A stretch of DNA of 64,000 nucleotides, taken from the NCBI RefSeq assembly GCF_036500425.1, contig NZ_DASYCB010000077.1, forward strand, positions 26,411 through 90,410. Direction: 5' to 3'. This DNA comes from Luteibacter sp. (GTDB lineage Bacteria > Pseudomonadota > Gammaproteobacteria > Xanthomonadales > Rhodanobacteraceae). Each line of letters opens with the position of its first letter. Positions within the stretch are counted from its first letter, which is position 1. A program made the translations under genes and the position numbers. Of this stretch, positions 1 through 64,000 are shown piece by piece. The notes under the pieces are model-generated. The model had not been told where the DNA came from, did not search any database, and was given only the letters and a program-made list of their open reading frames with translations.

Positions 1-769
1 CGAAGGCGGCTGTCACGGCGGTCATCATTTTCATTGCAATGGTGACCATGACGGAGAGGACGGCAAGTGAGAAGACAGTGCCTATGCCATATAGCAGCCA
101 TTTGCTGAACAACTGCTTGGTGCTGTTGAACAGTAAACACATGATGAAAATCGGCCCGAATCCGACGAAGAGGGCGAGGGCGATTTTGTTGAGCAGGAGC
201 ATGGCGCCGGCAATGACGCTAGGGCCGGCAATGCCCACGCCGGTAAACCAGCGGTCGCGATCCTTCGCGGCTTCGGCGCCCGTGCTGCCGCCGGTGTCCA
301 GCGCATCGATGAGGGCGAGTGATGCCTCCATCGTGGCCAGATTCTTGTCGATCGAATCGAAGGGGCTACTACTGCCATCCGTCACATAGGACGAGATGGC
401 GGTGGTCATGCCGTCGGTGACTGTCCAGTACACCGACGACGACGAGTACGCCGCCGTCGTTGCGACCATCAGGATCAGCGCCGCCTTCAGTGAATCGCCA
501 ACCAGCGCCATCATGGGCTGCTGGGATTGGCCGGTCACGATGCGGTAGCCCTGGAACATGATCCAGACCGTGAGCACCACGACGCCAGCAAAACCCACGA
601 CCGCTGCGGATCCGGTGAGCAGCTTCCACTGCACCACGTCGATCTCGTTGCGCAGGAAGTCATTGATGACTTTGAAGAAGACGAAGTTGGACAGTGCACC
701 TAGCGGATCAGATCCGGCCAGCAGCGCGATCGACGATTTGCCCAGAAGCTGGGTCATCAAACCGGCCAT
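1..769 (-). CDS. virB6: T4SS inner-membrane component, VirB6/TrbL family (N-terminal ~256 codons; gene continues past left edge)
   Basis: My own minus-strand translation from ATG 769-767 gives MAGLMTQLLGKSSIALLAG...VWIMFQGYRIVTG...FVGFGPIFIMCLLF, with several long hydrophobic helices. It is absent from the ORF track because there is no stop inside the window. It follows virB5 as in Xanthomonadales virB operons. Confidence 0.7.
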   Translation of the reverse strand, partial: MAGLMTQLLGKSSIALLAGSDPLGALSNFVFFKVINDFLRNEIDVVQWKLLTGSAAVVGFAGVVVLTVWIMFQGYRIVTGQSQQPMMALVGDSLKAALILMVATTAAYSSSSVYWTVTDGMTTAISSYVTDGSSSPFDSIDKNLATMEASLALIDALDTGGSTGAEAAKDRDRWFTGVGIAGPSVIAGAMLLLNKIALALFVGFGPIFIMCLLFNSTKQLFSKWLLYGIGTVFSLAVLSVMVTIAMKMMTAVTAAF

Positions 770-836
770 GATGTGAGCATCCTGTTGAGATGGAACATTA
801 CGAATACATCCTGCATCGATAATTCACGGGGGACGA

Positions 837-1628
837 TCAGAAACCTTCGGTGACCTTGAGTGTTTGCATGCCGCTGGGTTTCGTCGTCTGCATCGTCTTG
901 AGCGTTTCAGCCAACACCGCGCCGCCGATCACGTCCTGAAGCATGTTGCCGACGTCAATGGCACCTACGACGGGCAGGTCGATGCTGCCGTACTTGCCGG
1001 GCTTGCCGCCCTTCTGCGCCACGCTGGCGGCCTGGGTCTGCTGCGCACGCAGGTAACGCAGGTTGGCCTCGTACGCAAAGTTGACCGATTCCATCTGCTG
1101 GCGATCCAGCTGGATCAACGCGTAGAGCGCAGTCAGCTTGTTGGTGTTGTCTTCCAACTTGCCGTAATCCGTGGTGTTCAGGGCTTTGCGTTCATCAAGA
1201 ATGGTTCGCAGCATGTCGTCACGCGTCTTGCTTGTCTCGTACATCGTGACCATGAACTTGTACTGGGCATTCTGGATATCGACGATCTTCTGGCAGTTGG
1301 CCTGCTGTGCTTCGGCGACGGTCTTGCACGACGTGCCATCATCCAGCTTGATTGCGTCGCTGTCGGACTTGGGAAAGGGCTGCGAGGGGTCGGAGACGCG
1401 TTCGCCCACCCACTTGTTGTCCTTGGTCTGCTTGGTGATATCCAGCTTGCTCTTGATATCGCCAAGGTTTGAATTAATGGTGCTGCCGCCCTTGGGGCTG
1501 CCGAGCACTTTGTTCGCATCCTTGTCCACCACCTGCCACTGGGCATGTGCGGAATTCGCGCCAAGTCCGGCGATACCGGCCAGCGCGATGAGGGTGAGAA
1601 CACGGAAGCGAAGGTTTGATGTAGGCAT
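837..1628 (-). CDS. virB5: Secreted T4SS minor pilus/periplasmic component, VirB5-like (call rests mostly on synteny)
   Basis: Track ORF 837-1802 was trimmed to ATG 1628 (GGAG 7 nt upstream); the longer version overlaps the virB4 3' end. Signal peptide MPTSNLRFRVLTLIALAGIAGLGANSAHA. Located between virB4 and virB6. Confidence 0.6.
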   Translation of the reverse strand: MPTSNLRFRVLTLIALAGIAGLGANSAHAQWQVVDKDANKVLGSPKGGSTINSNLGDIKSKLDITKQTKDNKWVGERVSDPSQPFPKSDSDAIKLDDGTSCKTVAEAQQANCQKIVDIQNAQYKFMVTMYETSKTRDDMLRTILDERKALNTTDYGKLEDNTNKLTALYALIQLDRQQMESVNFAYEANLRYLRAQQTQAASVAQKGGKPGKYGSIDLPVVGAIDVGNMLQDVIGGAVLAETLKTMQTTKPSGMQTLKVTEGF

Positions 1629-1653
1629 GGGAATCTCCATCCAAAAAGTGAGC

Positions 1654-4128
1654 TCAGAGCGCCGCCGAGCGGGGCGGGCGCGTTGTCCGGGACGGGGACG
1701 GTGACGTCGGGCGTTTGCCGCTGCCCTTGCGGTTTTCATAGAAGGTTTCCAGCCACTGTTCGGGGCGCAGGTGGTCCGGGTGGATGCCCTCGGCCTCACC
1801 ACGTACCTGAAGCACCTCGTGCATGATTTCGATGTTGTCAGTAGAGGCCGAGATCACCGCCAGCGCGTCGTCCAGGCCGCGCAGGTTGAGCTGGCACACC
1901 GCCGAGGCGTGGCCCTGCTTCACCAGGAAGCAGCGCGAGCGCTCATCGAGGCTAACGACCACCTGGTATTCGGCATCCGTGAGTTTCAGGCCACCCACAT
2001 AATCCTCGCGGCTGGCGTTCGGGTTCGGCAGCAGGATCATGGTCGCGGTCTGCTCGATCAGCGCGGCCGAGATGTCGCTGGCCAGCGCGTCTTCCGGCGA
2101 CTGTGTGGCAAAGATACCCATGCCGTTCTGCTTACGGATGGTCTTCTGCTTGTTCTTGGCGAATTCCTTGAGGCCGCCCTTGCCGTCCAGGATTTTCCAG
2201 AACTCGTCCATCACGTAGATCAGGCGGCGGCCGTCGATCAGCGCCTCAAGGCGATGCAAGAGATAGTTGATGACCGGGGCGCGGACTTCGGGGTTATCGA
2301 TGATGTCGGTGTAGTCGAAGCCGATGATGTTGGCTCTGGACAGGTCGACCGTATCGTGCGGGTTATCGAACACCCAGCCCAGCGAGTTGCCGGCGGTCCA
2401 CTTGCGCATGCGCACAAAGAGGCCGTCATCGCCGAGGTTCGGCAGGCTCTTCTGGAAGTTGGTCATGTTGCGCAGGTGCATCGGTGTGTCGAGCATGTTC
2501 TCCACCGCGCGGAAGATGTCTTCCTCCTCGCGTGAGCTGTAGACGCTCTTGCCAGCCAGTACCTTGATCAGGTCCGCCAGGAACTGCACGTTCTCTTCAT
2601 TGCGCTCGCAGTGGAACGGGTTGAAGCCGGTGGGCTTGCCATTCTCCAGCGCGAGATAGTTACCGCCGCAGGCACGAACGAAGATCTCGGCACCGCGGTC
2701 CTTGTCGAAGAAGAAGATGGTCGGCGCCGGATCCAGCTTCTGGACCTGGCTGAGCAGGAAGTTGATCAGCGCGGTCTTACCGGTACCGGACTTGCCGATG
2801 ACCATGGTGTTGGCGATCGCCTTCTCACCCAGTGAGTTCTCGGCGGGGTGGGTGGCATGGAAGTTGAAGTAGTACGGCTGGCCGTTGGTCGTCTGCAGCG
2901 TGGTGACGCAGTTGCCCCAGGGGTTGTTTTCTTTCTTGCCCGTGGCGAAGTTGTGCAGGGGCGAGAGGCCGAGGAAGTTCAGCGAGCTGAGGTTGGCCAG
3001 CCGCGTGCGATACCGCCAGTTGCCGGGGAACTGGGCGTAGAAGGCAGCCGTCACGGCGAGGTCTTCTTTCACCGTGACGAAACCGGCGTTGGAGAGCTCG
3101 GCGCGGGTGGCGGCGATCTGCTGCGACAGCGCGTCCTGGCTGGCTGCGTAGATGGCGATGGTGAAGTGGTACTCGCCCAGCACGAAATTGCCGGACGCGA
3201 GCTGGTCCATCGCGTGGTCCATCTCGATGATCTGGCTGACCGCCTTGTCGCCGGAGGACACCATCATGCCCTTGGTGCGTTCCAGCGCCTTCAAGGCGTC
3301 CTGGCGGCCCATGGGGCTGAAGGAATGGGTGATGACGTACTCGAAATCGAGGTACTTCAGGCCATTGAGGATGCCGGGGTAGGTCCCGTCGACATACTCC
3401 TTGAGATTCAGGATGGCGCCAAAGTGGTTAACGCCGTTCGGGGCGGTCAGCACGTAATCGCCGGTCTTCGCCGAGAAGCGCTGGCGGCTGACCGGCAGGT
3501 AGTCGTACACCGGTGCGCTGAGCGCCGGCACGGGCTCGTCGATACGGTTGAGCAGGTACCCGTAGAGCTCAAGGATCTCGGAGAACACGACGCCGTTCGG
3601 TGTCTCGTAGAGACCCAGGCGATACGGCGCGTAGTCCTTGAGCACGGCTTCGACGTTGCCGGCGAGCTCGAGGATCGTGGTGATGGCCTGTGCCTGCTCG
3701 GCTTCGAGGCGGCTGACGTCGGCGGATTTCTCCGCGAAACGCTTACCGCTCACGACCGGGCGGTAAATCATCGTCACGTACAGCTCGTTCTGCATCAGCT
3801 TCTGGGTCGATAGCGCGTCGAAGTACGCATCGTTGAGCTGCTGGTTGAAGGCGTAGCCGAACTTCGAGTCATCCTTCATGCGGCGGCGCCGACGGATGTC
3901 GTGCACCCAGAAGGCGACGTTGGTGAAATCGGGGGCGCGCAGGGTCTGCAGCAGCCGGTTGAACGTGTTGTGCTTGTGCTCCAGCTCCCATTCCTCGCGG
4001 CCTACGAAGGGCAGGCCGCCCAGGCGCCACACGAGCAGGTAATCGCCTCCCGTCGTCTTCACCACGGTGGGCGAGACGTGCGTGGAGAACGGGATGTGGG
4101 TGGAAATGGGCGCGTCAGGTGTGAACAT
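1654..4128 (-). CDS. virB4: T4SS ATPase VirB4
   Basis: 824 aa. Walker A VIGKSGTGKTA and Walker B RRLIYVMDEFWKIL. N-terminal region typical of the VirB4/CagE family. Canonical position after virB3. Confidence 0.93.
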   Translation of the reverse strand: MFTPDAPISTHIPFSTHVSPTVVKTTGGDYLLVWRLGGLPFVGREEWELEHKHNTFNRLLQTLRAPDFTNVAFWVHDIRRRRRMKDDSKFGYAFNQQLNDAYFDALSTQKLMQNELYVTMIYRPVVSGKRFAEKSADVSRLEAEQAQAITTILELAGNVEAVLKDYAPYRLGLYETPNGVVFSEILELYGYLLNRIDEPVPALSAPVYDYLPVSRQRFSAKTGDYVLTAPNGVNHFGAILNLKEYVDGTYPGILNGLKYLDFEYVITHSFSPMGRQDALKALERTKGMMVSSGDKAVSQIIEMDHAMDQLASGNFVLGEYHFTIAIYAASQDALSQQIAATRAELSNAGFVTVKEDLAVTAAFYAQFPGNWRYRTRLANLSSLNFLGLSPLHNFATGKKENNPWGNCVTTLQTTNGQPYYFNFHATHPAENSLGEKAIANTMVIGKSGTGKTALINFLLSQVQKLDPAPTIFFFDKDRGAEIFVRACGGNYLALENGKPTGFNPFHCERNEENVQFLADLIKVLAGKSVYSSREEEDIFRAVENMLDTPMHLRNMTNFQKSLPNLGDDGLFVRMRKWTAGNSLGWVFDNPHDTVDLSRANIIGFDYTDIIDNPEVRAPVINYLLHRLEALIDGRRLIYVMDEFWKILDGKGGLKEFAKNKQKTIRKQNGMGIFATQSPEDALASDISAALIEQTATMILLPNPNASREDYVGGLKLTDAEYQVVVSLDERSRCFLVKQGHASAVCQLNLRGLDDALAVISASTDNIEIMHEVLQVRGEAEGIHPDHLRPEQWLETFYENRKGSGKRPTSPSPSRTTRPPRSAAL

Positions 4129-4188
4129 GGTGGTCGAAGCCGGTTGTCTTGAAAGGCCCTGGCACGAATGCCAGGGCGTCTGTCCTGC

Positions 4189-4497
4189 TTACTTCTGGTG
4201 TGTCTTGGTATCGCGGTAGTTGTTCGGGGTGAACACCCACATGCCGTCGTGGTCGGGAACATTCCGCACGCGGGTCTTGAACTGCAGGCGCAAGCCCAGC
4301 AGCCGGAAGATCAGCTCATCGCGACGGGCCATCTGGCGCATCACGAAGACCACGGCGGGAATCATCAGCAGGAACCACATGTTGAAGTACATAGCCATCA
4401 ACAGGCCGGAACCTGCGCCGACGAAGAACGGCACATACGGCACGCCCATGAACATGGGCGGCCGCGTGGAACCCCGGAACAACGGGTTCTTATGCAT
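4189..4497 (-). CDS. virB3: T4SS protein VirB3
   Basis: 102 aa. RGSTRPPMFMGVPYVPFF followed by two TM helices, as in the VirB3 family. Start overlaps the virB2 3' end by 8 nt. Confidence 0.85.
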   Translation of the reverse strand: MHKNPLFRGSTRPPMFMGVPYVPFFVGAGSGLLMAMYFNMWFLLMIPAVVFVMRQMARRDELIFRLLGLRLQFKTRVRNVPDHDGMWVFTPNNYRDTKTHQK

Positions 4498-4924
4498 GGA
4501 AGTGCAGCAGGTGCATCGCGGTGTTCACGGCATCCATCATGAAACCGCTCGCCTGGCACTGGGTGCCAGCGCTGGCACCGCCGCTGCCTTCCTTGCCCAC
4601 CACGACCATCTTGGCGATCTGGGCGGCCGCACCGATCAGCACACCACCGAGCAGCGGCGGCGTCACGTCGGAAATGCGCTTGTGGGCAAAGGCGATCTGG
4701 TAGCCCGAGAAGATCACCGCCACCGTCACCACCACGATCGACGCGGCGTTGAGGATGGTGTTGAGGCCGCCGAAGAAGCCGCAGACCTTGTCCTGGGTCT
4801 GGTCCACCTGGGCAAGGGCGATCTCGGGCATGAACGCCAGGGCGATAAAGAGAAACGCCATGGTCGTCGTCAGCAGCGGGTTCTTGGTGTTGGCAATGGC
4901 TTTGCTAAGGGAGGGCAGGGACAT
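4490..4924 (-). CDS. virB2: T4SS pilin VirB2/TrbC-like
   Basis: 144 aa. Leader ending ...EIALA-QV and two hydrophobic helices (AASIVVVTVAVIFSGY, LLGGVLIGAAAQIA). Position between virB1 and virB3. Confidence 0.7.
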   Translation of the reverse strand: MSLPSLSKAIANTKNPLLTTTMAFLFIALAFMPEIALAQVDQTQDKVCGFFGGLNTILNAASIVVVTVAVIFSGYQIAFAHKRISDVTPPLLGGVLIGAAAQIAKMVVVGKEGSGGASAGTQCQASGFMMDAVNTAMHLLHFHA

Positions 4925-5053
4925 CGTGGATTCCTTCTTTCAACGTTTTCAGACAGGGTGAGGCCGGTTCCCGGCCGTGGTTAGAACGGCTGCATTTCTG
5001 CAGCCGGTGTTGCCGCGGCCTGCCCGGATCCTTCCGTGCAGGGCCTGCAATGC

Positions 5054-6232
5054 TTAAAAGACAAAGGCGTCATCCTGCGGCGCCTGCCGGAGATCGGCGT
5101 GATCAACACCCGGTTGCGTCGGGGCCTGCTGCGTACCGGGCGCCGGGTCGTTCGGACCTTGCACCTGCGGTTCGAATACGCCACTGCCGCCTGCGGGCAC
5201 ATCGCCCCGCGGGGAGGCGGCGGATACGCCGATCTGCGACATGACGGCGGCCGTGGACGGATCGGTGCGGATCCGACCGGCCTGCGGTACCGGCATGTTC
5301 TGTGGAAGCTGCATGCCTACCTGGGCCATCGCCGCAGCCGTCGCCGGATCGGTTGGGATCGGGCCGGGTTGCGGTTGGGGCGAGGCCACGAGGGCAGGGT
5401 TGGTGATGGCGCGCGCACCCGGCACATACGCGCCTTGCGGCAGCGCCATGGGCTGCCCCGCGACCACCTGTTGTTGCGCCTGTGCTTGCGCTTGCGCCTG
5501 GGCTTGCTGGGCCTGGAGCAGCTGTTGCTGCAGGAGTTGGATCTGCTGAGCCTGGGTCATCGGTACCTGCGCCTGCGCCAATTGCACCTGCTGGATCGGC
5601 TGGGTACGTGTCGGCGGGGCATCAGATGCGACGGCCGGTGAAATCAGTGCGGAGGCGGCCGCGTCGAGCACGCTGCGCATGGCAACGCGGTAGCCTGGGC
5701 TATCGGTGGTCACGCCAGTGACATCCTTGCCCACGCTGACCACCTTCACCGGGACTTTCGCAACCTGCAACGGGATGGCCTGCGCCCCGGCGAGCGAACT
5801 CTTGGCGATCGATGCGTAGATCTTCTGGACGTAACCGTCGCGATAGCCGGTGGTGAAGTTGCCCGAGTAGTAGCAGCTGAAGGCCTTGCCCCAGTCGCGG
5901 TTCGCACTGGCATAGCATTGCGCGAGAATCTGCGAGCCCGCCGAGAGGTTGGGGCAGACCTCGAACGCCTTCTCGTAACTATCGATGCCGTACTTGCCGA
6001 GGTTGTTGCGGTTGATTTGCGCGACGCCCAGCGAGTAGTTGTAGCCCTTCTGCTCCAGCATGCGCACCGTGGCCACGGCTTCGCCGAGGTTCTGCGGCTG
6101 GCGCACGAGCTGGCCGCCGACCACGCCGATGGCGTAGCGGTTCTGGCTCGACTCCACGTTGACGACGTGCTGCATCACCTCTGCCGGTACGGCAAGGTGT
6201 TGGCAACCCATCATTTCCAGTCCTGGTAGCAC
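5054..6232 (-). CDS. virB1: Lytic transglycosylase VirB1 with long Q/A/P-rich C-terminal region
   Basis: GTG start at 6232 with AGGAG 8 nt upstream. SLT-domain motifs (VVNVESSQN catalytic Glu, LGVAQIN, CYYSGNF). C-terminal ~200 aa are low complexity (QAQQAQAQAQAQAQQQ, PQPQPGP). Confidence 0.88.
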   Translation of the reverse strand: MLPGLEMMGCQHLAVPAEVMQHVVNVESSQNRYAIGVVGGQLVRQPQNLGEAVATVRMLEQKGYNYSLGVAQINRNNLGKYGIDSYEKAFEVCPNLSAGSQILAQCYASANRDWGKAFSCYYSGNFTTGYRDGYVQKIYASIAKSSLAGAQAIPLQVAKVPVKVVSVGKDVTGVTTDSPGYRVAMRSVLDAAASALISPAVASDAPPTRTQPIQQVQLAQAQVPMTQAQQIQLLQQQLLQAQQAQAQAQAQAQQQVVAGQPMALPQGAYVPGARAITNPALVASPQPQPGPIPTDPATAAAMAQVGMQLPQNMPVPQAGRIRTDPSTAAVMSQIGVSAASPRGDVPAGGSGVFEPQVQGPNDPAPGTQQAPTQPGVDHADLRQAPQDDAFVF

Positions 6233-6271
6233 CTTTACAACTCCTGTCTTATGACCTGATGTTCTTGAGTG

Positions 6272-7309
6272 TTACCCCCCGTCCGCGCCCAACGCGCGAG
6301 CCGGGTTGAAATCGATGCCGGTGATGTAGCGCCGGCCCGCATGCGCCTTGATGTGCACCACGATGTCGATGGTGAGCATCAGGAGCCGTTTGATCGTGCT
6401 GAACTCGAGCCCTGCACCTTCCGTGGAAGCCTTCACCATCAGCGCGAGCTGGTCCCAGGTCTGTTCCACGCTGCCCGCGTGGCAGCTGGTGATCGAACCC
6501 GGGTGGCCTGAAGCGCAGTTACGGATGAAGTAAAACGATTCGTCGCCGCGAAGCTCGGCGAGGATGATCCTGTCCGGCTTCATGCGCAGGCAGGCTTCCA
6601 TGCAGCTCTTCGCGGTGACATTGCTCTGGCTTTGTCCGCCCTTGGAATAGAGCAGGTGGACGACGTTGGGCTGGTCGATGAACAGCTCGCGAGCATCCTC
6701 GATGGTGACCAGTCGCTCGTCCTGCGGGATGTGGTTCACCAGCGATTTCATGAACGTGGTCTTGCCGCTGCCGGTGGCGCCGGCGACGACGATGTTCTTC
6801 TTGCTGAGCACCGCGTGGCGGAAGAAATCCGCGTAGCGGCGTTCGGCGCGCAGTTCGAGCAGTTCCTGGTCGGCCTGGCTGATCGCGTTAGCGCCTTCCA
6901 GGATCTCGTTGAAGAAGCCGTCTTCGTGGTATTGCGCGAGGGTACGTGTCTGCTTCGACGGCAAACGGATCGTGATCGACACCCGCCCGGCCTCGCAGGC
7001 CGGGGGGATGACGAACTGCGCACGCTGCCCGGTCGGGAAGGTCAGCGACACCACGGGATCGACATCCGTGATGCGCTGGCCGGTGTTGCTTTCATTCACC
7101 ACGGCCGTGCAGAACTGGCGTGCCCGCTCGAAGGTGAGCGAGGGCACATCCACGCGCTGCCAGCCGCCACGCCGTTCCAGATACAGCTCGCCCGGGCGGT
7201 TGATGCAGATTTCCGTGACGTCCGGCTCGGCAAGGAAATCCTTTACGCCCAGCACTTCGTACTGGTATTCGAGGAAGTCGTTGCCGACGGCGGCGAGTGC
7301 GCTTTCCAT
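6272..7309 (-). CDS. virB11: T4SS ATPase VirB11
   Basis: Walker A GATGSGKTTF, plus RIILAELRGDE and GHPGSITSCHAG boxes typical of VirB11/GspE-like ATPases. Trimmed to ATG 7309, just downstream of the virB10 stop at 7317; the alternative ATG at 7351 would overlap virB10. Confidence 0.9.
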   Translation of the reverse strand: MESALAAVGNDFLEYQYEVLGVKDFLAEPDVTEICINRPGELYLERRGGWQRVDVPSLTFERARQFCTAVVNESNTGQRITDVDPVVSLTFPTGQRAQFVIPPACEAGRVSITIRLPSKQTRTLAQYHEDGFFNEILEGANAISQADQELLELRAERRYADFFRHAVLSKKNIVVAGATGSGKTTFMKSLVNHIPQDERLVTIEDARELFIDQPNVVHLLYSKGGQSQSNVTAKSCMEACLRMKPDRIILAELRGDESFYFIRNCASGHPGSITSCHAGSVEQTWDQLALMVKASTEGAGLEFSTIKRLLMLTIDIVVHIKAHAGRRYITGIDFNPARALGADGG

Positions 7310-7316
7310 GCTTGTC

Positions 7317-8567
7317 TCAGTACCTTGCCACGACGCCGGCGAAATCCACATCGCGCGCCACGTAAATGGCGAGGATGGTGCCCTGGTTGATCGTGACCGT
7401 GGCCGGACGTTGCGCCGCGCGCTGCACAGCCTGGTTCGCGATCTGCTGGATCGTATCGGCCGTGTTGCTCTCGAACGGTGTCTGCGTCACCACACCATTG
7501 CTGACCGTCGTCTGACGCGGGCCGTGCTCCGCGGCTTCGTACTTGAACGCATCGCTGAGCAGGCTGATCAGCAGTGCGGCGCCGATGCGGCTACCCCAGT
7601 GGGCGTTGTAATAGCCCGGGTGACCGGCGCCACCCAGTGCATCCACGCCAGGGCTGGCCATATTCACGTCGATACCCGTAGGCGTGACGATACGGTCCCA
7701 GATCACGGCCACGCGCGGGCCGCTCGGTTCCATCTCGTACTTACCCATCACCTTCGAGCCCTTCGGCAGGAGCAGGCGCTTGCCGGTGAAGGAGTACACC
7801 GGTTCGGTCACCACGCACGAGGTGAAGCCCGGCATGTCGGTAATGATGCGGGTCTCGAGCACACAACGGATGAAGGTGCCACGCAGCATCAGCGTATCGG
7901 GGTGCTGCAGCGGCTCGGCGCTGGAGACCTCGGGCAGCTGCGCACCGCCGTAGGCGATATTGCCCATGGCGCTCATGCGCGGTGCCGCGGGTGCCGGTGC
8001 TGGCTGGCCGAACATGCCACCAAACGGTCCACCGGCACCCGGCTGTGCCGGAGCGGTACCTACAGCCGTGGTGCCTTCATTGGCCGACGCGATGCGGCGC
8101 TCAAGCAGCGTCGGACCACGGGCTGCTTCGGGCATTTCCGCAGGTCGCAACTGTTCCGGCGTCGGCAGCGGCGGGGGCGGCTGCAGCGCGATCGCTTGCT
8201 GTTGCGGCAGCGGGGCAGCTTGTTCCGGCGGCAGCGGCGGGGCGGTCGGGGTCGGCACGTTGACCGTCTCTTCGCGCGGCTTCGGTGGCGGGGCACTATT
8301 GCCGCCCGCATTGAGCAGCCAGAAGCCTACGGCCAGCAGGAGTACCACGATGCCGCCGAGGAAACCGAGCGCCCGGCGATTCATGCGTCGCAGGTCGTTC
8401 GATGCCAGTGATGGCGCGGCAGCGTCCAGGTCCGGCTGCGGCGCATGGCGCTGCTGGCTGGAATACGGGTTGCCGGCCAGCGGATCGTGCTGGCTGCCGT
8501 GGTTTTCGTTCGGCGGATTGCTGCCGATGGACTCGTCGTCCGGATGGTGTGGCGTGTTCGGGCTCAC
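7317..8567 (-). CDS. virB10: T4SS core complex protein VirB10
   Basis: 416 aa. N-terminal Pro-rich region plus TM (ALGFLGGIVVLLLAVGFWLL). C-terminal TrbI/VirB10 domain (RVAVIWDRIVTPTGIDV, GYYNAHWGSRIGAALL). 4-nt overlap with the virB9 stop. Confidence 0.9.
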   Translation of the reverse strand: MSPNTPHHPDDESIGSNPPNENHGSQHDPLAGNPYSSQQRHAPQPDLDAAAPSLASNDLRRMNRRALGFLGGIVVLLLAVGFWLLNAGGNSAPPPKPREETVNVPTPTAPPLPPEQAAPLPQQQAIALQPPPPLPTPEQLRPAEMPEAARGPTLLERRIASANEGTTAVGTAPAQPGAGGPFGGMFGQPAPAPAAPRMSAMGNIAYGGAQLPEVSSAEPLQHPDTLMLRGTFIRCVLETRIITDMPGFTSCVVTEPVYSFTGKRLLLPKGSKVMGKYEMEPSGPRVAVIWDRIVTPTGIDVNMASPGVDALGGAGHPGYYNAHWGSRIGAALLISLLSDAFKYEAAEHGPRQTTVSNGVVTQTPFESNTADTIQQIANQAVQRAAQRPATVTINQGTILAIYVARDVDFAGVVARY

Positions 8568-9388
8568 TTCTTGGTGTTCCTTCGCAGACCCACGACGTTG
8601 CTGTCGTGACGAATAACCAGGTAGGGGTACGTGCCGTGGACAACGATGGTGTTGCCCTCGACGGTCGTGTTCACCACCGAGTCCTCTCCATGTTCTTTCT
8701 CGCGCATGTACACCGTCGGGAAGTTGCCCGTCGGGAACTGCTTGAGGTCGGGCATCGTGATGTACGTGAAACGGCCATCGTCATAGACGGTGGTCGGCAC
8801 GAGCCACGGTGCGGTCTTTCGGGTCTTCGAGAAGTCGTAATCGAAGTTGTAGTCGCGCCCCTTCACCAGCGTCGTATCGAGCGCAGGTGTGTCCTTCACC
8901 TTCTTCGTCTCGGCCATAAAGCTGGTATCGGACGGGTAGGAGAAGGTGATCTTGTACTGCACGCCGGCGCGACGGGCCTGGTCCAGGGTCTTCCAATCCG
9001 TGGCGACGACTTTGAGCTCGAAGATGTAGGAGTGCGTCGCGGTACGAATCATCATGTTCGTATCGACGTCTACATTCTTCGGCTTCACGTAGAAGACGTT
9101 CTCGCGGCGGTTCAGATCCCAGCCCGTGCTAAAGCCGGTGCTGTAATCCAGGATCTTCTCGTTGGGGCTGAGTTCGATCTGCGTGGTGATGCCGAGGCCG
9201 GTACGCACCTGGTAGATGCGATCAGGCTGGTATTCGTACACCTGCATCGGCGCCATAGGCGCACTGGCCGGCGTCACCGGAACAACCGGCGCGGGCGGAT
9301 GGATATCGGCGCCTGCGCCCAGGGCCGTGCCCGTCAGTGCGACGGACAGGGCGAGGACCAGGCTGAGATTGACGGATCGGTTCATCAA
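8564..9388 (-). CDS. virB9: T4SS core complex protein VirB9
   Basis: 274 aa. Signal peptide, then a CagX/TrbG-like N-domain (YEYQPDRIYQVRTGLGITTQIEL, NVFYVKPK). ATGA-type overlaps with virB8 and virB10. Confidence 0.88.
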   Translation of the reverse strand: MMNRSVNLSLVLALSVALTGTALGAGADIHPPAPVVPVTPASAPMAPMQVYEYQPDRIYQVRTGLGITTQIELSPNEKILDYSTGFSTGWDLNRRENVFYVKPKNVDVDTNMMIRTATHSYIFELKVVATDWKTLDQARRAGVQYKITFSYPSDTSFMAETKKVKDTPALDTTLVKGRDYNFDYDFSKTRKTAPWLVPTTVYDDGRFTYITMPDLKQFPTGNFPTVYMREKEHGEDSVVNTTVEGNTIVVHGTYPYLVIRHDSNVVGLRRNTKK

Positions 9389-10425
9389 CGGCGCCCTCCG
9401 TTGGCGGCGCTTTGCGGGATGGCACGGGCCGCGGGAGCGGCGTTGGATGGCACCGCTTGCGGTGCGGCCGCGGCCGGAGCCAGGGGCGCGCCGTTCTCGG
9501 CGGGAAGGGGAGAAGGCGGGATGCCGATGGCCTGTTGCGGCGCCGCCGCGTTGGGCGCGACACCTGCCGGGGTAGTGCCGGGGGCGAGCGGAATGGCACC
9601 CGGCATGTCGGAAGGATCGACGCCCGGTGCGGCGGGAGCCGCCGGTGCCTGCGGCTGCGTCGCTGCCTGGGCAGGCGCTGTCGTGGGTACTTCGACCGGA
9701 GCCGCAGAACCGTAGTCGTTATCCACGCGGTAGCTGGTGACCTGGAAACCGAGTGGGTTCTCGATACGGTTCTGATCATCCATGCGCAGGTTTGGCTTGT
9801 AGACAAACTCCATCGTGGCGATCTTGCTATCAAGCGGCGTGCTTGCACCCGAGGACTTGTCATACACCGTGCGCTGGAAGCGAACCGTCGCGCCCTTCGG
9901 CGCGGTGCCGTTGGTGCCGCCGACAAGCACGATGCTGAGGATCTTCACGCGGACGGCCTTGGTGCGGCCATACAGGTTGAACGGGCGCTCCGGGTTCTGC
10001 GTGGAGTGCAGCGCCATATAAGGCGTCGCCACCTGTGGCGCGGCCATCGTGAGTACCGTCGGCCAGTCGCGCATGTTCGTCAGCGCCAGGTCGTACGACT
10101 CGCGGGCGATGAGGAAGTGCGCAATGTTGCTGCGATTGACCGCCTCGCTCGAGGTGATCTGGCGGTTGACCACGTCATCGGTAAGACGCGATAGCTGGCT
10201 GGTGCCGGAGTAAGGATCGGCGAGCACGATGTAGGGCTCTTTCTCCTTCAGTGGCAGCATCACCAGATATCCCGCGCCAAGCATCAGCGACAGGCCAGCC
10301 GAGCAGAACGCGACGATCCACGCACGCTTTTCATTGCGGCGCGCGATATCGGCGATGGTGAGTTCGAAGTTGACGCCCTGTGCAACGGCCTGGTCGATCT
10401 TCGGTGAGTTCTTTTTCTTAAGCAT
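9385..10425 (-). CDS. virB8: T4SS protein VirB8 with ~110-aa Pro/Ala-rich C-terminal extension
   Basis: 346 aa. N-terminal cytoplasmic segment plus one TM (RAWIVAFCSAGLSLMLGAGYLVML), then a periplasmic NTF2-like VirB8 region, then a PAQAATQPQAPAAPAAPG... tail. Confidence 0.85.
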   Translation of the reverse strand: MLKKKNSPKIDQAVAQGVNFELTIADIARRNEKRAWIVAFCSAGLSLMLGAGYLVMLPLKEKEPYIVLADPYSGTSQLSRLTDDVVNRQITSSEAVNRSNIAHFLIARESYDLALTNMRDWPTVLTMAAPQVATPYMALHSTQNPERPFNLYGRTKAVRVKILSIVLVGGTNGTAPKGATVRFQRTVYDKSSGASTPLDSKIATMEFVYKPNLRMDDQNRIENPLGFQVTSYRVDNDYGSAAPVEVPTTAPAQAATQPQAPAAPAAPGVDPSDMPGAIPLAPGTTPAGVAPNAAAPQQAIGIPPSPLPAENGAPLAPAAAAPQAVPSNAAPAARAIPQSAANGGRR

Positions 10426-10448
10426 GTGCCGTCTGCCTCGTCACTCGC

Positions 10449-10967
10449 TTACTTCGCGTCCGCGTTAGCGGCCACGGGGTTGGTGGGTGCCGGTGCGGAC
10501 GGCGTCTCGGGCGCGCTCGCCTGTGGCGCTGCAGGCGCGGGCGCTGCGACGGGCGGGGCGATCACGTTGATCTCGTCGACGACGAGGTCGGGCCCGCTCA
10601 CCACCACGGCAACACCCTGGGCGGCGTAGATGCTGCTCAGCTGCGATGCGGCGTCACGAAGTTCGGACGTGTGGATGGCGGAAGCCGACGTCGTCAGCGT
10701 GAAGTCCGAGCGCAGTTTGTACTGCAGCTTCATGCCGTTGTCGGTGGTCCACCGCGTCAGCATCGTCTTCAGCGTGCCATCCATGGGCGCCGCGTAATAC
10801 GTGTACGGCACCGCCAGTGGAATCTCAGTGGTCTTCTTGTCGAAGTGGTTGACCGGCTTCCAGGAGCCGCCAAAGTCACGGGCGGCGGGTGTTCCGCAAC
10901 CCGTAAGGGCTAACGAAAACACCACTATGATGCCAATCAGGGCAATGTTGGTCTGGCCTATTTTCAC
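10449..10967 (-). CDS. virB7: T4SS outer-membrane lipoprotein VirB7, long form with extra C-terminal globular domain (Xanthomonadales X-T4SS type)
   Basis: GTG start at 10967. Lipobox LALTG-C. 172 aa, much longer than classical ~50-aa VirB7. First gene of the operon, immediately upstream of virB8. Confidence 0.75.
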   Translation of the reverse strand: MKIGQTNIALIGIIVVFSLALTGCGTPAARDFGGSWKPVNHFDKKTTEIPLAVPYTYYAAPMDGTLKTMLTRWTTDNGMKLQYKLRSDFTLTTSASAIHTSELRDAASQLSSIYAAQGVAVVVSGPDLVVDEINVIAPPVAAPAPAAPQASAPETPSAPAPTNPVAANADAK

Positions 10968-11971
10968 GTTTCGCTCATAACTTTTTGAAAAGCAATAACA
11001 ATGATTCGGAAGGCGGACACGGTGATCCGCCCGCGTCAGGCGCGAGGCCCGGCAGGTTCAGTTATGCGTAATCGGCAAAGAACTGCCCGCCGCGTGCACG
11101 AAAACGTGCATTCGCTGGCCGGCGTGACTCCGGTCTGGGTGGCGAAACGTACAGCCTTACCCCTGGTTGTCCGTACATGCGGGGGAGAACGGCTCCCCGC
11201 GCTTCGTGCAAGCTATCCATTCAAACTTCCTGTTCCGGGCGAGACTGCCGCCCTGCCAATCGATGTTGCGAAGTGGCCCCTGCATACGCCGCGCGCGTTG
11301 ATGTCGTCGACATCAACTCGTCGCCCCTAGGCTTGCAGGTGTTCCCCCTTCATCGTGCGGATCTGCGATCCGCGTCAAAAAAATAGCTCATGAACGTGCA
11401 AATGGCGAGCACATTCGATACGCAATAAAGTGACGCAATTCACGGAAAAAACACTGCGAACATGGTTGCAGACGCAACCATGCGGCTGCGTACGTTTATT
11501 AAACCACAAAATTGACGACGAAAAGTTGACAGGCGTATTTGCTGCCGATGAAACGTGTGGGTTGGTCAATGTTTGACCAGCGCATGTTCGGCGCGAGTCG
11601 GTGCGATGCACTTCGCTTGATCGCGTGGCATGTCGCTGGGCAACTCTCGACGTAACGACACGTCGCCTGGGTACGTGTGCATACGAACCACCGGGTTGAT
11701 GGCGATAAACCGGCGGGCAGGCAGCATGTGTGGTGCCATCCATGGGTGCTTCTCCTTGGGTAAAGGTGTGGCAGATCGCGCATCGATCCCGTCCTCCGGC
11801 CAAGGACGCCAGATTGTCGAGCACAACGTGCGAAATGTAACTGTGAAGGGCTCGGCAGAGTTGCGCAACCCGGCGGCGCCCGCGCTGTTGTGTAGGAAAG
11901 CCCTTACGCCGCATCGACAGAGTCGTCAGGGCAGGGTAGAACCGTCGTCTTGTTTGCTGTCTGGAACCCCG
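10968..11971. promoter_or_regulatory. ~1 kb non-coding region between divergent virB7 and pncC: presumed virB promoter and long 5' leader, plus the pncC-recA promoter
   Basis: No convincing ORF; the track ORFs here are Arg-rich with no family resemblance. AT-richer stretch at 11380-11560. Perfect palindromes at 11297-11317 (gttgatgtcg-t-cgacatcaac) and 11461-11482 (catggttgc-agac-gcaaccatg). Hairpins at 11179-11200 and 11357-11373. Confidence 0.5.
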
Positions 11972-12481
11972 ATGGACTCCCACGCTTCATTCAACGACGC
12001 CGCGCTGAATGCGCTGGCACAGCAGGTGGCCGCCGCCGCGCTGGACAAGCGCGTCATGGTCGCAACCGCCGAGTCGTGCACCGGTGGCTGGATCTCTAAG
12101 GCGCTCACCGACCTCGCCGGCAGTTCGGCCTGGTTCGAGGCCGGCGTCGTCACCTATAGCTATAGCGCCAAGGAAGCCCTGCTCGGGGTGAACCCGCGGA
12201 CGCTGGAGCGCACCGGCGCGGTCAGTGAGGAGACCGTCCTCGAGATGGTTTCCGGTGCGCTGGCGCGGTATGGCGCGGGCGTGGCCGTGGCGGTTACCGG
12301 CATCGCCGGCCCCTCGGGCGGGACGCCGGAGAAGCCGGTCGGCACCGTGTGGATCGGCTGGAAGCGGCGCGGGGGCTACGCCCACGCCAAAGTCTTCCAT
12401 TTCGGAGGGGATCGCGAGGCGGTTCGCCGACAGACGGTAGCCGCCGCTTTAGCTGGAATGGTCACCGAGCTGAACGGGTAA
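11972..12481 (+). CDS. pncC: CinA C-terminal domain / NMN amidohydrolase PncC-like protein
   Basis: Track ORF 11630-12481 was trimmed to the in-frame ATG 11972 (MDSHASFND...). Motifs ATAESCTGGWISKALTD and VTGIAGPSGG are typical of the CinA-C/PncC family. Lies upstream of recA. Confidence 0.85.
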   Translation: MDSHASFNDAALNALAQQVAAAALDKRVMVATAESCTGGWISKALTDLAGSSAWFEAGVVTYSYSAKEALLGVNPRTLERTGAVSEETVLEMVSGALARYGAGVAVAVTGIAGPSGGTPEKPVGTVWIGWKRRGGYAHAKVFHFGGDREAVRRQTVAAALAGMVTELNG

Positions 12482-12582
12482 GCCTGCCCAGCTGTGGCAA
12501 AATCACGTGTTGACGGATCGCAGGCCCTGAGACCCCGCTCCGGCAAGATACCTCCCTATACACAAGCACACCGGAAACTACG

Positions 12583-13606
<1,024 letters not shown>

Positions 13607-13629
<23 letters not shown>

Positions 13630-14125
13630 GTCCGGGGCGGGTACGGACGGCACCGGGAAAGCGGCCCGTCCGATCCGCACCGCGTACGACAAGGCGTTGG
13701 GCCTGCTGGCCCGGCGCGAACACTCCCGCCGCGAACTCCAGCAGAAGCTGGGGCGCGGCGGTTTTTCGCGTGATGAATCGTCCACCGCCGTGGAGCGCCT
13801 GGGCGACCAGGGCTACCAGGATGACGACCGTTTTGCCGCGTCGCTGTTCCGTAACCGGGTGGGGCAGGGCTATGGCCCAGCCCGCATCCGCGCCGAGCTA
13901 CGCAGCCAGGGCATTCCGGACGCCACGGTCCGGTCCCTGATCGAATCCGCCGACGTCGATTGGGACGATCTGGCCGCGAATCAGCTCCGTCGGCGCTATG
14001 GCTCGCCCTCCGCCGACCCGGCCGAGCGGCAGAAGCGGGCGCAATTCCTCTTGCGTCGAGGCTTCGCCGCCGCCACAGTACGTGTTCTTACCCACGCCGA
14101 TGCGGAAGATCCCGACGACGACTGA
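13607..14125 (+). CDS. recX: RecA regulator RecX
   Basis: 172 aa. [23 protein letters not shown] and repeated helical RecX modules. Overlaps the recA 3' end by 23 nt. Confidence 0.88.
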
Positions 14126-14194
14126 AGGCAGCGAGCCTTGATTCCGTGACTGGGTGTCTTTCGCGATCCTCGCAGCCCCAAGCCACGATCGCTC

Positions 14195-16828
14195 ATGAAA
14201 ACCGCCCAAATTCGTTCGACCTTCCTGGAATACTTCCGCGCCAAGGACCACACCATCGTGCCCTCGGCATCGCTGGTGCCGTCGAACGACCCGACGTTGC
14301 TCTTCACCAACTCGGGCATGGTTCCCTTCAAGAACGTATTCCTCGGCAGCGAAAAGCCGGGTTATGTGCGCGCCGCCGATGTGCAGCGCTGCCTGCGCGC
14401 GGGCGGCAAGCACAACGACCTGGACCAGGTGGGCTACACCGCGCGCCACCACACCTTCTTCGAAATGCTCGGCAACTGGTCGTTCGGCGACTACTTCAAG
14501 CGCGATGCCATCCGTTACGCGTGGGAGCTGCTGACCGAGGTCTACAAGCTGCCGGCCGAGCGCCTGTGGGTCACCGTCTATCACACCGATGACGAAGCCT
14601 ACGATCTGTGGAACAAGGACATGGGCGTGCCCGCCGAGCGCATCGTGCGTATCGGTGACAACAAGGGTGCGCCATACGCGTCGGACAACTTCTGGCAGAT
14701 GGCCGATACCGGCCCCTGTGGTCCCTGCACGGAAATCTTCTACGACCACGGCGCCGATGTCGCCGGTGGCCCGCCGGGCTCCCCGGATGAGGATGGCGAC
14801 CGCTACATCGAGATCTGGAATCTCGTGTTCATGCAGTTCGACCGGGCGCCCGATGGCACGCTGAGCCCGCTGCCGGCGCCGTGTGTCGATACCGGCATGG
14901 GTCTGGAGCGTCTGGCGGCCGTGCTGCAGCATGTGCATTCCAACTACGAAATCGACCTGTTCGCGCACCTGATCCGCGAGGCTTCGCGCCTCACGAATAC
15001 ACCGGATATCGGCAACAAGTCGCTGCGCGTCATCGCCGATCACATTCGTGCGGCCTCGTTCCTCATCGTCGATGGCGTGCTGCCTTCGAACGAAGGCCGC
15101 GGCTACGTGCTCCGCCGCATCATCCGCCGCGCCCTGCGCCATGGCTGGATGCTCGGCGTACGTGGCGACTTCTTCTGGAAAATGGTTTCGCCGCTGGTCG
15201 CCGAAATGGGTGAAGCCTACCCGGATATCGCTTCGAAGCAGGCCTTCGTGGAGCAGGCGCTAAAGGTGGAAGAAGAGCGCTTCGGTGAAACGCTCGAGCA
15301 CGGCATGCGCCTGTTCGACGATATCGCCGCCAAGGCCGGCAAGATCATCCCGGGCGCGGATGCGTTCCGCCTGTACGACACCTATGGCTTCCCGGTCGAC
15401 CTCACGGCCGACATCGCCCGCGAGCGCGACATGACCGTCGACATGGAGGGCTTCGAGCGCTCCATGGGTGAGCAGCGTGCCCGTGCGCGCGCCGCCAGCA
15501 ACTTCTCGAGCAAGGCGCAGCTGCCGGCTGACGTGGCCAGCGCCTTGCAGCCGACGATCTTCACGGGCTACGACGCCCTCGACCTGGCCGATGCCAAGGT
15601 CGTCGCGATCGTCCGTGACGGCAAGGCCGTGGAGCAGCTGGCGGATGGCGAGGAGGGCTTCCTCCTGCTCGATCGCACGCCGTTCTACGCGGAGTCGGGC
15701 GGTCAGGTCGGCGATACCGGCATGATCCGCAACCCGTCGGGCGCGCTTGCGGTCCAAGACACCCAGAAGGTGGGTGGCGCGTTCTTCGCCCATTTCGGCA
15801 CCTGGCAGGGCTCTGCGCCACTGCTGAAGGGCGTCATGGTGGGTGCGGCGGTCGATGGCGCCCAGCGCCAGGCCACGGTCCTGAACCATTCCGCCACCCA
15901 TCTGCTCCACGCCGCCCTGCGCACCGTCCTGGGTGAGCACGTGTCGCAGAAGGGTTCGCTGGTGGCGCCGGAGCGCCTGCGTTTCGACTTCTCGCACTTC
16001 AAGCCGGTCACCGCCGAAGAGCTCGCCGAGATCGAGCGCATGGTCAATGACGAGGTGCGCCGCAACGCGGCCGCCGAGATCCACAACATGGGTTACGACG
16101 AGGCGATCGAGTTCGGGGCCATGGCTCTGTTCGGTGAGAAATACGGCGCTGAAGTCCGTGTGCTGAAGATGGGCGATTTTTCCACCGAACTCTGCGGCGG
16201 TACCCATGTAGGTCGCACCGGCGATATCGGCCTGTTCAAGATCGTCTCCGAATCCGGCGTCGCCGCCGGCGTCCGCCGTATCGAAGCGGTGACCGGCGCG
16301 GGTGCCATGGCACGCATCGCCGACGAAGAGCGCATCCTGGGCGAAGTCTCGGGCCTGCTCGCGGCCAACGGCGACGAGGTCGTCGACAAGCTACGCCAAC
16401 TGTTCGATAAGCAGAAGAAACTCGAAAAAGAGATCGAATCCTTCAAGGCCAAGGCGGCCCATTCGGCGTCTGCTGATCTTGCCGAGTCCGCTACGGACGT
16501 CGCGGGCATCAAGGTCGTCGCGGCGCGCCTGGAGGGCCTGGATGCCAAGTCGCTGCGCGATAGCCTGGATGCGCTTAAGCAAAAACTGGGCGACTGCGCG
16601 GTGATCCTGGCCGGTGCAGCCGATGGTCGTGTTTCGCTGGTCGCGGGCGTGGGCGGCAGCGCCCTTGGTCGTGTCAAGGCCGGCGATCTCGTCGCTGAGG
16701 TCGCTTCGAAGATCGACGGCAAGGGCGGCGGTCGTCCGGACATGGCGCAGGGCGGTGGTGTCGATAGCCCCGCGCTGCCCGGCATCCTGGCGGGTATTCC
16801 TGCCTGGGTGGAAGTCAAACTTCGCTGA
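14195..16828 (+). CDS. alaS: Alanine--tRNA ligase
   Basis: 877 aa. Class II AlaRS N-terminus ([30 protein letters not shown]), editing domain [12 protein letters not shown]-terminal DHHA1-like domain. Confidence 0.98.
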
Positions 16829-17134
16829 ACGAACCCCGGCTGACCCTGCCAAGGGGTGCGGTAAAGGCGCCCCGGACGCCCGTTTCGGCCGTCCGTGCGT
16901 TGCGCCACCGTGTTTGGCTCAGCTAGTATGATCTGAATGTCGGCGCGCTTTTTCTCGGCATCGATGGGTCGGGTCGATACAAGCAGGAAAGCTGGTCAGC
17001 GACACGCACGCAAAAGTAAGCCGGGGAAGGCAGTTCGGCCTTCGATGGTCGGAAAGTCAATCCACCGGCGACAAGACTCGGGGTGAGTTGTCGTAGGTGG
17101 GGAAGCCACTACCTGATTTTATGGAGTATCAATC

Positions 17135-17338
17135 ATGCTGATTCTGACCCGCCGGGTCGGTGAAACCCTGATGATCGGCGACGAGGTGACCGTCACTGTT
17201 CTGGGTGTGAAAGGTAACCAGGTGCGTATCGGTATCAACGCACCGAAGAATGTCGCGGTCCACCGCGAAGAGATTTACCAGCGCATCAAGAACGAGAACG
17301 ATCCCGCCGGCCATTCGGGCGACGACCACGACCAGTAA
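17135..17338 (+). CDS. csrA: Carbon storage regulator CsrA/RsmA
   Basis: 67 aa. [38 protein letters not shown]; GGAG RBS upstream. Confidence 0.97.
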
Positions 17339-17413
17339 AACGCTTTACGGCCAGCGCAAGGACAAGTATCCTTGCTGGCTCGTTCGGGCATCTGCCTAGC
17401 GATAGTTCAAAAT

Positions 17414-17506
17414 GGAGAGTTGCCCGAGAGGCCGAAGGGGCTCCCCTGCTAAGGGAGTATAGGGTCAAAAGCCTTATCGAGGGTTCGAATCCCTCACTCT
17501 CCGCCA
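17414..17506 (+). tRNA. tRNA-Ser (anticodon GCU)
   Basis: GGAGAGTTGCCCGAGAGG... Anticodon stem-loop CTCCC-CTGCTAA-GGGAG, long variable arm, T-arm GGTTCGAATCC, encoded CCA end. Folded by eye. Confidence 0.9.
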
Positions 17507-17510
17507 GTTA

Positions 17511-17545
17511 CGCAAGACGCCCCGAAAGGGGCGTTTTGCGTTTCC
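17511..17545 (+). terminator. Rho-independent terminator after tRNA-Ser
   Basis: Hairpin cgcaag-acgcccc-gaaa-ggggcgt-tttgcg followed by a T-rich tract. Confidence 0.75.
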
Positions 17546-17575
17546 GCACCTACAAAAAAATCGCTCATCGCCGGT

Positions 17576-18508
17576 TCAAAGGGAAACCGCGTCTTTCAGT
17601 GCGCGGCAGATCGATGCCGCAAGTTCTTCCTGTTCGCGAATACCGAACTGCACCGAGCGGTCGAAATGTCGGGCCCAGGTAATGCGGCTGAGCGAGGCAT
17701 CGATGAGTCGGATCGAAGTTCGCATGCGTTCGGCATCGACCCTCAGGCTGCCTTCGATCAACCGGTGACGCGCCGTGCGGTCTTCATCGGCATCTCCCGC
17801 TGCGTTGCCTGACCAGGCCGCTGGCGGCGCGGCCCGCGTGAAGACATCACCGAACGAGGAAAAGAGCTGGTTAAGTAATTCTTCGTAAAGGCCGCTTGCG
17901 AAAGCCTGCCCTTCCTCGCGTTCGGTGATGTAGCGGATGGGCTGTACCAACAGGTACGTGCCTTGCGGGTGAGTACGCTCGTGTCGCACCACGCGGCGAA
18001 AGCTGGGTGTATAGCGTCCGACCGGTATGGTGATCTCGACATCCCCGGTGGTTGCGTGGTCGGTGTAGTAAGCGGCCAGCCGATGACGCAGGCGGCCCAC
18101 CTGGACGCGCACAGACGGATCTTCGGACAGGTAGTCCGCCGGGTTGCGTCCAAACACTTCGATGCCGATGGCGTACTCGCTGATGGCCTTCTCGCCCGCC
18201 AGCACCTGCCGGGTCAGGAAATCGAAGAGCCGCCTCATGCGATGTGCCTTCTGAAAGGCATCACTCGCCATGATCGAGGCACACGCTGTTCGGATCTCCC
18301 CCTCGTCGATCTCCCTGGTCTCGTCGATTTCCGTCTTCACCACGTCCCCCCTGCGAATCCGATCCTGTGCGGATGCCGTTTCCATGCTCGCGCTGTTGGC
18401 TCCGGTCCGGCTTCCGACGATAACCGCGGTGCGATCGCGCACAGCGGTTGTTACGGTAACAGCGGAGAAATCGTTACCGTAACGATACTTATGCCCGCCT
18501 GCCGGCAA
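17576..18508 (-). CDS. Putative regulatory protein divergent from the reb-like operon (function unverified)
   Basis: 310 aa from a TTG start (GGAG 9 nt upstream); ATG 18385 is an alternative start. Central block SDAFQKAHRMRRLFDFLTRQVLAGEKAISEYAIGIEVFGRNPADYLSEDPSVRVQVGRLRHRLAAYY resembles a module I know from the N-termini of proteobacterial signalling/regulatory proteins. Confidence 0.55.
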   Translation of the reverse strand: MPAGGHKYRYGNDFSAVTVTTAVRDRTAVIVGSRTGANSASMETASAQDRIRRGDVVKTEIDETREIDEGEIRTACASIMASDAFQKAHRMRRLFDFLTRQVLAGEKAISEYAIGIEVFGRNPADYLSEDPSVRVQVGRLRHRLAAYYTDHATTGDVEITIPVGRYTPSFRRVVRHERTHPQGTYLLVQPIRYITEREEGQAFASGLYEELLNQLFSSFGDVFTRAAPPAAWSGNAAGDADEDRTARHRLIEGSLRVDAERMRTSIRLIDASLSRITWARHFDRSVQFGIREQEELAASICRALKDAVSL

Positions 18509-18574
18509 ACCTAGGATCTCCCCATCGACGCGATGCGCCTTGCGCTCGTGCTCGCCACATCACTGGGGATACCA

Positions 18575-18907
18575 ATGGCCGGCCAACTTCCTGACGACAT
18601 CGTCCAGGCGATCGCAATTTCCAACGCCAAGTCCATCGGCGAACAGCCGGCCATCCTGGCGAATCTGGCGCTCGCGCAGCAGATCTTCAACCAGAACATG
18701 CAGCAGCAGATCAGCCTGAGCCAGCAGCAGGCGATGAACCAGGTGCAGATGGCAGCCGCGGCCAAGTGCGTCGCGATGATCGAAACCGCGGGTGGCTGCA
18801 AGAACCAGACGTCCATCGACCAGATGGGCAAAGACCTCGAAAAGATCGCCGGCGAGATGGAGCGGCTCTTCAAGGACGGCGGGAAAAAAACATCCAGCGA
18901 TACATAA
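18575..18907 (+). CDS. RebB-like (R-body / killing-trait family) protein, paralogue 1
   Basis: Trimmed to ATG 18575. DDIVQAIAISNAKSIGEQPAILANLALAQQIFNQNMQQQISLSQQQAMNQ matches the conserved core shared with the next three ORFs and the RebB family as I remember it. Confidence 0.75.
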   Translation: MAGQLPDDIVQAIAISNAKSIGEQPAILANLALAQQIFNQNMQQQISLSQQQAMNQVQMAAAAKCVAMIETAGGCKNQTSIDQMGKDLEKIAGEMERLFKDGGKKTSSDT

Positions 18908-19013
18908 CGAATTCATGCGCATTCATCGCGGATGAGTGCGCTGGATGCCCTCGACAGGGGCCCATGCAGGTAAGTCGTTTCCATCAACCACGCAATTCAC
19001 AAGGAGAATCATC

Positions 19014-19331
19014 ATGGCCGCACTTCCCGATGACGTCGTTTCCGCCGTCGCGATTGGCAACCTCAAGTCCATCTCCGAACAGCCGGCGATGCTTTCCAAC
19101 CTGGCCTATTCGAACACGGTAGCCAGTACCAACCTCTCGCAGCAGAACGCGGTGGCCAACCAGCAGGCGATGAACGAGCTGGGCCTGTCCATCGTCGCAA
19201 AGGCATCGAACACCATCAGCAACCTCGGCCCACTCGAGGCGCGTTCGGCCGTCGATATCCTGACCAACAACGAGTTGGCCCAGACCATCGCCGACATGAA
19301 GGCCACGCTGCAGGCTTTCGCCAGCAAGTAA
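19014..19331 (+). CDS. RebB-like protein, paralogue 2
   Basis: ATG 19014 with AAGGAG at 19001. DDVVSAVAIGNLKSISEQPAMLSNLAYSNTVASTNLSQQNAVANQQAMNE ... ARSAVDILTNNELAQTIADMKATLQAF. Confidence 0.8.
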   Translation: MAALPDDVVSAVAIGNLKSISEQPAMLSNLAYSNTVASTNLSQQNAVANQQAMNELGLSIVAKASNTISNLGPLEARSAVDILTNNELAQTIADMKATLQAFASK

Positions 19332-19366
19332 CCCGGCAGGCCGGGCGTTAATTCGGAGCGCAGAAC

Positions 19367-19867
19367 ATGCTTGACGAACAGATTGTCAACGCCGTGGCGA
19401 CGGGCAACCTCAAGACGATAAGCGAGCAGCCCGCCCTGATATCCAACCTTGCTTTCGCGAACGTGGTGTCGAGCAGCAACCTCGGCCAGCAAAACGCGGT
19501 ATCGAACCAGCAGGCGGGTAACGAAATCACCGTTCCGCTGGTAGCCAAGGCCGTGAGCACCGTGAGCGACCCTGGCCCGATGGAGGCTCGTTCTGCGGTG
19601 GATGTGCTCACCAACGACGAGCTGGCGCAGTCCATCGCCGACCTGAAGTCGGTCGTGGAGGCGTTCGCGACGGGTGGCGGTGGTCACCGTCATCGGCGGC
19701 TGCGGGATCTCGAGTTGAGCATCGACGAGGCCGGCCGTCTGGTCATCGTCGTGCTCAACGGTGATATGCCGGAGATCTTCGTGCCGGGACGCTTCACCAG
19801 GGAATCGGTGGACGTCAGCGTCGATACGAGCCGTGGCGCGACCATCCGGATCAGGAAGAGCCGGTAA
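19367..19867 (+). CDS. RebB-like protein, paralogue 3, with ~60-aa C-terminal extension
   Basis: EQIVNAVATGNLKTISEQPALISNLAFANVVSSSNLGQQNAVSNQQAGNE ... ARSAVDVLTNDELAQSIADLKSVVEAF, then GGGGHRHRRLRDLELSIDEAGRLVIVVLNGDMPEIFVPGRF... Confidence 0.8.
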   Translation: MLDEQIVNAVATGNLKTISEQPALISNLAFANVVSSSNLGQQNAVSNQQAGNEITVPLVAKAVSTVSDPGPMEARSAVDVLTNDELAQSIADLKSVVEAFATGGGGHRHRRLRDLELSIDEAGRLVIVVLNGDMPEIFVPGRFTRESVDVSVDTSRGATIRIRKSR

Positions 19868-19933
19868 CCGTAACGCGACGATAGGAGCGGGGCGGCGGAG
19901 GTGCCGCCCCGCATTTCCGGGGGAGTAAGTGAC

Positions 19934-20290
19934 ATGGAAACGATCGAAGTCGTCGAGATCAACATCCACGAGAGCGGGCCTTCCGGCGATGCCATCACCG
20001 CCGCGCTGGCGATCAACTCAGTAGCGACGGCCCAGCAGGCCTCGGCCCTGACCAACCTTGCCTATGGCAACCAGGTGAACAGTACCGCGGTGGGCGCGCA
20101 GGCGCAGGTCGCCCATCAGGACGCGCTGAACCGGTTGCGCCACGTGATCCTGGCCCGTGCGGTCTCCAGTGTTCAGGTACCCGCGCCGCTTGCGGCCCGG
20201 TCCGATGTTTTCGTCTTCAGCTCCAACGAGCTCGCGCAAGACATAGCCGACCTCAAGGCGGCGGTCGAAGCGTTCGTGCCCACACCTTGA
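19934..20290 (+). CDS. RebB-like protein, paralogue 4 (more divergent)
   Basis: ATG 19934 with GGAG upstream. AITAALAINSVATAQQASALTNLAYGNQVNSTAVGAQAQVAHQDALN ... ARSDVFVFSSNELAQDIADLKAAVEAF. Confidence 0.7.
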   Translation: METIEVVEINIHESGPSGDAITAALAINSVATAQQASALTNLAYGNQVNSTAVGAQAQVAHQDALNRLRHVILARAVSSVQVPAPLAARSDVFVFSSNELAQDIADLKAAVEAFVPTP

Positions 20291-20303
20291 ACCGGAGTCG
20301 CGC

Positions 20304-20612
20304 ATGGATGACTTCAACAGCATGCTCATCGAACAGATCAACGACCAGTTAAAGCGAGGCTTCGATGCGAACCTGCGCGCAGGGGATTTCTGCGTGGTGG
20401 AGACGCGGGTGAATGGCGTGTTGTCGGTGTTGCCATCGGCCGCGGTCAGTGACCAGCACAAGACGGTGTTTGGGCCGGGATCATTTGCTTCGTGTATCGC
20501 CTACGTCAATGGCCATCTGGTGACGAGGCCGCTCAGTGCAGGCGATATCCAGACGCTGCACGTGGCGGCACGGGCTGGCGATGCCGACATCATGGAAGGA
20601 GACCACCCGTGA
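20304..20612 (+). CDS. Hypothetical protein, reb-operon accessory
   Basis: 102 aa. GGAG upstream. 13-nt gap from the previous gene, and its stop overlaps the next start (GTGA). No recognisable motif. Confidence 0.55.
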   Translation: MDDFNSMLIEQINDQLKRGFDANLRAGDFCVVETRVNGVLSVLPSAAVSDQHKTVFGPGSFASCIAYVNGHLVTRPLSAGDIQTLHVAARAGDADIMEGDHP

Positions 20613-20809
20613 GCCAGGAAACCATTGCGCAGTTGGGCAAGGTGGTGGAGGACATCGCCGAATCGATGACGAAAGTGGCGACTAACATCGCCTTGCTCGG
20701 CGTGGAAGGCAATGCCGATGAGCAGATGCGCATCATCACCGAAGAAAACAACAAGGTCCTTGATCGGATCCGCGTGCTTTATAACCTGCCGCCGGCGCCG
20801 GGCCGCTGA
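20609..20809 (+). CDS. Small hypothetical helical protein, reb-operon accessory
   Basis: GTG 20609 with GGAGA 6-7 nt upstream. 66 aa, heptad-like (VSQETIAQLGKVVEDIAESMTKVATNIALLG...). Confidence 0.45.
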   Translation: MSQETIAQLGKVVEDIAESMTKVATNIALLGVEGNADEQMRIITEENNKVLDRIRVLYNLPPAPGR

Positions 20810-20810
20810 G

Positions 20811-21041
20811 ATGGCCGCGAGTGGCTCCATCGTCGATACGCCGCTGGCTGCCGCGACCGCCCTGAACGCCGTGGCGATTCCTGAGGCGGAGGCGGGCTAC
20901 ACCTTTATGGTGGAGATCCTCGGCAACCAGACGACACCGCTCATCTTCGGCTCGCTGGCACTCAGCGCCGTGGCGATCGTGGGCGGCCTGACAGCCTACG
21001 AAACGACGGTCGCCGCGGCGGCCGCCACGAAGGCAGGGTAA
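20811..21041 (+). CDS. Small hypothetical protein with C-terminal TM helix, reb-operon accessory
   Basis: ATG 20811, 1 nt after the preceding stop. 76 aa. TPLIFGSLALSAVAIVGGLTAY hydrophobic helix. Confidence 0.45.
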   Translation: MAASGSIVDTPLAAATALNAVAIPEAEAGYTFMVEILGNQTTPLIFGSLALSAVAIVGGLTAYETTVAAAAATKAG

Positions 21042-21742
21042 TGGCTGTGGCGCGTGACAGGCATGCGACACGTCCGTTGCCGGAACAGGTGGTGATCGTG
21101 GCCTTTCCGGGTGCCTATGCGCAGCAAGGTGTGCCGGTTTCCGCGCCATCGCCGCCCAGCGATTTCTTCATCGTGCGCGCCGATGCAAGCGAAGTGTCGC
21201 TGCCCGGCCATACCGCCGATTGGCTCACCGTGTCGCCGCCTACAGCGATCGTGCAGGGGGTGTGCCGTATCGCCTACCGCGCCACCGACAACACGCGCGT
21301 GGCGCGACACGTCGAGGTCCCCGTGGTGGTGAAAGGCGCGCGCTATGCGGTGATGTTCCGTCAACAGGCCGGTGAACTGGTCCAGTTTGAACTCGTACGA
21401 ACATTGAACAGCCCGCTCAACATCGATTGCCTCGTCGCGATCGGCTTCATTGCCAGCCTGATCCAGAAGATTCCGGTGCCGCCCATCAAGCTCATCGTGA
21501 TGGTGCTGGTGGTTCTTGCGCTTATCGCCCTGGGCTTTGCCGTATCGGCTATCCGGCATGGTTTCGTGGGTGTTCCCGAGCCGAAGCCGTTATCCACGGA
21601 CACCAACGGCACACCGATTGTCGTTATTCCCGGCATTGCGATTCCCGGACTGCTGCCGTTGGCCGGTATCGCCGCCGAGGACCAGACCATCGCGCTACAG
21701 ACCATCCAGGAAATCTACTGGCTGATCGAGGAAGTGGGCTAG
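21041..21742 (+). CDS. Hypothetical membrane protein, reb-operon accessory
   Basis: 233 aa. Start overlaps the previous stop (TAATG). Soluble N-terminal half, then two TM helices (CLVAIGFIASLI, LIVMVLVVLALIALGFAVSAI). Confidence 0.6.
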   Translation: MAVARDRHATRPLPEQVVIVAFPGAYAQQGVPVSAPSPPSDFFIVRADASEVSLPGHTADWLTVSPPTAIVQGVCRIAYRATDNTRVARHVEVPVVVKGARYAVMFRQQAGELVQFELVRTLNSPLNIDCLVAIGFIASLIQKIPVPPIKLIVMVLVVLALIALGFAVSAIRHGFVGVPEPKPLSTDTNGTPIVVIPGIAIPGLLPLAGIAAEDQTIALQTIQEIYWLIEEVG

Positions 21743-21842
21743 CGGCCGCTTGTCGGCCAACTCGGATGGACCCGGCGGAGCCGAAGCCCACCTCCGCGCG
21801 ACATGGGCCTTCCCCATTCCACCCATGACGGAGCATGCAGAC

Positions 21843-22907
21843 ATGTCCCAGTACACATCGCTATTGCCTTTCAGCTACATGGTGCCCACGTTCTATCCCA
21901 CCTCACCTGGCAACGTTCAGCCGATGAACGGCGCGCCGCAGGTCGTCCTTTCCGATCCTGACCTGCAGGCGCGTGCCCAGCGTCTGGCCAACGTGCTTTT
22001 CTGGACCGCCCAGACCTACCGAAACCAGGAGGGCATGCAAGACGACAGCACGCTGAAGGTGTTCATCGCGCCCGAGTTTTACTTCCGCAAGGCATCGCCC
22101 TCTGAAGTGAGTGCTTATGGATTCCAGCTCGGCACCAGCTTCGGATCCTATCCCGAGGCATCCAGGCAGGAATTGGCGGCGGCTCTCGACATGGTGGTAC
22201 GCGGGACGCCCCTCTTCAAGGATTGGACCATCGTGGCCGGTAGCATCTGTTCGGCCTTGCCTCGCCAGAATCCAGGCGATCGGCTGAACCTGCTGAACAC
22301 CGCCATCATGTTGCGTGGGTTACGCGACACCCCGGACAACAGTGCCCAGTACGTACTGATGGAGAAACACTACATCTCCAACATTGATGGTCCGTCCGCT
22401 AGCGCGCACGCCAACCAGGATCCGACGACGGTCTATAGCTTCGACCTCAATCCCGAACAGCACTGGGACAACCTCATCTTCTGGGACGGCATGAGCGTCG
22501 GGCTTGAGGTGTGTCTGGATCATTCCGAGCAGGTCGTGTTGAATGCCGTGACCGAGCTGGAGCGGATGATGGGGCCGGCAGCGGGCAAGCTGAGCCTGCA
22601 ACTCGTCACCTCGTGCGGCATGTCCCTCGTCGATGAGGCGGTGGCTGTCGTCGACGGCGCCTTGGTCATGCTCACCGATGGTATGTCGCAAGTCGCGAGC
22701 GGCCTGCGGGAGCCGCGCTTCCAGGTGGGTCGCTTCGATGCCGAAACAGGCGTGGTGACGACGTTCGGCAACAGCGAGTTCGACTTCCAGGAGCTGCCCG
22801 CTAATGCGAGCTACCAGCTCCTGGACTATGCGCGCGGGGAGTATGTGAGCAAAAAACGCCGCCAGGGCGTGTGGGCGTCCAAGTCTCCTCTGCCCCTGTA
22901 CGACTGA
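21843..22907 (+). CDS. Carbon-nitrogen hydrolase (nitrilase superfamily)-like protein
   Basis: Start chosen at ATG 21843 (GGAG 9 nt upstream); ATG 21825 is also possible. Candidate Glu-Lys-Cys triad contexts: VFIAPEFYF (Glu codon 22074), LMEKHYIS (Lys 22365), GLEVCLDH (Cys 22512). Confidence 0.65.
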   Translation: MSQYTSLLPFSYMVPTFYPTSPGNVQPMNGAPQVVLSDPDLQARAQRLANVLFWTAQTYRNQEGMQDDSTLKVFIAPEFYFRKASPSEVSAYGFQLGTSFGSYPEASRQELAAALDMVVRGTPLFKDWTIVAGSICSALPRQNPGDRLNLLNTAIMLRGLRDTPDNSAQYVLMEKHYISNIDGPSASAHANQDPTTVYSFDLNPEQHWDNLIFWDGMSVGLEVCLDHSEQVVLNAVTELERMMGPAAGKLSLQLVTSCGMSLVDEAVAVVDGALVMLTDGMSQVASGLREPRFQVGRFDAETGVVTTFGNSEFDFQELPANASYQLLDYARGEYVSKKRRQGVWASKSPLPLYD

Positions 22908-22969
22908 AGACAGGGCCGTGGCCCGGGTGTCGCGCCGGGGATGAGGCTTTTACGCTGCCCAAAACAAAA

Positions 22970-22994
22970 ACACCGGCCAGTGGCCGGTGTTTTC
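22970..22994 (+). terminator. Rho-independent terminator ending the reb-like operon
   Basis: acaccggcc-agt-ggccggtgt followed by tttc; an A-run upstream makes it potentially bidirectional. Confidence 0.8.
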
Positions 22995-23075
22995 GATGAA
23001 AGGATTCAGAATCGATCAGCGCTCTGCGACACGCGGTCCCTCGTCAGGCTCGGTGGCCTTAGGAACGAAGACCGT

Positions 23076-23187
<112 letters not shown>

Positions 23188-23267
23188 CAAATACAACATA
23201 GCTGCGATGCGGGTTTGCGGATATTATGTAGACTATTCCGTCCAAATTCCGTCCAACTGAGGTTCCA

Positions 23268-24302
23268 ATGGCGTCGATCTCGAAAACCGATGAAGGTACC
23301 TACCGCGTACGGGTGCGTCGTACTGGGGGCCGCCAGAGCTCCGCTACCTTCCGTACCAAGGCAGAGGCGGCGGCATGGGCGGCGCAAACTGAGAACAATA
23401 TTCACCGCCGCGTGCATCGCGACTTCCGAGTAGCCGAACGCACAACGGTCAAAGAGCTGTTGACGCGCTACGAGGGTGAGGTCGCCGCCATGATGAAGTC
23501 CGCGGCCGTACTGCATTACCACCTAGCGAGATTCATCAAGGATTTCGGTCACCTTCGGCTGTCAGGCCTTACCTCTGAGGAGCTGATCCGCTGGCGTGAT
23601 CGGCGCCTGAAGTCCGTACAGTCGGGCACGGTGCGACGGGAGTTGCAAACCCTCAGCTCCTTCTTTACATGGGTTCGCAAGGATTTATTGATCGCCCTAC
23701 CAGAGAACCCGGTGAGCTCCATTCGATTGCCGCCGGCGAGCAAGGCACGGGACAGGCGACTAGAAGAGGGCGAGGAACAGCGCCTGCTGGAAGCTCTAGC
23801 CGATCACGCAGCGCCGACGAAAGGCGAGAAGCGTGCGGGCAACTACCGCGTGGGTACGCGAAATCCTTGGGTCAAGCCGGCCGTTCAGTTCGCAATTGAA
23901 ACGGCGATGCGACTAGGGGAGTTTTCCCGATTGCTGTGGCAGAACGTTGACCTGAAACAGCAGACCGCCTTCTTGCCCGAAACGAAAAATGGCGACCCGC
24001 GCACGGTGCCGCTGTCGTCTCGCGCCGTTGCGATCTTGGAATCGTTGCCGCGGCAAGACGATGAGCCCAGGGTATTTCCGATCACCAAGAGCGCTCTCCA
24101 GCAGGCGTGGCGTCGCGCTAGGACGCGCGCGAATCTCGGCGACCTACGCCTCCACGACCAGCGGCACGAAGCTACTTCACGGCTCGCGGAAAAACTGCCT
24201 AACCTCATAGAACTGGCGAGCGTTACGGGGCACAAGGATCTGCGGCAGCTCAAACGCTACTATCATCCGCGCGCTGAGGACCTGGCAAAGAAGCTAGGGT
24301 GA
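23268..24302 (+). CDS. int: Tyrosine site-specific integrase
   Basis: 344 aa. Catalytic residue contexts AIETAMRLGEF (Arg), LHDQRHEATS (His-x-x-Arg), VTGHKDLRQLKRYYH (His...Tyr). 80 nt from attL. Confidence 0.9.
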   Translation: MASISKTDEGTYRVRVRRTGGRQSSATFRTKAEAAAWAAQTENNIHRRVHRDFRVAERTTVKELLTRYEGEVAAMMKSAAVLHYHLARFIKDFGHLRLSGLTSEELIRWRDRRLKSVQSGTVRRELQTLSSFFTWVRKDLLIALPENPVSSIRLPPASKARDRRLEEGEEQRLLEALADHAAPTKGEKRAGNYRVGTRNPWVKPAVQFAIETAMRLGEFSRLLWQNVDLKQQTAFLPETKNGDPRTVPLSSRAVAILESLPRQDDEPRVFPITKSALQQAWRRARTRANLGDLRLHDQRHEATSRLAEKLPNLIELASVTGHKDLRQLKRYYHPRAEDLAKKLG

Positions 24303-24471
24303 ATCAGTGCTCTGAGGACATATGATCGTGAAGATACTAACCATATATATGCTCGACTAAGCAATTCTTCTTATACTCACTTATACCTGTCTATATACGA
24401 GTATGCGTTATGGATGCTAACCGCAACCCCTTGGCGCACGCGCGCACCGTGCACTAGCGATCAGTCCACTA

Positions 24472-24503
24472 GACAAAAAGCAAGGGCGGCCAGTGGCCGC
24501 CCC
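24472..24503 (-). terminator. Rho-independent terminator after the adhesin gene
   Basis: Minus-sense gggcggcc-actg-ggccgccc followed by ttgcttttt. Confidence 0.75.
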
Positions 24504-24519
24504 GAAAATCCGCAGCACC

Positions 24520-26115
24520 TTACCAAGATGCGCCGATACCCGCACCGACCTGATGTTCATCGCCTGCCAACGCGCCATGAAGCGAGAATGAAACACCGCC
24601 TCCGGTGACGTGACGGTAGCCGACGGCCAATGCGTCGCGCCCGCCTTGCAACCCCACGCCCGCAGCGATTGAGTTATCACCAGTGAAGTTGGAGGCCATG
24701 GCCGTGGACGCTGCCTGCGATGCTCCTAAACGGTCCAGTCGATTGTTGATCTGGTTGAAGCGCATGTCGGTGTAGTTCTTTGCCTCTTGCAGAGCCTCGC
24801 CGACGGCCTGGTCGACATAACCATGCGTCCAATCCTCTGCTTGGACAAGGGTGCGCGCATCTCCTTGATTGGCATAGGCATCTGCGTGGGCGAGGGTGCC
24901 GGCATCTCCTTGATCGACATAATCCTTGGTTTTTTCCAATGTGTCGGCGTCCGTGCCAGAGCCAGCCGCCCCCGTAGCACCAGTATCGCCCTTCGCGCCC
25001 TGCGGCCCTTGGGGGCCTGATGTCCCGCCTCCGCCGGACGAGGCAAGCGTAGTGAGCGAGGTATCGACCGCTGCGAATGCCGAAGTGATGTCGTGATACT
25101 GCGTGCCTTGGATCGCGTACGTAGGTGCACTCAGGGCGCCCCTGGCGTCAAGGCTCGCACCTATCACGCCGACGATCCCAGCGAACTGGTCGATATTCAC
25201 GGCATCCGTGCCGGCCACACCTGGCGAAATGTTGATGAGCCGTCGCGTGAGGGTAGGGCTGCCGAACGAGACCACATTCTTCATGTCGCTGGAGACCGTG
25301 GATCCCGCGCCGATAGCGACTGATGACACCGCGCCGCTGGCCACACTGGCACCCTCACCGATGGCCGTGCCGAAGTCACTTGCAGATGCCAGATAGCCTA
25401 TGGCGGTGGCGTACTGGGTCGCTGCCGTGCCGGCGCCGATAGATACACCTCCAGTGCTGCCGCTCGCCACGTTGGATTGGTAACCCAGCGCCAGGCTGTA
25501 CTGCGCGCCGGCAGTCGCGCTATAGCCAAACGCAGCACCGTAGTCGGTGGCGGTCGCCGATGTGCCGAATGCCATGGCGTTGGCGCTGGAACTCGTGCCA
25601 TTGCCGATTGCAATGCCGGACTGGCCCGTGGTCGCGGCGCGGCCGATGGCGACGCCGCTTGTGTCGGAGCTGGCCGCGTTTCCGATGGCCACCGCGCTGC
25701 CGTTCCTGGTCTGTGTGCCGTATCCGATGGCGACGCTGTAGTTGCCGGACGTACTGCCTTTGCCTAGCGAGACGCTGCCTGTGTTTGCGGCGGAGCCGTT
25801 ACCAACGGCGATGGCGCTGTCGTTCTGTGCGTTTGCGGTTGGTCCGACGGCGATGGCGCCGTCCCCGTATCCCTCCGCCCCTGGTCCGATTGCCAGTGCA
25901 CTTCCGGATATGGAATTGGCGCCTTCGCCAATCGCAATGCCACCATTGCCCGAGGCCTGGGCCGCTCCAGTGTTAGTGCAAGTGTCTGGGAGGGTGTTCT
26001 GACAGACGGCGATGAGGCCGCCGGCAGCGGACTGGGCGACGGTCTGCGCCCGTGCGCCGGGGCAGAATGCGAGCGCGGCCCATATGGCGGCGGTGAATAA
26101 GCTGCGTGCGTACAT
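24520..26115 (-). CDS. Trimeric autotransporter adhesin (YadA-like) with a collagen-like GXY stretch
   Basis: 531 aa. Signal peptide MYARSLFTAAIWAALAFCPGARA. Repeated head motifs (G.GS.AIG..A.A). GPQGPQGAKGDTGATGAAGSG triplets. C-terminal YadA-type anchor ...SIAAGVGLQGGRDALAVGYRH...VGAGIGASW. Confidence 0.85.
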   Translation of the reverse strand: MYARSLFTAAIWAALAFCPGARAQTVAQSAAGGLIAVCQNTLPDTCTNTGAAQASGNGGIAIGEGANSISGSALAIGPGAEGYGDGAIAVGPTANAQNDSAIAVGNGSAANTGSVSLGKGSTSGNYSVAIGYGTQTRNGSAVAIGNAASSDTSGVAIGRAATTGQSGIAIGNGTSSSANAMAFGTSATATDYGAAFGYSATAGAQYSLALGYQSNVASGSTGGVSIGAGTAATQYATAIGYLASASDFGTAIGEGASVASGAVSSVAIGAGSTVSSDMKNVVSFGSPTLTRRLINISPGVAGTDAVNIDQFAGIVGVIGASLDARGALSAPTYAIQGTQYHDITSAFAAVDTSLTTLASSGGGGTSGPQGPQGAKGDTGATGAAGSGTDADTLEKTKDYVDQGDAGTLAHADAYANQGDARTLVQAEDWTHGYVDQAVGEALQEAKNYTDMRFNQINNRLDRLGASQAASTAMASNFTGDNSIAAGVGLQGGRDALAVGYRHVTGGGVSFSLHGALAGDEHQVGAGIGASW

Positions 26116-26130
26116 GATGGATTCCTTTGA

Positions 26131-26604
26131 TCAGAGCGGGAGCGAAAGTTGCGCGCCGACGAAGCCGCTGTGGCGGTTTGGCGTGTTGGGTACGGCGGAG
26201 AGGTCGAGCGACCATCCGCGAGGTGTGACTACGCGCACGAGGCCTGCGCCCATGAGCGGTTGAGAGGCAGCTTCGTTGCGGCGGTAACCTGTGACCAGAC
26301 CCGCCTCGGCGCCTGCGGCGATTCCCCAAGTGCCGAGCGGGATGCGCAGCGGCGTCCACGCGGCCAGCGCATATGCGCTAGTGCGGCGATAGCTATTTAC
26401 GTAGAAGCCGGCGGACAGCGACCACGACGGGTCGAGCTGGGCAGTGATGCCCAGCCCTTCGTTGCGCTGATTGAGCGTTTCGCGTGCCCACCGCTCGGTA
26501 TGAACGCTCGCGAGGTTCAGATCGAGGGTGAACGTTACCGCGTGCGCCGAAGGCATCGCGAAGGCGGCGGTCAGGCACGCCGCTAGAATCAGCGGCCGAG
26601 TCAC
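26131..26604 (-). CDS. Small outer-membrane beta-barrel-like protein
   Basis: 157 aa. Signal peptide ...AMPSAHA, alternating amphipathic strands, C-terminal aromatic-rich ...FVGAQLSLPL. 4-nt overlap with the upstream gene. Confidence 0.6.
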   Translation of the reverse strand: MTRPLILAACLTAAFAMPSAHAVTFTLDLNLASVHTERWARETLNQRNEGLGITAQLDPSWSLSAGFYVNSYRRTSAYALAAWTPLRIPLGTWGIAAGAEAGLVTGYRRNEAASQPLMGAGLVRVVTPRGWSLDLSAVPNTPNRHSGFVGAQLSLPL

Positions 26605-27110
26605 GGCGCGGCCTCTAGGGGGATCACGCGCGATGGCTGGCCATAAGATGCGCTGGCGACGAGCTGCACACGTTCACCGGCTGAGATAGCTACATCTGCC
26701 GCTTGCGTGAGACTGACAACGTTGCCGCTGTCGAGCTTGACGGTAATTTCCAGTCCGGCTTGCTGGAAAGCGTGCTCACTCGCAAGGTTGGTAGCGACAG
26801 CTCCACCTAGCGCGCCGGCGACCGTGGCGATGGTGCGGCCAGTGCCCCCTCCGACCTGATGCCCGAGCAAACCGCCCACGGCGGCGCCGATGGCGGAGCC
26901 GCCAGCGGTTTGCGCCGTCGTGGCCGAGATGCTGACATGGCGTACGGATAGAACAGTGCCGAGTGTCACGCTCTGCGTTTGCTGTGCCTGGGCGGGCGTG
27001 AAGACGTCCGCGCTGCTGTGGTACTGGCCGGGGAGGCTTGACGGAAGGCCCGCGCAGCCCGCCAGCAGGCTAGTCGCCACCAGGCCGGAAAGTAGAAAGA
27101 GTGTGCGCAC
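26601..27110 (-). CDS. Glycine-zipper (SlyB/Pcp-like) outer-membrane lipoprotein
   Basis: Lipobox LLAG-C. Glycine-zipper GGSAIGAAVGGLLGHQVGGGTGRTIATVAGALGGAVA. Confidence 0.75.
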   Translation of the reverse strand: MRTLFLLSGLVATSLLAGCAGLPSSLPGQYHSSADVFTPAQAQQTQSVTLGTVLSVRHVSISATTAQTAGGSAIGAAVGGLLGHQVGGGTGRTIATVAGALGGAVATNLASEHAFQQAGLEITVKLDSGNVVSLTQAADVAISAGERVQLVASASYGQPSRVIPLEAAP

Positions 27111-27178
27111 GGATTTGCTCCAACGGACACGGGCTCATGCCCGCATCTGTATGCAGCTGCCTTACGCAGTCTTTGATG

Positions 27179-27361
27179 TCACCTATGTCGCGAGCGGTGG
27201 CGTCCAATAAGGCCGCGCATCACGACGTGCGCGACGGCTGTGCCAAGAATGCCCACGGCGACGAAGACGAGAACGCCATGAATACCGAGTCCACGCATAC
27301 TCGCTGACAGCGAGCGGTAAATGAGGCCATGAATGAGTGCGGATTCGATCATATGCCACAT
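27179..27361 (-). CDS. Small hypothetical membrane protein
   Basis: 60 aa with one TM (GVLVFVAVGILGTAVAHVV). Sits in the minus-strand gene string. Weak evidence. Confidence 0.35.
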   Translation of the reverse strand: MWHMIESALIHGLIYRSLSASMRGLGIHGVLVFVAVGILGTAVAHVVMRGLIGRHRSRHR

Positions 27362-27371
27362 AGCCGCGCCC

Positions 27372-27953
27372 TCACAGGATCAGGAGCGCGCCGGCGAAAA
27401 GACCGGCGAAGGTCGCCGCACCGGCAGCGAATGCGAGAGCCCGCTCGTGTACGACGGGCCAGATGATGGCCTGCCTTGCGACCAGTAGCGACACCGCGAC
27501 CGCACCACAGCCGCAAGTCACGGCCAGTGGATCGACTGGGTCGGCGGCTAGTCCCTGCATGAGCGCATAGCATGGGACGGCTGCCGCCGCCACGACAGCC
27601 CACAATCGCACGGTGTCCTTGCCGCTGCCGTGTCCGGCAGCCATGACGCCTACGGCGCTCGCGACAGCCGCTGCGATGGCGATGCGGGCCGGGCGATCCC
27701 GAAGTCCCGCCGTGTCCAGCGCCCACGCGGCGATGGGCCATGCGATCAGCGTGGCGCCCAAGCGGACGAACAGGCGCAGGCCTCCGCCGATGTTGCCGGC
27801 TCCGCTGCGTGCAATGGCCGGCGCAGTCACTTCAGCAAGCGCGAGGACGATGGCGACCGCGCAGGCTGCCGATACCGGCAGAACTTCGCGAAACAATGCC
27901 CAGCTGAGGGCGAATATCAGTGACGCAAAAAACAGGCGAAGCAGAATCCGCAT
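27372..27953 (-). CDS. Hypothetical polytopic inner-membrane protein
   Basis: Trimmed to ATG 27953 (MRILLRLFFASLIFALSW...); the longer track version overlaps the T4CP 3' end. 5-6 predicted TM helices. Confidence 0.55.
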   Translation of the reverse strand: MRILLRLFFASLIFALSWALFREVLPVSAACAVAIVLALAEVTAPAIARSGAGNIGGGLRLFVRLGATLIAWPIAAWALDTAGLRDRPARIAIAAAVASAVGVMAAGHGSGKDTVRLWAVVAAAAVPCYALMQGLAADPVDPLAVTCGCGAVAVSLLVARQAIIWPVVHERALAFAAGAATFAGLFAGALLIL

Positions 27954-27984
27954 GGGTCGTTCCCTATTAGTGAGAGAGGGTGGG

Positions 27985-29841
27985 CTACGCCTGGTCCCAA
28001 TCGAAAGGATCGTCAGGGCCGTCGCTCGCTTGGTCCCAGTCGAAGGGATCGTCCGCGCCGTCACTCGCGTGGTCCGTCGAGGTGGAGACGCGTTGCAGTA
28101 GCTCGTCGATGAACGGATCGTCGTCGTAGCCCGTTTGACCTACATCCACTCTTGACGGTGCCGGCGGCAGCCCTGAACGCCATGCCTCGCAAGGCACGAA
28201 CGCCTCTGCCCGCAGCGGGGGGCGCTGACCACTGTTGGCGAGCAGTTTCCCAACGACGCCCTCGATGGCGACCACCACTTCAATATCTGCCGTGCCGTCG
28301 GTGCGACGAGTCACCCGCAGTCCGGTCAGGTCGGAGGTGGTAAGTACTGGGACACGCTCGTATCCCATCGTCTTGCCCTGTACCGCGCCGCCGGTCGCGG
28401 TGTTTGTGATGCGTTTGATTTCGCGGTCGCCGACGGTCTTCACGACCTGCTCCGCAGCCGCCGGCGCGGCGCGCAAGTAGAACCGCGTGGCCTGCATGGA
28501 AAGCATGGGGCCGGCTTTTTCGCGGCCGACGGCAGCCTCAAGCTGCTGCGCATCTTGCAGGCCCAGAACCACACGCACGCCACGTGATCGGCCCACTTCC
28601 TCGATAGTTTGGACACGCTTCAGGGCGTCACCGCCCAGTTGCCGTGCCTCGTCGAGGATCAGCCAGAGTCCCGGGTCGTCGGCCGAGCGCTCTGGCATGG
28701 CCGCCACAATGGTTGCACTGGCAACGGCAAGCATGCTCCCCCAAATTGCCTCGCAGGCCTGCGAATACAGCGCGCTGGAATTCAGAATTACCAGGCGAAT
28801 GTCGGAATGCGCAGTTCCAGAGAGCCATGCCCGAAGCGAGAATCGTGGGCTATCGGGTCGCGCGGCGTCGACCGTACCCAATTGCAAGAGCATGCGGGAG
28901 CTGGTGGCGAGATTGCTGACTACGTTGCGTTCGGCGATGCCCAACTCGCCTTTGCCCGATGTGAACAGGCTGGACATCGTTTGCTTGACGAGTGGGTCAC
29001 CCTCAGCTGCGCGCAGCACCATCGGAACGGGCTCGCTACGTAGGGCGTCGGCAAGTTGTGCCCACGTCCAGCGCTTGCCGCCACGCTGTGAGGCCTTGAT
29101 GAGGCCGCCGAGAATCGTGGCCGCGCCCTGGTAAAAGAAGACGTTCTGGCCAGCGTTGGCCACGTCGCAGACGGCCGCGGCGAATTCGTCCACGAGTGCG
29201 GACGAATCTATGTCGGCCGCACCGTCCCAGAGATGCGATCTCGCGTCCCACGGACCGAGTAGCACGGTGTTTGTTGGGTCATAGTGAGTCGACGCAAAGT
29301 CGCCTTTCGGATCGTGCAGCAGTACGCGGTCGCCGCGTGCGAGCACCTGGTTGAGCAGCGGACGAAGGACGCCAGCTGTCTTGCCGCCTCCGGGCAATCC
29401 CAGGACGAGTGCGTGTTCGGTTTCGCGGCTGCGTGAAAACTCCAGGCCCCCAAAGGTTACGCCGCGTACTGCTTTCGCCCGTTGTTGCGGGGACATACGG
29501 GGTACTTCGATGGCACGCAATGCCCTCGCTGCCGTGCGAGGTTCCGCCGCGTACCGCATACCACGCTGATGCTGCTCTTCTTCTTGCTGCGCCGCAAACC
29601 ACCCGCCAGCCGCAGCAGCGGTGATGCCGCCGAGGCTGACGACTGTGAGCGCCAAGCGTGAACACATATTGGACGTATCGGTCAGCAAGGCCAATGGCCA
29701 CGCAAAATCGACCACTGAAGGCATCGAGGAATGTGTGAGAAGGATTAGCGGCGAGAGCACTGCGACAGCTGTTCCGAGCCCAAGCAGCGCACCGATGAGG
29801 ACTTCCTCGTAGGAGACTTTGAGATGGCGCACGGCGATCAC
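27985..29841 (-). CDS. Type IV coupling protein (TraD/TraG/VirD4 family) with acidic repeat tail
   Basis: 618 aa. N-terminal TM helices, Walker A LGLPGGGKTAG, Walker B LWLILDEARQLG. C-terminal tandem SDG.DDPFDWDQA repeats. ATGA overlap with the upstream AAA+ gene. Confidence 0.85.
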   Translation of the reverse strand: MIAVRHLKVSYEEVLIGALLGLGTAVAVLSPLILLTHSSMPSVVDFAWPLALLTDTSNMCSRLALTVVSLGGITAAAAGGWFAAQQEEEQHQRGMRYAAEPRTAARALRAIEVPRMSPQQRAKAVRGVTFGGLEFSRSRETEHALVLGLPGGGKTAGVLRPLLNQVLARGDRVLLHDPKGDFASTHYDPTNTVLLGPWDARSHLWDGAADIDSSALVDEFAAAVCDVANAGQNVFFYQGAATILGGLIKASQRGGKRWTWAQLADALRSEPVPMVLRAAEGDPLVKQTMSSLFTSGKGELGIAERNVVSNLATSSRMLLQLGTVDAARPDSPRFSLRAWLSGTAHSDIRLVILNSSALYSQACEAIWGSMLAVASATIVAAMPERSADDPGLWLILDEARQLGGDALKRVQTIEEVGRSRGVRVVLGLQDAQQLEAAVGREKAGPMLSMQATRFYLRAAPAAAEQVVKTVGDREIKRITNTATGGAVQGKTMGYERVPVLTTSDLTGLRVTRRTDGTADIEVVVAIEGVVGKLLANSGQRPPLRAEAFVPCEAWRSGLPPAPSRVDVGQTGYDDDPFIDELLQRVSTSTDHASDGADDPFDWDQASDGPDDPFDWDQA

Positions 29842-31193
29842 TCCACGCCCGTGACGACAACGCGATCGCCTTCCACGGCGATGGCTGCTGAGTGATAGCC
29901 CCGGTCGCGGATGTCGAGCAGACCATCGACGACGGCGCCTTCAACAAGTCGCACGACCTCGCGGACACCATATCCCGCGACCTGCTCTCGACGCTGCACT
30001 AGGTCAATAAGCAACGCGGCATCGACACTTTGCAGATCGACTCCAACGTCAGCGGCGAAGGTGAGCAGGTAAAGGCCGACGATTTCGGCAATCGCGCCGC
30101 GTGACAGCTCACCAAACGGCTGCACGGCGTCTACGCGTGCGAGGATTTCAGGACGGAAGCCGGCGGCTTTTAGTTCATCTTTCACGCGGCCGACGCGCTC
30201 TGGGCCGTCCGAGGTGGTGGCCACGACCTGGGCGATGCTGCTGCACGCAGCGTTGCTCGTCATTACGATGACAAAGCCTGTTGCGGAGTACGTTGTACCC
30301 GTGGCCTGCTCGGTAAGGCGTGCCTCGTCGAGCAACGCCATCAGCGTCGTAAGTACATCCGGGTGCGCCTTCTCGATTTCGTCCAGCAGGATCACGCCCG
30401 TTCGGCAGCGGCCAATTTCGCGGCACAACCAGCCCCCGCTATCGCTGCCGATGTATCCAGGTGGGGCGCCAATGAGGCGCTGCGTGCTTTGGGGCTGCGA
30501 TAGCTCGGCGCAATCTACCCGGATCAGGTTACGCCGGAATATCACGTCCGCAATGGCTTTTGACAACTCGGTCTTGCCGGCTCCTGTGGCACCGACAAAG
30601 AGCAGTGTCGCGATGGGCTTATTAGGGCGGCGCAGCCGGGCGCGACGGAAGATCAGCGACGTGGCCGCTTCGACAGCCGCGTCTTGTCCAATGACGCGAA
30701 GACGGATCGCTTCGGTGACCTGTGCGGGGTCAAGCCCTGATAGATCGGGGACCGTGCCGGTGGCGGAAGATTGGTCGGTTCCGGAAAGAAACGAGTCCAA
30801 CTTGTCGCGCTGGCCAGCAGGGATGAGTTCGAGAATGGAACGCATGATATGACCCTCGATGACGAGATAGGCGAGAAGGGAAGTGCTGATTGCGACGGAG
30901 CCCAGCGTGAGTGCGGCGCTGGTTTCGCCGGCCTTGGCGTTGGTGATTGCCCACCAACCAGCGGAGCCGGCGACAGCGAGCAAGGCTGTGAGCCACGCAC
31001 CGCGAGAACGCAGGAAGTGGCTTAGTGGCAGGCGGTTCTTCCGCATCGCCCACGCTGTGCCAGCAACAGCGACTGGCAGTGCTGGGAGCATTGCGGGCAG
31101 CACGGCCATGACCGCAAGAAGAACCAGGAGGCCAAGCCCGATGGCGTAGACCGGACTGGCCGAGTGCGCCCGCCGGAATACTTCGGCGATCAT
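29838..31193 (-). CDS. Membrane-anchored AAA+ ATPase with ClpA/ClpB D2-like domain
   Basis: 451 aa. ~4 N-terminal TM helices, then LLFVGATGAGKTEL ... IGAPPGYIGSDSGG ... VILLDEIEKAHPDVLTTLMALLDEARL ... VIVMTSNA. Confidence 0.85.
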   Translation of the reverse strand: MIAEVFRRAHSASPVYAIGLGLLVLLAVMAVLPAMLPALPVAVAGTAWAMRKNRLPLSHFLRSRGAWLTALLAVAGSAGWWAITNAKAGETSAALTLGSVAISTSLLAYLVIEGHIMRSILELIPAGQRDKLDSFLSGTDQSSATGTVPDLSGLDPAQVTEAIRLRVIGQDAAVEAATSLIFRRARLRRPNKPIATLLFVGATGAGKTELSKAIADVIFRRNLIRVDCAELSQPQSTQRLIGAPPGYIGSDSGGWLCREIGRCRTGVILLDEIEKAHPDVLTTLMALLDEARLTEQATGTTYSATGFVIVMTSNAACSSIAQVVATTSDGPERVGRVKDELKAAGFRPEILARVDAVQPFGELSRGAIAEIVGLYLLTFAADVGVDLQSVDAALLIDLVQRREQVAGYGVREVVRLVEGAVVDGLLDIRDRGYHSAAIAVEGDRVVVTGVE

Positions 31194-32062
31194 TGTGACA
31201 CCTGGAATGGGGTGTCATTGGACACCGGCGTGAACGGGACGATGGCGATGGGCACTGGATCGGCAGGGCCGCGCAAGTAGAGGTCGGCTCCGGTCGGCTC
31301 ATCGACCGCCTTCTGAACGATCTGTACCGTGATTTGATGCCAGCCAGCGGCCAGATTGGTGTTGGCGACGCTGATGGTGTCCTGGTCACATGTGCTGAAA
31401 CATGCCGCGCGTGCCGCATCAATTGCCGGTGATGCGGCGGCATCTATTGTCACCTTCGCACTGCGTGCCGGTCCTTCGATCTGGCGAAACACGAGGGTCT
31501 GCTTACCGGACCTCTCAACGTGTGCCCACATAGTCCAGGTATTGCTGACGAAGCCGCCACTCGGCACAAGTGACTGCACGTTTTTGCCCGCCTCGGTTGT
31601 CCAACTCGCGGTCGGGGTGTGTTCGATTAGCTCTGCGATGGGTATCCAATCCGTTGGCCAGGGCACCGAGTAGTTTGCCGGCGATGGTGCACCCGAAAGT
31701 GTGTGCGTGCTCGTGCCTCGCACTAGATTTGCGGGCGCGGGCTGGGCGGGCAGCATCAGGGATGCCGGGGTGATAGCTGCCAATGCGGCGCCTGTGGTCG
31801 ACGCGGGTACCGTTGCTGGTGTCGGTACACCCCCGGACCGCGCGATCGCCGCCTCGGCTGCGCCTGCGGCGTTGGCCGCCAGCGGCGCAGCCGCGGGCAT
31901 TAGGTGCGCAGCCGGGTCGACAGGTGGGGTCCGCGGACCGGTGGCGCGCATATGGGAGAAGAGCAGAAGTACAACGATGAGCGTGATGAACCCCGCAGCG
32001 CCGAAGCGCAGCGGCGATGGGATGGCGCGCAGATGGGTCCTGATCTGATTGAGGGTAAACAT
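31190..32062 (-). CDS. Hypothetical membrane-anchored/periplasmic protein
   Basis: Trimmed to ATG 32062 (MFTLNQIRTHLRAIPSPLRFGAAGFITLIVVLLLF...). Ala/Pro-rich linker and a beta-rich C-terminal domain. ATGA overlap with the AAA+ gene. Confidence 0.6.
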   Translation of the reverse strand: MFTLNQIRTHLRAIPSPLRFGAAGFITLIVVLLLFSHMRATGPRTPPVDPAAHLMPAAAPLAANAAGAAEAAIARSGGVPTPATVPASTTGAALAAITPASLMLPAQPAPANLVRGTSTHTLSGAPSPANYSVPWPTDWIPIAELIEHTPTASWTTEAGKNVQSLVPSGGFVSNTWTMWAHVERSGKQTLVFRQIEGPARSAKVTIDAAASPAIDAARAACFSTCDQDTISVANTNLAAGWHQITVQIVQKAVDEPTGADLYLRGPADPVPIAIVPFTPVSNDTPFQVSQ

Positions 32063-32141
32063 TGGGCATTCCTCGATGGAGTGAATTCGGGTGGCGCGTA
32101 GCAATGCAGCTGCTTTACGCAGGTTTCTGGGCAGCAGGCAG

Positions 32142-35120
32142 TCAGCCCCAGAACGGACTGTCCTCATGGGAGGGTTCGTGTCCGGGTCCGGATGCAGCCA
32201 CCGTCGCAGACGTGTTTGTGGGTCCCGGGTGTTGTTCGGGAGGCAACGTTAGGGGTTCCTGCGCCGGCGCCGGCGAGCCAACGATCGTCGGGAGGGCTTC
32301 CGGCGGCGCGATTGTCGGCCCCGGGGCAGCCGTAGCCGCTAGCTCAGGCCGCAATTGGGTAAGCGTTTGCGATTCGTAGTACTTACAAAGCTTGCCTAGC
32401 TCATACGGGGCGGTGACGGCTCGCTCGCCCGGGCGCTCTAGCGCGGTCGCCTTCTGACCGGTGTTGCGCTCCAGGGTGGCAACCAGTGCCTCCCGGTTAT
32501 CGGACACGACCGTGAATTGCTCACGGGCTCGTGAGAGCGCCACGTAAAGCTGCTTCAGCGACGCGAGGTTCTCGCGCGTGCTTTCGGCGTGTGCGATAGC
32601 GCGCTTATAATCCTGTCCCTGGGCCTGATGAACGGTTTGCGCGTAAGCATGATCGACGCGTTGCGCGTGCCGCCCGATGGCAAGTTCATTGCCTTCGCGG
32701 TCACGGACGATGACCGAGCGGTCGTTGACCGAAACAACGTCTAGCGGCGTGCCATTCTTGATTTTTGCAGCATCCCCCCCGCGCAACTCTTGAGCTTCCA
32801 GTGTTCCTTTGGCGACGAGCTTGTCACCCACTGCAACGGCCAGTGTGCGTTTGCCTTCGAACACCTCAATGCTGGTGGTCTTGCGTGGGTCGAAACGCCA
32901 CGTGTGGCCGTCGGCAAGCTTCACTACGACCTTGCCCTTTTTTACGCCCACTACTTCGCCACGCTCACCCTTGTCGGGCCCGAGCGCGTACCGTCTGCCT
33001 GCTTCGACGAGCCAACCCGGCTGGTATCGTGCGGCTTGCTTCAGTTCTGTCCTGGTGAGATCAGGCTTTTTCAAGGCCTCAATGGTTGTCTCGCGGCCAA
33101 GTTCACCGCGCGCACGACGTGCGGCGCGAATCGCATCGTTGATCTGTTCGCGGTCGTCTTTGCCGGGCGCAAGAACAAGTGTTTCTTTACGTTCCTTGAC
33201 GGTATGGGCCATGTATTGGCGCGTAATTTCTCTGACTCGCTCCGACCGCGTTTTAGCCTCCACCACCGGTACCTTCGACAGCGCTGCGCGTACCTCACCG
33301 CGGAGCGAGTCATAGACGGCACTGCGCAACAGCTCGTCGCGTTGCCGCTTGATGTCGGTCAAGTCAACGCTGCCCAGTTTCTCGCGCAGCTGCTCGAACG
33401 CCTCGCCGGCTTCAACGCTGCCGAGCTGCTTGGTGTCGCCCGCTAGTAGGACGGTGGCGCGCTCGTGCTCGGCCTTCTCCAGTAGGCGCTGCATGTCGCG
33501 AGCGGAAATCAGGCCTGCCTCGTCGACGATCCAGAGCTCGCGCTTATCAGATGGCTTACTTCCCTTGGAATGCGATTCCCGCATGAGGTGGCTAGCCACC
33601 GTGGCGTGGGAGGACTTGATCGAGTCGCCCAGCTTCTGGGCTGCGTCGTTCGTCGGCGCCAACGCACGAACCGCGTAGCCCTTCTGATCAGCGGTGGCCT
33701 GCACGCAGGCTAGGACGCTGGAGGTCTTCGCCGTCCCCGCGTGACCATGGAGAATGTGGATGCTCTTTGCGCTGGTCAGAATGGATGTGGTAGCAGCTCG
33801 CTGCTCGGGCGTGAACGTTCGCCCGCCTATCTGCTCCTGCTTTCGGATTGCTGCGTCGGCGAAGCGCTGTTGGGCTCCGCTCGTCGCGTTGACCGGGCCG
33901 ATACCAGCCTTGCGATTTTGCAGCACCTGCGCAGCCCGGAACATCCCCGTTTCGCGGTCGATGCCGGCACGAGTCGTGAAGCCGGTCGTGGCTTCACGCC
34001 GGCCGCCGGCCGCACGTTCATGCACGTCGCGGTGCTGCAACTCGCCTTTTTCGGCAAGTTCGAAGATGGCTTCCCGGATCTGGGCGCCGCTCGCGCGGCC
34101 CTCAGCGAAAAGGCGTGCTTCATGTTCAAGCGTCCGCGCTGAGAAGCGGGCGTCGCGCTCGCCAAGATGCCCCGCCGCCTGTCGCACGGCGGCTATCGCT
34201 TCCTTTGCGGGGTCGCGAAGGGGCAGCAGGGGGAGCGGGCGCTGCGTTGGCTCGTAACCGCCAGCGCGGGCTTGGTCGCGCCAGTGCGCCCGCAACTCAG
34301 TGTGGTCGGCTGGCTTTTTGTCCGAGCGGGTTTGCAGCGCGGCCTCCTGCTTCTGCGCTGCCGTCGCCGTCTTACGGGTCAGGCCACGGTCGGCTAGACG
34401 TGCCTCGACCTGCTGTGCCCGGGAGGAAAACTGGTCGCGGATGCCTTGGGGTACGTCGCCCAATTCCATCTGCGGGTAGCCCTGGGCATCAATGCGGAAC
34501 TGGACGGCGTATCCAAGGCGCCTTGCTTCGGCGGCAAGCTCGGTCGTATAGATCGCGCCCGCCTCGGCTTGCGAGCGGTACAGCTCGCGGCTGTCGAGTG
34601 CTCTCCATTCACCGGTGGCCGGATCCCGAGTGGTATTGGCGATCACTGTATGCGTGTGCAACTGGGGGTCTTGCTCCCGGCTCGTCGTATGGCGGAAGGT
34701 CGCGGCCACCATGCCGGCGCCGTGACGCCATTCGTAGCCCTCCCCATTCATCCCGCGCTGACGAGTAACGATTGCATGTCTCTCGACGTGTTCGAGCGCG
34801 CGCGCGACAGCGCGCTCATGCGCTGCGATAAGGCGATCGTCCCCGCCCACCAGCGCGAGCACGCTTACGGATTTGGGTGCAGAAAAGGTGATGTCCCAGC
34901 CCGGTGTATGCCTGCCAGCCTTGCCGCCACCGTTGGATAGAAGCTCGGCGAAAGCCCTCGCTTGGCGCTGGCTGGTCAGTGCACCAGAAAGGCCACGTTC
35001 GGCTGCACCACGCCCGGCGAACGCAGCAGGTGCGCCGCCCCCTTCACGGTAGTAATCGTCCTTCTCGCTGTAATAGCCCAGTGCAGCTCCGGCGTTGGCG
35101 ATCTTGGACACGGTAATCAT
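32142..35120 (-). CDS. Conjugative relaxase/helicase (TrwC/TraI-type, MOBF-like)
   Basis: 992 aa. N-terminus MITVSKIANAGAALGYYSEKDDYY, His triad HTTSREQDPQLHTHTVIAN, P-loop helicase ILHGHAGTAKTS, and a C-terminal UvrD-like region (VHQAQGQDYKRAI). Confidence 0.92.
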   Translation of the reverse strand: MITVSKIANAGAALGYYSEKDDYYREGGGAPAAFAGRGAAERGLSGALTSQRQARAFAELLSNGGGKAGRHTPGWDITFSAPKSVSVLALVGGDDRLIAAHERAVARALEHVERHAIVTRQRGMNGEGYEWRHGAGMVAATFRHTTSREQDPQLHTHTVIANTTRDPATGEWRALDSRELYRSQAEAGAIYTTELAAEARRLGYAVQFRIDAQGYPQMELGDVPQGIRDQFSSRAQQVEARLADRGLTRKTATAAQKQEAALQTRSDKKPADHTELRAHWRDQARAGGYEPTQRPLPLLPLRDPAKEAIAAVRQAAGHLGERDARFSARTLEHEARLFAEGRASGAQIREAIFELAEKGELQHRDVHERAAGGRREATTGFTTRAGIDRETGMFRAAQVLQNRKAGIGPVNATSGAQQRFADAAIRKQEQIGGRTFTPEQRAATTSILTSAKSIHILHGHAGTAKTSSVLACVQATADQKGYAVRALAPTNDAAQKLGDSIKSSHATVASHLMRESHSKGSKPSDKRELWIVDEAGLISARDMQRLLEKAEHERATVLLAGDTKQLGSVEAGEAFEQLREKLGSVDLTDIKRQRDELLRSAVYDSLRGEVRAALSKVPVVEAKTRSERVREITRQYMAHTVKERKETLVLAPGKDDREQINDAIRAARRARGELGRETTIEALKKPDLTRTELKQAARYQPGWLVEAGRRYALGPDKGERGEVVGVKKGKVVVKLADGHTWRFDPRKTTSIEVFEGKRTLAVAVGDKLVAKGTLEAQELRGGDAAKIKNGTPLDVVSVNDRSVIVRDREGNELAIGRHAQRVDHAYAQTVHQAQGQDYKRAIAHAESTRENLASLKQLYVALSRAREQFTVVSDNREALVATLERNTGQKATALERPGERAVTAPYELGKLCKYYESQTLTQLRPELAATAAPGPTIAPPEALPTIVGSPAPAQEPLTLPPEQHPGPTNTSATVAASGPGHEPSHEDSPFWG

Positions 35121-35536
35121 GGCGCCACCGAGGCGCCGTTTTTGGACGCACGTGCCAAGGCGGCCCGACGGACCTCGTGGTCGATGAACTGTGACAGCTG
35201 CTCCTTGGTCGGGCGCGCCTCCATCGCCGTGCTGAGGTCTACAAGACCCGATGACAGCGTCGCCAGGTCCGAGGCTAGGCGGTCACCCAGCTGGGCGATA
35301 GCGGCGCCGATGGCGACCTCGACGACGTTATGCAGCTGGCGTTCGATCTGGGTGGCGAGCGCTTCGACGTCACGCTGCTGGCGTACCAGGCTTAGAAAAT
35401 ATGCTGCGGGCGTAGTGGCACCAGCAGTCTTCGTGGCCTGCTGGATTTCTGCCACCTCGCGGGCAGCAAGGCGAAGGTGGAGGCGCCCGCGCGGTGACTT
35501 GGCGCGGGAATTATTAGCGGGCATGAAACGCTCCAA
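35117..35536 (-). CDS. mobC: MobC-like relaxosome accessory protein (ribbon-helix-helix)
   Basis: 139 aa. GRLHLRLAAREVAEIQQATKTAGATTPAAYFLSLV pattern. 4-nt overlap with the relaxase start. Confidence 0.7.
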   Translation of the reverse strand: MERFMPANNSRAKSPRGRLHLRLAAREVAEIQQATKTAGATTPAAYFLSLVRQQRDVEALATQIERQLHNVVEVAIGAAIAQLGDRLASDLATLSSGLVDLSTAMEARPTKEQLSQFIDHEVRRAALARASKNGASVAP

Positions 35537-35615
35537 ATCCGCGCCTCAATGGCACGGTTCTGGAGGGATGCGGGGGCGTTGCGCACATTTAGCTGACGCC
35601 GGTTCCCAAGTTTTT

Positions 35616-35736
35616 CGTGGCGCCATCCGCAAAGTGTGCGAATACGTGGCGCCGCGCTCTTTAGGTGACGGTCGCCCGGCCGCCTACAGCAACGGATTGC
35701 ACTGGCGACATTGGTGGCACCTATGGACGTGGCGCC
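35616..35736. promoter_or_regulatory. Candidate oriT / relaxosome binding region: iterated CGTGGCGCC motif
   Basis: Exact 9-mers at 35616-35624, 35645-35653 and 35728-35736, plus the variant GGTGGCACC at 35713-35721. Lies 80-200 nt upstream of mobC. Confidence 0.4.
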
Positions 35737-36331
35737 GGTGTATGGAACAGCGAGGTGTGACGCCGATGCTGGCACCGCTCCTGAACTAGGTGCAGCAACG
35801 GTTTACGGGCGTTGGCGGTGGTTCTTGGTGCCGCAGGCGTGCATGGTGTGTGAGCTTCAAGGGGCGGAGCCACTTGGAGCGCATGAGGGCGCGTGCGCCC
35901 GACCAAAATGGGCGCCCACCAAAGGTGGGCCATGGGTATTCGACGACGCTAGACGAGACGTCCGGGTTTCGCGGTTGGTCGGCGATCAGGAACTGCCGCC
36001 GTGCTGGTGACGATTAAATCCGAGCAAGCAAGGTGAGAATTGTTGCCGGTATAACCGCGAATTTTCGTGGACGATCGGTCTTGCTCGGCGGCCACGCAGT
36101 AGCCGCCGCTCTGGCCAGGAAGCGCCCGTCCAATGAACGTGGTGATGCGGCTCGGCGTGCTCGGTCGAGAAGCGGGGTGTCGGTCGGTACACGGTTGGTG
36201 AGTCGGGCGAACATCGCTCTCGACCTGACCATCCAGACGTTCGATGGCGTAGTCGCACGCGCTCTGAAAACGAGTACGGTGACGTCGTTTCTGGCGCCGA
36301 ATTGACGGCACCTATAAGCGATAAATTTATA

Positions 36332-36385
36332 CTATGTAGTATGTACTACATAGTACGTACTACATACTCTATGCCATGTACTACA
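36332..36385. repeat. Cluster of GTACTACA(T) motifs in an AT-rich patch (inverted pair plus two direct copies)
   Basis: ctatgtagta-tg-tactacatag (36332-36353), gtactacata (36357-36366), gtactaca (36378-36385). Confidence 0.8.
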
Positions 36386-36570
36386 AGACGGTGTTTTGGG
36401 GACTAAAACTCTCGTTAGCTGCTGACAGGAATTACGAGTCAGTGAGTATCGCTGATCGTCATCGCGAAGATGTGTTTTGAATAAGTGCCATAGAAAGCAC
36501 ATCAAAAATAACCAGAGAAAACGGACGAAGAAAATATTGTTTTTTCGGCGCATTGAGGTACAGTTTTGGC

Positions 36571-37080
36571 ATGCTCTCGACGCGTAACGAAATCAGAAAT
36601 GCCGCACTTGCTTCATCGCGGGCGGCTCTTCGTGCACGTGGGACATGGCGGAGACGCTTGCTTGCCACTGCTCGTGATGTAAGTGCCATCGCCGCAATTT
36701 GGACGGGGGTAATTTGCGCACGCGTTTTGCCCGGGGCCTTTCAAGCCTTAGCTCTTGTCGGAGCCATCGCGATGATCACGGTTTTGGTCGCGCCTGGCGT
36801 GACGCGTCGTCGCGTCGTCGCGAGCGTCGGCGGCTGGCTGTGTGCGAAACTCGGATTGGATGCGTCGTCTATGGCTCGCGCCCGACGTTCGCAAACCGCG
36901 AGCTCGCGCGCGCAGGGTGCATGTGAGGTTTTCTCCCGTATTGCATTTTCGCTAGCGGTCGACGTGACGCAGCGAGTGTCCGCAATTCGTCTTTCGACGG
37001 TGGGCGCGATTTCGACTACCACCCAACCTCGTGTCGCTACCACGCTTGTGGTTGGTTTCGCTGTGCCTTGCGCAGCGTAA
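36571..37080 (+). CDS. Hypothetical membrane protein (weak)
   Basis: ATG 36571. 169 aa with two adjacent TM helices (AIAAIWTGVICARVL, ALALVGAIAMITVLVAPGV). Atypical codon usage and no family resemblance. Confidence 0.3.
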   Translation: MLSTRNEIRNAALASSRAALRARGTWRRRLLATARDVSAIAAIWTGVICARVLPGAFQALALVGAIAMITVLVAPGVTRRRVVASVGGWLCAKLGLDASSMARARRSQTASSRAQGACEVFSRIAFSLAVDVTQRVSAIRLSTVGAISTTTQPRVATTLVVGFAVPCAA

Positions 37081-37172
37081 ACCAGTAGATCCCATTCTCT
37101 GGCCGCTGCGCGTGATGCGCCGCGGCCTTTTTGCGAGCGCTCCGCGCGGCGGCCTCCAAGCGAGGCCAGACC

Positions 37173-37505
37173 ATGCATGTTACGTCGACCCCGGCGCCGG
37201 CGCGCCGCCTAGTTACACCGGCCGAGGCGCTGCACGCGCCCGAGTTCCTTGGCCTTCCGGCTCCCGGAAATCCAGAGAAAGCCGCTGCTCTTCGAATTGC
37301 TCGCCACCGCTTTCCGCTGCCAGTAGTAAAGGTAAACGGTCGGAACATGGTGCTCGTAGAGGACATCCACCGTTTTATCGATTCGCTACGTTCCGACGAT
37401 CCTCTCCCGGTCCAGGCGCCACGTCGTCGCCGCGGGCGCCCCACCAATGCGGAAGTCGCGGCGCGGCGTGCTGCGGAGCGAACAGGGGAGCTGCGTCATG
37501 GCTGA
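37173..37505 (+). CDS. AlpA/excisionase-like HTH DNA-binding protein
   Basis: ATG 37173. LVTPAEALHAPEFLGL...RIARHRFPLPVVKVNGRNMVLVEDIHRFIDSL resembles the AlpA/Xis (HTH_17) pattern. Basic C-terminal tail. Confidence 0.55.
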   Translation: MHVTSTPAPARRLVTPAEALHAPEFLGLPAPGNPEKAAALRIARHRFPLPVVKVNGRNMVLVEDIHRFIDSLRSDDPLPVQAPRRRRGRPTNAEVAARRAAERTGELRHG

Positions 37506-38073
37506 ACGCCGCTATCCGGTTGCCGTCCGGCGTATGTTGGACGTACTCCCTCCAGCCGCGCAGGCTGCGGCGATCGCGCAGCTGCCATTCGCTCGCGGGC
37601 TAGATGACCAACTCACCGTTGTGAGTGACGCGTGGCTACGCTGCGCTCTTGGTGACGACGCTGATGGTGCGGCGCGATGGGTGGCGAGCTCCCGGCGACG
37701 GGAGGGGCTTGATATGCGTCGCGCGGGCCACGCGGTAGACATCATGGATGACGCGGTGCCATCTGGCCTGGGCCAGTCGCAATGGGTCGAAGATGATCCA
37801 TTGGCTTGCCTGCTAGCAGCTGAGGCCGTCCAGATCTACCAGGCGGGGCTGCTTGCAGCCGGAATTGCAGTGGACGCCGCTCCGTCGACTATCGGGACCG
37901 GACAAGGACTGGCTACTGCGGACGTGGCGCAGCGCGCGCACCGTGGGATACGCGCTGTGCAGACGCGGATGCGTCGCACGTGCCGGGCCGAACTCGATGG
38001 TCAGGGAGTACTGCCGGGCATGCCCGCGGCGGCCGAGGTGTACCGCGCTCGCTCGCTTGGAGATGCCGCATGA
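37498..38073 (+). CDS. Hypothetical protein
   Basis: ATG 37498 (GGGGAG 8 nt upstream) overlaps the previous stop, and its stop overlaps the next start (ATGA). 191 aa, no motif recognised. Confidence 0.5.
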   Translation: MAERRYPVAVRRMLDVLPPAAQAAAIAQLPFARGLDDQLTVVSDAWLRCALGDDADGAARWVASSRRREGLDMRRAGHAVDIMDDAVPSGLGQSQWVEDDPLACLLAAEAVQIYQAGLLAAGIAVDAAPSTIGTGQGLATADVAQRAHRGIRAVQTRMRRTCRAELDGQGVLPGMPAAAEVYRARSLGDAA

Positions 38074-39044
38074 CCCCGGCCGTACCGCGCGAGACGGGCC
38101 GCCGGGTCGGACCGGATGAGCAATATGCCCAAGTGCCACAGGAGGTCATCACCGATCCCGCTCTAGGGCACGCGGCGGTACGGGTCTGGGCATACTGCTG
38201 GTTGGTTACTGGGCGGAAGCACTGGATCCTCCGTAAGTCGGACATATGCGCACGCGTGGGGGTGGGCGATAACGCGTGGACCAAGGCCATTCGGGAGCTG
38301 ACCCGGGCTGGGCTGTATGAGCTTCGACGGGATCGGTTTCCGGCCGGCAGCGTAGACGCCGACGGTGACAGTTGCGGTGGACAGACTCGAATCGAACACG
38401 TGATCTACTGGCCGGGTTTTGGGCCAACGGGTCCATCGCATTCGATTCCGACCGCCCCCCCGAAAACGGGGAGGCGGCGAACCGCTTCCCCTAAAGCCGG
38501 GGGGCGGCGTTCCACTCCCGGGAACACCGCCGTCAGGCGAGAGGGGGGCCTTAGTACATATAAAGAAATAAACATTAACCAAGAAGCAGAAGCACCCCGC
38601 GCGCGTGACGTTGTTGCCAATGCTGCTGCCAGCGGCATGCAACAAATAGTGAGGCCCAGAAAAGTCACGCGCCCTAGCGGAATCGTCTGCTGGAACGAGG
38701 ATGACTTGACGGCTGCGCCGGGAATCGAGGCGATCTACCGTCCAGAAGAGGTAACAGCCGGCGTGGCCGCTGCAAAGAAAAAAATGACTAAGACCGGTAA
38801 GCCGCAGTCCCCAACTCCTGGTGTCGTCGAGAATGAAATATTGCTAGCCCGCGCGGCCCATGAGAAGGCCAAGCGGGCCAAGGCGCAAGAGGAGGTGGGG
38901 GCGCTGGCGGAGCTCCGCCGGCACAAAGATGAGATGGCACAACGTTACGCAGACCCGGTGGCGCGGCAGGCCGCTGACAATGCCGCGCGAAGGTCCGCCG
39001 AGGATCTGGGTTTTAAAGAGCCGGGTGTCGGTCTGGTAACGTAA
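38070..39044 (+). CDS. Winged-helix protein, possible replication/maintenance factor of the element
   Basis: ATG 38070. YAQVPQEVITDPALGHAAVRVWAYCWLVTGRKHWILRKSDICARVGVGDNAWTKAIRELTRAGLYEL is typical of the helix-turn-helix N-domains of Rep/DnaD-like island proteins. Charged coiled C-terminus. Confidence 0.55.
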   Translation: MTPAVPRETGRRVGPDEQYAQVPQEVITDPALGHAAVRVWAYCWLVTGRKHWILRKSDICARVGVGDNAWTKAIRELTRAGLYELRRDRFPAGSVDADGDSCGGQTRIEHVIYWPGFGPTGPSHSIPTAPPKTGRRRTASPKAGGRRSTPGNTAVRREGGLSTYKEININQEAEAPRARDVVANAAASGMQQIVRPRKVTRPSGIVCWNEDDLTAAPGIEAIYRPEEVTAGVAAAKKKMTKTGKPQSPTPGVVENEILLARAAHEKAKRAKAQEEVGALAELRRHKDEMAQRYADPVARQAADNAARRSAEDLGFKEPGVGLVT

Positions 39045-39065
39045 GACATCCACAGCCCATGCCCG

Positions 39066-39251
39066 GTGATTCCCATGACGGTAGAAGAAGACACAGACAC
39101 ATGTCCTATGTGCGGCGGTGAAGGGGGTTGGCCCCATCCACTGAGGCCTAGTGGCCGCGAGACCTGCAAGCCATGTAGGGGGACAGGTAGGTGCCCGCCG
39201 TCAGAAGATGACACGCTTAAGCATTCGCCGTCGGGACCAACCCTTCACTAA
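39066..39251 (+). CDS. Small DnaJ-type zinc-finger protein
   Basis: Two CxxCxGxG motifs (CPMCGGEG, CKPCRGTG). 61 aa from GTG 39066, or 58 aa from ATG 39075. Confidence 0.45.
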   Translation: MIPMTVEEDTDTCPMCGGEGGWPHPLRPSGRETCKPCRGTGRCPPSEDDTLKHSPSGPTLH

Positions 39252-39260
39252 TAGGGTGGA

Positions 39261-39476
39261 TCACCGATGGCACACAATTGAGTGTGACCGCGCACGCGCG
39301 CTAAGGGTCTGGTCGAATACCGCGGACGCGATGAGCAACACCCCAAGCTCGGCTGCTGCCATCAGCGCCGCGCGTGGAAGGCATGCCATAGGCAGAACAC
39401 CGATAGCAAATAGGATGAGCAACCCGCTGGCGACCATTGGCGCAATGTGAATGCACAGTTCTTTGGTCTTACGCAT
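39261..39476 (-). CDS. Small hypothetical membrane protein
   Basis: 71 aa with two TM helices (IAPMVASGLLILFAIGVL, AAAELGVLLIASAVF). Confidence 0.4.
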   Translation of the reverse strand: MRKTKELCIHIAPMVASGLLILFAIGVLPMACLPRAALMAAAELGVLLIASAVFDQTLSARARSHSIVCHR

Positions 39477-39687
39477 AAGTACCTCCGCGGTGATGATGAC
39501 GAGTATTCTAATTCTTATCCGCGAAGATAATACGTTGATCCTTATGAGGAACGTCGCCTGTTTTGCTAGGTCGATTCCAAGGCATTCGGTTTAGATAGCA
39601 AAACATCGCAGGGATGATAATAGAAGTTATCATCCCTTATAGGGCCGATACCTCGCATATGACGTTAGTAACCGAGGGTGCAACGAC

Positions 39688-39966
39688 ATGACAACGCCAA
39701 GCGAGAGAGCTAGGGCACTGGTTTGGGCTGGTGGACTGCTAGTCGAGTTAGCGCAGGATAAGCGCTTGCCTGTCGATGTGCGGAATAGCGCGATAGCAAT
39801 CGCTCGGCATTTCCCAACGGTCCGCGATGTTTCATTAGCTGGTCTGCATTCAGTGGCGCTCAGTCTGGAGGTCCAATCGTCAGGCGACATTGCCGCCTGG
39901 AGCGCGGAGTACCCATTAGGACTACTCCGTGAATCGACGCATCTTCTTCCGAGACAGGAAGAGTAG
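39688..39966 (+). CDS. Hypothetical protein
   Basis: 92 aa, preceded by an AT-rich promoter-like region at 39480-39660. Helical (ARALVWAGGLLVELAQDKRLPVDVRNSAIAIARHFP). Confidence 0.4.
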   Translation: MTTPSERARALVWAGGLLVELAQDKRLPVDVRNSAIAIARHFPTVRDVSLAGLHSVALSLEVQSSGDIAAWSAEYPLGLLRESTHLLPRQEE

Positions 39967-40026
39967 GCGATACACGCGACTGACATTTTTCTCGCAGCGC
40001 GGGCCGAGTCGGGCTGGCCTGCCACG

Positions 40027-40209
40027 ATGTCGCCGAAGAGGTGTTCCGGGCCGGAACATCGCCACGCATCTTACAGGAGAGGTTTGATGGCTTTAGCAGT
40101 TGTTGGCCTATGTCTCGCGGTGTTCGGCCTTTGCCTACAGTGGTACATGGGAAAAAAGGCCGACGAGGAAGAGTCGCGGGCAAGGAAGAAGCCAAGATTG
40201 CGCAGATGA
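40027..40209 (+). CDS. Small hypothetical membrane protein (weak)
   Basis: 60 aa with one TM (LMALAVVGLCLAVFGLCLQWY) and a basic tail. Flanked by the two GTTCCGGNCCGGAAC palindromes. Confidence 0.25.
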   Translation: MSPKRCSGPEHRHASYRRGLMALAVVGLCLAVFGLCLQWYMGKKADEEESRARKKPRLRR

Positions 40210-40304
40210 TCGCTTCAAGCAGCAGTGGCCGGCGATACCGTCAATCTTGTAGCCAAGATTGAGTGTTCCGGCCCGGAACGCCTCACGGAGTGCGTGGGCT
40301 AACG

Positions 40305-40346
40305 TGTAGTGTGTAGTATTTCGTATACACCCTACTACGCACTACA
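40305..40346. repeat. Imperfect inverted repeat built from the TGTAGT(A)/TACTACA motif
   Basis: tgtagtgtgtagta (40305-40318) pairs with tactacgcactaca (40333-40346), with 1 mismatch. Same motif family as 36332-36385. Confidence 0.7.
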
Positions 40347-40362
40347 TTTTAATTCAGTCCAG

Positions 40363-40662
40363 TCAAGGATTATCGTCGACTTTGGCGCAATACGTGTTCG
40401 TGCCTTCCGTGTAGAAAACGGTACATGGCGACTTTGCCGGTTGTGGCGTCGTCGGCGCCCATGGCTTGGTAATGGCCGTCAGCGCGGCACGCTGCGCCGC
40501 CAGGCTGTGCTCGTAAATACGAAACAGATAGCTTCCGCCCGCGAGCATCGCTGAAATCAACAGCAGGGCCAAGAGTTCGCGCGCATAGCTGCGAACGAAA
40601 TCGGCAGCGTCGGAAAGGGAGTTTGCGATGGTGTTCATGTAGGTCCTGTTGGTGGTCACCAT
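40363..40662 (-). CDS. Hypothetical membrane-anchored protein
   Basis: 99 aa with one TM (LLALLLISAMLAGGSYLF). Stop abuts the IS3 remnant. Confidence 0.4.
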   Translation of the reverse strand: MVTTNRTYMNTIANSLSDAADFVRSYARELLALLLISAMLAGGSYLFRIYEHSLAAQRAALTAITKPWAPTTPQPAKSPCTVFYTEGTNTYCAKVDDNP

Positions 40663-40836
40663 CTATGCTGCTGGATTGCGCAGTTCGGCCACCCCGAGGC
40701 TGGCGTAGTTCTTCTTCCAGACGTAGAACGTGGCCTCGCTGATGCCCCGCTGTCGGCAGACATCCGTGACCACCGTGCCCGACTCGGCCAGGCGCAACGC
40801 GTAGATGACCTGCTCTTCGGTAAATCGCGACTTCTT
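40663..40836 (-). pseudogene. IS3-family transposase orfA remnant (N-terminal HTH part only)
   Basis: KKSRFTEEQVIYALRLAESGTVVTDVCRQRGISEATFYVWKKNYASLGVAELR, then a premature stop. No orfB and no inverted repeats seen. Confidence 0.75.
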
Positions 40837-40954
40837 CGTCGCTCCTCCTGGCCCTGCCGGGCCTGTGGATGAGGCGACCTTAACTCCAGATTTCAGCTGT
40901 GTCGAAATAGTGGGCCGACGTGAGCGGATCGCTGATTCGGTTCCTCGAGCACGG

Positions 40955-41833
40955 CTAAGGTATAGACCCGTGCCCAGACACCACTGCCTCTTTTTCAGTG
41001 ATTGCTTCTGCAAGCGCCATGTTGAGCGTCAACCGATTCATGGCGTAGTGAACGGCACGATGACAATTAGGGCATATTGCAGCAACGTTTCCTGGGGCAT
41101 CAGGGCCGTCGTCGGCAAGACGATGAAGATGGTGGACTTCTAGGTAGGGGAGCCCGCCGTCACAGGTAAACGGCGCGGGGTTTTGGCAAAGTTCGCAAAT
41201 CCCACATGCGCGCAGTAACGCATATTGGCGTACTTCAGTGCTGCGTTTCCTGTACTCCGCCAATCCCATGCGTACTGCTGGGACCCTTTGGTCTTGCATG
41301 TTTAGCCGATGCTGCAATTCGGGGAGGCTGGCCTGGGTCACCTGTGTTGCAATCTCCCGGATCGCCTCCAGAGATGTGTGTTCCTCCACGCGTACGAAAT
41401 GAAATCTCAGCAGGTGATTGCCTTTGCGAGGCCCGGAGTCAGGGATGGCCGTTTCTACGGCTGCAACACTGTACGATCCTTGGAACTTAAATCGCTTTCC
41501 ATAACCACCTTGTGCTGCGATCTCCTTTGCAGTGGATTCCCGGGTTGTAAACAGAAGGACTGACCTGCTGCCCGAAGCTAATCTCGAGTTGGCTGCGTTC
41601 GAGGGGCTTTGGTCGCCACTTCCCCCTTGCCCAAAATAGAGCCAGCTACCGTCGCTTAGGGGTTCATCAAAGTAGCCTGCTTTCTTCCCGTGCCTACCGC
41701 CGGATGTGCAAATGACACATCCTGGTTCCAGCGGACCCCAGATTACGCCGGACTGAGCTTGCTTGCTTCCGACGAAATCGAGTAGGGCTTGACGGTGATA
41801 CTCCTTGCCGACAACAAAATGGTGAGAATCCAT
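40955..41833 (-). CDS. Modification-dependent (type IV-like) HNH endonuclease with N-terminal SRA/YDG-like domain
   Basis: ATG 41833 with AAGGAG 6 nt upstream. N-domain pattern VGKEYHRQALLDFVGSKQAQSGVIWGP...ICTSGG...WLYFGQGGSGDQ...AANSRLA resembles SRA (Y.G.GG..DQ...N..L). C-terminal HNH: CELC...EVHHLHRLADDG...NVAAICPNCHRAVH. Confidence 0.75.
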   Translation of the reverse strand: MDSHHFVVGKEYHRQALLDFVGSKQAQSGVIWGPLEPGCVICTSGGRHGKKAGYFDEPLSDGSWLYFGQGGSGDQSPSNAANSRLASGSRSVLLFTTRESTAKEIAAQGGYGKRFKFQGSYSVAAVETAIPDSGPRKGNHLLRFHFVRVEEHTSLEAIREIATQVTQASLPELQHRLNMQDQRVPAVRMGLAEYRKRSTEVRQYALLRACGICELCQNPAPFTCDGGLPYLEVHHLHRLADDGPDAPGNVAAICPNCHRAVHYAMNRLTLNMALAEAITEKEAVVSGHGSIP

Positions 41834-41887
41834 TTCCGACTCCTTGTTCAAACCCTTGCAGCAGTAAAATCCGCGCGCACAGGCCTG

Positions 41888-42334
41888 CTATGGACGATTG
41901 CCTTTGCTAATTGGCGATGCTTTGACTTGGATCGCAATCTTCTCTCCGACCTGTATGGCCTTTGTGGGCGTGGAGAGCTCGCATTCCCAGGCGACAAGGA
42001 CCCTCCAGCCTTGTTCCTCCAGTTGTGCTGCCACGCGTGCATCCCTCGCCACGTTCTTCTCGAACTTCTCCACCCAGAAGGCGGTGTTGCTCTTCGGCGT
42101 CGTGGCGATGCTGCATCCCGGATGCCGATGCCAGAAGCAGCCGTGGACGAATACGACCGCCTGATAGCGGGGGAACACGAGGTCCGGCTTGCCAGGGAGC
42201 ACCGTGCCATGAAGCCGGTAGCGGAGTCCCAGGCGGTGTAGCACCTTGCGGAGTGCGAGTTCGGGTCGGGTGTCCTTGCCCCGGATCCGGGACATCCGCT
42301 CTGAGCGCTCGCTAGGGGAGAGGAAGTCGACCAT
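41888..42334 (-). CDS. vsr: Very short patch repair endonuclease
   Basis: 148 aa. RSERMSRIRGKDTRPELALRKVLHRLGLRYRLH...PGKPDLVFPRYQAVVFVHGCFWHRH. Confidence 0.93.
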   Translation of the reverse strand: MVDFLSPSERSERMSRIRGKDTRPELALRKVLHRLGLRYRLHGTVLPGKPDLVFPRYQAVVFVHGCFWHRHPGCSIATTPKSNTAFWVEKFEKNVARDARVAAQLEEQGWRVLVAWECELSTPTKAIQVGEKIAIQVKASPISKGNRP

Positions 42335-42343
42335 GCAGCATCC

Positions 42344-45300
42344 CTAGGTTTCCCGGGGCCGGTCCCTTTCCAGCTCGTAGAACGGGAGGCCCCGGATCAC
42401 CTCTCCAGCGACACCCGATGTCTTGTAGAGGCAATGGTGGTTGGGCAAGGTCTTCACCCGCTCGGACAGGTCCCCAAGGTCCGACGTGAAGCCGAGGGCC
42501 CCCAGCTCCGCCGGGGTAACGTTGGGTACCTTGTGGATGAACCAGGTCAGCAACGGATCCCGGTAGTCGGTCGTGCTTGTCTTGAAGTGCCTCAGGTATT
42601 GCGAGGCCAGGACTACGCCGGTGCCGAACTCCCGTCCCTGCAGGAGTAGCTTGCGCAGTACGTCGAACTCGTAGCGCATGATGTTGTCGGCCTCGTCGAC
42701 TAGCAGGTACGAGTCGACCACCCGCAGTTGCGGGTCAGTGCCAAGGAAGGGGCGCTTGGGTGTCCTTAGCATGTTCTCGTAGAACATGTTTAGCATGATG
42801 GCAACCAGCATGTTCTTGCTTCGGTCATCCTGGCCCATCGCGTCAAGCGACACGACGACGATGCCATCGAGGAATTCGTCGAACGGCTTGGTCTTGGCAG
42901 GGTCCTTCTCGAATACCTCCATGTCCACGAGGTCGTCGATGATCGCCATCGGCGAATCGGACTTCCCACCCAGTAGCTCGCGGTACTCCGTATGGATGTC
43001 GTAGATGGTGGGTTGGCGCCCTTGCGTCGCGCACGCAACGTACGCATTCCGGACTGCTCCCTTGAGCTTGTCGCGCTGCACGGGACCGATGCCGGAATAC
43101 ACCTTGTCGAGGACGTCGGCGAAGAAACGGAACCTATCCAGCCAGGGAACCATGGATTCGCCCATCGACGAGGTATCGAATAGGTTGAGAGGCAGGTGTG
43201 CGGGCTTGACTACGCGTGCCCCGGTCGCCTCGACGAATTCGGGGCTGCTGTAGTCGCGCTTGTAGTCGAATACCAGGAACCTTGGCTTGATGCCGCGATT
43301 CTCCCGCCTTGCCGTGGCGACCTGGAATATGAGCGACTTCAGCAGCTGCGTCTTGCCGGTGCCAAGGTCGCCCACGACGCCAATGTTGAGGTGGTTGAGC
43401 CGCGTGTCCGATATATTCAGGGCGAGCGGGCGAGGCTCGAAGCCATCCACGGTCCTGCCGATGGACAGCACGATACCCGTGCTGTCCTCGCCGACCGGTG
43501 CAATCGTCGCTGCAGGCTCCGCGGGCAGGGGATGCTGGCCTCGAACGACGGGCTCCGACGCAATGTCCGCCATGCCGGGCACTGCCGAGGGCGCCCCGCC
43601 GCTCCCCTCGCTTCCCGGCGTGGCCCCGGGTGTGGATGGTTGGTATGGTTGGTCGGGCGTCGCGTCACTGCGAAGAGTGCCAGCGGCGGCGGGAGGAGGA
43701 GGCAATAGTCGCCATTCGCCGACCTTGGCGCGCACGACATCGTAGAGTCCTTGGGCATCGCCACCCACGATACGCCCGGCATCCTTGGGGGAGATGGATA
43801 TGCTCTCGTGAAAGCCGTCCCCATCGTGGTCATGCGCATCGCTTAGCGGGGATCCATCCACTACTACGAGCCGGCCATGGTCGTCTATGGTGATCTCGGG
43901 GGCAGGCCCCAGTATCGCGGCGGCGATGCGCTCGTGGTAGCCGGCCCAGCGTCCGGCCTGCTCCTTGACGAGCTCGTGCTGGCTATAGACGCGCAACCCG
44001 AACCCAACCATCGACAACAAGAGGTGCTGGTACGCGAGCTTCCAGGCCAGGGACTTGGTGGCACGTTCTTCCATCGCCTTGAGCAGCGAGGAGAGTGCCC
44101 TGGCCTGGCCAAGTGCGTCCTTGGCATCGTTCTGGCTGAGCGTGCTGCCTTGTTGCCGGCATTTCACCTCGATCGGGGTGAGGTGGATGCGAGTCGAGCC
44201 CTCGCTGACGCGGAAGCCGACGACTAGGAGGTCCGGACGCGAGAGCGACGTATCCTTGCGCTCCTTGCCGAGCGACCGGGCCAGGTCCGCAAGGTAGCCG
44301 CGGAAGGGATCGACGGGGATGATGATCGCGATGGATGCATCGCCTGGCGAACCGGACAGCACGGGGAGGATGCTGTCCAGGTTGCCGGATGTACGGAACT
44401 GGTCCTGCAGGAGCCGGACTGCGAGGAACAGGCCAAGGTCGCCGGTAGCACCGGAATCATCGCCGGAGAGGCCGCGTATCGTCGGGATGCCCCGCCGCGC
44501 TACTTCGAGCAGGACTTGCTCGATCTGGCCGTCGCCTAGCTCGCCGCAACCTGGCAGGGGGCGAAGGACTCTCCCCAGGGCATCGCGGTCGGCATCCCTT
44601 ACCTGGGATAGCAGGTAGTAGCCGCTGGTATCGCCAGCCCGGTGGGAGTAGGACGGCAAGTCGTAGTCCCATAGGTACGTGCCCCTAATCCATCCTCCCA
44701 GAAAGCAAGCTGGGTCGATGGCGGAGGATGACACCGCGACGAAGCCAGCCTTCTTATCCTCGAGCATGCTGGCGACGGCATGGACGTTGGGCGCGAACTG
44801 GAGCCCAGTCGCGTCGTCGTGCCCGCCTTCCAGAGCGCTGATACAGTGGGCCACCTTGTCCGCGAACATCTCGCCCGATGGAGCCACGGGTAGGGCTTGT
44901 CGCGACTCGCTGAGGAAGGCCCCGTGCAGTTGGCGCCTGATCCTATGCCGGATCAGGCCTCCAGTCCCCAATGGGGAACGCATGCCAACTGCAGCGGACT
45001 CGGGTTGTGCCGCGTCTAGCTGGGCAATGATGCCTAGGTCCGGCTTGGTCCCCGGCGGTTGCTTGTCGAACCAGCGGACATGGTTGCCGGTGTCCTCGGA
45101 CAGGTTCGCGATCGTGGCCTGGTCTGGACGCGACTCGGCAGGCCTGGTATCGAAGACCTCAAGTATTCTCGGGCCTACGCCTTGCCTAGGTGAAGGAGCC
45201 TCGCGATTGCCAAACCGCCTGGTGCACCAGGTCGCCAGTCCTTCGTTGCAGGCATCGGTAGCACCGCCGCCACTGGATACCACGAGGCTGACGATAGGCT

Positions 45301-47890
45301 TGGCGGCCAGAAGGTCTGAGACATCCCCGAGCGCACGTGCGACCTGAGCAGGGCTGAAGCCACTCGATATGCCTCCTACGACCAGCCCGAAGGTATTGTC
45401 GAATGGCGGTTGCCGCGACTTGTCGGCAATCTGGCCGAGGCGCGACCCGTTCCACAGCACCGACCAGTAGTCGGAATTGCACTCGACGGACAGGAAGGGG
45501 ACCGGGTCGACACCGGTCGGTCCCCCGGGGGACTGCAGGCACATGACTAGCAGGTCGGGTACGCAGTCGGGATCGAGGATACTGGCCGCAGGACAGGGTA
45601 GCGGGTCATCGCCCTCCACCGCGTCATATAGCACCCCTTGTGCGAGGCAATGCCAGGCCAGGCGCAACGGATGCAATGGGGAAAGCATGATCGCGTCGGG
45701 CACGCGTGCAAGCGTGCGGCCATCGGCTTCCCTCGGGCATACGGCGACGACGTCCACCCAGCAAGCGATATCGCGGTCGGCGGCGAGCCACGCGGTGTAC
45801 GTATCGAGGTATTTCTCCACCAAGGTGCGGAAGCCAGGGTCTCGTGCAAGCCACTTGCCGAGTGGGGCGGACTCGAGGAGGCCTGCGTGGTCGCTGGTCT
45901 CCCTTACCCGGCGGGCGATCTCCTGCCGCGCATCCACGAACCCAGGCGGGGGCACGAACAACGCGGCCTCGGGCCTCGGGTCGTGGAGGAAGCGCGCCTG
46001 TGAAAGGATCGGTCCGGCAGGCGCCTCCCAGTCCGGCGACGTCCACTTGGTCGCGTAGTCATCGGAGAGCACCAAGGGGATGAAGGACCTGCCCGCGTTC
46101 TGCTCCTCGAGCATCCATGCCTGCAGGCTGGATGAACGGGCATGGCGGTCAAGCTGCACGACGGCCTTGGTGTCGAACTTCTCAAGGTGGCGACGGTTGA
46201 GCTTGATGAGGCGCTCGAACTCGCTCCTGCATCCTTCCTCCTTGGCTTCCTCGCAGGTGACATAGACCCTGCAGGTCTCCGCGCCGCGGCCTGGCATCTG
46301 GAAGGAGACATCAAGTTGGTAGTTGCCGTCGGCTTCTATCTCTACCTGGTAGCTCCCGTCCTTGGCCGGGTGTAGCTGGAGTGGTTGCCTGGCCTCCGTG
46401 GCTTGCTCGGTCGCGTCGTCGGGTACCCCCTCTACTTGCGTGATGGCGACACCGGGCGACACGAGGAGGAGGAGCTCGTAGCGACCCGAGCCGGGAACCG
46501 AGAGCGCCGCTTCCCAATCGGCCCGGGCATTACCCTTGCGTGGCTTCTTCGGCAGCGACAGCTTGGTTGCCATCCGGGAGGTGACGACAATGCCTGGAAG
46601 CCAGCTCGCAAGCGAGATGACCCTAGCCGTGGCGCTCTTCCGCCCGATGGCGGTGATCTTGTAGCTAGCCGGGGAGCGTTGCCCGCTCGAGGGCAGCTTA
46701 TCCTGATGCGATACCGTTCCCTTGACCTGAATCGATACGGCGGTCTTGCCGTGCGATCCGCCCGTGAGGGACACCTCCACGGGGCCATCTTCCCCCGTTG
46801 GGCCGACGGACATGGAAAGCTCGACCCCCGAGCGCACGATCGCCGGCATTCCGCGGGTAACCGGGAGGATGGCGTTTGCGCAGGCGATCGAGAGGTCGCC
46901 GGCTGGCCCGTCGGGCTCCTCCGCGAGAAGTTCGGCCCAGCACTCGCTCGTCAAGGTCGACCACCATGAGGGTGGCGGCTCGAGCTCGAGGGTATCCGAT
47001 GGTAGGTAGAAGGCGGGCGCAGCGCGGTCGAAGGCCGTTGGCACGTCGCAATTCGCCTGCACGTGCGCCAGGAAGGCAGGGAGCGCCTGCTTGGACGGCT
47101 CGGTCGTGGCCACGGCTGCCAGCCGGTCGATGCTGGTCTTGAAGCCATCGGCCATCTCGTCCGCGACCTTTTCCAGGATGCCAAGCTGCGTCCTGGCGAC
47201 AACGCCGCCGTCCTGCAGGGGCGGCAGGCCGCAGGCGAGCGCCACGGCCGAACCTGGTGGCAATCCCCGTGCATCGTCGCGGATCGAGTAGATGCGCGAC
47301 AACAACCGCCACGTACCCCCACTAGGAGCTACCTCGTCGACTGCTGCTGCCGCTCGCCCGACGAGCAGCCTTGCATCGTCGAGCGAGTCCTCGCCGATGC
47401 CAGCGTCCGTGAGCCCCTGAGTGACCAGCTGCTGGATGAAACCGTCTTCCCACCATGCCTCGAACGTCGCGTGGCCGGTATTGTTGGAGGCGTTCATGCC
47501 GAACTCCTCCGTCGTCGACGCCACCGACCTGTTGCTGTGCTGCCCCGGCGGCATGAGCGCCACGAAGCTGGCCATGTTGGGATCGTTGCGGATGTGCAGG
47601 AGGTGGCTTTCGTCGCACTTGCCGGATACGCCGATGCCCGGGTTGCGACCGGCAGCGTGGCCAGGCGGGAGCTGTAGCAATACGGGCAGGACGGCCCCGG
47701 TGCTACCTGGGCCGTGCACCACGCTTATCCCACCAGGAGTGGCAAGTTCGTCGAAGACCTTCTCGAGGATCTCCAGCGGCGGCCCGTGGAAGACGAAGCG
47801 GGACTCGTGCTGGTCGCCCCCTTGCTCGCGTGCCGCGCCCTGGACCTTGTCGCGGACGATGCGGGCGAGGGTATTTATGAGTCTATTCAT
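42344..47890 (-). CDS. Giant (1848 aa) defence-type protein: large unassigned N-terminal region, PD-x18-ExK nuclease-like motif, C-terminal HerA/FtsK-like P-loop ATPase (DptH-like by architecture, unverified)
   Basis: Walker A VGDLGTGKTQ (DNA ~43346-43372). Walker B YLLVDEADN (42683-42706). RPDLLVVGF...LTPIEVKCR (44162-44236). ATGA overlap with the upstream gene at 47887-47890. Confidence 0.85.
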   Translation of the reverse strand: MNRLINTLARIVRDKVQGAAREQGGDQHESRFVFHGPPLEILEKVFDELATPGGISVVHGPGSTGAVLPVLLQLPPGHAAGRNPGIGVSGKCDESHLLHIRNDPNMASFVALMPPGQHSNRSVASTTEEFGMNASNNTGHATFEAWWEDGFIQQLVTQGLTDAGIGEDSLDDARLLVGRAAAAVDEVAPSGGTWRLLSRIYSIRDDARGLPPGSAVALACGLPPLQDGGVVARTQLGILEKVADEMADGFKTSIDRLAAVATTEPSKQALPAFLAHVQANCDVPTAFDRAAPAFYLPSDTLELEPPPSWWSTLTSECWAELLAEEPDGPAGDLSIACANAILPVTRGMPAIVRSGVELSMSVGPTGEDGPVEVSLTGGSHGKTAVSIQVKGTVSHQDKLPSSGQRSPASYKITAIGRKSATARVISLASWLPGIVVTSRMATKLSLPKKPRKGNARADWEAALSVPGSGRYELLLLVSPGVAITQVEGVPDDATEQATEARQPLQLHPAKDGSYQVEIEADGNYQLDVSFQMPGRGAETCRVYVTCEEAKEEGCRSEFERLIKLNRRHLEKFDTKAVVQLDRHARSSSLQAWMLEEQNAGRSFIPLVLSDDYATKWTSPDWEAPAGPILSQARFLHDPRPEAALFVPPPGFVDARQEIARRVRETSDHAGLLESAPLGKWLARDPGFRTLVEKYLDTYTAWLAADRDIACWVDVVAVCPREADGRTLARVPDAIMLSPLHPLRLAWHCLAQGVLYDAVEGDDPLPCPAASILDPDCVPDLLVMCLQSPGGPTGVDPVPFLSVECNSDYWSVLWNGSRLGQIADKSRQPPFDNTFGLVVGGISSGFSPAQVARALGDVSDLLAAKPIVSLVVSSGGGATDACNEGLATWCTRRFGNREAPSPRQGVGPRILEVFDTRPAESRPDQATIANLSEDTGNHVRWFDKQPPGTKPDLGIIAQLDAAQPESAAVGMRSPLGTGGLIRHRIRRQLHGAFLSESRQALPVAPSGEMFADKVAHCISALEGGHDDATGLQFAPNVHAVASMLEDKKAGFVAVSSSAIDPACFLGGWIRGTYLWDYDLPSYSHRAGDTSGYYLLSQVRDADRDALGRVLRPLPGCGELGDGQIEQVLLEVARRGIPTIRGLSGDDSGATGDLGLFLAVRLLQDQFRTSGNLDSILPVLSGSPGDASIAIIIPVDPFRGYLADLARSLGKERKDTSLSRPDLLVVGFRVSEGSTRIHLTPIEVKCRQQGSTLSQNDAKDALGQARALSSLLKAMEERATKSLAWKLAYQHLLLSMVGFGLRVYSQHELVKEQAGRWAGYHERIAAAILGPAPEITIDDHGRLVVVDGSPLSDAHDHDGDGFHESISISPKDAGRIVGGDAQGLYDVVRAKVGEWRLLPPPPAAAGTLRSDATPDQPYQPSTPGATPGSEGSGGAPSAVPGMADIASEPVVRGQHPLPAEPAATIAPVGEDSTGIVLSIGRTVDGFEPRPLALNISDTRLNHLNIGVVGDLGTGKTQLLKSLIFQVATARRENRGIKPRFLVFDYKRDYSSPEFVEATGARVVKPAHLPLNLFDTSSMGESMVPWLDRFRFFADVLDKVYSGIGPVQRDKLKGAVRNAYVACATQGRQPTIYDIHTEYRELLGGKSDSPMAIIDDLVDMEVFEKDPAKTKPFDEFLDGIVVVSLDAMGQDDRSKNMLVAIMLNMFYENMLRTPKRPFLGTDPQLRVVDSYLLVDEADNIMRYEFDVLRKLLLQGREFGTGVVLASQYLRHFKTSTTDYRDPLLTWFIHKVPNVTPAELGALGFTSDLGDLSERVKTLPNHHCLYKTSGVAGEVIRGLPFYELERDRPRET

Positions 47891-49419
47891 TCTTCCTTGT
47901 CCGTGGCCAGGTTGGCTGGGAAGGGCGGCAACAGCAGCATCCCGCTCTCGGCATCCGGGCTGTCTAGCACCAGGCCAAGCATCCTGAGCTGGTGGCCGAG
48001 GTCGTTCCGTGCAATGTCTTGCCGGTCCACGACGATCCCGTAGGAAGCCAGATGCTGGCCTAGCCTATGGATCGAGCGAGGTCCGCCCATGCCAGACAGG
48101 GCACAGTGGACGAGCGCGAGCACGGCGACTGGCCCCAGGGACACGACCCAAGGGCTGGAAGGGCTGTTGCCCTTCTTCTTGAGTACATAGCCTTGGTCGT
48201 ATCCCCTGAGCAACTGGATGGCGGTTTGGCGCTGGCCCAGGGCGTGCCGTGCGAACTCGAGCAGGTTGGCGCCTATGCCTTTCCTGCAGTTCAGCGCTCG
48301 GGCCTCCTGTTCCCGGATGTCCGCGAGCGCCGCCAGGATCCCGGCCTCCGCCAGCGCTTGCCGGTTGTCACGGATGTGCTGGCAAAGGCTGGCGATGCCC
48401 TCGCTCGAGGAAATGTCCCCGGGATAGGGGACGCTTGCATCCGACAGCGACCATAGGAGTGCATTTATCCCCAGGCGTGCCGACAAGTAGCTGGATGCCT
48501 TGTCCTTCAATCCATGCAGGGCCTTGCCGCCATAGGTCATGTACTGGGCCTTGTCCGGGAAGGCTGCCGCCCGCGTGGCATCGGTCCCGATGGGCCCACC
48601 GCCGGCGAGGGCCTCCGACAGGGATCGCCAGGTCCGTGCCTGTACGTCGCACAGCCATGTCACGTGGGCCACGGCGGCAAGCCGGAGGACTGCCTCCAGC
48701 AGGCTCGTCCATTGCCTGCGGGTCATGGCTTGCTTGGCCTGGATAAGCGCGTGCAGGTCCCTGACGAATTGCCTGGCAGGCATGAACCGGACGTTGTCGA
48801 AGTCATCGTTCGAGAGATTGGCAACCTCCGACTTGGGTACCGGTGCGAGTTGCCAGGGCGTGTGGTTCCCCCACGCAGCGGTTTCTTGCTCGAGCCAACG
48901 GGCGAAGACGTCGTCCTGCCCATCGACGCCCAGTGCAGCGAAGAGGTCTTCCCACAGGGCTTGTGCAGCCTCGTGGTCCCGGGAGCCAAGCCAGACCATG
49001 CGACGCACGAAGCTACCGGCAGGCCACGAGTTGCTGCTCAGCCGGGCCGAGCCGGAAAAGTGTGCCAGGGACGGGATCAGCGGTGTTACCTGAAGGAATC
49101 GCTTGGCGGATTGGTTGGGTAGCTTCGGGCTCTCGAGTACCCCGTGCAGGACAGCGTTCCAGTCCTCCACGCCTAGCGTTGTGCCATCCGGCGGGCGTTG
49201 TCGCTTGTCCCGCCGCTTTTGTAGCCTTTGCTCGAGGTCGCGACCGGCTTGCGGGACGCTACCTTCGCTGACGGACTCGAATCCGATGATGCGGTAGAGC
49301 GATGCCACCAGTACCTCGGAGCTTGCGTATTCCGGCGCCGGGCTTATGGCGAGCGAGGAATCCTTGTACACCCGATGGGAGTTCTTCCAGGGTGCCTGCC
49401 TGTATTCGGCCAACGTCAT
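47887..49419 (-). CDS. 510-aa protein of unknown function, middle gene of the Dcm-linked operon (DptG-like by position only)
   Basis: Long uninterrupted ORF, translationally coupled on both sides (ATGA at 49416-49419 and 47887-47890). No motif recognised by eye. Confidence 0.8.
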   Translation of the reverse strand: MTLAEYRQAPWKNSHRVYKDSSLAISPAPEYASSEVLVASLYRIIGFESVSEGSVPQAGRDLEQRLQKRRDKRQRPPDGTTLGVEDWNAVLHGVLESPKLPNQSAKRFLQVTPLIPSLAHFSGSARLSSNSWPAGSFVRRMVWLGSRDHEAAQALWEDLFAALGVDGQDDVFARWLEQETAAWGNHTPWQLAPVPKSEVANLSNDDFDNVRFMPARQFVRDLHALIQAKQAMTRRQWTSLLEAVLRLAAVAHVTWLCDVQARTWRSLSEALAGGGPIGTDATRAAAFPDKAQYMTYGGKALHGLKDKASSYLSARLGINALLWSLSDASVPYPGDISSSEGIASLCQHIRDNRQALAEAGILAALADIREQEARALNCRKGIGANLLEFARHALGQRQTAIQLLRGYDQGYVLKKKGNSPSSPWVVSLGPVAVLALVHCALSGMGGPRSIHRLGQHLASYGIVVDRQDIARNDLGHQLRMLGLVLDSPDAESGMLLLPPFPANLATDKEE

Positions 49420-51548
49420 GGTTGCTTCCCTCCCTCGATCGAGACGAAGCTGCCGTCCCAGGAACTCCCGACCTCGGTGCCATCCGCGCCTATCCTGATC
49501 CTTGCGTCCATGAGCACGTCGGGATCCCTCACGATCGGGCCGGACAACCTAGCCTTGGTCGTATCAAGCAAGGCGACGACGGTACGGGGTAGCGACGCCG
49601 GGGACAGCCCGCGCTCCAGTTCCTTGACGGCCTTGAACAGCTCGTATGTCAGGGCAATGGGCTGCAGGGATTGGCCGCTTCCCACCTCGAGGAAGCAGAT
49701 GGGGGATCGTGGCCGCCCAGCCGTAGGAAGGCGGCGCATCCTGACCTGACGGACTGGTACGACGAGGATTGTCTGCCTCTGTTGCGGCGGGAGTGGTTGC
49801 CCGAACGTGGTCGTGAGGGATACCTCGAAGTCCTGGCCATTGTTCAACAGGTTCTTTACCTGCTTGGCCACCTCGAAGAGCCGCTGGCCCTTGTCGTCGT
49901 CCTCGGCTACTTGCTGGAAGGCCTCCAATATCTGGACGTCCGCCACGACGGCGGAGCGTGTGCAGGCACTGCGCCGGACCAGCCGGCAGGCGAAGTCGCG
50001 GAGGACCCGCTGGAGGCGACTGGCCGCGGCGGGATTCCCCCGGCGGGTAGCAGGCGAGGAAAGCAAGTCGTCCGCCTTGGCCAGCTTGCGTAGCAAGTCG
50101 AGCTCGACCTTCGCCAGCACTTGGTACTTGCGGACGAAGTCGATGCCTCCCGTGATGGACCGGCTGAACCTCGTGTCCAGCTCGCCCAGTAGCACCTTGC
50201 TCCGCCCGCTGACCGCTACCTCGATGTCCGGGCTGGCCATGGCTGGGTCCAAGAGGTCCACCAGGCTTTCCAGCAGCGACGCGATCGTCGCAGGCAGGTA
50301 CGAGTCCTTGCGTTCCTGGAGGAAGTGCTGGAGTCCGAGCAGGACGCGTGCCTCGCTCGTCTCTTTGCCAAGCCCGAGGTCCTTGATGCCCTGTCGCAAC
50401 GTGCTGGCGGCTTCCGGGTCCCAGCGGTGGAAAAGCGCGTGTTGGTAGCTGGACATCGCGAGGTGGAACGGGGCGCTCAACTGCTGTCGTCGCGGATTGC
50501 TGGCCTGCTCCCCTGCCTTGTCCTGCGCTACCAGGTACGCGGCCCACTGGCATGGATCGCCTTGCTGGTCCTGCCCGGATGACTGGTTGCCCGCTAGCAA
50601 GTAGGAGACTAGGGAGAACAGGTCCCGGAAGCTCCAGCGCTTGCCACTGGCCAGCTCGTACCAGCGAAGGATTCGTAGCAATGCCGCACGGTTTTCCTCG
50701 CGGGCCAGCAGGGCCTGGCTATGGCAGAAGGGACAGTCATCGCCGGCGGGACATTCGCCTGGGCCGGGCCAATGCACGGGGCTCGTGGCGTACGCCAGGA
50801 GGGTAGAGGCAGGGCAGGGTTGCCCATCGCCTGGGCTTACCAGCAACGACTCGGCGTCCATGGGCCAGACGGCGATTTCCGGGAACCCGTCGAGCGGCCA
50901 GCATGAGGGGGCCGTGGATGAAAGACTGACGGCCCGGGTAATCGCCTCGAGCAAGTCGCGTGCTGGGCCAAGGCCGTGGTCTAGCGCATGGATCAACGCG
51001 TCGTCGAGGACACCACGGTTGACGCAGCAGAGGTAGTAGCGCTCACCGGGGCCGCCCAGCAGTGCAAGCAGTTCCTCGACCAGTAGCTCGGGGGCCGTGC
51101 GTCCTTCCTGTCCGGCCGTGGCGGACGCGTCCTGCACGATGGACAGTTCCATCGGTCGTGGCACGGAGGCAAGGCTACCCGCGTCGACATCGACGACTCT
51201 GGCGACGGCTTGTCCAGCAGGTGGGTGGAACGAGACGGACAACGTCTCCAGCAGCCTGCCCCCGGCCGCCAGCCCCTGATCCAGACAGTTGATGGTGTGC
51301 TCGATTGCCTCGGTCTTACCGTTCCCGGGGCCGCCGACAAGCAGCAGTATCCGGGGCGTGCCGGGGTTCCCGGAGGCTACTTCCCCGGCCCAGGACTCGA
51401 GCCGCGAGATCAGGTGGGTCCGCAGCAACTCCTTGCCAGGCCGGCCGCTGCCGGGGTCGAATAGGCGCTTGACCCCGCCGGAGTGGTGTCCTGCCCATCC
51501 AAGGAGGTCCTTTGGGAACCTGGGGCTTGGCCCCGGCACGTTTTCCAT
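49416..51548 (-). CDS. 710-aa P-loop NTPase with Cys cluster (DptF-like by architecture, unverified)
   Basis: Strong purine-rich RBS upstream of ATG 51548. Walker A LLLVGGPGNGKTEA (DNA ~51309-51335). ECPAGDDCPFCH cysteine cluster. Long helical C-terminal part. Confidence 0.85.
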   Translation of the reverse strand: MENVPGPSPRFPKDLLGWAGHHSGGVKRLFDPGSGRPGKELLRTHLISRLESWAGEVASGNPGTPRILLLVGGPGNGKTEAIEHTINCLDQGLAAGGRLLETLSVSFHPPAGQAVARVVDVDAGSLASVPRPMELSIVQDASATAGQEGRTAPELLVEELLALLGGPGERYYLCCVNRGVLDDALIHALDHGLGPARDLLEAITRAVSLSSTAPSCWPLDGFPEIAVWPMDAESLLVSPGDGQPCPASTLLAYATSPVHWPGPGECPAGDDCPFCHSQALLAREENRAALLRILRWYELASGKRWSFRDLFSLVSYLLAGNQSSGQDQQGDPCQWAAYLVAQDKAGEQASNPRRQQLSAPFHLAMSSYQHALFHRWDPEAASTLRQGIKDLGLGKETSEARVLLGLQHFLQERKDSYLPATIASLLESLVDLLDPAMASPDIEVAVSGRSKVLLGELDTRFSRSITGGIDFVRKYQVLAKVELDLLRKLAKADDLLSSPATRRGNPAAASRLQRVLRDFACRLVRRSACTRSAVVADVQILEAFQQVAEDDDKGQRLFEVAKQVKNLLNNGQDFEVSLTTTFGQPLPPQQRQTILVVPVRQVRMRRLPTAGRPRSPICFLEVGSGQSLQPIALTYELFKAVKELERGLSPASLPRTVVALLDTTKARLSGPIVRDPDVLMDARIRIGADGTEVGSSWDGSFVSIEGGKQP

Positions 51549-51573
51549 GATCTTCCCCTTCTTCCTTCGTCCT

Positions 51574-52917
51574 TCACAATGCCATGGCGGCTACGGGCTC
51601 TGGCCGGTTGGCCTTGCTGGCTTGCGCATGCCGTCTGGACACCTGCTCATCCAGTTCTTCGAGGACGGACGTGACGGCAAGGCCGATGGCCTCGGCGAGC
51701 AGGGGCGGGACTGCATTGCCTACCTGCGTATACCGCGGGCATTCCTTAGTGCGTAGCTTGCCGCCGGTCGTGAACTTGCCCCGGAAGCGGAACCAGTCCG
51801 GGAAGCCCTGTAGACGGGCGCTCTCCCTCACGGTGAGGATCCTGGGTTCCGAGTAGTGCAGGACATCGTCCGGCAAGGTCGTGATCGTAGGCGCCGGTTC
51901 CCAAGGTGACATTACATAGATCCGGTGCTTCTTAAGGCCGAACCTTGCGCGGTTCTTCTCGTTCATCGTGACACCTTGCGTGCATTCCTTGATGATCTTC
52001 TTGAAGCGTGCCCGGACATCGTCCCTGTGCCGGGCCAGGCGCATGCTGTCCATGGAGTCGGTGCGGCAATGCTTGTGCATCAACCGCTGGTAGTTGGTTA
52101 GTGGCCCAAGGTAGTAGGCTTCCTCGAACCCCCCTCGCGAGAAGGGGTCGGTACAAGGCTGGGTGGACGTTTGGTGGACCAGGAGGTCCGATATCGCATC
52201 CTCCGCGGAGACTGGCTTGGTCTTGGGCAGGCCATGCCTGGAAAGCATCTCGACTCGCATGGACTCGAGCGCCTCGAAGGCATGCATGACACCGCCCTCT
52301 AGCTGGGAGGCCAAGTGCTTCTGGACGCCGATGACGATCAGCCGCGAGCGGCGCTGGGGTACGCCGAAGCGGGACGCGTCAACGATCTCGCCATGGACCT
52401 CGTAGCCGATGGCCTCGAGGCTTTTCTTGAGCTTGTCGTAATACGATTCGGCTGCTTGCCCGCATGCTCCTTCTTCCCCTTGCTTGCTGGAGTGCGCGAC
52501 CTTCATTCCCGGCACGTTCTCGAGTACCAGGATGGATGGCCTAATGGTGTCTACGACCTGGACGTATCTCTCGAAGAGCTGGTTGCGTGGATCGTCCTCT
52601 CGTCGCCGACCGGCGAAGCTAAATCCCTGGCATGGAGGGCCTCCAGCAAGGACTTGGATCCCGCCTTTCAACCTGGCGAGGTCGCCATGGTGCTTGTCCA
52701 GCAGGTCATCGATGCCCCAAGCCCGTTTCTCCAGCCAGGATGGCCAGTCGAACTTATCGACGGGAACCTTGCGATCGCCGAGGAGGTTGCCGGAGAACGT
52801 ATCGAATGCCATGGGATCCCGCTCCACGGCGAACCTCCCCTGAAGCCCGGCCATGGAGAGGCCCAGCGAAAGGCCACCACAGCCTGAGAAGAGATCTACG
52901 AATTTGTACTTGGACAT
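51574..52917 (-). CDS. dcm: DNA (cytosine-5)-methyltransferase
   Basis: Motif I FVDLFSGCGG, IV GGPPCQGFSFAG, VI LVLENVPG, VIII QRRSRLIVIG, X GNAVPPLL. Start set at ATG 52917 (MSKYKF); upstream in-frame starts at 52935 and 53073 are possible. Confidence 0.93.
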   Translation of the reverse strand: MSKYKFVDLFSGCGGLSLGLSMAGLQGRFAVERDPMAFDTFSGNLLGDRKVPVDKFDWPSWLEKRAWGIDDLLDKHHGDLARLKGGIQVLAGGPPCQGFSFAGRRREDDPRNQLFERYVQVVDTIRPSILVLENVPGMKVAHSSKQGEEGACGQAAESYYDKLKKSLEAIGYEVHGEIVDASRFGVPQRRSRLIVIGVQKHLASQLEGGVMHAFEALESMRVEMLSRHGLPKTKPVSAEDAISDLLVHQTSTQPCTDPFSRGGFEEAYYLGPLTNYQRLMHKHCRTDSMDSMRLARHRDDVRARFKKIIKECTQGVTMNEKNRARFGLKKHRIYVMSPWEPAPTITTLPDDVLHYSEPRILTVRESARLQGFPDWFRFRGKFTTGGKLRTKECPRYTQVGNAVPPLLAEAIGLAVTSVLEELDEQVSRRHAQASKANRPEPVAAMAL

Positions 52918-53133
52918 GTTCTGGGCTGTTTCCATGGCTTCTGGTCGCATAACGCGTTCGGGCAGGACGCAGTCGTCACGCTGCCGCCCCGGGGCGTGGC
53001 CAGGGTCGGGGGTGTCTCGACGTGACTGGCGCATCGATCTCGCTGCGCCGGTGCCGTGGATATGCGCGTTCAATTGGGCACCCCTGCCGGGTGCCCTGGG
53101 CAGTCACCCGGGAGTGCCTTGGTTCCCATGGGA

Positions 53134-53730
53134 TCAGTCACGTGCGGACTCTCTTCCGATTGCCTGTGCCATCCAGGATGGGAACATCGCGCGCGTGGCA
53201 GTCAGTGCACGCCACTCGGGCGCTGGCAAGGAACGTCGTAGTGCTACCAGTGCCTTGCCGGCATGTGCCGGCCCCATCCAGGCCAGGGCTCTAACCGCGG
53301 CGCCTGCTGGGCTGCTACCTAGCGCCAGCATCCAATGGGGTGCGTGCTTCATGAGTACTTCCGCGCGCCCCAGTTTCAATTTTCTGGTGCGCCCGGAGGT
53401 CAGGTAGACTGACCTTGCGGGCACCTGCCTCGTCAACCCAAGGAGGTTGGCTGCATTGGCTCCATGCGGCGTGACCATCTCGCCGTTTTGCTCGGCCATC
53501 GCCTTGATGACCTTATCGGGAGCGGGCGCGCGCGTACCATGCTGGCCAGCAACAGGGGCAACGTATGTACCTCGTGCTACACGTAGTAGCTCGCCTTCCT
53601 TCGCGAGACGAGAGAAGGCCTGGTCGACTGCCGCCCGGCTTCCAAGGTGGAGGAATTCCTTGGGCGAAAGTATGCCTCCCTCCGCAAGGGACTGCGCATG
53701 CAACAGGATCGACTCTGGCAACGTTTTCAT
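53134..53730 (-). CDS. AbiEi-like / DUF6088-type putative transcriptional regulator (no AbiEii partner present)
   Basis: 198 aa. LSPKEFLHLGSRAAVDQAFSRLAKEGELLRVARGTYVAP matches the N-terminal winged-helix pattern of AbiEi-type antitoxins as I recall it. First gene of the minus-strand string. Confidence 0.6.
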   Translation of the reverse strand: MKTLPESILLHAQSLAEGGILSPKEFLHLGSRAAVDQAFSRLAKEGELLRVARGTYVAPVAGQHGTRAPAPDKVIKAMAEQNGEMVTPHGANAANLLGLTRQVPARSVYLTSGRTRKLKLGRAEVLMKHAPHWMLALGSSPAGAAVRALAWMGPAHAGKALVALRRSLPAPEWRALTATRAMFPSWMAQAIGRESARD

Positions 53731-53924
53731 GTCGGCTTCTCGCGATGTAAGAATCTTACGCTAGTTTCTGACATTCATGTGCTTGGACCTTCCAGGCACC
53801 GTATCTGTAGGCTTGTCCATAACGACTTGGCGGGCGAAGCCTGCGCCTTTGCTTTCTCACGCGATGCGACTTGGCCCAATTGGCATGCGCGGCACGAACA
53901 GCCGGTACGCCGCGTTGTACTCAC

Positions 53925-54064
53925 GCCAATAGCGCGGGATGTCCTCGGACCTTCCTGTGGCGTCGCTCGAAGACATGTATGGTGGTAAGCCGGTCGCGGC
54001 GATGGACCGCCACCTGTCTCACCGCTTCGATCTTGAACTCGTCCGTATATCGTTTGCCAGTCAT
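53925..54064 (-). pseudogene. IS3-family transposase orfA remnant (first ~20 residues conserved, then degenerate)
   Basis: My own translation from ATG 54064 (GGAGG RBS at 54070-54076) gives MTGKRYTDEFKIEAVRQV, then scrambled sequence and a stop at ~53922. Another frame downstream shows a faint orfB-C-terminus-like YWREYN. Confidence 0.6.
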
Positions 54065-54290
54065 AACGACCTCCTCGGTTACCAGAAATTATGGCTCCAA
54101 GGTGTCTACGAAAGTCTGGGCGGTCCATATCTCGTGTTGGGGCTCACCATCTATGCAGCTCGCTTGCGCAGTTCGCGGAGCGTTTTGAAGAGACGACTGG
54201 GACGTTCAGACCTCTCTTCTTCCGGGCTCTCACCGATTTAGATTGCAATACTCACCCGCTGCATCCATAAGACTTCGCAGGACACTGGCA

Positions 54291-55421
54291 ATGCCCCTCA
54301 TCGACGGTAACGACCTCGCCGGTCAAATGCTGGCTCATGGCATCGGCGCTATTTGTATTGACACGAGCACGTACGAGAAGAACGCCTTTGCGTTCGACAA
54401 GGGCTTATTGGCTCAGTGCCCCGGCATACGGGAGTCGGGACTTCGGCTCCTCATGGTCGACGTCGTCGAGCGGGAGGTGCGAGCTCATCTCGCGAGCAAA
54501 ACGGAAGAGCAGGTAAAGACGCTCAGGAAGGAGCTTCGCTCCGCCCGACAAAGCGGCCTAGTGGATGACGTCGCAGTTGATTTGATGGCGTTCCAGGAGT
54601 TTGACGGGTGCCGCCACGCGATAGCTCGGCTGGATGAATTCAAGGGTTCTGCGGGTGTCGAGGTCGTCGTGGTTGCAGAACATTGCGATCTACAGAGATT
54701 AGTCGACGACTACTTTTCCTCTCAGCCGCCCTTTGCAGCCAACAGCAAGAAGAAATCCGAGTTCCCTGACGCCTTGACGCTCTTAGCGCTGGAGGCGTTC
54801 GGTGATGGGATGCAGCGTGGCATCCTTGTGGTATCCGAAGATAAGGGCTGGCATGACTATGCGGCGAACAGCCGGACAGTTTTTGCCGGGCCGGATTTGG
54901 CCACGGTTCTGCGCTCGCTGCCGGACAAAGAGGATGTCCACCTGCGAGATGCGGCGCTGGCTGTGAGCGGCGATGATTTCGTCGCGTTAAAAGGCCGGAT
55001 CGAGTTCGAACTAAACGGCCTTCCTATATATGCCGAGGTTGATGCCGGTTACCCGGCTGAAGCCGAGGTTGACTCCGTAAGTCTCACATATCTCCCCGAG
55101 CCAGCAGCCGATGGCTCCGACTTCAGGGCCATTAGAATCACTGACGGGAGCCTGGTCGTAAGCTGGACGGCTCAGGCCAAGATCCATTACGACGCGAGTC
55201 TCAGCGTGAGTATTCGAGATCCAATCGATCGTGACTATGTGGATCTTCCGGGTATGTCGGTTGAGGGCGAGGAGGAAGTCGAGCTTGAAATCCTGATCAC
55301 ATTCGATAGGAGGGGGGGCGTGGCCCACCCTAGGATTACCTTTGATACGGCTGACATTGTGGAAAAGGATTTGTGGCTGGATTTGGGCTATGTCGAGTAC
55401 AGCCTGGCAGGGGAGGATTGA
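54291..55421 (+). CDS. PIN-like (DUF4935-type) domain protein, possible stand-alone defence/toxin gene
   Basis: ATG 54291. N-terminal half (ICIDTSTYEKNAF...LLMVDVVEREV...KKSEFPDALTLLALE...ILVVSEDKGW) resembles the PIN-like DUF4935 pattern from memory. Unassigned C-terminal beta-rich half. Confidence 0.55.
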   Translation: MPLIDGNDLAGQMLAHGIGAICIDTSTYEKNAFAFDKGLLAQCPGIRESGLRLLMVDVVEREVRAHLASKTEEQVKTLRKELRSARQSGLVDDVAVDLMAFQEFDGCRHAIARLDEFKGSAGVEVVVVAEHCDLQRLVDDYFSSQPPFAANSKKKSEFPDALTLLALEAFGDGMQRGILVVSEDKGWHDYAANSRTVFAGPDLATVLRSLPDKEDVHLRDAALAVSGDDFVALKGRIEFELNGLPIYAEVDAGYPAEAEVDSVSLTYLPEPAADGSDFRAIRITDGSLVVSWTAQAKIHYDASLSVSIRDPIDRDYVDLPGMSVEGEEEVELEILITFDRRGGVAHPRITFDTADIVEKDLWLDLGYVEYSLAGED

Positions 55422-55554
55422 TCTTTAGACGGCCCTGCTAACGACCGATAGGGGCATCGGCCTCGAGCAACGCGACGATCTTCCCGCCTTAACATTACCC
55501 TGCCGATCCTCGGTGCAGTATCCGATCGTCCCGCACCCACCATCGGAGATAGCC

Positions 55555-55857
55555 ATGACCACCAAGAGCCTCTACGTCGAACTGCACGCGAAGCCCGGCC
55601 GCGAAGAAGACGTCGCCGCGTTCCTCGAAAGCGCCAAAGGTCTCGTCGATGCCGAACCCGGCACCACCGCCTGGTTCGCCGTGCGTTTCGACAAGAGCAC
55701 GTTCGCCATTTTCGATGCATTCGGCGACGACGCAGGCCGCGACGCCCATCTGAACGGCAAGGTCGCCGCGGCGTTGATGGCCAATGCGAGCGAGCTGCTC
55801 GCCAGTGCGCCCCAGATCCGCAAGGCGGACGTCCTGGCCGACAAGCTGCCGGGCTGA
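55555..55857 (+). CDS. ABM (antibiotic-biosynthesis-monooxygenase-like) domain protein
   Basis: ATG 55555 with GGAG 8 nt upstream. 100 aa. LYVELHAKPGREEDVAAFL...TTAWFAVRFDKSTFAIFDAF is typical of the ferredoxin-like ABM fold family. Confidence 0.65.
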   Translation: MTTKSLYVELHAKPGREEDVAAFLESAKGLVDAEPGTTAWFAVRFDKSTFAIFDAFGDDAGRDAHLNGKVAAALMANASELLASAPQIRKADVLADKLPG

Positions 55858-55988
55858 CTGCTCCACGGTGTGAGGCACGCGCGCCGGCCGACCTGGATTC
55901 GAAGGCGCGCCCGTCCAAATTTCGTCCGAACGCGTAGACATACCGGAGATATCGCCGAGATATTCCCCGGCCATTTTCCGGCCATCTA

Positions 55989-56130
<142 letters not shown>

Positions 56131-56280
56131 ACGGGAGCCGCGTATATTAGCGACGACCGGGTCCCCTTGCAACAGGTTGTCTCACTTTTTTTACAAATCG
56201 CCCGCAGGGCGGTCCGTGGCCATCTGATACTCTATGGGGCTGCCGCTTGGCGCCCCACGTACTGCCCGAAGAGGATTTGC

Positions 56281-57669
56281 ATGGCACTCACCCCGGCCCG
56301 CACGATGCCTGGTGTCCTCGAGCTCCTGCCGCTCGACCAGATCGCGTTCCAGCGCATGCTCGATACCATCCGCCGCAACTACGAGCGGTTCGGTTTCCTG
56401 CCTATCGAAACGCCGGTGATCGAGCATAGCGACGTCCTGCTGACCAAGACCGGCGGCGAGACCGAGCGCCAGGTCTACTTCGTACAGTCCACCGGCGCGC
56501 TCAACGCGGCCGACAAGGAGCAGGGCGGCGTTCCCGAGCTGGCCTTGCGCTTCGACCTCACCGTGCCGCTGGCGCGCTACGTCGCCGAGCACGAGCACGA
56601 CCTGAGCTTCCCGTTCCGCCGTTACCAGATGCAGCGGGTCTACCGCGGCGAGCGCGCCCAGCGCGGGCGCTTCCGCGAGTTCTACCAGTGCGACATCGAT
56701 GTGATCGGCAAGGATTCGCTATCGGTGCGTTACGACGCCGAGATCCCGGCGGTCATCTATAGCGTGTTCCGTGAGTTGAACATCGGCGCGTTTACGATCC
56801 AGCTCAACAACCGCAAGCTGATGCGCGGTTACTTCGAGAACCTGGGCGTGGCTGACCCCGAGCAGCAGATGCTCGTGCTGCGCGAAGTGGACAAGCTCGA
56901 CAAGCGCGGCCCCGATTACGTGCGCGATACCTTGACCGGCGAGGCCTTCGGCCTGTCGGCGGAAGTCGCGGAGAAGATCCTCGCCTTCGTCCAGGTGCGT
57001 TCCACCAGCGTCGACGACGCGTTCGCCAGGCTCGACGCCCTGGGCTCCGGTTCGGAAACCTTCGAACAGGGCAGGGCGGAGCTGAAAGAGGTCCTGGCGC
57101 TGATCCGCGATTTCGGCGTGCCCGAGACGCACTTCGCGCTGAACCTTTCGATCGCCCGCGGCCTCGATTACTACACGGGCACGGTCTACGAGACCACGCT
57201 CAACGATCACCTCGGCATTGGTTCGATCTGCTCGGGTGGCCGTTACGAAAACCTGGCCGGCCAGTACACCAAGTCGCACCTGCCGGGCGTCGGCATTTCC
57301 ATTGGCCTGACCCGTCTTTACTGGCAACTGCGCGACGCGGGCCTCATCTCGACCGCGCAGAGCACGGTGGATGTGCTCGTGACCCAGATGGATGCGGCGC
57401 AGATGCCGGCCTACCTGGCTGTCGCCAACGAGCTGCGCACCGCTGGCATCGCCACGGAGGTGGTGCTGGAAGGCGGCAAGCTCGGCAAGCAGTTCAAGTA
57501 CGCCGACCGGGCAGGTATCCGTTTCGTGATCGTGCTGGGCGAGGATGAAATCGCCAAGGGCGTGGTCACGGTGAAGGACCTGCGCCGCGAAGATCAGTTC
57601 GAAGTGGCTCGCGTGGACCTGGTGAAGACCTTGCGCGTCGAGCTTGCCCAAGCCGAGATCGGCCGTTAA
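56281..57669 (+). CDS. hisS: Histidine--tRNA ligase
   Basis: Trimmed to ATG 56281 ([17 protein letters not shown]...). Class II motifs ([34 protein letters not shown]). C-terminal anticodon-binding domain. The neighbouring hisG is the long form, so HisZ is unlikely. Confidence 0.88.
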
Positions 57670-57681
57670 TCCAACAAGACC

Positions 57682-57748
57682 TGTAGGAGCGCGCTTGCGC
57701 GCGATGGCACTTGCGGTAACCCCCATCGCGCGCAAGCGCGCTCCTACA
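57682..57748. repeat. REP-like perfect 26-bp inverted repeat (likely hisS terminator/insulator)
   Basis: tgtaggagcgcgcttgcgcgcgatgg (57682-57707), 15-nt loop, ccatcgcgcgcaagcgcgctcctaca (57723-57748). Confidence 0.85.
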
Positions 57749-57777
57749 TTCCTAGCTCATTGCACGGTACGTACGCC

Positions 57778-59676
57778 ATGACCAGCAGCATCCTCCTCGA
57801 CGGACGCAGCCTTACGCGCGCCCAGGTTGTCGCCATTGCCCGCCAGGGCGTCAGCATCCACCTCGACGAGCCGCAACTGCTCAAGGTGAAGCGCGCCGCG
57901 GATTTCCTTGCGGAAAAAGTCGGTGGGGGCGAGCCGATCTATGGCGTGACCACCGGCTTCGGCAGCAATGCCGACAAGCTGCTCGGTGCCCACCGTGTGC
58001 GCGATGAGCTTCCCGGTGGCAACCCCGAGGCGCGCGAAGGCACGCTGATGGAGGAGCTGCAGCACAACCTGATCATTACCCACGCGGTTTGTGTCGGTAA
58101 GCCGTTCGCCGTGGATGTCGTTCGCGCGATGCTCGCGATCCGCGTGAATACGCTGATGCGCGGCCACTCGGGTATCCGCGTGGAAACCCTGCGCGCGCTG
58201 GCGGAGCTGCTCAACCGCAACGTCATCCCGGTCATCCCGGAAAAAGGTTCGGTCGGTGCGAGCGGCGACCTTGCACCGCTGTCGCACCTGGCGATCGTGC
58301 TGCTTGGTGGCGGCGAAGCCTTCTACGAGGGCGAGCGCGTATCGGGTGCCGAAGCGCTGAAGCGCGCCGGCCTCGCACCGGTCCGCCTGTCCTTCAAGGA
58401 AGGCCTGGCGCTGAATAACGGCACCACGCAGATGCTGGCGACCGGCGTGCTGGCGCTGGCCTCGATCGAAACCCTCATCAAGACCGCCGACATCGCGCTG
58501 GCCATGACGCTCGACGCGTTCGCCGGCCGCACGGGCGCGTATGCAGAGCAGGTCCACGCCCTGCGTCCGCATCCGGGCCAGGTGGCGTCGGCCGCCGAGT
58601 TCCGCCGTCTGCTCGAAGGCTCCACGCTGGCCGATATCGCTTACCACATGGTTCCGCGTTTCCGCTCGTGGCAGGCCGATTCGTGGACGGCGCCGGCCGA
58701 GCAGGCCTACCGCTTCGACATTAGCTGGGACTGGGTGCCGGCTACCCAGCGCCACGGCAAAGAGGCGTTCTATTCGCGCTTCCTGCCGTTCAAGGGTGGC
58801 AAGAAACACCAGCCGCAGGACGCCTACTGCCTGCGCTGTGCCCCCCAGGTGCACGGCGCGGTGCGCGATGCGTGGGAGCAGGCCTGCCGCGTATTCGATG
58901 TGGAGCTCAACGCGGTGACCGATAACCCGCTGGTGTTCCCGGATGCGGAAAACGCCGAGGTCATCGAAGATCAGGTGATTTCCGCCGGCCACTTCCATGG
59001 CATGCCGCTGGCGCTAGCGATGAGCTACGTCAAGGCGGCGATTCCCGTGCTGGCCTCGATCTCGGAGCGGCGCACTGCCAAGCTGGTGGATCCGGCCAAT
59101 AACGATGGCCTGCCGGCCTTCCTTATCGGTAACGAGGACGCCACCGACTCGGGCTTCATGATCGTGCAGTACACCGCTGCCGCACTGGTGAATGATCTCG
59201 CCACACGCGCGCACCCGGCATCGGTGTACTCGGTGCCGACCAGTGCGAACGCCGAAGACCATGTGTCGATGGGCGCCAACGAGGCGCGTCATGTGCTGGA
59301 GATGACCGAAGACCTCGGCCACGTGCTGGCGATGGAGCTCTATACCGCGGCACAGGCACTGGAATACCGCCAGGACATGCTCAACGCAGCGCGCACGCTG
59401 GCGCTACGCGGCGATTGGCAGGCGCTGGCGTCGAAGATTAATGGTGCGCCGCGCGCCGATTCACCGCATTACCCGCGCTTTGAAGAGGAAGTGCGTGCCC
59501 TCATGGCCGCGCTGGCCTCGGCCGAGGACTTCCATGCGGGTGTATCGGTGCGTCAGGCGCTGGCGACCCTCCGCGAACACATCGCTTTCATGCAGCGCGA
59601 TCGCGCGATGGACGGTGATGTGCGCGCCGTGTGCGAGCTGGTCGCCTCCGGCCGCCTGGTGTCGGCCGACACCTAA
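57778..59676 (+). CDS. Aromatic amino acid ammonia-lyase (HAL/PAL/TAL family) with internal insertion
   Basis: ATG 57778. GVTTGFG, MIO-forming GSVGASGDLAPLSHL, QDAYCLRCAPQVHGA, NPLV. 632 aa versus ~510 for a typical HutH. Confidence 0.88.
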   Translation: MTSSILLDGRSLTRAQVVAIARQGVSIHLDEPQLLKVKRAADFLAEKVGGGEPIYGVTTGFGSNADKLLGAHRVRDELPGGNPEAREGTLMEELQHNLIITHAVCVGKPFAVDVVRAMLAIRVNTLMRGHSGIRVETLRALAELLNRNVIPVIPEKGSVGASGDLAPLSHLAIVLLGGGEAFYEGERVSGAEALKRAGLAPVRLSFKEGLALNNGTTQMLATGVLALASIETLIKTADIALAMTLDAFAGRTGAYAEQVHALRPHPGQVASAAEFRRLLEGSTLADIAYHMVPRFRSWQADSWTAPAEQAYRFDISWDWVPATQRHGKEAFYSRFLPFKGGKKHQPQDAYCLRCAPQVHGAVRDAWEQACRVFDVELNAVTDNPLVFPDAENAEVIEDQVISAGHFHGMPLALAMSYVKAAIPVLASISERRTAKLVDPANNDGLPAFLIGNEDATDSGFMIVQYTAAALVNDLATRAHPASVYSVPTSANAEDHVSMGANEARHVLEMTEDLGHVLAMELYTAAQALEYRQDMLNAARTLALRGDWQALASKINGAPRADSPHYPRFEEEVRALMAALASAEDFHAGVSVRQALATLREHIAFMQRDRAMDGDVRAVCELVASGRLVSADT

Positions 59677-60464
59677 GTGCGCCCTTTGCGGGAAGCGCGG
59701 GCTTTTCGCGCCGCGCCTCCCCGCCGTTTCGTCGCGACATAGGCCTCATCGTCGTCGTCGTCTTCTTCGAGCAAGGTCGGGACGTCTGGGTCGTCGTCGT
59801 ACCCCGCTGACATGAAGTCATCGACCAGACCCGCCCGTACGTTGGCGAGGTATTGGTAGAACTGCGCATCGTTCTTCAACCCGAGCTTGGCCATGGCCGT
59901 GCGCTTTTGCCGGCTGATGGTCTTGATGCTGCGCTCCATGAGGCGGCTGATGTCGATGAGCGACATCCCTTGCGCATACGCGCGCAGCACATCGAGCTCG
60001 CGCTGGGTTAGCGGATTCGACGTACCGCCTAGCCCATTTCCGTAATCCATGTCGCGAAGTGCGCGCCGCACCGCGGGGCTCAGGAACGTGCGCCCGATGT
60101 GGGCTGCATACACGGCGGTGGGCATGTCGCGCAGGCTCGCACGTTTGTCGAAAAGCGCCGACACGCCGAGATCGAGCATCAGACGCAGGGAGGGCAGGTT
60201 GCCCAACCGGGACATGACGACGATGCCGACGTCCGGGCGCATGTCGCGGATGCGGCGCACGAGCCCCACGCCATCGGGATGGCGGCCGTACGGCATGAAC
60301 GGGTCGGCGACCAGGACCTCGCAGTCGGCCTCGGCCATGGTCTGGATGAGGGTGTCGGTATCGTTCACGCGGGCGACGACGTTAAAGCGATGCGTGTTGA
60401 GGGCGGCTTCGACGCCGGCGACGACGACTGGCTGGTCGTCGGCGATGACAACAGGGCTCGTCAT
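59673..60464 (-). CDS. LuxR/NarL-family response regulator with acidic/basic C-terminal tail
   Basis: Trimmed to ATG 60464 (MTSPVVIADDQP...). Receiver domain (VLVADPFMP, VVMS) and LuxR HTH (LTQRELDVLRAYAQGMSLIDISRLMERSIKTISRQKRTAMAKLG). Tail EEDDDDDEAYVATKRRGGAARKARASRKGRT. Confidence 0.85.
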   Translation of the reverse strand: MTSPVVIADDQPVVVAGVEAALNTHRFNVVARVNDTDTLIQTMAEADCEVLVADPFMPYGRHPDGVGLVRRIRDMRPDVGIVVMSRLGNLPSLRLMLDLGVSALFDKRASLRDMPTAVYAAHIGRTFLSPAVRRALRDMDYGNGLGGTSNPLTQRELDVLRAYAQGMSLIDISRLMERSIKTISRQKRTAMAKLGLKNDAQFYQYLANVRAGLVDDFMSAGYDDDPDVPTLLEEDDDDDEAYVATKRRGGAARKARASRKGRT

Positions 60465-60628
60465 GCGGGCGGCTCGTGGCTCCAGGGGATGTGCTGCCAT
60501 CTTGGCGACCGCTAGCCCCGCGGTATATGGAACAAAAGCGCAATCTTCTGTCGGCGCTTTCCCCAAATAGTTGCCACTGTGTAGTTGCCAGCCTACAATG
60601 ACCTATCGTATTAACGCATTAGTACATT

Positions 60629-60946
60629 ATGAAGCGACGCTCCCTTGACCCTGAAACGCCGGCCGACTCGGCCGAAACCAGCCTCTGCGAGGCCCTGCTG
60701 GGGCTCTCATCGGTGGATGAGATGCGGGCGTTCCTGCACGACCTGTGCACCCCGGCTGAGCTCGAGGTCATGGTCGATCGGTGGCGCGTGGTGCCTTACC
60801 TGCTCGATGGGCGTTCCTACCGGGAGATCCACGAGCGCACAGCGGTCAGCATCACCACGATCGGGCGCGTCGCGCGCTACCTGAACCAGGGAGCGGGCGG
60901 CTACATGGCCGCCGCCGCCCGCCGGACCAAGGAACCCAGCGCATGA
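60629..60946 (+). CDS. YerC/YecD-type TrpR-related protein
   Basis: 105 aa. EMRAFLHDLCTPAELEVMVDRWRVVPYLLDGRSYREIHERTAVSITTIGRVARYLNQGAGGY. Confidence 0.8.
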   Translation: MKRRSLDPETPADSAETSLCEALLGLSSVDEMRAFLHDLCTPAELEVMVDRWRVVPYLLDGRSYREIHERTAVSITTIGRVARYLNQGAGGYMAAAARRTKEPSA

Positions 60947-61836
60947 AGCCGCGTGACCGCCTGCGTATCGCCATGCAGAAATCCGGCCGCCTGACCGAGC
61001 CCGCGCAAGAGCTGCTGGCCCGCTGCGGCCTCAAATTCCGGCAGAGCCGCGACAAGCTGTTCTGCTTTGGCGAGGGCGAGCCTGTCGACCTGCTGCTGGT
61101 TCGCGACGACGACATCCCCGGACTGATCGCCGAGGGCGTCTGCGATCTCGGCATCGTCGGCCGCAATGTCCTGCGTGAATTCCAGCTCGCCAACCCGGAA
61201 GCGGGGACGGGCCTCGACGAGCTGCGTCCGCTGGGCTTCGGCAGCTGCCGCCTTTCCATCGCGATGCCGCAGGAAGAAGGCTACGACGATCCCTCGCAAC
61301 TCAACGGCCAGCGTATCGCGACCTCATATCCCGGGTTGCTCGGCGACTGGCTGCGCACGCACAACGTCGATGCGAAAGTGGTGTATCTCGCCGGTTCGGT
61401 AGAGATCGCCCCTCGTCTCGGCACCGCCGATGCCATCTGCGATCTTGTCTCCAGTGGCGCCACCCTGGTCGCCAACCAGTTGCGCGAAGCGGCGGTCGTG
61501 GTGGAAAGCGAAGCCGTGCTTGCTGGCCACCGCGTGCTGCCCAGCGATGAGCGTGGCGAGATCGCCGAACTGCTGCTGCGTCGCCTGGATGGCGTGATCC
61601 AGGTGCGTGATTCGCGGCTGATCCTGATGCAGGCCTCGCGCGACGCGTTGCCTGCGATTACCCGGCTGCTGCCCGGCTTGCCGGTTCCCACGTTGACCGC
61701 GGTCGACGGCGCGCCCGACCAGGTGGTGCTGCAGGCCCTGTGCGCCGGCAGCGTGAGCTGGCGGCAACTGGAAGATATGAAGCGTGCCGGTGCGCGCGAC
61801 ATGCTGGTGCTGCCGGTGGAGAAGATGCTGGCATGA
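60943..61836 (+). CDS. hisG: ATP phosphoribosyltransferase (long form)
   Basis: ATG 60943 overlaps the upstream stop (ATGA). [58 protein letters not shown]. 297 aa. Confidence 0.93.
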
Positions 61837-63140
61837 AGCGGATCGACTGGAACACCCTGGATGAGGCGGGCCGCGCCGCCGCGTTGGCCCGACCCGCACA
61901 GTCGCGCTCGCCGGCGCTGCGCCGTAGCGTGGAAGCGATCATCGCCGAGGTTCGCGCGCGCGGAGACGTGGCGCTGCGTGAACTGACCGCGCGCTACGAC
62001 GGCGCGACGTTGAAAGCGCTCAACGTGACCGAGGAGGAGTTCGACGCCGCGGAAGCGCGCCTGGCCCCGGACCTCAAGGCGGCGGTGCGCGAAGCCGCCG
62101 AACGGATCGAACGGTTCCACCGTGCCGCGGCGCCCGTGGCGGTCAGCGTCGACACGGCGCCGGGCGTTCGCGTGGAGCGCGTGCTGCGGCCGATCCACCG
62201 CGTGGGCCTGTACGTGCCCGCCGGTGGCGCGCCGTTACCCTCTACCGCGATCATGCTGGGCGTCCCTGCCAGCATCGCCGGTTGCCAGGAGGTGGTGTTG
62301 TGCACCCCGGTGCAGGCGAATGGCCGCTGCGACGACGCGGTGTTGTTTGCCGCGCGAGCCACGGGTGTGCACACGGTCTTCAAGCTCGGCGGCGCGCAGG
62401 CGATCGCCGCGATGGCTTACGGCACCGCATCGATCCCGCGTTGCGACAAACTGTTTGGCCCAGGCAATGCGTGGGTCACCGAAGCCAAGCTGCAGGTCTC
62501 GGGTGACCCTGATGGTACGGCGATCGATATGCCGGCGGGGCCGTCGGAAGTCCTGGTGATCGCCGATGCCGCCGCGAACCCACGATTCATCGCCGCCGAC
62601 CTGCTCTCGCAGGCCGAACACGGTCCGGATTCGCAGGTCTTGCTGGTGAGTCCTTCCGCTGCGCTGATCGACCAGGTGGCGCTCGACGTCGAGCGTCAGC
62701 GCCTTGAGCTACCGCGTGCCGAAGTGGCCGCCAGCGCGCTGGCCGAAAGCCGCCTTGTGCTCGTGAAAGACCTCGACCAGGCACTGGCGGTGAGCAATCG
62801 TTACGCCCCGGAGCACCTGATCATCCAGACCGCGCGTCCGCGCGACTTGCTCGATGGTGTCGAGTCCGCCGGCTCGGTCTTCCTTGGCGAATGGACGCCC
62901 GAATCGCTCGGCGACTACTGCAGCGGAAGCAACCACGTACTGCCCACCTATGGCTACGCGCGCAGCTATAGCGGCGTCTCCGTCGCCAGTTTCCAGAAGC
63001 AGGTGACCGTGCAGGAGGCGACCGCCGACGGCCTGCGTGCGATCGGCCCCTGCGCTGCGACGCTCGCCGCGGCGGAGCAGCTGGACGCTCATCGCCGCGC
63101 CGTGACCTTGCGCCTGGAGTCGATGGAGGATGCGCCATGA
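61833..63140 (+). CDS. hisD: Histidinol dehydrogenase
   Basis: ATG 61833 overlaps the hisG stop. [46 protein letters not shown]. 435 aa. Confidence 0.95.
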
Positions 63141-64000
63141 GCGTGCTGGATCTCGCCCGTGCCGACATCCTCGCACTTGCGCCGTACTCAAGCGCGCGGA
63201 TGGAAGCCTCCGGTGGCACCGTGCTGCTCAACGCCAATGAATCCGCGCGCGCGCCGAGCATTCCCGGTGGGGATGGCCTGAATCGTTATCCCGATCCACA
63301 ACCGCGCGGCCTCGTCGAGACCCTGGCCGACCTTTACGGCACAACACCCGATCGTGTGTTGGCCACGCGTGGCAGCGACGAAGCGATCGACCTGCTGACC
63401 CGCGCGTTTTGCCGTGCGGGTCAGGACGGCATCGTGATCTCACCGCCTACCTTCGGCATGTACGCGGTCTCGGCGCGGATCCAGGGCGCGGCGGTGGTAG
63501 AAGCACCGCTGGAGGCGGATGGCTCGCTCGATGCCGGGAAACTCCAGGCCGCGGTCACGGAAAGCACGAAGCTCGTCTACGTCTGCACACCGAACAACCC
63601 CACCGGTAACCTGGTGACGCTCGACACGCTGACACGCATCGCGGAGGCCTTGCAGGGCAGGGCGCTGCTGATCGTCGACGAGGCCTACGCCGAGTTCGCC
63701 GGTGCGCCCAGCGCGACCCAGCTTATCGATACCTATGACCATGTCGCTGTGTTGCGCACGCTATCAAAGGCATGGTCGCTCGCTGGTGCCCGTGTCGGAA
63801 CCCTGGTCGCCCGCGCCGAGGTGATCGGTTTGTTGCGCCGGATCATCGCGCCGTATCCCTTGCCATCGCCTTGCGTGGATGCCGCGCTCGCCGCGCTGTC
63901 ATACGCGGGCCAACGGGTGCAGCGCCACCACGTGCATGAACTGCTGAACGAGCGCGCGCGAATGACCACGGCCCTAGCCCGTTCGCCCGGCGTGCGCGAG
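63137..64000 (+). CDS. hisC: Histidinol-phosphate aminotransferase (3' end beyond window)
   Basis: My own translation from ATG 63137 (overlaps the hisD stop) gives [23 protein letters not shown]...RYPDPQP...CTPNNPTGN...VDEAYAEF...[16 protein letters not shown]. Not in the track because no stop falls in the window. Confidence 0.9.

What the first reader, a model, noticed from the sequence alone, without database searches (positions are those of the whole stretch)
18575..22907. R-body-like (reb) locus: four RebB-family paralogues plus five unassigned accessory genes in one compact operon
Four consecutive small ORFs share a conserved core (..A.A..N.K.I.EQPA..SNLA..N.V...NL.QQNAV.NQQA.NE... ARSAVD.LTN.ELAQ.IAD.K....AF). 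I recognise it as the RebB / killing-trait family that polymerises into R-bodies, the pH-triggered extendable protein ribbons of Caedibacter; homologues have been reported in free-living proteobacteria, including a functional cluster in Pseudomonas aeruginosa PA14. The operon continues without real gaps (overlaps GTGA at 20609 and TAATG at 21041). It encodes a 102-aa protein, two ~70-aa helical/TM proteins, a 233-aa two-TM protein and a nitrilase-superfamily-like enzyme, none of which corresponds to the known rebC. The accessory set may be an undescribed assembly, anchoring or maturation machinery.
Basis: partly seen in the sequence, partly recalled or inferred. Interest (0 to 1): 0.75.

Follow-up and report, generated by a model that had tools for sequence, protein, structure and literature searches.

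The report
R-body gene cluster with conserved helpers
This is a chromosomal gene cluster for R-bodies (coiled protein ribbons that some bacteria use as spring-loaded needles). Its type is divergent but already catalogued, and what is new is a set of co-inherited helper genes, an amidase-like enzyme and a regulator with its DNA site, none of which has been studied.

Summary
Window 18575-22907 carries four tandem Reb paralogues and five further genes in one compact + strand unit. The Rebs are remote members of the RebB superfamily. They stay below Pfam's threshold, but their profiles hit annotated RebB proteins of Ruegeria, Azospirillum and Caedibacter. Their orthologues include the "R body protein" of Paracidovorax (Acidovorax) avenae ATCC 19860, a species seen to make R-bodies and the source of the "Group 4" seed of Dorr et al. 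2026. So the cluster type is catalogued, not new. The added findings are these. Regulator, Reb1-4 and acc5-acc8 keep the same order in 15 other genomes of Gamma- and Betaproteobacteria and in Xanthomonas, and acc5-acc8 recur in a Lentisphaeraceae MAG. None of the accessory proteins resembles RebC or the accessory proteins of sampled Group 1 and Group 2 loci. acc9 has a nitrilase-superfamily fold with a conserved Glu-Lys-Cys triad, but it is facultative and belongs to a large family mostly unlinked to reb genes. acc8 is a membrane protein with an Ig-like domain. A paired GTTACSGTAAC site about 100-125 nt upstream of Reb1 occurs only where the divergent regulator occurs. The roles in assembly and maturation are inferred, not shown. 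Moderate interest.

The parts
17576..18382 (-). Divergently transcribed putative regulator (reg). The ORF is open up to TTG 18508, but the conserved core and the orthologues favour the ATG at 18382 (268 aa).
   Evidence: It is co-conserved next to the cassette in all 15 orthologous loci and in Xanthomonas, at 43-64% identity. It has no Pfam, NCBIfam or PDB sequence match. A winged-helix-like motif (VRVQVGRLRxRL) is seen by eye only. dN/dS is 0.07-0.39.
18450..18483 (.). Candidate operator: GTTACGGTAAC (18450-18460) and GTTACCGTAAC (18473-18483), two palindromic 11-mers 23 bp apart, 102-125 nt upstream of the Reb1 ATG.
   Evidence: The motif lies 87-127 nt upstream of Reb1 in all 17 loci that have the regulator, as two copies in 10 of them. 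It is absent from three cassette-like loci that lack the regulator. Background is 8 hits in 1.1 Mb of unrelated loci. In the window there are 3 matches at up to 1 mismatch against 0.25 expected.
18483..18517 (+). Promoter-like stretch: conserved CGATACTT abutting the proximal operator, then TAGGAT (18512-18517) about 21 nt further on.
   Evidence: CGATACTT and a TAnnAT hexamer (TAGGAT, TAAGAT or TAGCAT) recur at the same spacing in most of the loci. The generic sigma-70 scan did not call it. This part is inference.
18575..18907 (+). Reb1, 110 aa, Q-rich Reb paralogue. Its N-terminal 65 aa are almost invariant across genomes.
   Evidence: Its HMM hits the Azospirillum, Burkholderia and Caedibacter RebB proteins. 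Orthologues are misnamed 'FAD-binding monooxygenase'.
18917..18941 (+). G+C-rich hairpin (GCGCATTCATC-GCG-GATGAGTGCGC) in the 106-nt Reb1-Reb2 spacer.
   Evidence: This is the longest spacer of the operon in 14 of the 16 loci compared (99-257 nt). The predicted minimum-energy folds show G+C-rich stem-loops in every locus, but the fold energies are not unusual for the composition in most of them (z between -4.0 and +0.1). No Rfam family matches. A role as processing site, stabiliser or attenuator is inferred.
19014..19331 (+). Reb2, 105 aa, the most constrained subunit.
   Evidence: It is 80-96% identical across Gamma- and Betaproteobacteria. dN/dS is 0.015-0.065. Between classes pN is 0.07 and pS 0.50. 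Pfam RebB gives 21.2 bits, E 3.2e-4. One 90%-identity cluster holds Paracidovorax, Luteibacter, Rhodanobacter, Xanthomonas and Marilutibacter proteins named 'R body protein'.
19367..19867 (+). Reb3, 166 aa: a Reb core plus a conserved C-terminal extension of about 60 aa (motif IPGxFxKEDVxV...G..I.V).
   Evidence: The long form (162-179 aa) is present in every orthologous locus. Pfam RebB gives 15.7 bits. Its HMM scores 28.3 bits on a Ruegeria RebB protein.
19934..20290 (+). Reb4, 118 aa, the most divergent Reb paralogue, with an N-terminal extension.
   Evidence: hhalign probability is 99.9% against Reb2 and Reb3 and 96.3% against Reb1. Orthologues start at the same Met.
20304..20612 (+). acc5, 102 aa, a soluble protein with a conserved FGPxxFAxCIxYVN motif and a variable Pro-rich tail.
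   Evidence: It is conserved at 29-49% identity in all 15 loci and found in Xanthomonas and Lentisphaeraceae by HMM. No family match. It is not RebC-like.
20609..20809 (+). acc6, 66 aa, with no hydrophobic segment and a highly conserved core (ADEQMRIITEENNKVLDRIR).
   Evidence: It is 50-89% identical across loci. No transmembrane segment is predicted. Its start overlaps the acc5 stop (GTGA).
20811..21041 (+). acc7, 76 aa, Ala/Thr-rich with one predicted transmembrane segment (residues 44-62).
   Evidence: It is 53-77% identical across loci. HMM hits occur in Xanthomonas, Aliikangiella and Lentisphaeraceae.
21041..21742 (+). acc8, 233 aa: an N-terminal Ig-like beta-sandwich, a weak hydrophobic helix, one strong transmembrane helix (151-169), a Pro-rich linker with the invariant VPEPxPLSTD motif, and a C-terminal helix.
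   Evidence: AlphaFold2 gives pLDDT 74.8, and above 85 in the beta domain. Foldseek gives only weak Ig, PapD-like and ASH matches (E>=4e-3). The family has only 52 clusters at 45% identity or more, all unannotated. HMM hits occur in Aliikangiella and Lentisphaeraceae.
21843..22907 (+). acc9, 354 aa, a nitrilase-superfamily-fold enzyme with a candidate catalytic triad E78-K175-C224. The ORF is open from TTG 21750.
   Evidence: AlphaFold2 gives pLDDT 87.6 and pTM 0.90. The top 18 PDB fold hits are all C-N hydrolases or Lnt, with probability 0.99-1.0. The triad is conserved in 75/75, 70/75 and 74/75 aligned family members. No Pfam or PDB sequence hit.
22971..22993 (+). Terminator-like hairpin (CACCGGCC-agt-GGCCGGTG followed by TTTT) 64 nt after the acc9 stop.
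   Evidence: Read from the sequence. The consensus scan did not list it because the T run has only 4 bases.

Best explanation
The locus is a 'Group 4' type reb cluster, the Acidovorax/Paracidovorax avenae type, in a Luteibacter-like member of the Rhodanobacteraceae.

**Shown**
- Four Reb paralogues, four small accessory proteins (acc5-acc8) and a divergent regulator form one co-inherited cassette.
- A nitrilase-fold enzyme (acc9) is usually appended to it.

**Inferred**
- The regulator binds the paired GTTACSGTAAC sites just upstream of the promoter and switches on one transcript running from Reb1 to acc9.
- Hairpins after Reb1 adjust the ratio of Reb1 to the downstream products.
- Reb1 and Reb2 show the strongest constraint and the lowest synonymous divergence between close relatives, so they are probably the bulk subunits of a cytoplasmic R-body ribbon. 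Reb3 (with its extra C-terminal domain) and Reb4 would be minor or edge subunits.
- acc5 and acc6 (soluble) and acc7 and acc8 (membrane-embedded, acc8 exposing an Ig-like domain) guide or nucleate assembly. They would take the place that RebC/RebD hold in Caedibacter and AZC_3784 holds in Azorhizobium, without being homologous to RebC or to the accessory proteins of the Group 1 and 2 loci sampled.
- acc9 is an optional Cys-Glu-Lys amidase or acyltransferase. It may modify the Gln/Asn-rich Reb proteins by deamidation or transamidation, or it may act on another substrate.
For: **Cassette conservation.**
- All ten genes keep the same order in 14 loci. These are Luteibacter anthropi, Rhodanobacter, Dyella, Marilutibacter, [Pseudomonas] boreopolis, a Rhodanobacteraceae MAG, four Paracidovorax/Acidovorax species, Roseateles, Vitreoscilla and a Burkholderiales MAG. 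In the Marilutibacter locus the regulator lies downstream of acc9.
- A 15th locus, a Luteibacter MAG, has acc9 moved upstream of the regulator.
- Xanthomonas phaseoli has the regulator, Reb1-4 and acc5-8.
- The Lentisphaeraceae MAG has the Rebs and acc5-8, and Aliikangiella has the Rebs, acc7 and acc8.
- Selection is purifying on every gene.

**Reb homology.**

**Link to real R-bodies.**
- The Reb1 and Reb2 orthologues lie in one cluster with proteins of P. avenae ATCC 19860, ADX48278.1 and ADX48279.1.
- Raymann 2013 reports '4 Rebs ... very divergent' in that strain and cites EM observation of R-bodies in Pseudomonas (Acidovorax) avenae (Wells & Horne 1983).
- Dorr 2026 uses aaRebB of A. avenae as the Group 4 seed.

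**Operator.**

**Operon structure.** Overlapping or abutting genes, a terminator-like hairpin after acc9, and no convincing internal terminator.

**Precedent for essential non-Reb accessory proteins.**
- AZC_3784 is essential for R-body formation (PMC5527310).
- RebC and RebD steer the assembly pathway, and RebC is not detectably incorporated (bioRxiv 10.64898/2026.05.21.725848).

**acc9 fold and triad.**
Against: - No R-body has been seen in this organism, and no genetic experiment links any Group 4 cluster to R-bodies.
- None of the four window Rebs reaches Pfam's gathering score, and only 12 of 64 orthologues hit at E<=0.01.
- The QITD signature is replaced by D(D/E)(V/I)V(S/Q)A(V/I).
- acc9 is absent next to the cassette in Xanthomonas, Aliikangiella and Lentisphaeraceae.
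- acc9 is relocated in one Luteibacter MAG. A 64%-identical copy sits in a different context in another Luteibacter MAG.
- About 1,580 representative clusters belong to the wider acc9 family. The 63 distant loci examined had no Reb genes nearby.
- Methylogaea carries only two Group 4-like Rebs and no accessory genes, so the accessory set may not be needed by every such system.
- The roles of acc5-acc8 rest on co-conservation and predicted topology only.
- The regulator's DNA-binding fold was not confirmed.
Confidence: 0.6

Rival explanations
1. acc9 is not a maturation enzyme for the R-body. It would be a loosely attached passenger or a cargo or toxin-type enzyme. The amidase acts on some other substrate and merely rides at the end of the operon in one subclade.
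For: - acc9 is missing from the cassettes of Xanthomonas, Aliikangiella and Lentisphaeraceae.
- It is relocated in L010 and unlinked in L002, where it sits next to an Endonuclease_NS gene and a type V secretion protein.
- A spacer of 70-133 nt without a conserved motif always separates it from acc8.
- The family has about 1,580 representative clusters. Examples sit beside DUF2589 and GH19 genes or are fused to FYVE or fucose-lectin domains.
Against: - Among close orthologues (55% identity or more), 14 of 16 lie directly downstream of acc8 on the same strand and one more lies beside the regulator.
- Its dN/dS resembles that of the other operon genes.
- No promoter or terminator was found between acc8 and acc9.
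Confidence: 0.35
2. acc7 and acc8 are a release or lysis module, holin-like membrane proteins that free the R-body from the producing cell, rather than assembly or anchoring factors.
For: Both have predicted transmembrane segments and are small. R-bodies act only after release from, or ingestion of, the producer cell, which is established knowledge for Caedibacter. No assembly function has been shown for either protein.
Against: - Neither matches any PHROG, including holin families.
- acc7 has few charged residues and lacks a charged C-terminus.
- acc8 has a 110-residue structured Ig-like domain and an invariant VPEPxPLSTD motif, which is unlike holins.
- Their strict co-conservation with the Rebs suggests a direct partnership.
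Confidence: 0.15
3. The four Reb-like proteins do not build a classical R-body. They would form another kind of polymer or inclusion, or act without polymerising.
For: - None of the four window Rebs passes Pfam's curated cut-off.
- The QITD signature is absent.
- hhalign probability against Caedibacter RebB is only 17-45%.
- No experiment exists for any Group 4 cluster.
Against: - P. avenae ATCC 19860 carries this cassette, and Raymann 2013 counts 4 Rebs in that strain. R-bodies were seen by EM in A. avenae.
- The KxxxE-P, NAV and QQ motifs and the size, composition and tandem paralogy all fit the family.
- The Reb HMMs reach 22-28 bits on annotated Group 2 RebB proteins.
Confidence: 0.1
4. 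The downstream genes are unrelated neighbours of the reb genes and share no function with them.
For: None of them has a recognisable domain that ties it to Reb proteins.
Against: - Order, orientation and overlapping stop/start codons are kept in 15 genomes of two proteobacterial classes and in Xanthomonas. acc5-acc8 recur in a Lentisphaeraceae MAG.
- The acc8 family (52 clusters) shares its named source taxa with the cassette, and its genomic context was checked only in the fetched loci.
Confidence: 0.03

Closest known systems
Group 4 reb clusters of Dorr, Ghosh & Schweikert 2026 (seed aaRebB, Acidovorax avenae WP_013596746.1). These are the '4 very divergent Rebs' of A. avenae ATCC 19860 in Raymann et al. 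2013.
   Same: The cassette is the same. The Reb2 orthologue of Paracidovorax loci is 92-93% identical to the window's Reb2, and the P. oryzae copy is sequence-identical to ADX48279.1 of P. avenae. The Paracidovorax loci have four Rebs, acc5-acc9 and the regulator in the same order.
   Different: Nothing essential differs. This is another member in a different family (Rhodanobacteraceae). The published descriptions cover only the Reb-like genes. In the papers I could read, acc5-acc9, the regulator and the operator are not described.
Caedibacter taeniospiralis rebABCD (type 51 R-body, plasmid pKAP298)
   Same: Both have tandem small Reb paralogues, non-structural helper proteins and compact operons. 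The N-terminal motifs align colinearly (KxxxE-P, NAV, QQ).
   Different: Homology is only remote (13-17 bits for the best-matching Caedibacter Reb of Reb1-3, and 7 bits or less for RebA and for Reb4). No RebC homologue is present. The window has five other accessory genes, a long-form Reb3 and a dedicated divergent regulator, and the locus is chromosomal.
Group 2 reb clusters: Pseudomonas aeruginosa PA14 (rebP1P2, rebD, rapA, rcgA, fecI2) and Azorhizobium caulinodans (rebAZC1-4, AZC_3784, rebR)
   Same: These are experimentally proven R-body loci with non-Reb accessory genes, of which AZC_3784 is essential and RapA is R-body-associated, and with cluster-encoded regulators. The window's Reb HMMs hit Group 2 RebB proteins of Ruegeria and Burkholderia at up to 28 bits.
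   Different: The regulators are unrelated in kind: Crp/Fnr plus an ECF sigma factor there, and a single unclassified protein with a GTTACSGTAAC operator here. acc5-acc9 have no homologue among the accessory proteins of the Ruegeria and Burkholderia Group 2 loci (hhalign probability below 3%). PA14 and Azorhizobium sequences themselves were not available to test.
Group 1 synteny pattern of Raymann 2013 (HP1.1-HP1.4; Hydrogenophaga, Azospirillum)
   Same: The overall layout is similar: canonical-length Rebs, then a long-form Reb-like protein (about 155-184 aa), then a protein of about 115 aa, then one of about 355 aa.
   Different: The 357-aa HP1.1 of Azospirillum is not homologous to acc9 (hhalign probability 0.2%). 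The S1-S3 proteins are Reb-like, whereas acc5-acc8 are not. The resemblance is architectural only.
Nitrilase (C-N hydrolase) superfamily: D-carbamoylase, Nit2, beta-ureidopropionase, AmiF, vanin, and the Lnt catalytic domain
   Same: The predicted fold matches (Foldseek probability 0.99-1.0 for 18 of the top 18 hits). The conserved Glu, Lys and Cys sit at the C-terminal ends of beta-strands, in PE, EKH and GxEVCxDH contexts.
   Different: No sequence-level match to Pfam CN_hydrolase or to any PDB chain. TM-scores are only 0.35-0.50. H227 is conserved in 74 of 75 family members and D279 in 73 of 74. The substrate is unknown.

Membership tests
RebB / R-body protein family (Pfam PF11747) | Score at or above Pfam's gathering threshold (24 bits) for PF11747 | tested here: not met
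   Reb2 scores 21.2 bits (E 3.2e-4) and Reb3 15.7 bits, while Reb1 and Reb4 have no hit. Of 64 orthologues, 12 hit at E<=0.01, the best at E 2.7e-4, which is close to the 21.2-bit hit of Reb2.
RebB / R-body protein family (Pfam PF11747) | Detectable homology to experimentally defined or curated Reb proteins | tested here: met
   - Profiles of Reb1-3 score 13-17 bits on Caedibacter RebB or RebD in colinear N-terminal alignments, and 7 bits or less on RebA. The Reb4 profile scores 6 bits or less on all three.
- hhalign probability is 17-45%.
- The Reb1 HMM hits four Azospirillum RebB proteins at E about 1e-4 to 1e-3.
- The Reb2, Reb3 and Reb4 HMMs score 22-28 bits on Ruegeria RebB proteins.
- Close orthologues are named RebB family or R body protein by NCBI and UniProt.
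RebB / R-body protein family (Pfam PF11747) | Signature motifs of Dorr 2026: (D)QITD flanked by prolines; KxxxD/E followed by Pro; NAV and QQ(Q) in domain 3; few charged residues in domains 1-3; charged C-terminal domain | tested here: inconclusive
   - KxxxE-QP is present in Reb1-3 (K-S-I-S/G-E-Q-P).
- QQNAVxNQQ is present in Reb2 and Reb3, and QQQ in Reb1.
- QITD is replaced by D(D/E)(V/I)V(S/Q)A(V/I).
- Reb4 keeps only parts of these motifs.
- Dorr notes that domain 1 is under-represented in Group 4.
RebB / R-body protein family (Pfam PF11747) | Several small paralogues clustered in tandem | tested here: met
   Four consecutive paralogues of 105-166 aa.
RebB / R-body protein family (Pfam PF11747) | Products polymerise into SDS-insoluble coiled ribbons that extend at low pH | not testable with these tools
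   Only indirect evidence exists: the same cassette occurs in P. avenae ATCC 19860, and R-bodies were seen by EM in A. avenae (Wells & Horne 1983, cited).
Group 4 reb cluster (Dorr et al. 2026) | Reb proteins closest to the seed aaRebB (A. avenae, 103 aa) | tested here: met
   The 103-aa Reb2 orthologue of Paracidovorax is 92-93% identical to the window's Reb2. The P. oryzae copy is sequence-identical to ADX48279.1 / UniProt F0Q8G6_PARA1 of P. avenae. The seed accession itself (WP_013596746.1) was not retrieved, so whether the seed equals Reb1 or Reb2 is inferred from length and species.
Nitrilase / C-N hydrolase superfamily (for acc9) | Four-layer alpha-beta-beta-alpha sandwich fold | tested here: met
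   The AlphaFold2 model has pLDDT 87.6 and pTM 0.90. Foldseek PDB ranks 1-18 are all members of the superfamily, with probability 0.99-1.0, E from 8e-7 to 1.4e-3 and TM-scores 0.35-0.50. The next hit has E 0.13.
Nitrilase / C-N hydrolase superfamily (for acc9) | Conserved Glu-Lys-Cys catalytic triad | tested here: met
   E78 is kept in 75/75, K175 in 70/75 and C224 in 74/75 aligned members. Each sits right after a predicted beta-strand, in PE, EKH and GLEVCLDH contexts. Two Lysobacter orthologues have Gly in place of the Cys. Spatial proximity in the model was not inspected.
Nitrilase / C-N hydrolase superfamily (for acc9) | Sequence match to Pfam CN_hydrolase (PF00795) or to a solved member | tested here: not met
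   There is no Pfam hit at E<=0.1, and none in ten distant family members. The profile search against PDB sequences found no nitrilase.
RebC of Caedibacter (for acc5-acc9) | Sequence similarity to ctRebC (114 aa, WP_011178482.1, reconstructed across the plasmid origin) | tested here: not met
   hmmsearch gives 4.3 bits or less and hhalign probability is 1% or less for every accessory profile.
Accessory proteins of Group 1 (HP1.1-1.4) and Group 2 (HP2.x, RapA-like) reb loci | Sequence or profile similarity of acc5-acc9 to the non-Reb or secondary proteins of Azospirillum, Ruegeria and Burkholderia reb loci | tested here: not met
   acc9 versus Azospirillum HP1.1 gives probability 0.2%. All acc profiles against 19 proteins of three loci give hhalign probability below 3% and hmmsearch 8.3 bits or less. 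PA14 RapA and AZC_3784 themselves were not available.

The most novel reading that the evidence does not exclude
acc5-acc8 would be a dedicated, membrane-associated assembly platform specific to Group 4 R-bodies. In this reading acc8's cytoplasmic Ig-like domain nucleates or orients the ribbon at the inner membrane. The nitrilase-fold enzyme acc9 would covalently mature the Gln/Asn-rich Reb subunits, either by deamidating Gln or Asn to create the acid-titratable groups of the pH switch, or by forming Gln-Lys isopeptide cross-links through its Cys thioester. That would give a first enzymatic explanation for the extreme SDS and urea resistance, or for the pH trigger, of an R-body.
Probability: 0.15. 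Interest if true: 0.7.

Novelty: new member of a known kind. Interest (0 to 1): 0.4.

Why it matters
R-bodies are among the largest reversible protein actuators known. They are being explored as pH-driven membrane-breaking devices, yet how they are assembled is poorly understood, and helper proteins have been studied in only three systems. This cassette type is widespread in plant-associated Xanthomonas, Acidovorax, Lysobacter, Dyella and Luteibacter. It carries its own invariant set of four helpers and a simple regulator-operator pair, so it is a compact system in culturable bacteria. It offers clear, testable parts: a defined promoter switch, four small genes to delete, and an enzyme with an obvious active-site Cys. 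If acc9 does modify Reb proteins, that would bear on the long-standing question of why R-bodies resist denaturants without disulfides. If not, acc9 still marks a family of about 1,580 representative clusters with a nitrilase-like fold that has no Pfam model.

Tried and rejected
- **Family libraries.** Pfam, NCBIfam, PHROGs and PADLOC scans of all ten proteins returned only the sub-threshold RebB hits for Reb2 and Reb3 and chance-level matches.
- **Solved structures by sequence.** Profiles of the Rebs, acc9 and the regulator found nothing relevant. The regulator's winged-helix reading therefore stays a by-eye impression.
- **acc9 as Raymann's HP1.1.** The sizes are alike (354 versus 357 aa), but hhalign gives probability 0.2%, so this was rejected.
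- **acc6 or acc7 as degenerate Rebs (Raymann's HP1.4 or Dorr's S1).** Profile comparison gives probability 2.3% or less, so this was rejected.
- **The accessory genes as RebC.** Rejected.
- **Reb3's C-terminal extension as a partial alpha-crystallin domain.** hhalign places it on the LPGxxKEDI motif, but the probability is only 1.5%, which is not significant.
- **Reb genes beside distant acc9 homologues.** None were found with Group 4 HMMs or with Caedibacter Rebs.
- **A conserved element in the acc8-acc9 spacer.** None was found.
- **Rfam.** Only the tRNA matched.
- **Plasmid search with Reb2.** tblastn found no match, so Group 4 Rebs were not detected on PLSDB plasmids. Canonical RebB found 19 plasmids.
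- **A third near-operator site at 19864-19874.** It is not conserved in other loci, so it was treated as chance.
- **The reb operon as part of the adjacent integrase island.** Rejected, because the island's tRNA-Pro repeat lies downstream of the operon.
- **Literature on this cassette type.** No functional study was found.

Full report
**1. What is there**

Between alaS (14195-16828), csrA (17135-17338) and tRNA-Ser(gct) (17414-17506) on one side and an integrase island on the other, the + strand carries nine closely packed ORFs.

| Gene | Coordinates | Length |
|---|---|---|
| Reb1 | 18575-18907 | 110 aa |
| Reb2 | 19014-19331 | 105 aa |
| Reb3 | 19367-19867 | 166 aa |
| Reb4 | 19934-20290 | 118 aa |
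| acc5 | 20304-20612 | 102 aa |
| acc6 | 20609-20809 | 66 aa |
| acc7 | 20811-21041 | 76 aa |
| acc8 | 21041-21742 | 233 aa |
| acc9 | ORF from 21750, probable start 21843, to 22907 | 354 aa |

- The GTGA and TAATG overlaps are in the sequence as stated.
- The spacers are 106, 35, 66, 13, -4, 1, -1 and 100 nt.
- A hairpin followed by TTTT lies 64 nt after acc9.
- A 268-310 aa ORF (17576-18382/18508) is transcribed divergently.

**2. The four small proteins are paralogues and remote RebB relatives**

- They align over a common core.
- Profiles built from 16 orthologues each match one another at hhalign probability 96-100%.
- Pfam RebB is not reached: 21.2 and 15.7 bits for Reb2 and Reb3 against a cut-off of 24, and nothing for Reb1 or Reb4. 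Only 12 of 64 orthologues hit at E<=0.01, the best at E 2.7e-4.

Homology is nevertheless supported by several lines:

- A profile search returned 977 proteins. Many are named 'RebB family R body protein' or 'R body protein', from Luteibacter, Dyella, Lysobacter/Marilutibacter and Methylogaea.
- HMMs of Reb1-3 score 13-17 bits on Caedibacter RebB or RebD, in colinear alignments that start at the N-terminus.
- The alignment to ctRebB superposes K-x-x-x-E-x-P and the NAV/QQ block.
- The Reb1 HMM hits four annotated Azospirillum RebB proteins.
- The Reb2, Reb3 and Reb4 HMMs reach 22-28 bits on Ruegeria RebB proteins.

The QITD signature is replaced. Dorr et al. 2026 note this weakness of domain 1 for their Group 4.

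**3. The cluster type is already catalogued**

- Raymann et al. [quoted passage not shown] They recall that R-bodies were seen in Pseudomonas (Acidovorax) avenae.
- Dorr et al. 2026 take aaRebB of A. avenae (103 aa) as the seed of their primary Group 4.
- The Reb2 orthologue of Paracidovorax loci is 92-93% identical to the window's Reb2. The P. oryzae copy is sequence-identical to ADX48279.1 / UniProt F0Q8G6_PARA1 ('R body protein, putative', P. avenae). The Reb1 orthologues share a cluster with ADX48278.1 of strain ATCC 19860.
- The window therefore holds a Group 4 reb cluster in what is most likely a Luteibacter-like bacterium. The closest named relatives are Luteibacter aegosomatissinici and L. 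anthropi.

**4. The accessory genes belong to the cassette**

A scan of one genome per species with an acc9 profile returned 79 loci.

- In 15 of the 16 loci with close acc9 orthologues, tblastn and ORF reconstruction find every one of the ten genes.
- 14 loci share the window's order. In the Marilutibacter locus the regulator lies downstream of acc9.
- One Luteibacter MAG has acc9 moved upstream of the regulator.
- The hosts are Rhodanobacteraceae, Lysobacteraceae/Xanthomonadaceae, Comamonadaceae and other Burkholderiales.

| Protein | Identity to the window across loci |
|---|---|
| Reb2 | 80-96% |
| Reb1 | 63-91% |
| acc6 | 50-89% |
| acc7 | 53-77% |
| acc8 | 46-65% |
| acc9 | 55-65% |
| acc5 | 29-49% |

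- dN/dS is 0.015-0.44 for all ten genes.
- Between classes, synonymous differences are similar for all genes (pS 0.45-0.61), while Reb2 has pN 0.07. Its conservation therefore reflects constraint rather than separate recent transfer.
- Xanthomonas phaseoli has the regulator, Reb1-4 and acc5-8 but no acc9.
- A Lentisphaeraceae MAG has Rebs and acc5-8. Aliikangiella has Rebs, acc7 and acc8. Methylogaea has only two Rebs.
- The core is therefore Reb1-4 plus acc5-8, the regulator is clade-specific, and acc9 is facultative.

**5. The accessory genes are not those of other R-body systems**

- No acc profile resembles ctRebC.
- acc9 is not the 357-aa HP1.1 of the Group 1 pattern in Azospirillum.
- No acc profile matches any of 19 proteins of Azospirillum (Group 1), Ruegeria and Burkholderia (Group 2) reb loci.
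- I found no description of these genes in the papers available.
- Dorr et al. state that they ignored non-homologous co-localised proteins.

**6. What the accessory proteins look like**

*acc9*
- It folds with confidence (pLDDT 87.6, pTM 0.90).
- Its 18 best PDB matches are all nitrilase-superfamily enzymes or the Lnt catalytic domain. After them the scores collapse.
- E78, K175 and C224 each follow a beta-strand and are kept in 75/75, 70/75 and 74/75 of the family members aligned at those positions (79 sequences in all). A second Cys (C258) is not kept.
- No sequence method sees the relationship.
- The wider family has 1,581 representative clusters at E<=1e-3.
- The 63 distant loci examined have no Reb or acc5-8 genes. 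Some sit with DUF2589 and GH19 genes. Some proteins are fused to FYVE or fucose-lectin domains.

*acc8*
- It has an N-terminal Ig-like sandwich with weak PapD-like, ASH and titin matches.
- It has one strong transmembrane helix, a disordered Pro-rich linker with an invariant VPEPxPLSTD motif, and a C-terminal helix.

*acc5, acc6 and acc7*
- acc7 has one transmembrane segment.
- acc5 and acc6 show no hydrophobic segment and are probably soluble.

**7. Regulation**

- Upstream of Reb1 every locus that has the regulator carries GTTACSGTAAC 87-127 nt before the Reb1 start. It is usually present twice, 21-23 bp apart, followed by CGATACTT and a TAnnAT hexamer.
- The three cassette-like loci without the regulator lack the motif, and the background rate is 8 hits per 1.1 Mb.
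- In the window the two perfect copies are at 18450-18460 and 18473-18483.
- That the regulator binds these sites is an inference from co-occurrence.
- The Reb1-Reb2 spacer is the longest of the operon in 14 of the 16 loci compared. The predicted folds contain G+C-rich hairpins in every locus, although the fold energies are not unusual for the composition in most.
- Reb1 and Reb2 have lower synonymous divergence than the other genes between close relatives. This fits high expression of the leading genes, but that too is inference.

**8. Interpretation**

- *Shown:* a conserved ten-gene unit; remote RebB homology; a nitrilase-like fold and triad; a regulator-linked operator motif.
- *From literature:* the same cassette is in an organism reported to form R-bodies. 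Non-Reb helpers can be essential (AZC_3784) or can steer assembly without being incorporated (RebC).
- *Inferred:* Reb1 and Reb2 are the bulk subunits. acc5-8 are assembly or anchoring helpers. acc9 is an optional modifier or an unrelated passenger.
- The main rivals are that acc9 is a passenger or cargo enzyme and that acc7 and acc8 serve release rather than assembly.

**9. Verdict**

The locus is a further member of a catalogued, experimentally unstudied R-body cluster type. The useful new points are the strict co-inheritance and distinctness of acc5-acc8, the fold assignment of acc9 together with its facultative status, and the regulator-operator pair. Interest is moderate (0.4).

Noticed in passing
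window 23141-56130: An integrative island of about 33 kb starts right after the reb operon. An intact tRNA-Pro(cgg) lies at 56054-56130 (- strand). An exact 26-nt copy of its 3' end lies at 23145-23170, with 0 expected by chance. An integrase-like ORF (23268-24302) sits next to that fragment, identified by eye only. The reb operon lies outside the island, between tRNA-Ser and the ancestral tRNA-Pro site.
   Followed up: partly
Reb1 orthologues, e.g. L006:6097-6408, P0116, P0418-P0423: Public records name Reb1 orthologues 'FAD-binding monooxygenase' (Paracidovorax avenae, P. cattleyae, Acidovorax sacchari, Luteibacter aegosomatissinici). They are 103-110 aa Reb paralogues, so this looks like a propagated misannotation.
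   Followed up: partly
acc9 family: L017-L079; P0266-P0403: The acc9 family has about 1,580 representative clusters, a nitrilase-like fold and no Pfam model. It occurs in Actinomycetota, Myxococcota, Bacteroidota, Acidobacteriota and others without reb genes. In Oxalobacteraceae it sits near DUF2589 paralogues and a GH19 lysozyme-like gene. Some members are fused to FYVE zinc fingers or a fucose-specific lectin propeller.
   Followed up: partly
L002:4448-5509: A Luteibacter MAG encodes an acc9 copy 64% identical to the window's. No reb gene lies within 4.4 kb upstream or 10 kb downstream. It sits between a chemoreceptor gene and an Endonuclease_NS ORF, and a 2188-aa ESPR-bearing type V secretion protein lies nearby.
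   Followed up: partly
window 19670-19867 (Reb3 C-terminal extension): The conserved motif (I/V)PGxFx(K/R)E(D/E)(V/I)xV...G..(I/L)x(V/I) recalls the LPGxxKEDI strand pair of small heat-shock proteins. hhalign aligns it to that motif of M. jannaschii Hsp16.5 but without significance (probability 1.5%).
   Followed up: yes
window 18575-19331 compared with 19367-22907: Reb1 and Reb2 have clearly lower synonymous divergence than the rest of the operon between close relatives (dS 0.27-0.28 against 0.35-0.93 for L001 versus L005). They also have among the highest GC3 values (0.85). This is compatible with high expression or with constraint at the RNA level.
   Followed up: no
window 19864-19874: A third, one-mismatch copy of the operator motif (GTAACCGTAAC) overlaps the Reb3 stop codon. 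It is not conserved in any other locus, so it is probably chance.
   Followed up: yes
P0175, P0180 (Lysobacter acc9 orthologues): Two Lysobacter acc9 orthologues have Gly in place of the candidate nucleophile Cys (LGLDH instead of VCLDH) but keep Glu and Lys. They may be inactive variants. Their genomic context was not examined.
   Followed up: no
L084 (Aliikangiella marina) and L085 (Lentisphaeraceae MAG): Cassette-like loci without the regulator have other neighbours. In Aliikangiella a sigma-54 activator gene lies about 2.4 kb upstream of the first Reb gene and a Ser/Thr kinase-TPR protein lies downstream. In Lentisphaeraceae there are extra small genes and an LCAT/alpha-beta-hydrolase gene. 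This suggests the regulatory and peripheral parts are exchangeable.
   Followed up: no

What the first reader, a model, noticed from the sequence alone, without database searches (positions are those of the whole stretch)
42344..53073. Dcm-linked three-gene operon resembling DptFGH/SspFGH restriction modules but keyed to C5-methylation instead of phosphorothioation
Four co-directional minus-strand genes are tightly coupled: ATGA start/stop overlaps at 49416-49419 and 47887-47890, and only 25 nt separate the methylase from the next gene. The genes are: (i) a C5-cytosine methyltransferase with all canonical motifs; (ii) a 710-aa protein with one N-terminal Walker A (GGPGNGKT) and a CPxxxxCPFC cluster; (iii) a 510-aa protein with no motif I can recognise; (iv) a 1848-aa protein whose last ~350 aa are a HerA/FtsK/VirB4-like P-loop ATPase, preceded by a PD-x18-EVK motif. 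The size series, the order (P-loop protein, mid-size unknown, giant protein with C-terminal ATPase) and the coupling resemble DptF-DptG-DptH (DndFGH) and SspFGH. Those modules are partnered with phosphorothioate-modification genes (dndABCDE / sspABCD). None is present in this window, and the partner here is a Dcm-type methylase plus Vsr. A methylation-keyed FGH-like restriction module is a pairing I am not aware of having been characterised.
Basis: partly seen in the sequence, partly recalled or inferred. Interest (0 to 1): 0.9.

Follow-up and report, generated by a model that had tools for sequence, protein, structure and literature searches.

The report
Cytosine-methylation-coupled DndFGH-like restriction cassette
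A tightly packed five-gene cassette pairs a cytosine-5 DNA methylase and a Vsr repair nuclease with three proteins, two of them distant relatives of the phosphorothioate-linked DndFGH/SspFGH restriction machines; it recurs in many bacterial species and no paper I could search names it.

Summary
Five co-directional minus-strand genes (C5-methylase, 710-aa P-loop protein, 510-aa protein, 1848-aa giant, Vsr) are separated by 25 nt, two ATGA overlaps and 9 nt.

The giant is a divergent DndH homologue over much of its length. It has a DptH-type HerA/FtsK ATPase (E 7e-68), a D…EVK nuclease core that aligns with DptH, and two beta-sandwich domains. The 710-aa protein is a remote SspF/DndF relative: 36 of 60 divergent family members hit SspF profiles. 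The 510-aa protein is not DptG-like. It is a mostly alpha-helical protein with no sequence-family or fold match.

In 71 species-level genomic loci with a complete trio, 70 have a C5-methylase within 3 kb and 56 have Vsr. The methylase sits in several arrangements, and unrelated C5-methylases replaced it at least twice. A deep metagenomic branch keeps the methylase too. No dnd genes were found near any cassette.

All catalytic residues are invariant in 72 cassettes. The best reading is a methylation-protected, ATP-driven translocase-nuclease restriction system carried on mobile elements, here a 33-kb integrative element at tRNA-Pro. I found no name for it in the searchable literature. There is no experimental evidence for function.

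The parts
51574..53073 (-). C5-cytosine DNA methyltransferase, the modification component. The Pfam domain covers residues 56-466 and the catalytic Pro-Cys is at 147-148. The true start is probably downstream of the TTG at 53073.
   Evidence: PF00145 1.5e-55, TIGR00675 1e-44, PADLOC MTase_II 2.5e-79. Motifs. P147, C148, E185, N186 and V187 are invariant in 72/72 cassettes.
49416..51548 (-). F-like P-loop protein (710 aa), a remote SspF/DndF relative. Walker A is at residues 72-79 (window 51312-51335). The Cys cluster C266/C272/C275 (window 50724-50753) is a likely Zn-binding insert.
   Evidence: PADLOC SspF 0.0026 for the window protein. 36/60 divergent family members hit SspF, best 2.2e-10. 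hhalign against a DptF profile gives 42-130~41-134 (E 0.0023) and 618-674~453-508 (E 0.053), collinear, with a reversed control at E 0.64. K78, D140 and the three Cys are invariant in 72/72.
47887..49419 (-). Middle 510-aa protein of an uncharacterised family. Residues 1-395 are predicted confidently and are almost entirely alpha-helical. Residues 397-510 are highly conserved in sequence but poorly modelled.
   Evidence: More than 1000 homologue clusters, all named 'hypothetical'. No Pfam or PADLOC hit in 18 members down to 33% identity. AF2 pLDDT 75.7. No Foldseek hit in PDB (best E 0.63) or BFVD (best E 0.069). hhalign against DptG E 0.73. Always found between F and H.
42344..47890 (-). H-like giant protein (1848 aa), a divergent DndH homologue and the predicted nuclease-translocase effector.
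   Evidence: PADLOC DndH 7e-68. BLASTP against real DptH: 31% identity over 1401-1840, E 5e-48. Collinear N-terminal matches to a DptH profile. AF2 model of residues 141-1340, pLDDT 81.
46250..46894 (-). H residues ~333-547: two tandem beta-sandwich (Ig-like) domains.
   Evidence: Strand-rich block at residues 193-407 of the AF2 model of H 141-1340. Foldseek top hits are tandem Ig/filamin/FnIII pairs, E down to 2e-5. hhalign 353-434 ~ DptH 298-368, E 0.0026. DndH is reported to contain two beta-sandwich domains at the equivalent position (PMC10853773).
44078..44236 (-). H residues 1219-1271: PD-(D/E)xK restriction-endonuclease core (P1219, D1220 ... E1241, V1242, K1243).
   Evidence: Aligns with the DptH nuclease core 1091-1133 at 42% identity, sharing a D-x-L-x-V-G-F ... 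P-x-E-V-K ... Q-A signature. All five residues are invariant in 72/72 cassettes and in 104 close orthologues.
42371..43420 (-). H residues 1491-1840: HerA/FtsK-type P-loop ATPase (Walker A 1507-1514, Walker B 1731-1735), the predicted DNA translocase.
   Evidence: PDB 7es4 (DptH C-terminal domain) 5.8e-49, or 3.3e-61 with a family profile. K1513, D1732 and E1733 are invariant in 72/72.
41888..42334 (-). Vsr very-short-patch repair endonuclease, 9 nt downstream of H. Frequent accessory gene of the cassette.
   Evidence: TIGR00632 2.2e-44, PF03852 6.3e-29. Present in 56/71 complete species-level loci and really absent from the fetched flanks of the rest. Absent from the deep branch, 0/18.

Best explanation
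This is a methylation-based restriction-modification cassette whose restriction part is an FGH-type machine.

Inferred from homology and linkage:
- The C5-methyltransferase marks a sequence motif on the host's own DNA.
- The three downstream proteins form an ATP-dependent complex. H supplies a PD-(D/E)xK nuclease and a HerA/FtsK DNA translocase. F supplies a nucleotide-binding P-loop module with a Zn-binding insert. The middle protein is a new, mostly alpha-helical subunit.
- By analogy with DndFGH, which is reported to form a 2:2:1 complex that binds, translocates and nicks DNA lacking the modification, this complex damages incoming DNA that lacks the 5mC mark, while methylated host DNA is spared.
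- Vsr removes the T:G mismatches that arise when 5mC deaminates, which offsets the mutational cost of keeping the genome methylated.

The cassette travels on mobile elements and sits in defence islands.

Shown here: gene order and coupling, homology of H and F, strict conservation of every catalytic residue, and near-obligate linkage to a C5-methylase across phyla.

Not shown: complex formation, the protective role of 5mC, and which subunit reads the mark.
For: 1. Tight operon: 25-nt gap, two ATGA overlaps, 9-nt gap.

2. H is a divergent DndH. DndH profiles hit at 7e-68 and 7es4 at 5.8e-49. Three collinear N-terminal matches to a DptH profile include a 42%-identical D...EVK...QA nuclease core, with a reversed control at E 0.84. 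Tandem beta-sandwiches occupy the position reported for DndH.

3. F belongs to the SspF/DndF superfamily. 36/60 divergent members hit SspF, best 2.2e-10. Matches to DptF are collinear at the Walker A region and a C-terminal motif. Some relatives carry N-terminal HNH fusions, the kind of variable N-terminal domain fusion reported for DndF.

4. Linkage to the methylase. 70 of 71 species-level loci with complete F-G-H have a C5-MTase within 3 kb. Positions are upstream co-directional (64 loci, one of which also has a downstream copy), downstream convergent (4) or downstream co-directional (2, counting the extra copy). The order differs again in Aeromonas and Pseudoalteromonas. In 5 of 72 cassettes the usual methylase is replaced by one of two unrelated PF00145 lineages. 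In 80 metagenomic loci, including a deep branch with F ~30% identical, no locus with both flanks covered lacks a methylase.

5. Catalytic residues of the methylase, the H nuclease, the H ATPase and the F P-loop are invariant in 72/72 cassettes spanning 31-85% identity.

6. No DndB/C/D/E homologue was found in the window or in the 96 loci held at that point. Ten other large window ORFs gave no dnd or ssp hit.

7. Defence context. The P. aeruginosa copies lie in a locus flanked by MerR and a Bac_DNA_binding gene (inferred to be ihfA), matching the published flank of core defense hotspot 1, next to SymE, MazG-like and SLFN-helicase genes. The Aeromonas copies lie next to GmrSD. In the window the neighbours are an AbiEi-like gene and a PIN gene.

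8. Mechanistic precedent: DndFGH forms a 2:2:1 complex with DNA binding, translocation and nicking (PMC10470545). SspFGH is toxic without its cognate modification (PMC8092258).
Against: - There are no experimental data of any kind.
- The middle protein has no recognisable DNA-binding or modification-reading domain, and it is not DptG-like.
- The TRD, inactive-methylase and inactive-SF2 domains reported for DndH could not be confirmed or excluded in H. Foldseek output was dominated by beta-sandwich hits, and the PDB profile search found only the ATPase.
- Co-variation between the methylase target-recognition region and F/G/H was weak: maximum partial r 0.33, at H 121-270. Nothing therefore shows that the trio reads the same motif as the methylase.
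- Replacement by unrelated C5-methylases is awkward for a strictly sequence-matched R-M pair.
- One complete locus, L092, has no methylase within 10 kb.
- Rakesh et al. argue that canonical DndFGH often works as a standalone system, decoupled from its modification genes (PMC10853773).
Confidence: 0.7

Rival explanations
1. F-G-H is a standalone 'HerA/FtsK capture' counter-invader system that needs no self-mark. The methylase and Vsr are a separate orphan module that travels with it, for example to protect the mobile element from other hosts' restriction or to regulate genes.
For: Rakesh et al. conclude that canonical DndFGH is commonly decoupled from DndABCDE (PMC10853773). L013 has a solitary dptFGH. 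L092 has F-G-H without a methylase. Methylase phylogeny is only loosely congruent with the H ATPase, rho ~0.4.
Against: A C5-methylase lies within 3 kb in 70/71 loci, with translational-coupling distances. The linkage survives rearrangement and replacement by unrelated C5-methylases, which points to selection for having a C5-methylase next to F-G-H. Only C5-type methylases were found as the flanking partner, whereas a chance passenger would be expected to vary in type.
Confidence: 0.15
2. The cassette acts mainly as an addiction or stabilisation module for the mobile element that carries it. Loss of the element dilutes methylation and F-G-H then kills the cell. Phage defence is secondary.
For: In the window it sits on a 33-kb integrative element with an integrase, a relaxase and a coupling protein. 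It occurs on plasmids. Unrestrained SspFGH is toxic without its modification.
Against: This does not exclude the main explanation and uses the same molecular mechanism. Chromosomal copies in the P. aeruginosa defence hotspot and next to other defence genes fit an anti-invader role.
Confidence: 0.1
3. F-G-H still depends on phosphorothioate or another modification made by genes elsewhere in the genome, and the methylase is incidental.
For: H orthologues are annotated as DptH by one source. The whole genome of the window's organism could not be searched.
Against: No DndB/C/D/E homologue was found in the window or within 10 kb of the cassette in the 96 loci held at that point. No dnd/ssp hit among ten other large window ORFs. 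No NCBIfam DptF/G/H hit. The conserved neighbour is always a C5-methylase, whereas the canonical dptFGH loci L097 and L099 have dndBCDE adjacent.
Confidence: 0.03

Closest known systems
DndFGH / DptFGH (phosphorothioate-linked restriction module of Salmonella and E. coli B7A)
   Same: Three-gene order: P-loop protein, mid-size protein, giant protein. H shares the C-terminal HerA/FtsK ATPase (31% identity, 7es4 5.8e-49), the D...EVK...QA nuclease core, an 'SP(L/F)HPL' motif and tandem beta-sandwiches in the same order. F shares the Walker A region and a C-terminal motif weakly.
   Different: The partner is a C5-methylase (often with Vsr), not dndABCDE. The middle protein is unrelated to the triple-wHTH DptG (7exx). 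No protein reaches an NCBIfam DptF/G/H model. F is ~170 aa longer than DptF. Outside the ATPase, H identity is too low for BLAST.
SspFGH (single-strand phosphorothioate-linked module, Vibrio anguillarum FF-93)
   Same: Same three-gene logic: F with a Walker A and H with an FtsK-like C-terminus. Divergent members of the window's F family hit SspF profiles (best 2.2e-10), and the window F hits SspF at 0.0026 over its Cys-cluster and lid region.
   Different: No hit of H to SspH profiles or of the middle protein to SspG profiles. The partner is a C5-methylase, not sspBCD. The H ATPase is closest to DndH-type profiles.
Classical Dcm-type methylase + Vsr pairs and Type II R-M systems with C5-methylases
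   Same: A canonical C5-methylase with all motifs and a Vsr repair endonuclease, implying standing 5mC on host DNA.
   Different: The predicted restriction partner is a ~3000-aa, three-protein, two-ATPase machine and not a small Type II endonuclease.
HerA/FtsK 'capture' systems (Rakesh, Aravind and Krishnan 2024) and MADS
   Same: They use a HerA/FtsK-class ATPase in a multi-gene defence locus. mad8 hits the H ATPase weakly (2e-10). MADS also discriminates self by methylation and occupies the same P. aeruginosa hotspot.
   Different: MADS has eight genes, an N6-adenine methylase and otherwise unrelated proteins. The described capture systems pair HerA/FtsK with Orc/Cdc6 or D5 helicases. None is described with the Dcm/Vsr + F + middle protein + H set.

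Membership tests
DndFGH/DptFGH | H: C-terminal HerA/FtsK ATPase homologous to DptH | tested here: met
   PADLOC DndH 7e-68. 7es4 5.8e-49. BLASTP against Massilia DptH 31% identity, 5e-48.
DndFGH/DptFGH | H: active PD-(D/E)xK nuclease upstream of the ATPase | tested here: met
   Residues 1219-1271 align with DptH 1091-1133 at 42% identity, hhalign E 0.011. P, D, E, V and K are invariant in 72/72.
DndFGH/DptFGH | H: two beta-sandwich domains in the N-terminal half | tested here: met
   AF2 model. Foldseek tandem Ig-like hits, E ~2e-5. hhalign 353-434~298-368, E 0.0026.
DndFGH/DptFGH | H: N-terminal inactive SF2 domain, TRD and inactive adenine methylase with nested TRD | tested here: inconclusive
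   The first 140 residues were not modelled. Foldseek output was saturated by beta-sandwich hits. The PDB profile search found only the ATPase. One collinear motif match at 685-757~589-658, E 0.53.
DndFGH/DptFGH | Match to curated DptF/DptG/DptH family models | tested here: not met
   No NCBIfam hit at E<=0.01 for any of the three proteins. No PADLOC DndF or DndG hit.
DndFGH/DptFGH | F: P-loop kinase with enlarged helical lid (+/- Zn insert) and a C-terminal alpha+beta domain | tested here: inconclusive
   The Walker A and Cys cluster are in the right order. hhalign against a DptF profile is weak but collinear, E 0.0023 and 0.053. No structure of F was predicted and no DptF structure is in the PDB.
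DndFGH/DptFGH | G: triple winged-helix DNA-binding protein (DptG, PDB 7exx) | tested here: not met
   hhalign E 0.32-0.73. The AF2 model is almost entirely alpha-helical for residues 1-395. The best Foldseek PDB hit has E 0.63, and 7exx and FokI are not among the 50 listed hits.
DndFGH/DptFGH | Genomic partner dndABCDE (phosphorothioation) | tested here: not met
   No DndB/C/D/E homologue in the window or in the 96 loci held at that point. The canonical loci L097 and L099 have them adjacent.
SspFGH | F homologous to SspF | tested here: inconclusive
   The window F hits SspF at only 0.0026. 36/60 divergent family members hit SspF, best 2.2e-10. This is remote superfamily-level homology, not membership.
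SspFGH | Middle and giant proteins homologous to SspG and SspH; partner sspBCD | tested here: not met
   No SspG hit in 18 diverse members at E<=0.1. No SspH hit for H at E<=0.01. No ssp hit in ten other window ORFs.
C5-cytosine methyltransferase (Dcm type) with Vsr | Ten-motif C5-MTase fold with catalytic Pro-Cys; Vsr endonuclease | tested here: met
   PF00145 1.5e-55, TIGR00675 1e-44, Vsr TIGR00632 2.2e-44. Motifs.
MADS | mad1-8 operon with an N6-adenine methylase; MAD6-8 mandatory | tested here: not met
   Only a weak mad8 hit to the H ATPase, 2e-10. The methylase here is C5-type. System description from bioRxiv 10.1101/2023.03.30.534895.
Restriction-modification system (functional definition) | Modification protects self DNA from the linked nuclease | not testable with these tools
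   Only gene linkage and analogy to DndFGH/SspFGH are available.

The most novel reading that the evidence does not exclude
This is an unnamed, widespread class of ATP-dependent restriction-modification systems in which a DndH/SspF-type translocase-nuclease machine has switched from phosphorothioate to 5-methylcytosine as its self-mark. The switch went with replacement of the winged-helix G subunit by a new, mostly alpha-helical protein that reads the methylation state of DNA or couples the complex to it.
Probability: 0.3. Interest if true: 0.85.

Novelty: new variant of a known kind. Interest (0 to 1): 0.72.

Why it matters
How FGH-type machines tell self from non-self is unresolved. Phosphorothioate marks are partial and hard to map, and comparative work has questioned whether DndFGH is coupled to modification at all. 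A natural version of the machine whose conserved partner is a C5-methylase would make that question directly testable, because 5mC can be mapped by standard methods and installed or removed with one gene.

The finding also gives a concrete example of the 'MTase substituents' that a 2018 review suggested for strains with solitary DndFGH.

It adds a candidate defence system to many genomes. At least 154 species-representative genomes matched, and one P. aeruginosa F variant was seen on about 480 contigs (indexed in 859 blocks of the collection). Current annotation calls the proteins 'hypothetical', 'ATP-binding protein' or, misleadingly, 'DptH'.

The middle protein is a conserved family with no known fold relative.

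Tried and rejected
- **MADS membership.** Rejected. Only the ATPase resembles mad8 weakly, and MADS uses an N6-methylase and eight genes.
- **DptG-likeness of the middle protein.** Tested by hhalign with single and multiple sequences, by C-terminal-only alignment against the DptG wHTH, and by AF2 plus Foldseek against PDB and BFVD. All negative.
- **SspG/DndG/Pfam scan of 18 diverse middle-protein homologues.** No hits.
- **Co-variation of the methylase target-recognition region with 60-residue windows of F, G and H.** The aim was to locate a specificity determinant. The signal was weak (maximum partial r 0.33 at H 121-270) and not interpretable.
- **HNH ORF downstream of vsr as a sixth component.** Rejected, because it recurs in only 5 of the 80 genome loci and at varying positions.
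- **PDB profile search for the central part of H.** It found only the ATPase. Foldseek on the 1200-residue model was dominated by Ig-like hits, so the TRD and methylase-like domains could not be assessed.
- **Context of F-family members closest to SspF.** Ten chosen members showed HNH or other fusions but no SspF hit. tblastn of a distant member against plasmids found only the same cassette. The metagenome scan showed that the deep branch is also methylase-linked.
- **Literature.** Seven full-text searches found no named methylase-coupled FGH system.
- **Methylase specificity.** It could not be predicted. The PDB relatives are generic C5-methylases.
Full report
**Observation.** Both ATGA overlaps and the 25-nt methylase-to-F gap are present. 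A Vsr gene (41888-42334) starts 9 nt after the giant gene, so the unit has five genes.

The motifs check out:
- The methylase has motifs I, IV (Pro147-Cys148), VI, VIII, IX and X.
- F has Walker A at 72-79 and CPAGDDCPFC at 266-275.
- H has PD1219-1220 ... E1241-V-K1243 (spacing x20, not x18), Walker A at 1507-1514 and Walker B VDEAD at 1731-1735.

Profile searches confirm the C5-methylase (PF00145 1.5e-55) and Vsr (TIGR00632 2.2e-44).

**The giant protein (H).** Its last ~350 residues hit seven PADLOC DndH profiles (best 7e-68) and the solved DptH C-terminal domain 7es4 (5.8e-49; 3.3e-61 with a family profile). BLASTP against a bona fide DptH from a Massilia plasmid gives 31% identity over 1401-1840. 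NCBIfam's curated models do not hit.

To ask whether only the ATPase is shared, I removed the ATPase from both sides and compared a 21-sequence profile of H residues 1-1400 with a four-sequence DptH profile. Three local matches appeared in strictly collinear order:
- 353-434 ~ 298-368, E 0.0026.
- 685-757 ~ 589-658, which contains SPLHPLRLAWH against SPFHPLNLSYH.
- 1219-1271 ~ 1091-1133, E 0.011, at 42% identity.

The third match is the nuclease core: PDLLVVGF...LTPIEVK...DALGQA against DDVLFVGF...LLPLEVK...KAVEQA. A reversed-sequence control gave E 0.84.

An AlphaFold2 model of residues 141-1340 (pLDDT 81, pTM 0.72) shows a helical region, then about 215 residues of beta-strand (full-length 333-547), then alpha/beta domains. 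Foldseek's significant hits are tandem Ig-like/filamin/FnIII pairs. This matches the two beta-sandwich domains that Rakesh et al. report at the equivalent place in DndH (PMC10853773).

H is therefore a divergent DndH homologue over much of its length. I could neither confirm nor exclude the TRD, inactive-methylase and inactive-SF2 domains.

**The 710-aa protein (F).** On its own it hits only SspF, weakly (E 0.0026, residues 250-326, which is the Cys-cluster region). An exhaustive profile search of 1.84 billion cluster representatives found 492 clusters at E<=1e-3. Some carry N-terminal extensions of roughly 100-360 residues.

Of 60 divergent full-length members (21-37% identical to the window protein), 36 hit the PADLOC SspF profile PDLC02793 (best 2.2e-10) and 16 hit a second SspF profile. 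Twelve carry an HNH domain. None hit DndF. Against a four-sequence DptF profile, hhalign gives two collinear matches: the Walker A region at E 0.0023 and a C-terminal motif at 618-674 ~ 453-508, E 0.053. The reversed control gave E 0.64.

The order Walker A, then Cys cluster, then C-terminal domain fits the published DndF plan, which is a P-loop kinase whose lid sometimes holds a Zn insert, followed by an alpha+beta domain. F is a remote member of the SspF/DndF superfamily and not a member of either family.

**The 510-aa protein.** It has more than 1000 homologue clusters, all unnamed. There is no Pfam or PADLOC hit, even across 18 members down to 33% identity. There is no PDB sequence hit. 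Profile comparison with DptG gives E 0.32-0.73.

The AF2 model (pLDDT 75.7) is confident and almost entirely alpha-helical for residues 1-395. It is poor for 397-510, although that stretch is among the most conserved parts of the sequence. Foldseek finds nothing significant in the PDB (best E 0.63) or in BFVD (best E 0.069). The PDB holds full-length DptG (7exx), and it does not appear among the listed hits. The protein is G-like only in size and position.

**Is the methylase a real partner?**
- In P. aeruginosa the order is the same as in the window: M-F-G-H-V.
- In Aeromonas caviae the methylase is convergent downstream of H and there is no Vsr.
- On a Pseudoalteromonas plasmid it is co-directional downstream of H.

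A scan of one genome per species returned 154 relatives, and 80 loci were kept. They come from alpha-, beta- and gammaproteobacteria, Phycisphaerae, Gemmatimonas, Verrucomicrobia, Acidobacteriaceae, Bacteroidota and Bdellovibrionota. Using HMMs I built for F, G, H, M and V, 71 loci had a complete trio. Of these, 70 had a C5-methylase within 3 kb and 56 had Vsr.

In 67 of 72 cassettes the methylases form one family. In the other five, two unrelated PF00145 lineages (~30% identity) take its place, and three of those five are convergent downstream. The single exception, L092, has a reverse transcriptase upstream and an HNH gene downstream, with no methylase remnant by tblastn.

A metagenome scan seeded from a deep branch (F ~30% identical to the window's) returned 80 more loci. 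Every locus with both flanks covered has a C5-methylase. The deep branch lacks Vsr (0 of 18), while the main branch has it in 12 of 21.

No DndB/C/D/E homologue occurs in the window or in the 96 loci held at that point. Ten other large window ORFs give no dnd or ssp hit. By contrast, the canonical dptFGH loci L097 and L099 have dndBCDE adjacent.

Catalytic residues of all four enzymes are invariant in 72/72 cassettes.

**Context.** A 107-nt direct repeat (23081-23187 and 55995-56101, 94% identical) overlaps the 3' end of tRNA-Pro (56054-56130). An integrase gene (23268-24302) lies just inside the left copy. Between the repeats are a TrwC relaxase, a TrwB/TraD coupling protein and the cassette. 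The cassette is therefore cargo of a ~33-kb integrative mobilisable or conjugative element.

In P. aeruginosa it lies beside a MerR gene and a Bac_DNA_binding gene that I infer to be ihfA. That is the flank of the published pheT-side defence hotspot (cDHS1), which also hosts MADS.

**Mechanism (inferred).** The methylase marks host DNA. F, the middle protein and H assemble into an ATP-driven complex that translocates along unmarked DNA and nicks or cuts it. This follows DndFGH, which is reported as a 2:2:1 complex with DNA binding, translocation and nicking (PMC10470545), and SspFGH, which is toxic without its cognate modification (PMC8092258). Vsr limits C-to-T mutation at methylated sites, an inference from the established role of Vsr.

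Which subunit senses 5mC is unknown. Co-variation with the methylase's variable region was too weak to locate it. Whether the machine needs a specific motif or only 5mC is left open by the methylase replacements.

**Comparison and novelty.** The system works like DndFGH/SspFGH with a different self-mark, but it fails the membership tests for both families: no curated-model hits, an unrelated G subunit and no PT partner. It is not MADS.

Seven full-text searches found no description of a methylase-coupled FGH module.
- The 2024 reappraisal of Dnd systems reports cytosine methylases coupled to the DndD/CxC-DndE modification core, not to DndFGH. It contains no mention of Vsr, Dcm or SspFGH.
- A 2018 review only speculated about 'MTase substituents' for 82 strains with solitary DndFGH.

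The library covers open-access papers and bioRxiv only, and I could not run DefenseFinder, so a name elsewhere cannot be excluded. I rate this a new variant of a known kind.

Noticed in passing
window 23081-23187 and 55995-56101; tRNA-Pro 56054-56130 (-); integrase 23268-24302 (+); relaxase 32142-35120 (-); coupling protein 27985-29841 (-): A 107-nt direct repeat (94% identical) overlaps the 3' end of tRNA-Pro and brackets ~33 kb. That stretch holds an integrase, a TrwC relaxase, a TrwB/TraD coupling protein and the cassette, so it is an integrative mobilisable or conjugative element with recognisable att sites.
   Followed up: partly
window 40955-41851 (-): A 298-aa HNH protein lies directly downstream of vsr. 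It hits PADLOC 'Type IV methyl-directed restriction enzyme' profiles (1.5e-17). Homologues sit near the cassette in only five other loci (L018, L022, L034, L065, L092), at varying positions and strands.
   Followed up: partly
window 53134-53730 (-), 53775-54128 (-), 54243-55421 (+): An AbiEi-like antitoxin/DUF6088 gene (PADLOC AbiEi 1.4e-60), a 117-aa ORF with no hit, and a PIN_12-domain protein lie between the cassette and tRNA-Pro. They may be further defence or toxin-antitoxin cargo of the element.
   Followed up: no
window 1654-4128 (-): An 824-aa protein outside the 33-kb element hits the mad8 profile (6e-15) and PtuA weakly. It is an AAA/HerA-like ATPase of unknown role.
   Followed up: no
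L092 6611-8608 and 19105-20334: This is the only complete F-G-H locus without a methylase (a Verrucomicrobia single-cell genome). It has a reverse transcriptase (RVT_1, 5.9e-19) where the methylase normally sits and an HNH protein right after H.
   Followed up: partly
L014 7674-8168: In the Pseudoalteromonas plasmid variant, a separate 164-aa ORF between the middle gene and H matches the H-family profile (5e-13). The N-terminus of H may be split off as its own gene there.
   Followed up: no
L015 10111-13047 (Vibrio sp. dhg plasmid) and plasmid hits H7, H9, H12: A 979-aa DUF87 protein with a DptH-like ATPase (35% identity to the window's H ATPase) sits right after mobI on the Vibrio sp. dhg MOBH plasmid. 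Three other Vibrio plasmids gave similar hits, but I did not inspect their context. Only the ATPase is shared, and there are no F- or G-like genes next to it in L015.
   Followed up: no
L001-L006 1-7835 (P. aeruginosa): Upstream of the cassette in the P. aeruginosa hotspot are a 2098-aa protein kinase-DUF4011-AAA_11/12-MTES_1575 protein with a 449-aa partner, a SymE toxin, a MazG-like protein and an SLFN-like helicase. This is a dense defence island.
   Followed up: no
L006 13682-19177; L016 7239-13077; L076 and L091 F genes: Several cassettes are decayed. H is split by a frameshift in one P. aeruginosa genome. H is truncated by an IS21-family insertion on Sinorhizobium fredii plasmid p64a, with vsr retained. 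F is split in two other loci.
   Followed up: no
Proteins P0241, P0271, P0281 and others: One public source annotates orthologues of H as 'DNA phosphorothioation-dependent restriction protein DptH'. NCBI calls them 'ATP-binding protein', 'hypothetical protein' or 'type IV secretory system conjugative DNA transfer family protein'. The DptH label is misleading for genomes without dnd genes.
   Followed up: partly
P0488, P0496, P0499, P0508, P0483: Some distant F-family members carry N-terminal fusions: an HNH nuclease, or a domain matching the PADLOC candidate PDC-S36 (1.6e-23). This resembles the variable N-terminal effector fusions reported for DndF.
   Followed up: partly

What the first reader, a model, noticed from the sequence alone, without database searches (positions are those of the whole stretch)
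42344..47890. 1848-aa protein combines a candidate PD-(D/E)xK nuclease motif with a C-terminal HerA/FtsK-like ATPase and ~1200 aa of unassigned sequence
Read directly from the translation: RPDLLVVGFRVSEGSTRIHLTPIEVKCR (Asp ~residue 1220, Glu-x-Lys ~1241-1243; DNA 44162-44236) has the spacing and hydrophobic context of a restriction-endonuclease-fold active site. About 290 aa downstream lie Walker A VGDLGTGKTQ (DNA ~43346-43372) and Walker B YLLVDEADN (42683-42706). A nuclease coupled to a translocase-type ATPase in one polypeptide fits an effector role. The N-terminal two thirds have no motif I can name and may hold the modification-sensing part.
Basis: seen in the sequence. Interest (0 to 1): 0.65.

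Follow-up and report, generated by a model that had tools for sequence, protein, structure and literature searches.

The report
Methylation-linked DndH-like restriction motor protein
The 1848-residue protein is the large nuclease-plus-DNA-motor subunit of a three-protein restriction machine distantly related to the phosphorothioate-dependent DndFGH/SspFGH systems. Here the machine is always encoded next to a cytosine-5 DNA methyltransferase and usually the repair nuclease Vsr, a pairing I found in no paper I searched.

Summary
ORF 42344-47890(-) encodes 1848 aa with RPD(1220)…E(1241)VK(1243), Walker A (K1513) and Walker B (D1732/E1733) at the stated places.

The C-terminal 350 aa are homologous to the solved DptH C-terminal HerA/FtsK-type domain (PDB 7ES4, E 6e-49). 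The PD…ExK pattern alone is expected by chance, but D1194, D1220, E1241, K1243 and Q1262 are invariant or nearly so in 158 relatives. AlphaFold places D and ExK on a β-hairpin followed by a helix. Foldseek and Pfam did not confirm a restriction-endonuclease fold.

The N-terminal 1100 aa are not featureless. They form an α/β domain, a helical domain, two β-sandwiches, a second helical region and a second α/β region. This order is weakly collinear with canonical DptH, which is already described as REase plus HerA/FtsK.

The gene is not canonical DptH. TIGR03237 does not match it and no dnd or ssp genes are present. In 57 of 57 loci with enough flank it sits in a cassette of C5-methyltransferase, F-like P-loop protein, G-like protein and H, with Vsr in 45 of 57.

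Most likely it is the effector of a 5mC-marked, DndFGH-like restriction-modification system. I rate it a new variant of a known kind. About a third of the related clusters examined carry a RuvB-like motor instead of HerA/FtsK.

The parts
51574..53073 (-). C5 cytosine DNA methyltransferase (modification module). The true start is probably downstream of the TTG at 53073.
   Evidence: Pfam DNA_methylase 1.5e-55, TIGR00675 dcm 1e-44, PADLOC type II MTase 2.5e-79. A C5-MTase is present in 57/57 related loci with enough flank. Homologue alignments start at residues 24-81.
49416..51548 (-). F-like subunit: 710 aa P-loop protein (Walker A GGPGNGKTE, invariant Cys cluster). Distant SspF/DptF relative.
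   Evidence: PADLOC SspF models hit 9/30 and 3/30 family members (best 1.2e-6). hhalign versus DptF gives two collinear weak hits, E 0.0036 and 0.0065. Invariant residues. Overlaps the G-like gene by 4 nt.
47887..49419 (-). G-like subunit: 510 aa, no recognisable domain. Always sits between the F-like and H-like genes.
   Evidence: No Pfam, NCBIfam, PADLOC or PDB-profile hit. hhalign versus DptG E 0.49. Co-evolves with H, r=0.975. Overlaps both neighbours by 4 nt.
42344..47890 (-). H-like subunit: 1848 aa DndH-like effector (the finding).
47555..47890 (-). H aa 1-112: N-terminal α/β domain.
   Evidence: AF2 secondary structure. hhalign 27-131 to DptH 23-122, E 0.0047.
46925..47524 (-). H aa 123-322: all-helical domain. 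Borderline co-variation with the MTase target-recognition region.
   Evidence: AF2. Partial r 0.23-0.25 versus a permutation 95% limit of 0.22.
46250..46894 (-). H aa 333-547: two tandem β-sandwich domains.
   Evidence: AF2. Foldseek PDB hits to tandem Ig/filamin/FN3, GH2 and transglutaminase β-sandwiches, E 4e-7 to 3e-4.
44735..46222 (-). H aa 557-1052: helical region plus a second α/β region. It occupies the position of the TRD and inactive-methylase module of DndH, but this identity is not shown.
   Evidence: AF2. Collinear hhalign 650-1307 to DptH 563-1170, E 0.011, including SPLHPLRLAW/SPFHPLNLSY. No [SDN]PP[YFW] motif.
43691..44533 (-). H aa 1120-1400: PD-(D/E)xK-like nuclease domain (E1129, D1194, D1220, E1241, K1243, Q1262).
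   Evidence: AF2 pLDDT 80, pTM 0.82, topology α-β-β-α-β(D)-β(ExK)-α. Conservation. Aligns with the DptH DDVLFVGF…LPLEVK segment. Foldseek and Pfam negative.
44156..44239 (-). RPD…EVK motif string, aa 1218-1245.
43451..43693 (-). H aa 1400-1480: Pro/Ala/Gly-rich variable linker.
   Evidence: Mean pairwise identity 0.15-0.28. pLDDT below 50 at model residues 303-318.
42347..43423 (-). H aa 1490-1848: HerA/FtsK-type ATPase (Walker A 43346-43375, Walker B 42683-42709, R1753, Q1764).
   Evidence: PDB 7ES4 E 6e-49 and profile E 2.9e-65. PADLOC DndH 7e-68. Pfam TrwB_AAD_bind 23.5 bits versus cut-off 20.5. Invariant residues.
41888..42334 (-). Vsr very-short-patch repair endonuclease (repairs T:G mismatches from 5mC deamination).
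   Evidence: TIGR00632 2.2e-44, Pfam Vsr 6.3e-29. Present in 45/57 related loci.
40955..41851 (-). HNH endonuclease resembling type IV methyl-directed enzymes. A loosely associated neighbour, not a core part.
   Evidence: Pfam HNH 3.1e-9, PADLOC mREase_IV 1.5e-17. Homologues lie near the cassette in 8 loci only.

Best explanation
The protein is the large 'H' subunit of a three-subunit restriction machine. The F-like P-loop protein, the G-like protein and H are translationally coupled. The machine is a distant relative of the DndFGH/SspFGH phosphorothioate-dependent restriction complexes. Here it is paired with a C5 cytosine methyltransferase as the self-marking enzyme and with Vsr to repair 5mC deamination damage.

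Proposed mechanism:
1. The methyltransferase marks host DNA with 5mC.
2. The F-G-H complex loads on DNA through the N-terminal DNA-binding modules of H and probably through G.
3. The C-terminal HerA/FtsK-type ATPase of H, probably as a ring, translocates double-stranded DNA.
4. The PD-(D/E)xK-like domain (D1220/E1241/K1243) nicks or cuts DNA that lacks the mark.
5. Methylated sites suppress the ATPase and nuclease, as phosphorothioate sites do for DndFGH.

Shown here: gene structure, residue conservation, homology of the ATPase domain, the obligatory gene neighbourhood, and co-evolution of F, G and H.

Inferred: nuclease activity, ring formation, and the direction of discrimination (unmethylated DNA is attacked, methylated DNA is spared).
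For: Operon. MTase, F-like, G-like, H and Vsr lie on one strand with 4-nt overlaps at F/G and G/H (families).

Neighbourhood. 57/57 related loci with enough flank carry a C5-MTase, F and G, and 45/57 carry Vsr. They come from alpha-, beta- and gammaproteobacteria, Gemmatimonadota, Nitrospirota, Planctomycetota, Verrucomicrobiota, Bacteroidota and others. A 31%-identical Pseudoalteromonas relative and a RuvB-type relative keep the MTase linkage.

Co-evolution. F, G and H change together: pairwise identity correlates at r=0.98 (H with F) and 0.975 (H with G).

ATPase. 7ES4 (DptH C-terminal domain) E 6e-49. Walker A and B, R1753 and Q1764 are invariant.

Nuclease. D1194, D1220, E1241, K1243 and Q1262 are invariant or nearly so in 158 sequences. 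AF2 at pLDDT 80 puts D1220 at the start and ExK within the two strands of a β-hairpin followed by a long helix. The segment aligns with DptH DDVLFVGF…LPLEVK, in the position where published work places the DndH REase. PADLOC DndH models align a remote member from the motif to the C-terminus.

F-like subunit. It matches SspF models in 9/30 members and is weakly collinear with DptF.

Precedent. The DndFGH complex has ATPase, translocase and nicking activities that are reduced on modified DNA (PMC10853773 introduction citing Wu et al. 2022; PMC11662687 abstract). SspFGH damages unmodified DNA and is toxic without its modification genes (PMC8092258).
Against: - No fold-level confirmation of the nuclease domain. 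Foldseek best E is 0.33 in PDB and 0.15 in BFVD. No Pfam nuclease family matched, even at E up to 10.
- Homology of the N-terminal 1470 aa to DptH rests on weak hhalign hits (E 0.005-0.011, probability below 10%).
- TIGR03237 does not match.
- The G-like protein has no detectable similarity to DptG or SspG.
- The methyltransferase has been exchanged repeatedly relative to F-G-H (H with MTase r=0.475). No segment of F, G or H clearly tracks the MTase target-recognition region (best partial r 0.25 versus a permutation limit of 0.22). How sequence-specific protection would be read therefore remains open.
- No expression or functional data exist. The window comes from a soil metagenome.
Confidence: 0.72

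Rival explanations
1. It is an ordinary DptH/DndH. That is, it is the phosphorothioate-dependent restriction protein, as JGI annotation of close homologues says, and it works with a dnd or ssp modification cluster elsewhere in the genome.
For: JGI names many close homologues 'DNA phosphorothioation-dependent restriction protein DptH'. PADLOC DndH models hit the C-terminus at 7e-68. 7ES4 match.
Against: NCBIfam TIGR03237, which covers the DptH-specific N-terminal 1235 aa, scores 1171 bits on a true DptH. It gives no hit at E up to 0.01 on this protein or on remote relatives. tblastn similarity to annotated DptH is confined to the last ~350 aa. There is no dndB/C/D/E or dptF/G similarity in the window. 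The neighbour is a C5-MTase in 57/57 loci, whereas true dptFGH loci lie next to dndBCDE.
Confidence: 0.04
2. F-G-H is a stand-alone counter-invader machine, as Rakesh et al. argue for DndFGH. It is triggered by invader features, not by absence of 5mC. The MTase-Vsr pair is a co-travelling module (addiction, anti-restriction or regulation) and not its self-mark.
For: The MTase is swapped relative to F-G-H (r=0.475 versus 0.98 within F-G-H). For example, L063 has an MTase 79% identical to the window's but F, G and H only 43% identical. No clear specificity region co-varies with the MTase. PMC10853773 proposes that DndFGH is functionally decoupled from modification.
Against: Linkage to a C5-MTase is 57/57, kept across phyla, across 30% sequence identity and across motor swapping. 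That is hard to explain without functional dependence. Exchange of MTases with retention of linkage is also what type I/III-like systems with separable specificity would show.
Confidence: 0.15
3. The PD…ExK segment is a structural or DNA-binding remnant, not an active nuclease. H acts only as a motor, for example by stalling replication or stripping proteins, and DNA damage, if any, comes from another protein.
For: No structural or profile match to any nuclease family. The motif pattern is common by chance. Southern blots showed no discrete degradation products for SspFGH (PMC8092258).
Against: Invariance of five or six polar residues typical of PD-(D/E)xK active sites over 158 sequences, while surrounding positions vary. 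The motif is retained in RuvB-type variants. The corresponding DndH domain is described as retaining all catalytic residues, and the DndFGH complex nicks DNA.
Confidence: 0.1
4. It is a conjugation or segregation DNA pump of the surrounding integrative conjugative element.
For: Pfam TrwB_AAD_bind hit. The window carries a TrwC relaxase and a type IV coupling protein 7-14 kb away.
Against: The element already has its own coupling protein (27985-29841, 1.1e-51). The cassette occurs in unrelated chromosomal and plasmid contexts, always with MTase, F and G. The best matches are DndH models, not coupling proteins.
Confidence: 0.02

Closest known systems
DndH/DptH of the DndFGH (DptFGH) phosphorothioate-dependent restriction complex (Salmonella Cerro 87, E. 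coli B7A; PDB 7ES4; architecture in PMC10853773)
   Same: - Size (about 1700-1850 aa) and last position in an F-G-H operon with overlapping genes.
- C-terminal HerA/FtsK-type ATPase, 34% identical to 7ES4 with the same Arg finger and Gln sensor.
- A D…EVK segment in the same relative position.
- α/β, helical and two β-sandwich domains in the same order.
- Weak collinear profile alignment over residues 27-131 and 650-1307.
   Different: - The N-terminal 1470 aa are not recognised by TIGR03237 or by BLAST.
- Partnered with a C5-MTase and Vsr, not dndBCDE.
- The G partner is unrecognisable.
- An inactive-methylase module could not be shown.
- About a third of the examined family representatives carry a RuvB-like AAA+ motor instead of HerA/FtsK.
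SspFGH (Vibrio anguillarum FF-93; PMC8092258)
   Same: A three-gene F-G-H module: F has a Walker A motif and H has an FtsK-like C-terminus. It damages unmodified DNA and is toxic without its modification genes. The F-like protein here matches PADLOC SspF models in 9/30 family members.
   Different: SspFGH is paired with SspBCD single-strand phosphorothioation. No SspG or SspH model hit G or H here. The window's own F-like protein reaches only E 0.0026.
Classical ATP-dependent restriction-modification systems (type I/III) and type II C5-MTase/Vsr cassettes
   Same: A methyltransferase marks self DNA while an ATP-driven translocating nuclease attacks unmarked DNA. Vsr accompanying a C5-MTase is a common arrangement (established knowledge).
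   Different: The motor is HerA/FtsK-type (or RuvB-like), not an SF2 helicase. There is no HsdS/Mod-like specificity subunit shared by the R and M components. The MTase is exchanged independently of the restriction genes.

Membership tests
PD-(D/E)xK (restriction-endonuclease-like) nucleases | Catalytic D … (D/E)xK residues, usually with an upstream acidic residue and often a downstream Q/E on the following helix | tested here: met
   E1129 (146/158), D1194, D1220, E1241, K1243 (157/158) and Q1262 are conserved in 158 sequences. The pattern alone is not significant.
PD-(D/E)xK (restriction-endonuclease-like) nucleases | αβββαβ core fold with D at the start of β2 and (D/E)xK in β3 | tested here: inconclusive
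PD-(D/E)xK (restriction-endonuclease-like) nucleases | Profile match to a curated nuclease family | tested here: not met
   Pfam scan of the region from 7 diverse members at E up to 10 gave no nuclease family. Profile search against PDB sequences found only 7ES4.
HerA/FtsK-class P-loop ATPases | Walker A and Walker B | tested here: met
   GTGKT 1510-1514 and LLVDEAD 1729-1735, invariant.
HerA/FtsK-class P-loop ATPases | Arginine finger just upstream of strand 4 and a Gln sensor-1 at its end (criteria stated in PMC10853773) | tested here: met
   R1753 (GREFG) and Q1764 (LASQ) are invariant. Both align to GREYG and LSTQ of 7ES4.
HerA/FtsK-class P-loop ATPases | Significant similarity to a solved or curated member | tested here: met
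   7ES4 E 6e-49 and 2.9e-65 with the profile. Pfam TrwB_AAD_bind 23.5 bits versus cut-off 20.5. PADLOC HerA and mad8 hits.
DptH/DndH (NCBIfam TIGR03237 equivalog) | Match of the N-terminal ~1250 aa to TIGR03237 above 620 bits | tested here: not met
   No hit at E up to 0.01 for this protein or for four remote relatives. The positive control, Massilia DptH, scores 1171 bits.
DptH/DndH (NCBIfam TIGR03237 equivalog) | Eight-domain architecture: SF2 C-terminal-like domain, HTH, two β-sandwiches, TRD, inactive methylase with nested TRD, REase, HerA/FtsK (PMC10853773) | tested here: inconclusive
   α/β, helical, two β-sandwich, helical, α/β, REase-like and HerA regions are seen in that order. Collinear weak hhalign hits, E 0.0047 and 0.011. 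SF2-like, TRD and methylase identities were not demonstrated, because Ig-like folds filled the 50 Foldseek hits shown.
DptH/DndH (NCBIfam TIGR03237 equivalog) | Encoded after dptF and dptG | tested here: inconclusive
   Two upstream genes of similar size with 4-nt overlaps. F-like: SspF models in 9/30 members and DptF hhalign E 0.0036/0.0065. G-like: no similarity.
DptH/DndH (NCBIfam TIGR03237 equivalog) | Association with dnd (or ssp) phosphorothioate modification genes | tested here: not met
   No DndB/C/D/E similarity in the 64-kb window. The neighbour is a C5-MTase in 57/57 loci. The rest of the genome is not visible. PMC10853773 argues that DndFGH is often decoupled from dnd genes anyway.
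SspFGH | Matches to SspF, SspG and SspH profiles, and sspBCD nearby | tested here: not met
   Only SspF is matched, and only weakly (window protein E 0.0026; family best 1.2e-6). No SspG or SspH hit. I assumed, but did not check, that this PADLOC release holds SspG and SspH models. I did not search the window or the related loci for ssp genes; the flanking gene is a C5-MTase in 57/57 loci.
Restriction-modification system (functional class) | Obligatory linkage of a DNA methyltransferase to a nuclease-bearing component | tested here: met
   57/57 loci, also in 31%-identical and RuvB-type relatives.
Restriction-modification system (functional class) | Methylation protects DNA from the nuclease | not testable with these tools
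   Needs genetics or biochemistry.

The most novel reading that the evidence does not exclude
F-G-H restriction machines form a broad class whose self-mark and motor are both interchangeable. This branch uses 5-methylcytosine (with Vsr as the maintenance enzyme) instead of phosphorothioate. It carries either a HerA/FtsK or a RuvB-like hexameric motor on the same sensor-nuclease body. The methyltransferase is swapped without matching change in F, G or H. The complex would therefore read the presence of a modification, or the modification enzyme itself, and not a fixed recognition sequence. That is a self/non-self logic different from classical restriction-modification systems.
Probability: 0.4. 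Interest if true: 0.75.

Novelty: new variant of a known kind. Interest (0 to 1): 0.55.

Why it matters
DndFGH and SspFGH are studied as oddities tied to DNA phosphorothioation. How they tell self from non-self when only a fraction of sites are modified is still unresolved.

This branch is widespread: 310 clusters at 50% identity matched, spread over many phyla, including Pseudomonas aeruginosa and Burkholderia cenocepacia isolates. It uses an ordinary C5 methyltransferase instead, so the same question can be asked with standard methylation tools such as defined methyltransferases, bisulfite or enzymatic sequencing, and in vitro methylated substrates.

The RuvB-for-HerA motor exchange shows that what is needed is a ring translocase, not HerA/FtsK as such.

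In practice these loci are currently labelled 'ATP-binding protein', 'hypothetical protein' or, misleadingly, 'DptH'. Defence-system annotation tools may therefore miss or mislabel them.

Tried and rejected
- Foldseek of the REase-like model against PDB and BFVD found nothing significant.
- Pfam at E up to 10 on the region from seven diverse members found nothing relevant.
- Profile search of H, F-like and G-like alignments against PDB sequences found only 7ES4 for H. For F there were non-significant adenylate-kinase-type P-loop hits. For G there was nothing.
- hhalign of the G-like family against DptG found no similarity.
- Sliding-window partial correlation, used to look for a specificity domain co-varying with the MTase or its target-recognition region, gave only borderline signals at H 151-300 and 751-810.
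- Foldseek of the 1099-aa N-terminal model: all 50 hits shown were Ig-like β-sandwiches, so the α/β regions could not be typed.
- MADS (only mad8 matches, and only the ATPase), Druantia type II (DruM matches reflect generic C5-MTase similarity) and conjugative coupling proteins were considered and rejected as identities.
- Literature searches for a Dcm/Vsr-linked DndFGH- or SspFGH-like system found none. One search on MADS was uninformative.
- A sequencing-run search found only metagenomic DNA runs and no RNA.
Full report
**Observation.** The minus-strand ORF 42344-47890 starts with ATG and encodes 1848 residues. A PD-x(10,30)-[DE]-x-K pattern appears in 54% of shuffles of this protein, so it carries no weight alone. 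Walker A appears in 5% of shuffles. The motifs become meaningful through conservation, described below.

**Operon.** Five genes lie head to tail on the minus strand:
- a C5 cytosine methyltransferase, 51574-53073 (Pfam DNA_methylase 1.5e-55);
- a 710-aa P-loop protein, 49416-51548;
- a 510-aa protein with no database match, 47887-49419;
- the 1848-aa protein;
- Vsr, 41888-42334 (TIGR00632 2.2e-44).

The second and third genes, and the third and fourth, each overlap by 4 nt. This is typical of translational coupling. An HNH gene resembling type IV methyl-directed enzymes follows at 40955-41851. The window is part of a conjugative element: TrwC relaxase at 32142-35120 and a type IV coupling protein at 27985-29841. 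It lies beside hisS, with AbiEi-like and PIN genes flanking the cassette. It comes from a soil metagenome.

**Relatives and neighbourhood.** Full-length homologues at 65-91% identity are numerous. They include Luteimonas, Dokdonella, Burkholderia cenocepacia, Cupriavidus, Massilia and Pseudomonas aeruginosa. Sources call them 'ATP-binding protein', 'hypothetical protein' or, at JGI, 'DptH'.

A scan of one genome per species returned 80 loci with matches down to 30% identity. They come from alpha-, beta- and gammaproteobacteria, Gemmatimonadota, Nitrospirota, Verrucomicrobiota, Planctomycetota, Bacteroidota, Acidobacteriota and Hydrogenedentota. Of these, 57 have at least 5.2 kb upstream and 2.5 kb downstream. 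All 57 carry homologues of the F-like and G-like genes and a C5-methyltransferase (51 of them upstream of F). 45 carry Vsr. Plasmid copies in Sinorhizobium and a 31%-identical copy in Pseudoalteromonas keep the methyltransferase. The unit is therefore MTase, F, G and H, usually with Vsr.

**C-terminal domain.** Residues 1496-1840 match the solved C-terminal domain of DptH (PDB 7ES4) at E 6e-49, and at E 2.9e-65 with a family profile. They also match PADLOC DndH models at up to 7e-68. Pfam TrwB_AAD_bind passes its cut-off. Walker A K1513, Walker B D1732/E1733, R1753 and Q1764 are invariant. The last two correspond to the arginine finger and Gln sensor-1 that Rakesh et al. use to place the DndH ATPase in the HerA/FtsK class (PMC10853773).

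**Candidate nuclease.** I aligned 158 family members reaching about 26% identity in the N-terminal region. G1134, D1194, D1220, E1241 and Q1262 are invariant, K1243 is present in 157 and E1129 in 146.

AlphaFold2 on residues 1100-1420 gave pLDDT 80 and pTM 0.82. The order of elements is helix 1146-1163, strand 1184-1192, helices, strand 1221-1229 beginning right after P1219-D1220, strand 1233-1244 carrying E1241-V-K1243, and a long helix 1253-1277 carrying Q1262. This arrangement is expected of a PD-(D/E)xK core.

Foldseek nevertheless found no significant match in PDB (best E 0.33) or BFVD (best E 0.15). Seven of the top 50 BFVD hits were herpesvirus UL24/ORF20 proteins, which I recall as predicted PD-(D/E)xK enzymes, but none is significant. 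Pfam found nothing in this region even at E up to 10. I therefore treat the nuclease assignment as likely (about 0.8), with the fold unproven.

**N-terminal 1100 residues.** AlphaFold2 (pLDDT 71) predicts:
- an α/β domain, residues 1-112;
- a helical domain, 123-322;
- an all-β region, 333-547;
- a helical region, 557-710;
- a second α/β region, 714-1052.

Foldseek matched the all-β region to tandem Ig/filamin/FN3 domains and to the β-sandwich domains of a GH2 glycosidase and of transglutaminases (E 4e-7 to 3e-4). This order parallels the published DndH architecture: an inactive SF2-type domain, HTH, two β-sandwiches, TRD, an inactive methylase with a nested TRD, REase, then HerA/FtsK. I could not type the α/β regions. 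No [SDN]PP[YFW] methylase motif is present.

**Relation to DptH.** By tblastn, annotated DptH proteins share only the last ~350 residues with this protein. NCBIfam TIGR03237 models the DptH-specific N-terminal 1235 residues. It scores 1171 bits on Massilia DptH but gives no hit on this protein or on four remote relatives.

I ran a profile-profile comparison of the N-terminal 1470 residues (158 sequences) with the N-terminal 1295 residues of 44 canonical DptH. It gave two weak, collinear matches: 27-131 to 23-122 (E 0.0047) and 650-1307 to 563-1170 (E 0.011). They include SPLHPLRLAW against SPFHPLNLSY, and RPDLLV…TPIEVK…QA against DDVLFVGF…LPLEVK…QA. For one remote member (P0176), PADLOC DndH models align continuously from the nuclease motif to the C-terminus.

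I conclude that H is a distant homologue of DndH along most of its length. It is not a member of the DptH equivalog family.

**Partners.** The F-like protein has Walker A GGPGNGKTE and an invariant Cys cluster. PADLOC SspF models hit 9 of 30 and 3 of 30 family members (best 1.2e-6). hhalign against eight DptF sequences gave two collinear weak hits, E 0.0036 and 0.0065. The G-like protein matched nothing.

**Co-evolution.** Across 63 loci, pairwise identities of H correlate with those of F (r=0.98) and G (r=0.975), but only weakly with those of the methyltransferase (r=0.475). For example, L063 has an MTase 79% and a Vsr 77% identical to the window's, while F, G and H are 43% identical. The modification gene has therefore been exchanged repeatedly.

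A sliding-window partial correlation looked for a part of F, G or H that tracks the methyltransferase target-recognition region. Only borderline signals appeared, at H 151-300 and 751-810 (partial r 0.23-0.25; the permutation 95% limit of the maximum is 0.22). Where the complex reads modification remains open.

**Motor swapping.** A phmmer search with residues 281-1480 against 1.84 billion representatives found 310 clusters at E up to 1e-3. I classified the 87 full-length representatives among the best 150:
- 46 carry this HerA/FtsK type;
- 28 carry a RuvB-like AAA+ C-terminus (NCBIfam RuvB 2.7e-27; Pfam AAA and WHD_RuvB);
- 13 carry neither of these two C-terminus types by BLASTP; the three of them I scanned (P0205, P0245, P0256) have other HerA/VirB4/TraD-like domains.

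A RuvB-type member lies in the same cassette of MTase, 699-aa protein, 530-aa protein and H, and keeps PD…EVK. PMC10853773 describes capture of different HerA/FtsK clades by DndH but does not mention RuvB.

**Mechanism.** Published work reports that DndFGH has ATPase, translocase and nicking activities that are damped on phosphorothioate-modified DNA. SspFGH damages unmodified DNA and is toxic without its modification genes. By analogy, and given the obligatory methyltransferase, the most likely function is restriction of DNA lacking the 5mC mark. The C-terminal motor would translocate DNA, the PD-(D/E)xK-like domain would cut or nick it, and Vsr would limit the mutational cost of 5mC. Only the sequence, conservation, homology and context parts of this are shown here. 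The activities are inferred.

**Novelty and limits.** A family-wide pairing of an F-G-H machine with a C5 methyltransferase and Vsr, and RuvB-type variants, did not turn up in any search of the held literature. That library is incomplete, and Wu et al. 2022 itself was not readable. I rate the finding a new variant of a known kind.

The main weaknesses are:
- no fold confirmation for the nuclease domain;
- weak statistics for N-terminal homology to DptH;
- an uncharacterised G subunit;
- no functional data.

Noticed in passing
L097 7310-12553 (P0253); also P0229 and 26 further representatives: Relatives of the H protein carry a RuvB-like AAA+ ATPase in place of the HerA/FtsK domain. They keep the PD…EVK motif and the same cassette of C5-MTase, ~700-aa protein, ~530-aa protein and H. 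28 of 87 full-length 50%-cluster representatives are of this type.
   Followed up: partly
window 40955-41851 (-): An HNH endonuclease resembling type IV methyl-directed restriction enzymes (PADLOC 1.5e-17) sits directly after Vsr. Homologues at 47-53% identity lie near the cassette in L002-L004, L010, L011, L025 and L039, in varying position and orientation. A methyl-directed enzyme beside a 5mC methyltransferase would need a different target.
   Followed up: partly
63 loci (window plus L002, L007-L088): The methyltransferase has been exchanged independently of F-G-H (identity correlation 0.475 versus 0.98 within F-G-H). L063 has an MTase 79% and a Vsr 77% identical to the window's, but F, G and H only 43% identical. 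In 6 of 57 loci the MTase lies downstream of H, often on the opposite strand.
   Followed up: yes
window 27985-35120 (-): Conjugative-element genes: TrwC relaxase/helicase (32142-35120), an unassigned 325-aa ORF, an AAA_2/ClpB-like ATPase (29838-31193) and a TrwB/TraD-type coupling protein (27985-29841). The defence cassette is cargo of an integrative conjugative element that ends near hisS (56167-57669).
   Followed up: no
window 53134-53730 (-) and 54243-55421 (+): A DUF6088/AbiEi-antitoxin-like gene and a PIN_12-domain gene lie immediately upstream of the methyltransferase. They suggest a small defence or toxin-antitoxin island.
   Followed up: no
window 49416-51548 (-), F-like protein residues 216-275: Invariant cysteines C216, C266, C272 and C275 (CPFC) suggest a zinc site. 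PMC10853773 notes a Zn-chelating insert in the lid of some DndF proteins. The Walker A GGPGNGKTE gives non-significant hits to adenylate-kinase-type P-loops.
   Followed up: partly
window 52950-53073 (-): The methyltransferase ORF as listed starts at a TTG and has about 40-50 poorly conserved N-terminal residues. Homologue alignments begin at residues 24-81, so the real start is probably one of the ATGs at residues 42-53.
   Followed up: no
window 43451-43693 (-), H residues 1400-1480: A Pro/Ala/Gly-rich, poorly conserved (mean identity 0.15-0.28), low-confidence linker separates the nuclease-like domain from the ATPase. This is the junction at which motors appear to have been exchanged.
   Followed up: no
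L092 (Vibrio halioticoli plasmid) 3132-10206 and L091 (Vibrio sp. dhg plasmid) 7111-10047: The DptH-type HerA/FtsK domain also occurs at the end of shorter (about 950-980 aa) proteins in other contexts. One lies beside conjugation genes (mobI, traG). These are further examples of this ATPase domain being reused.
   Followed up: no
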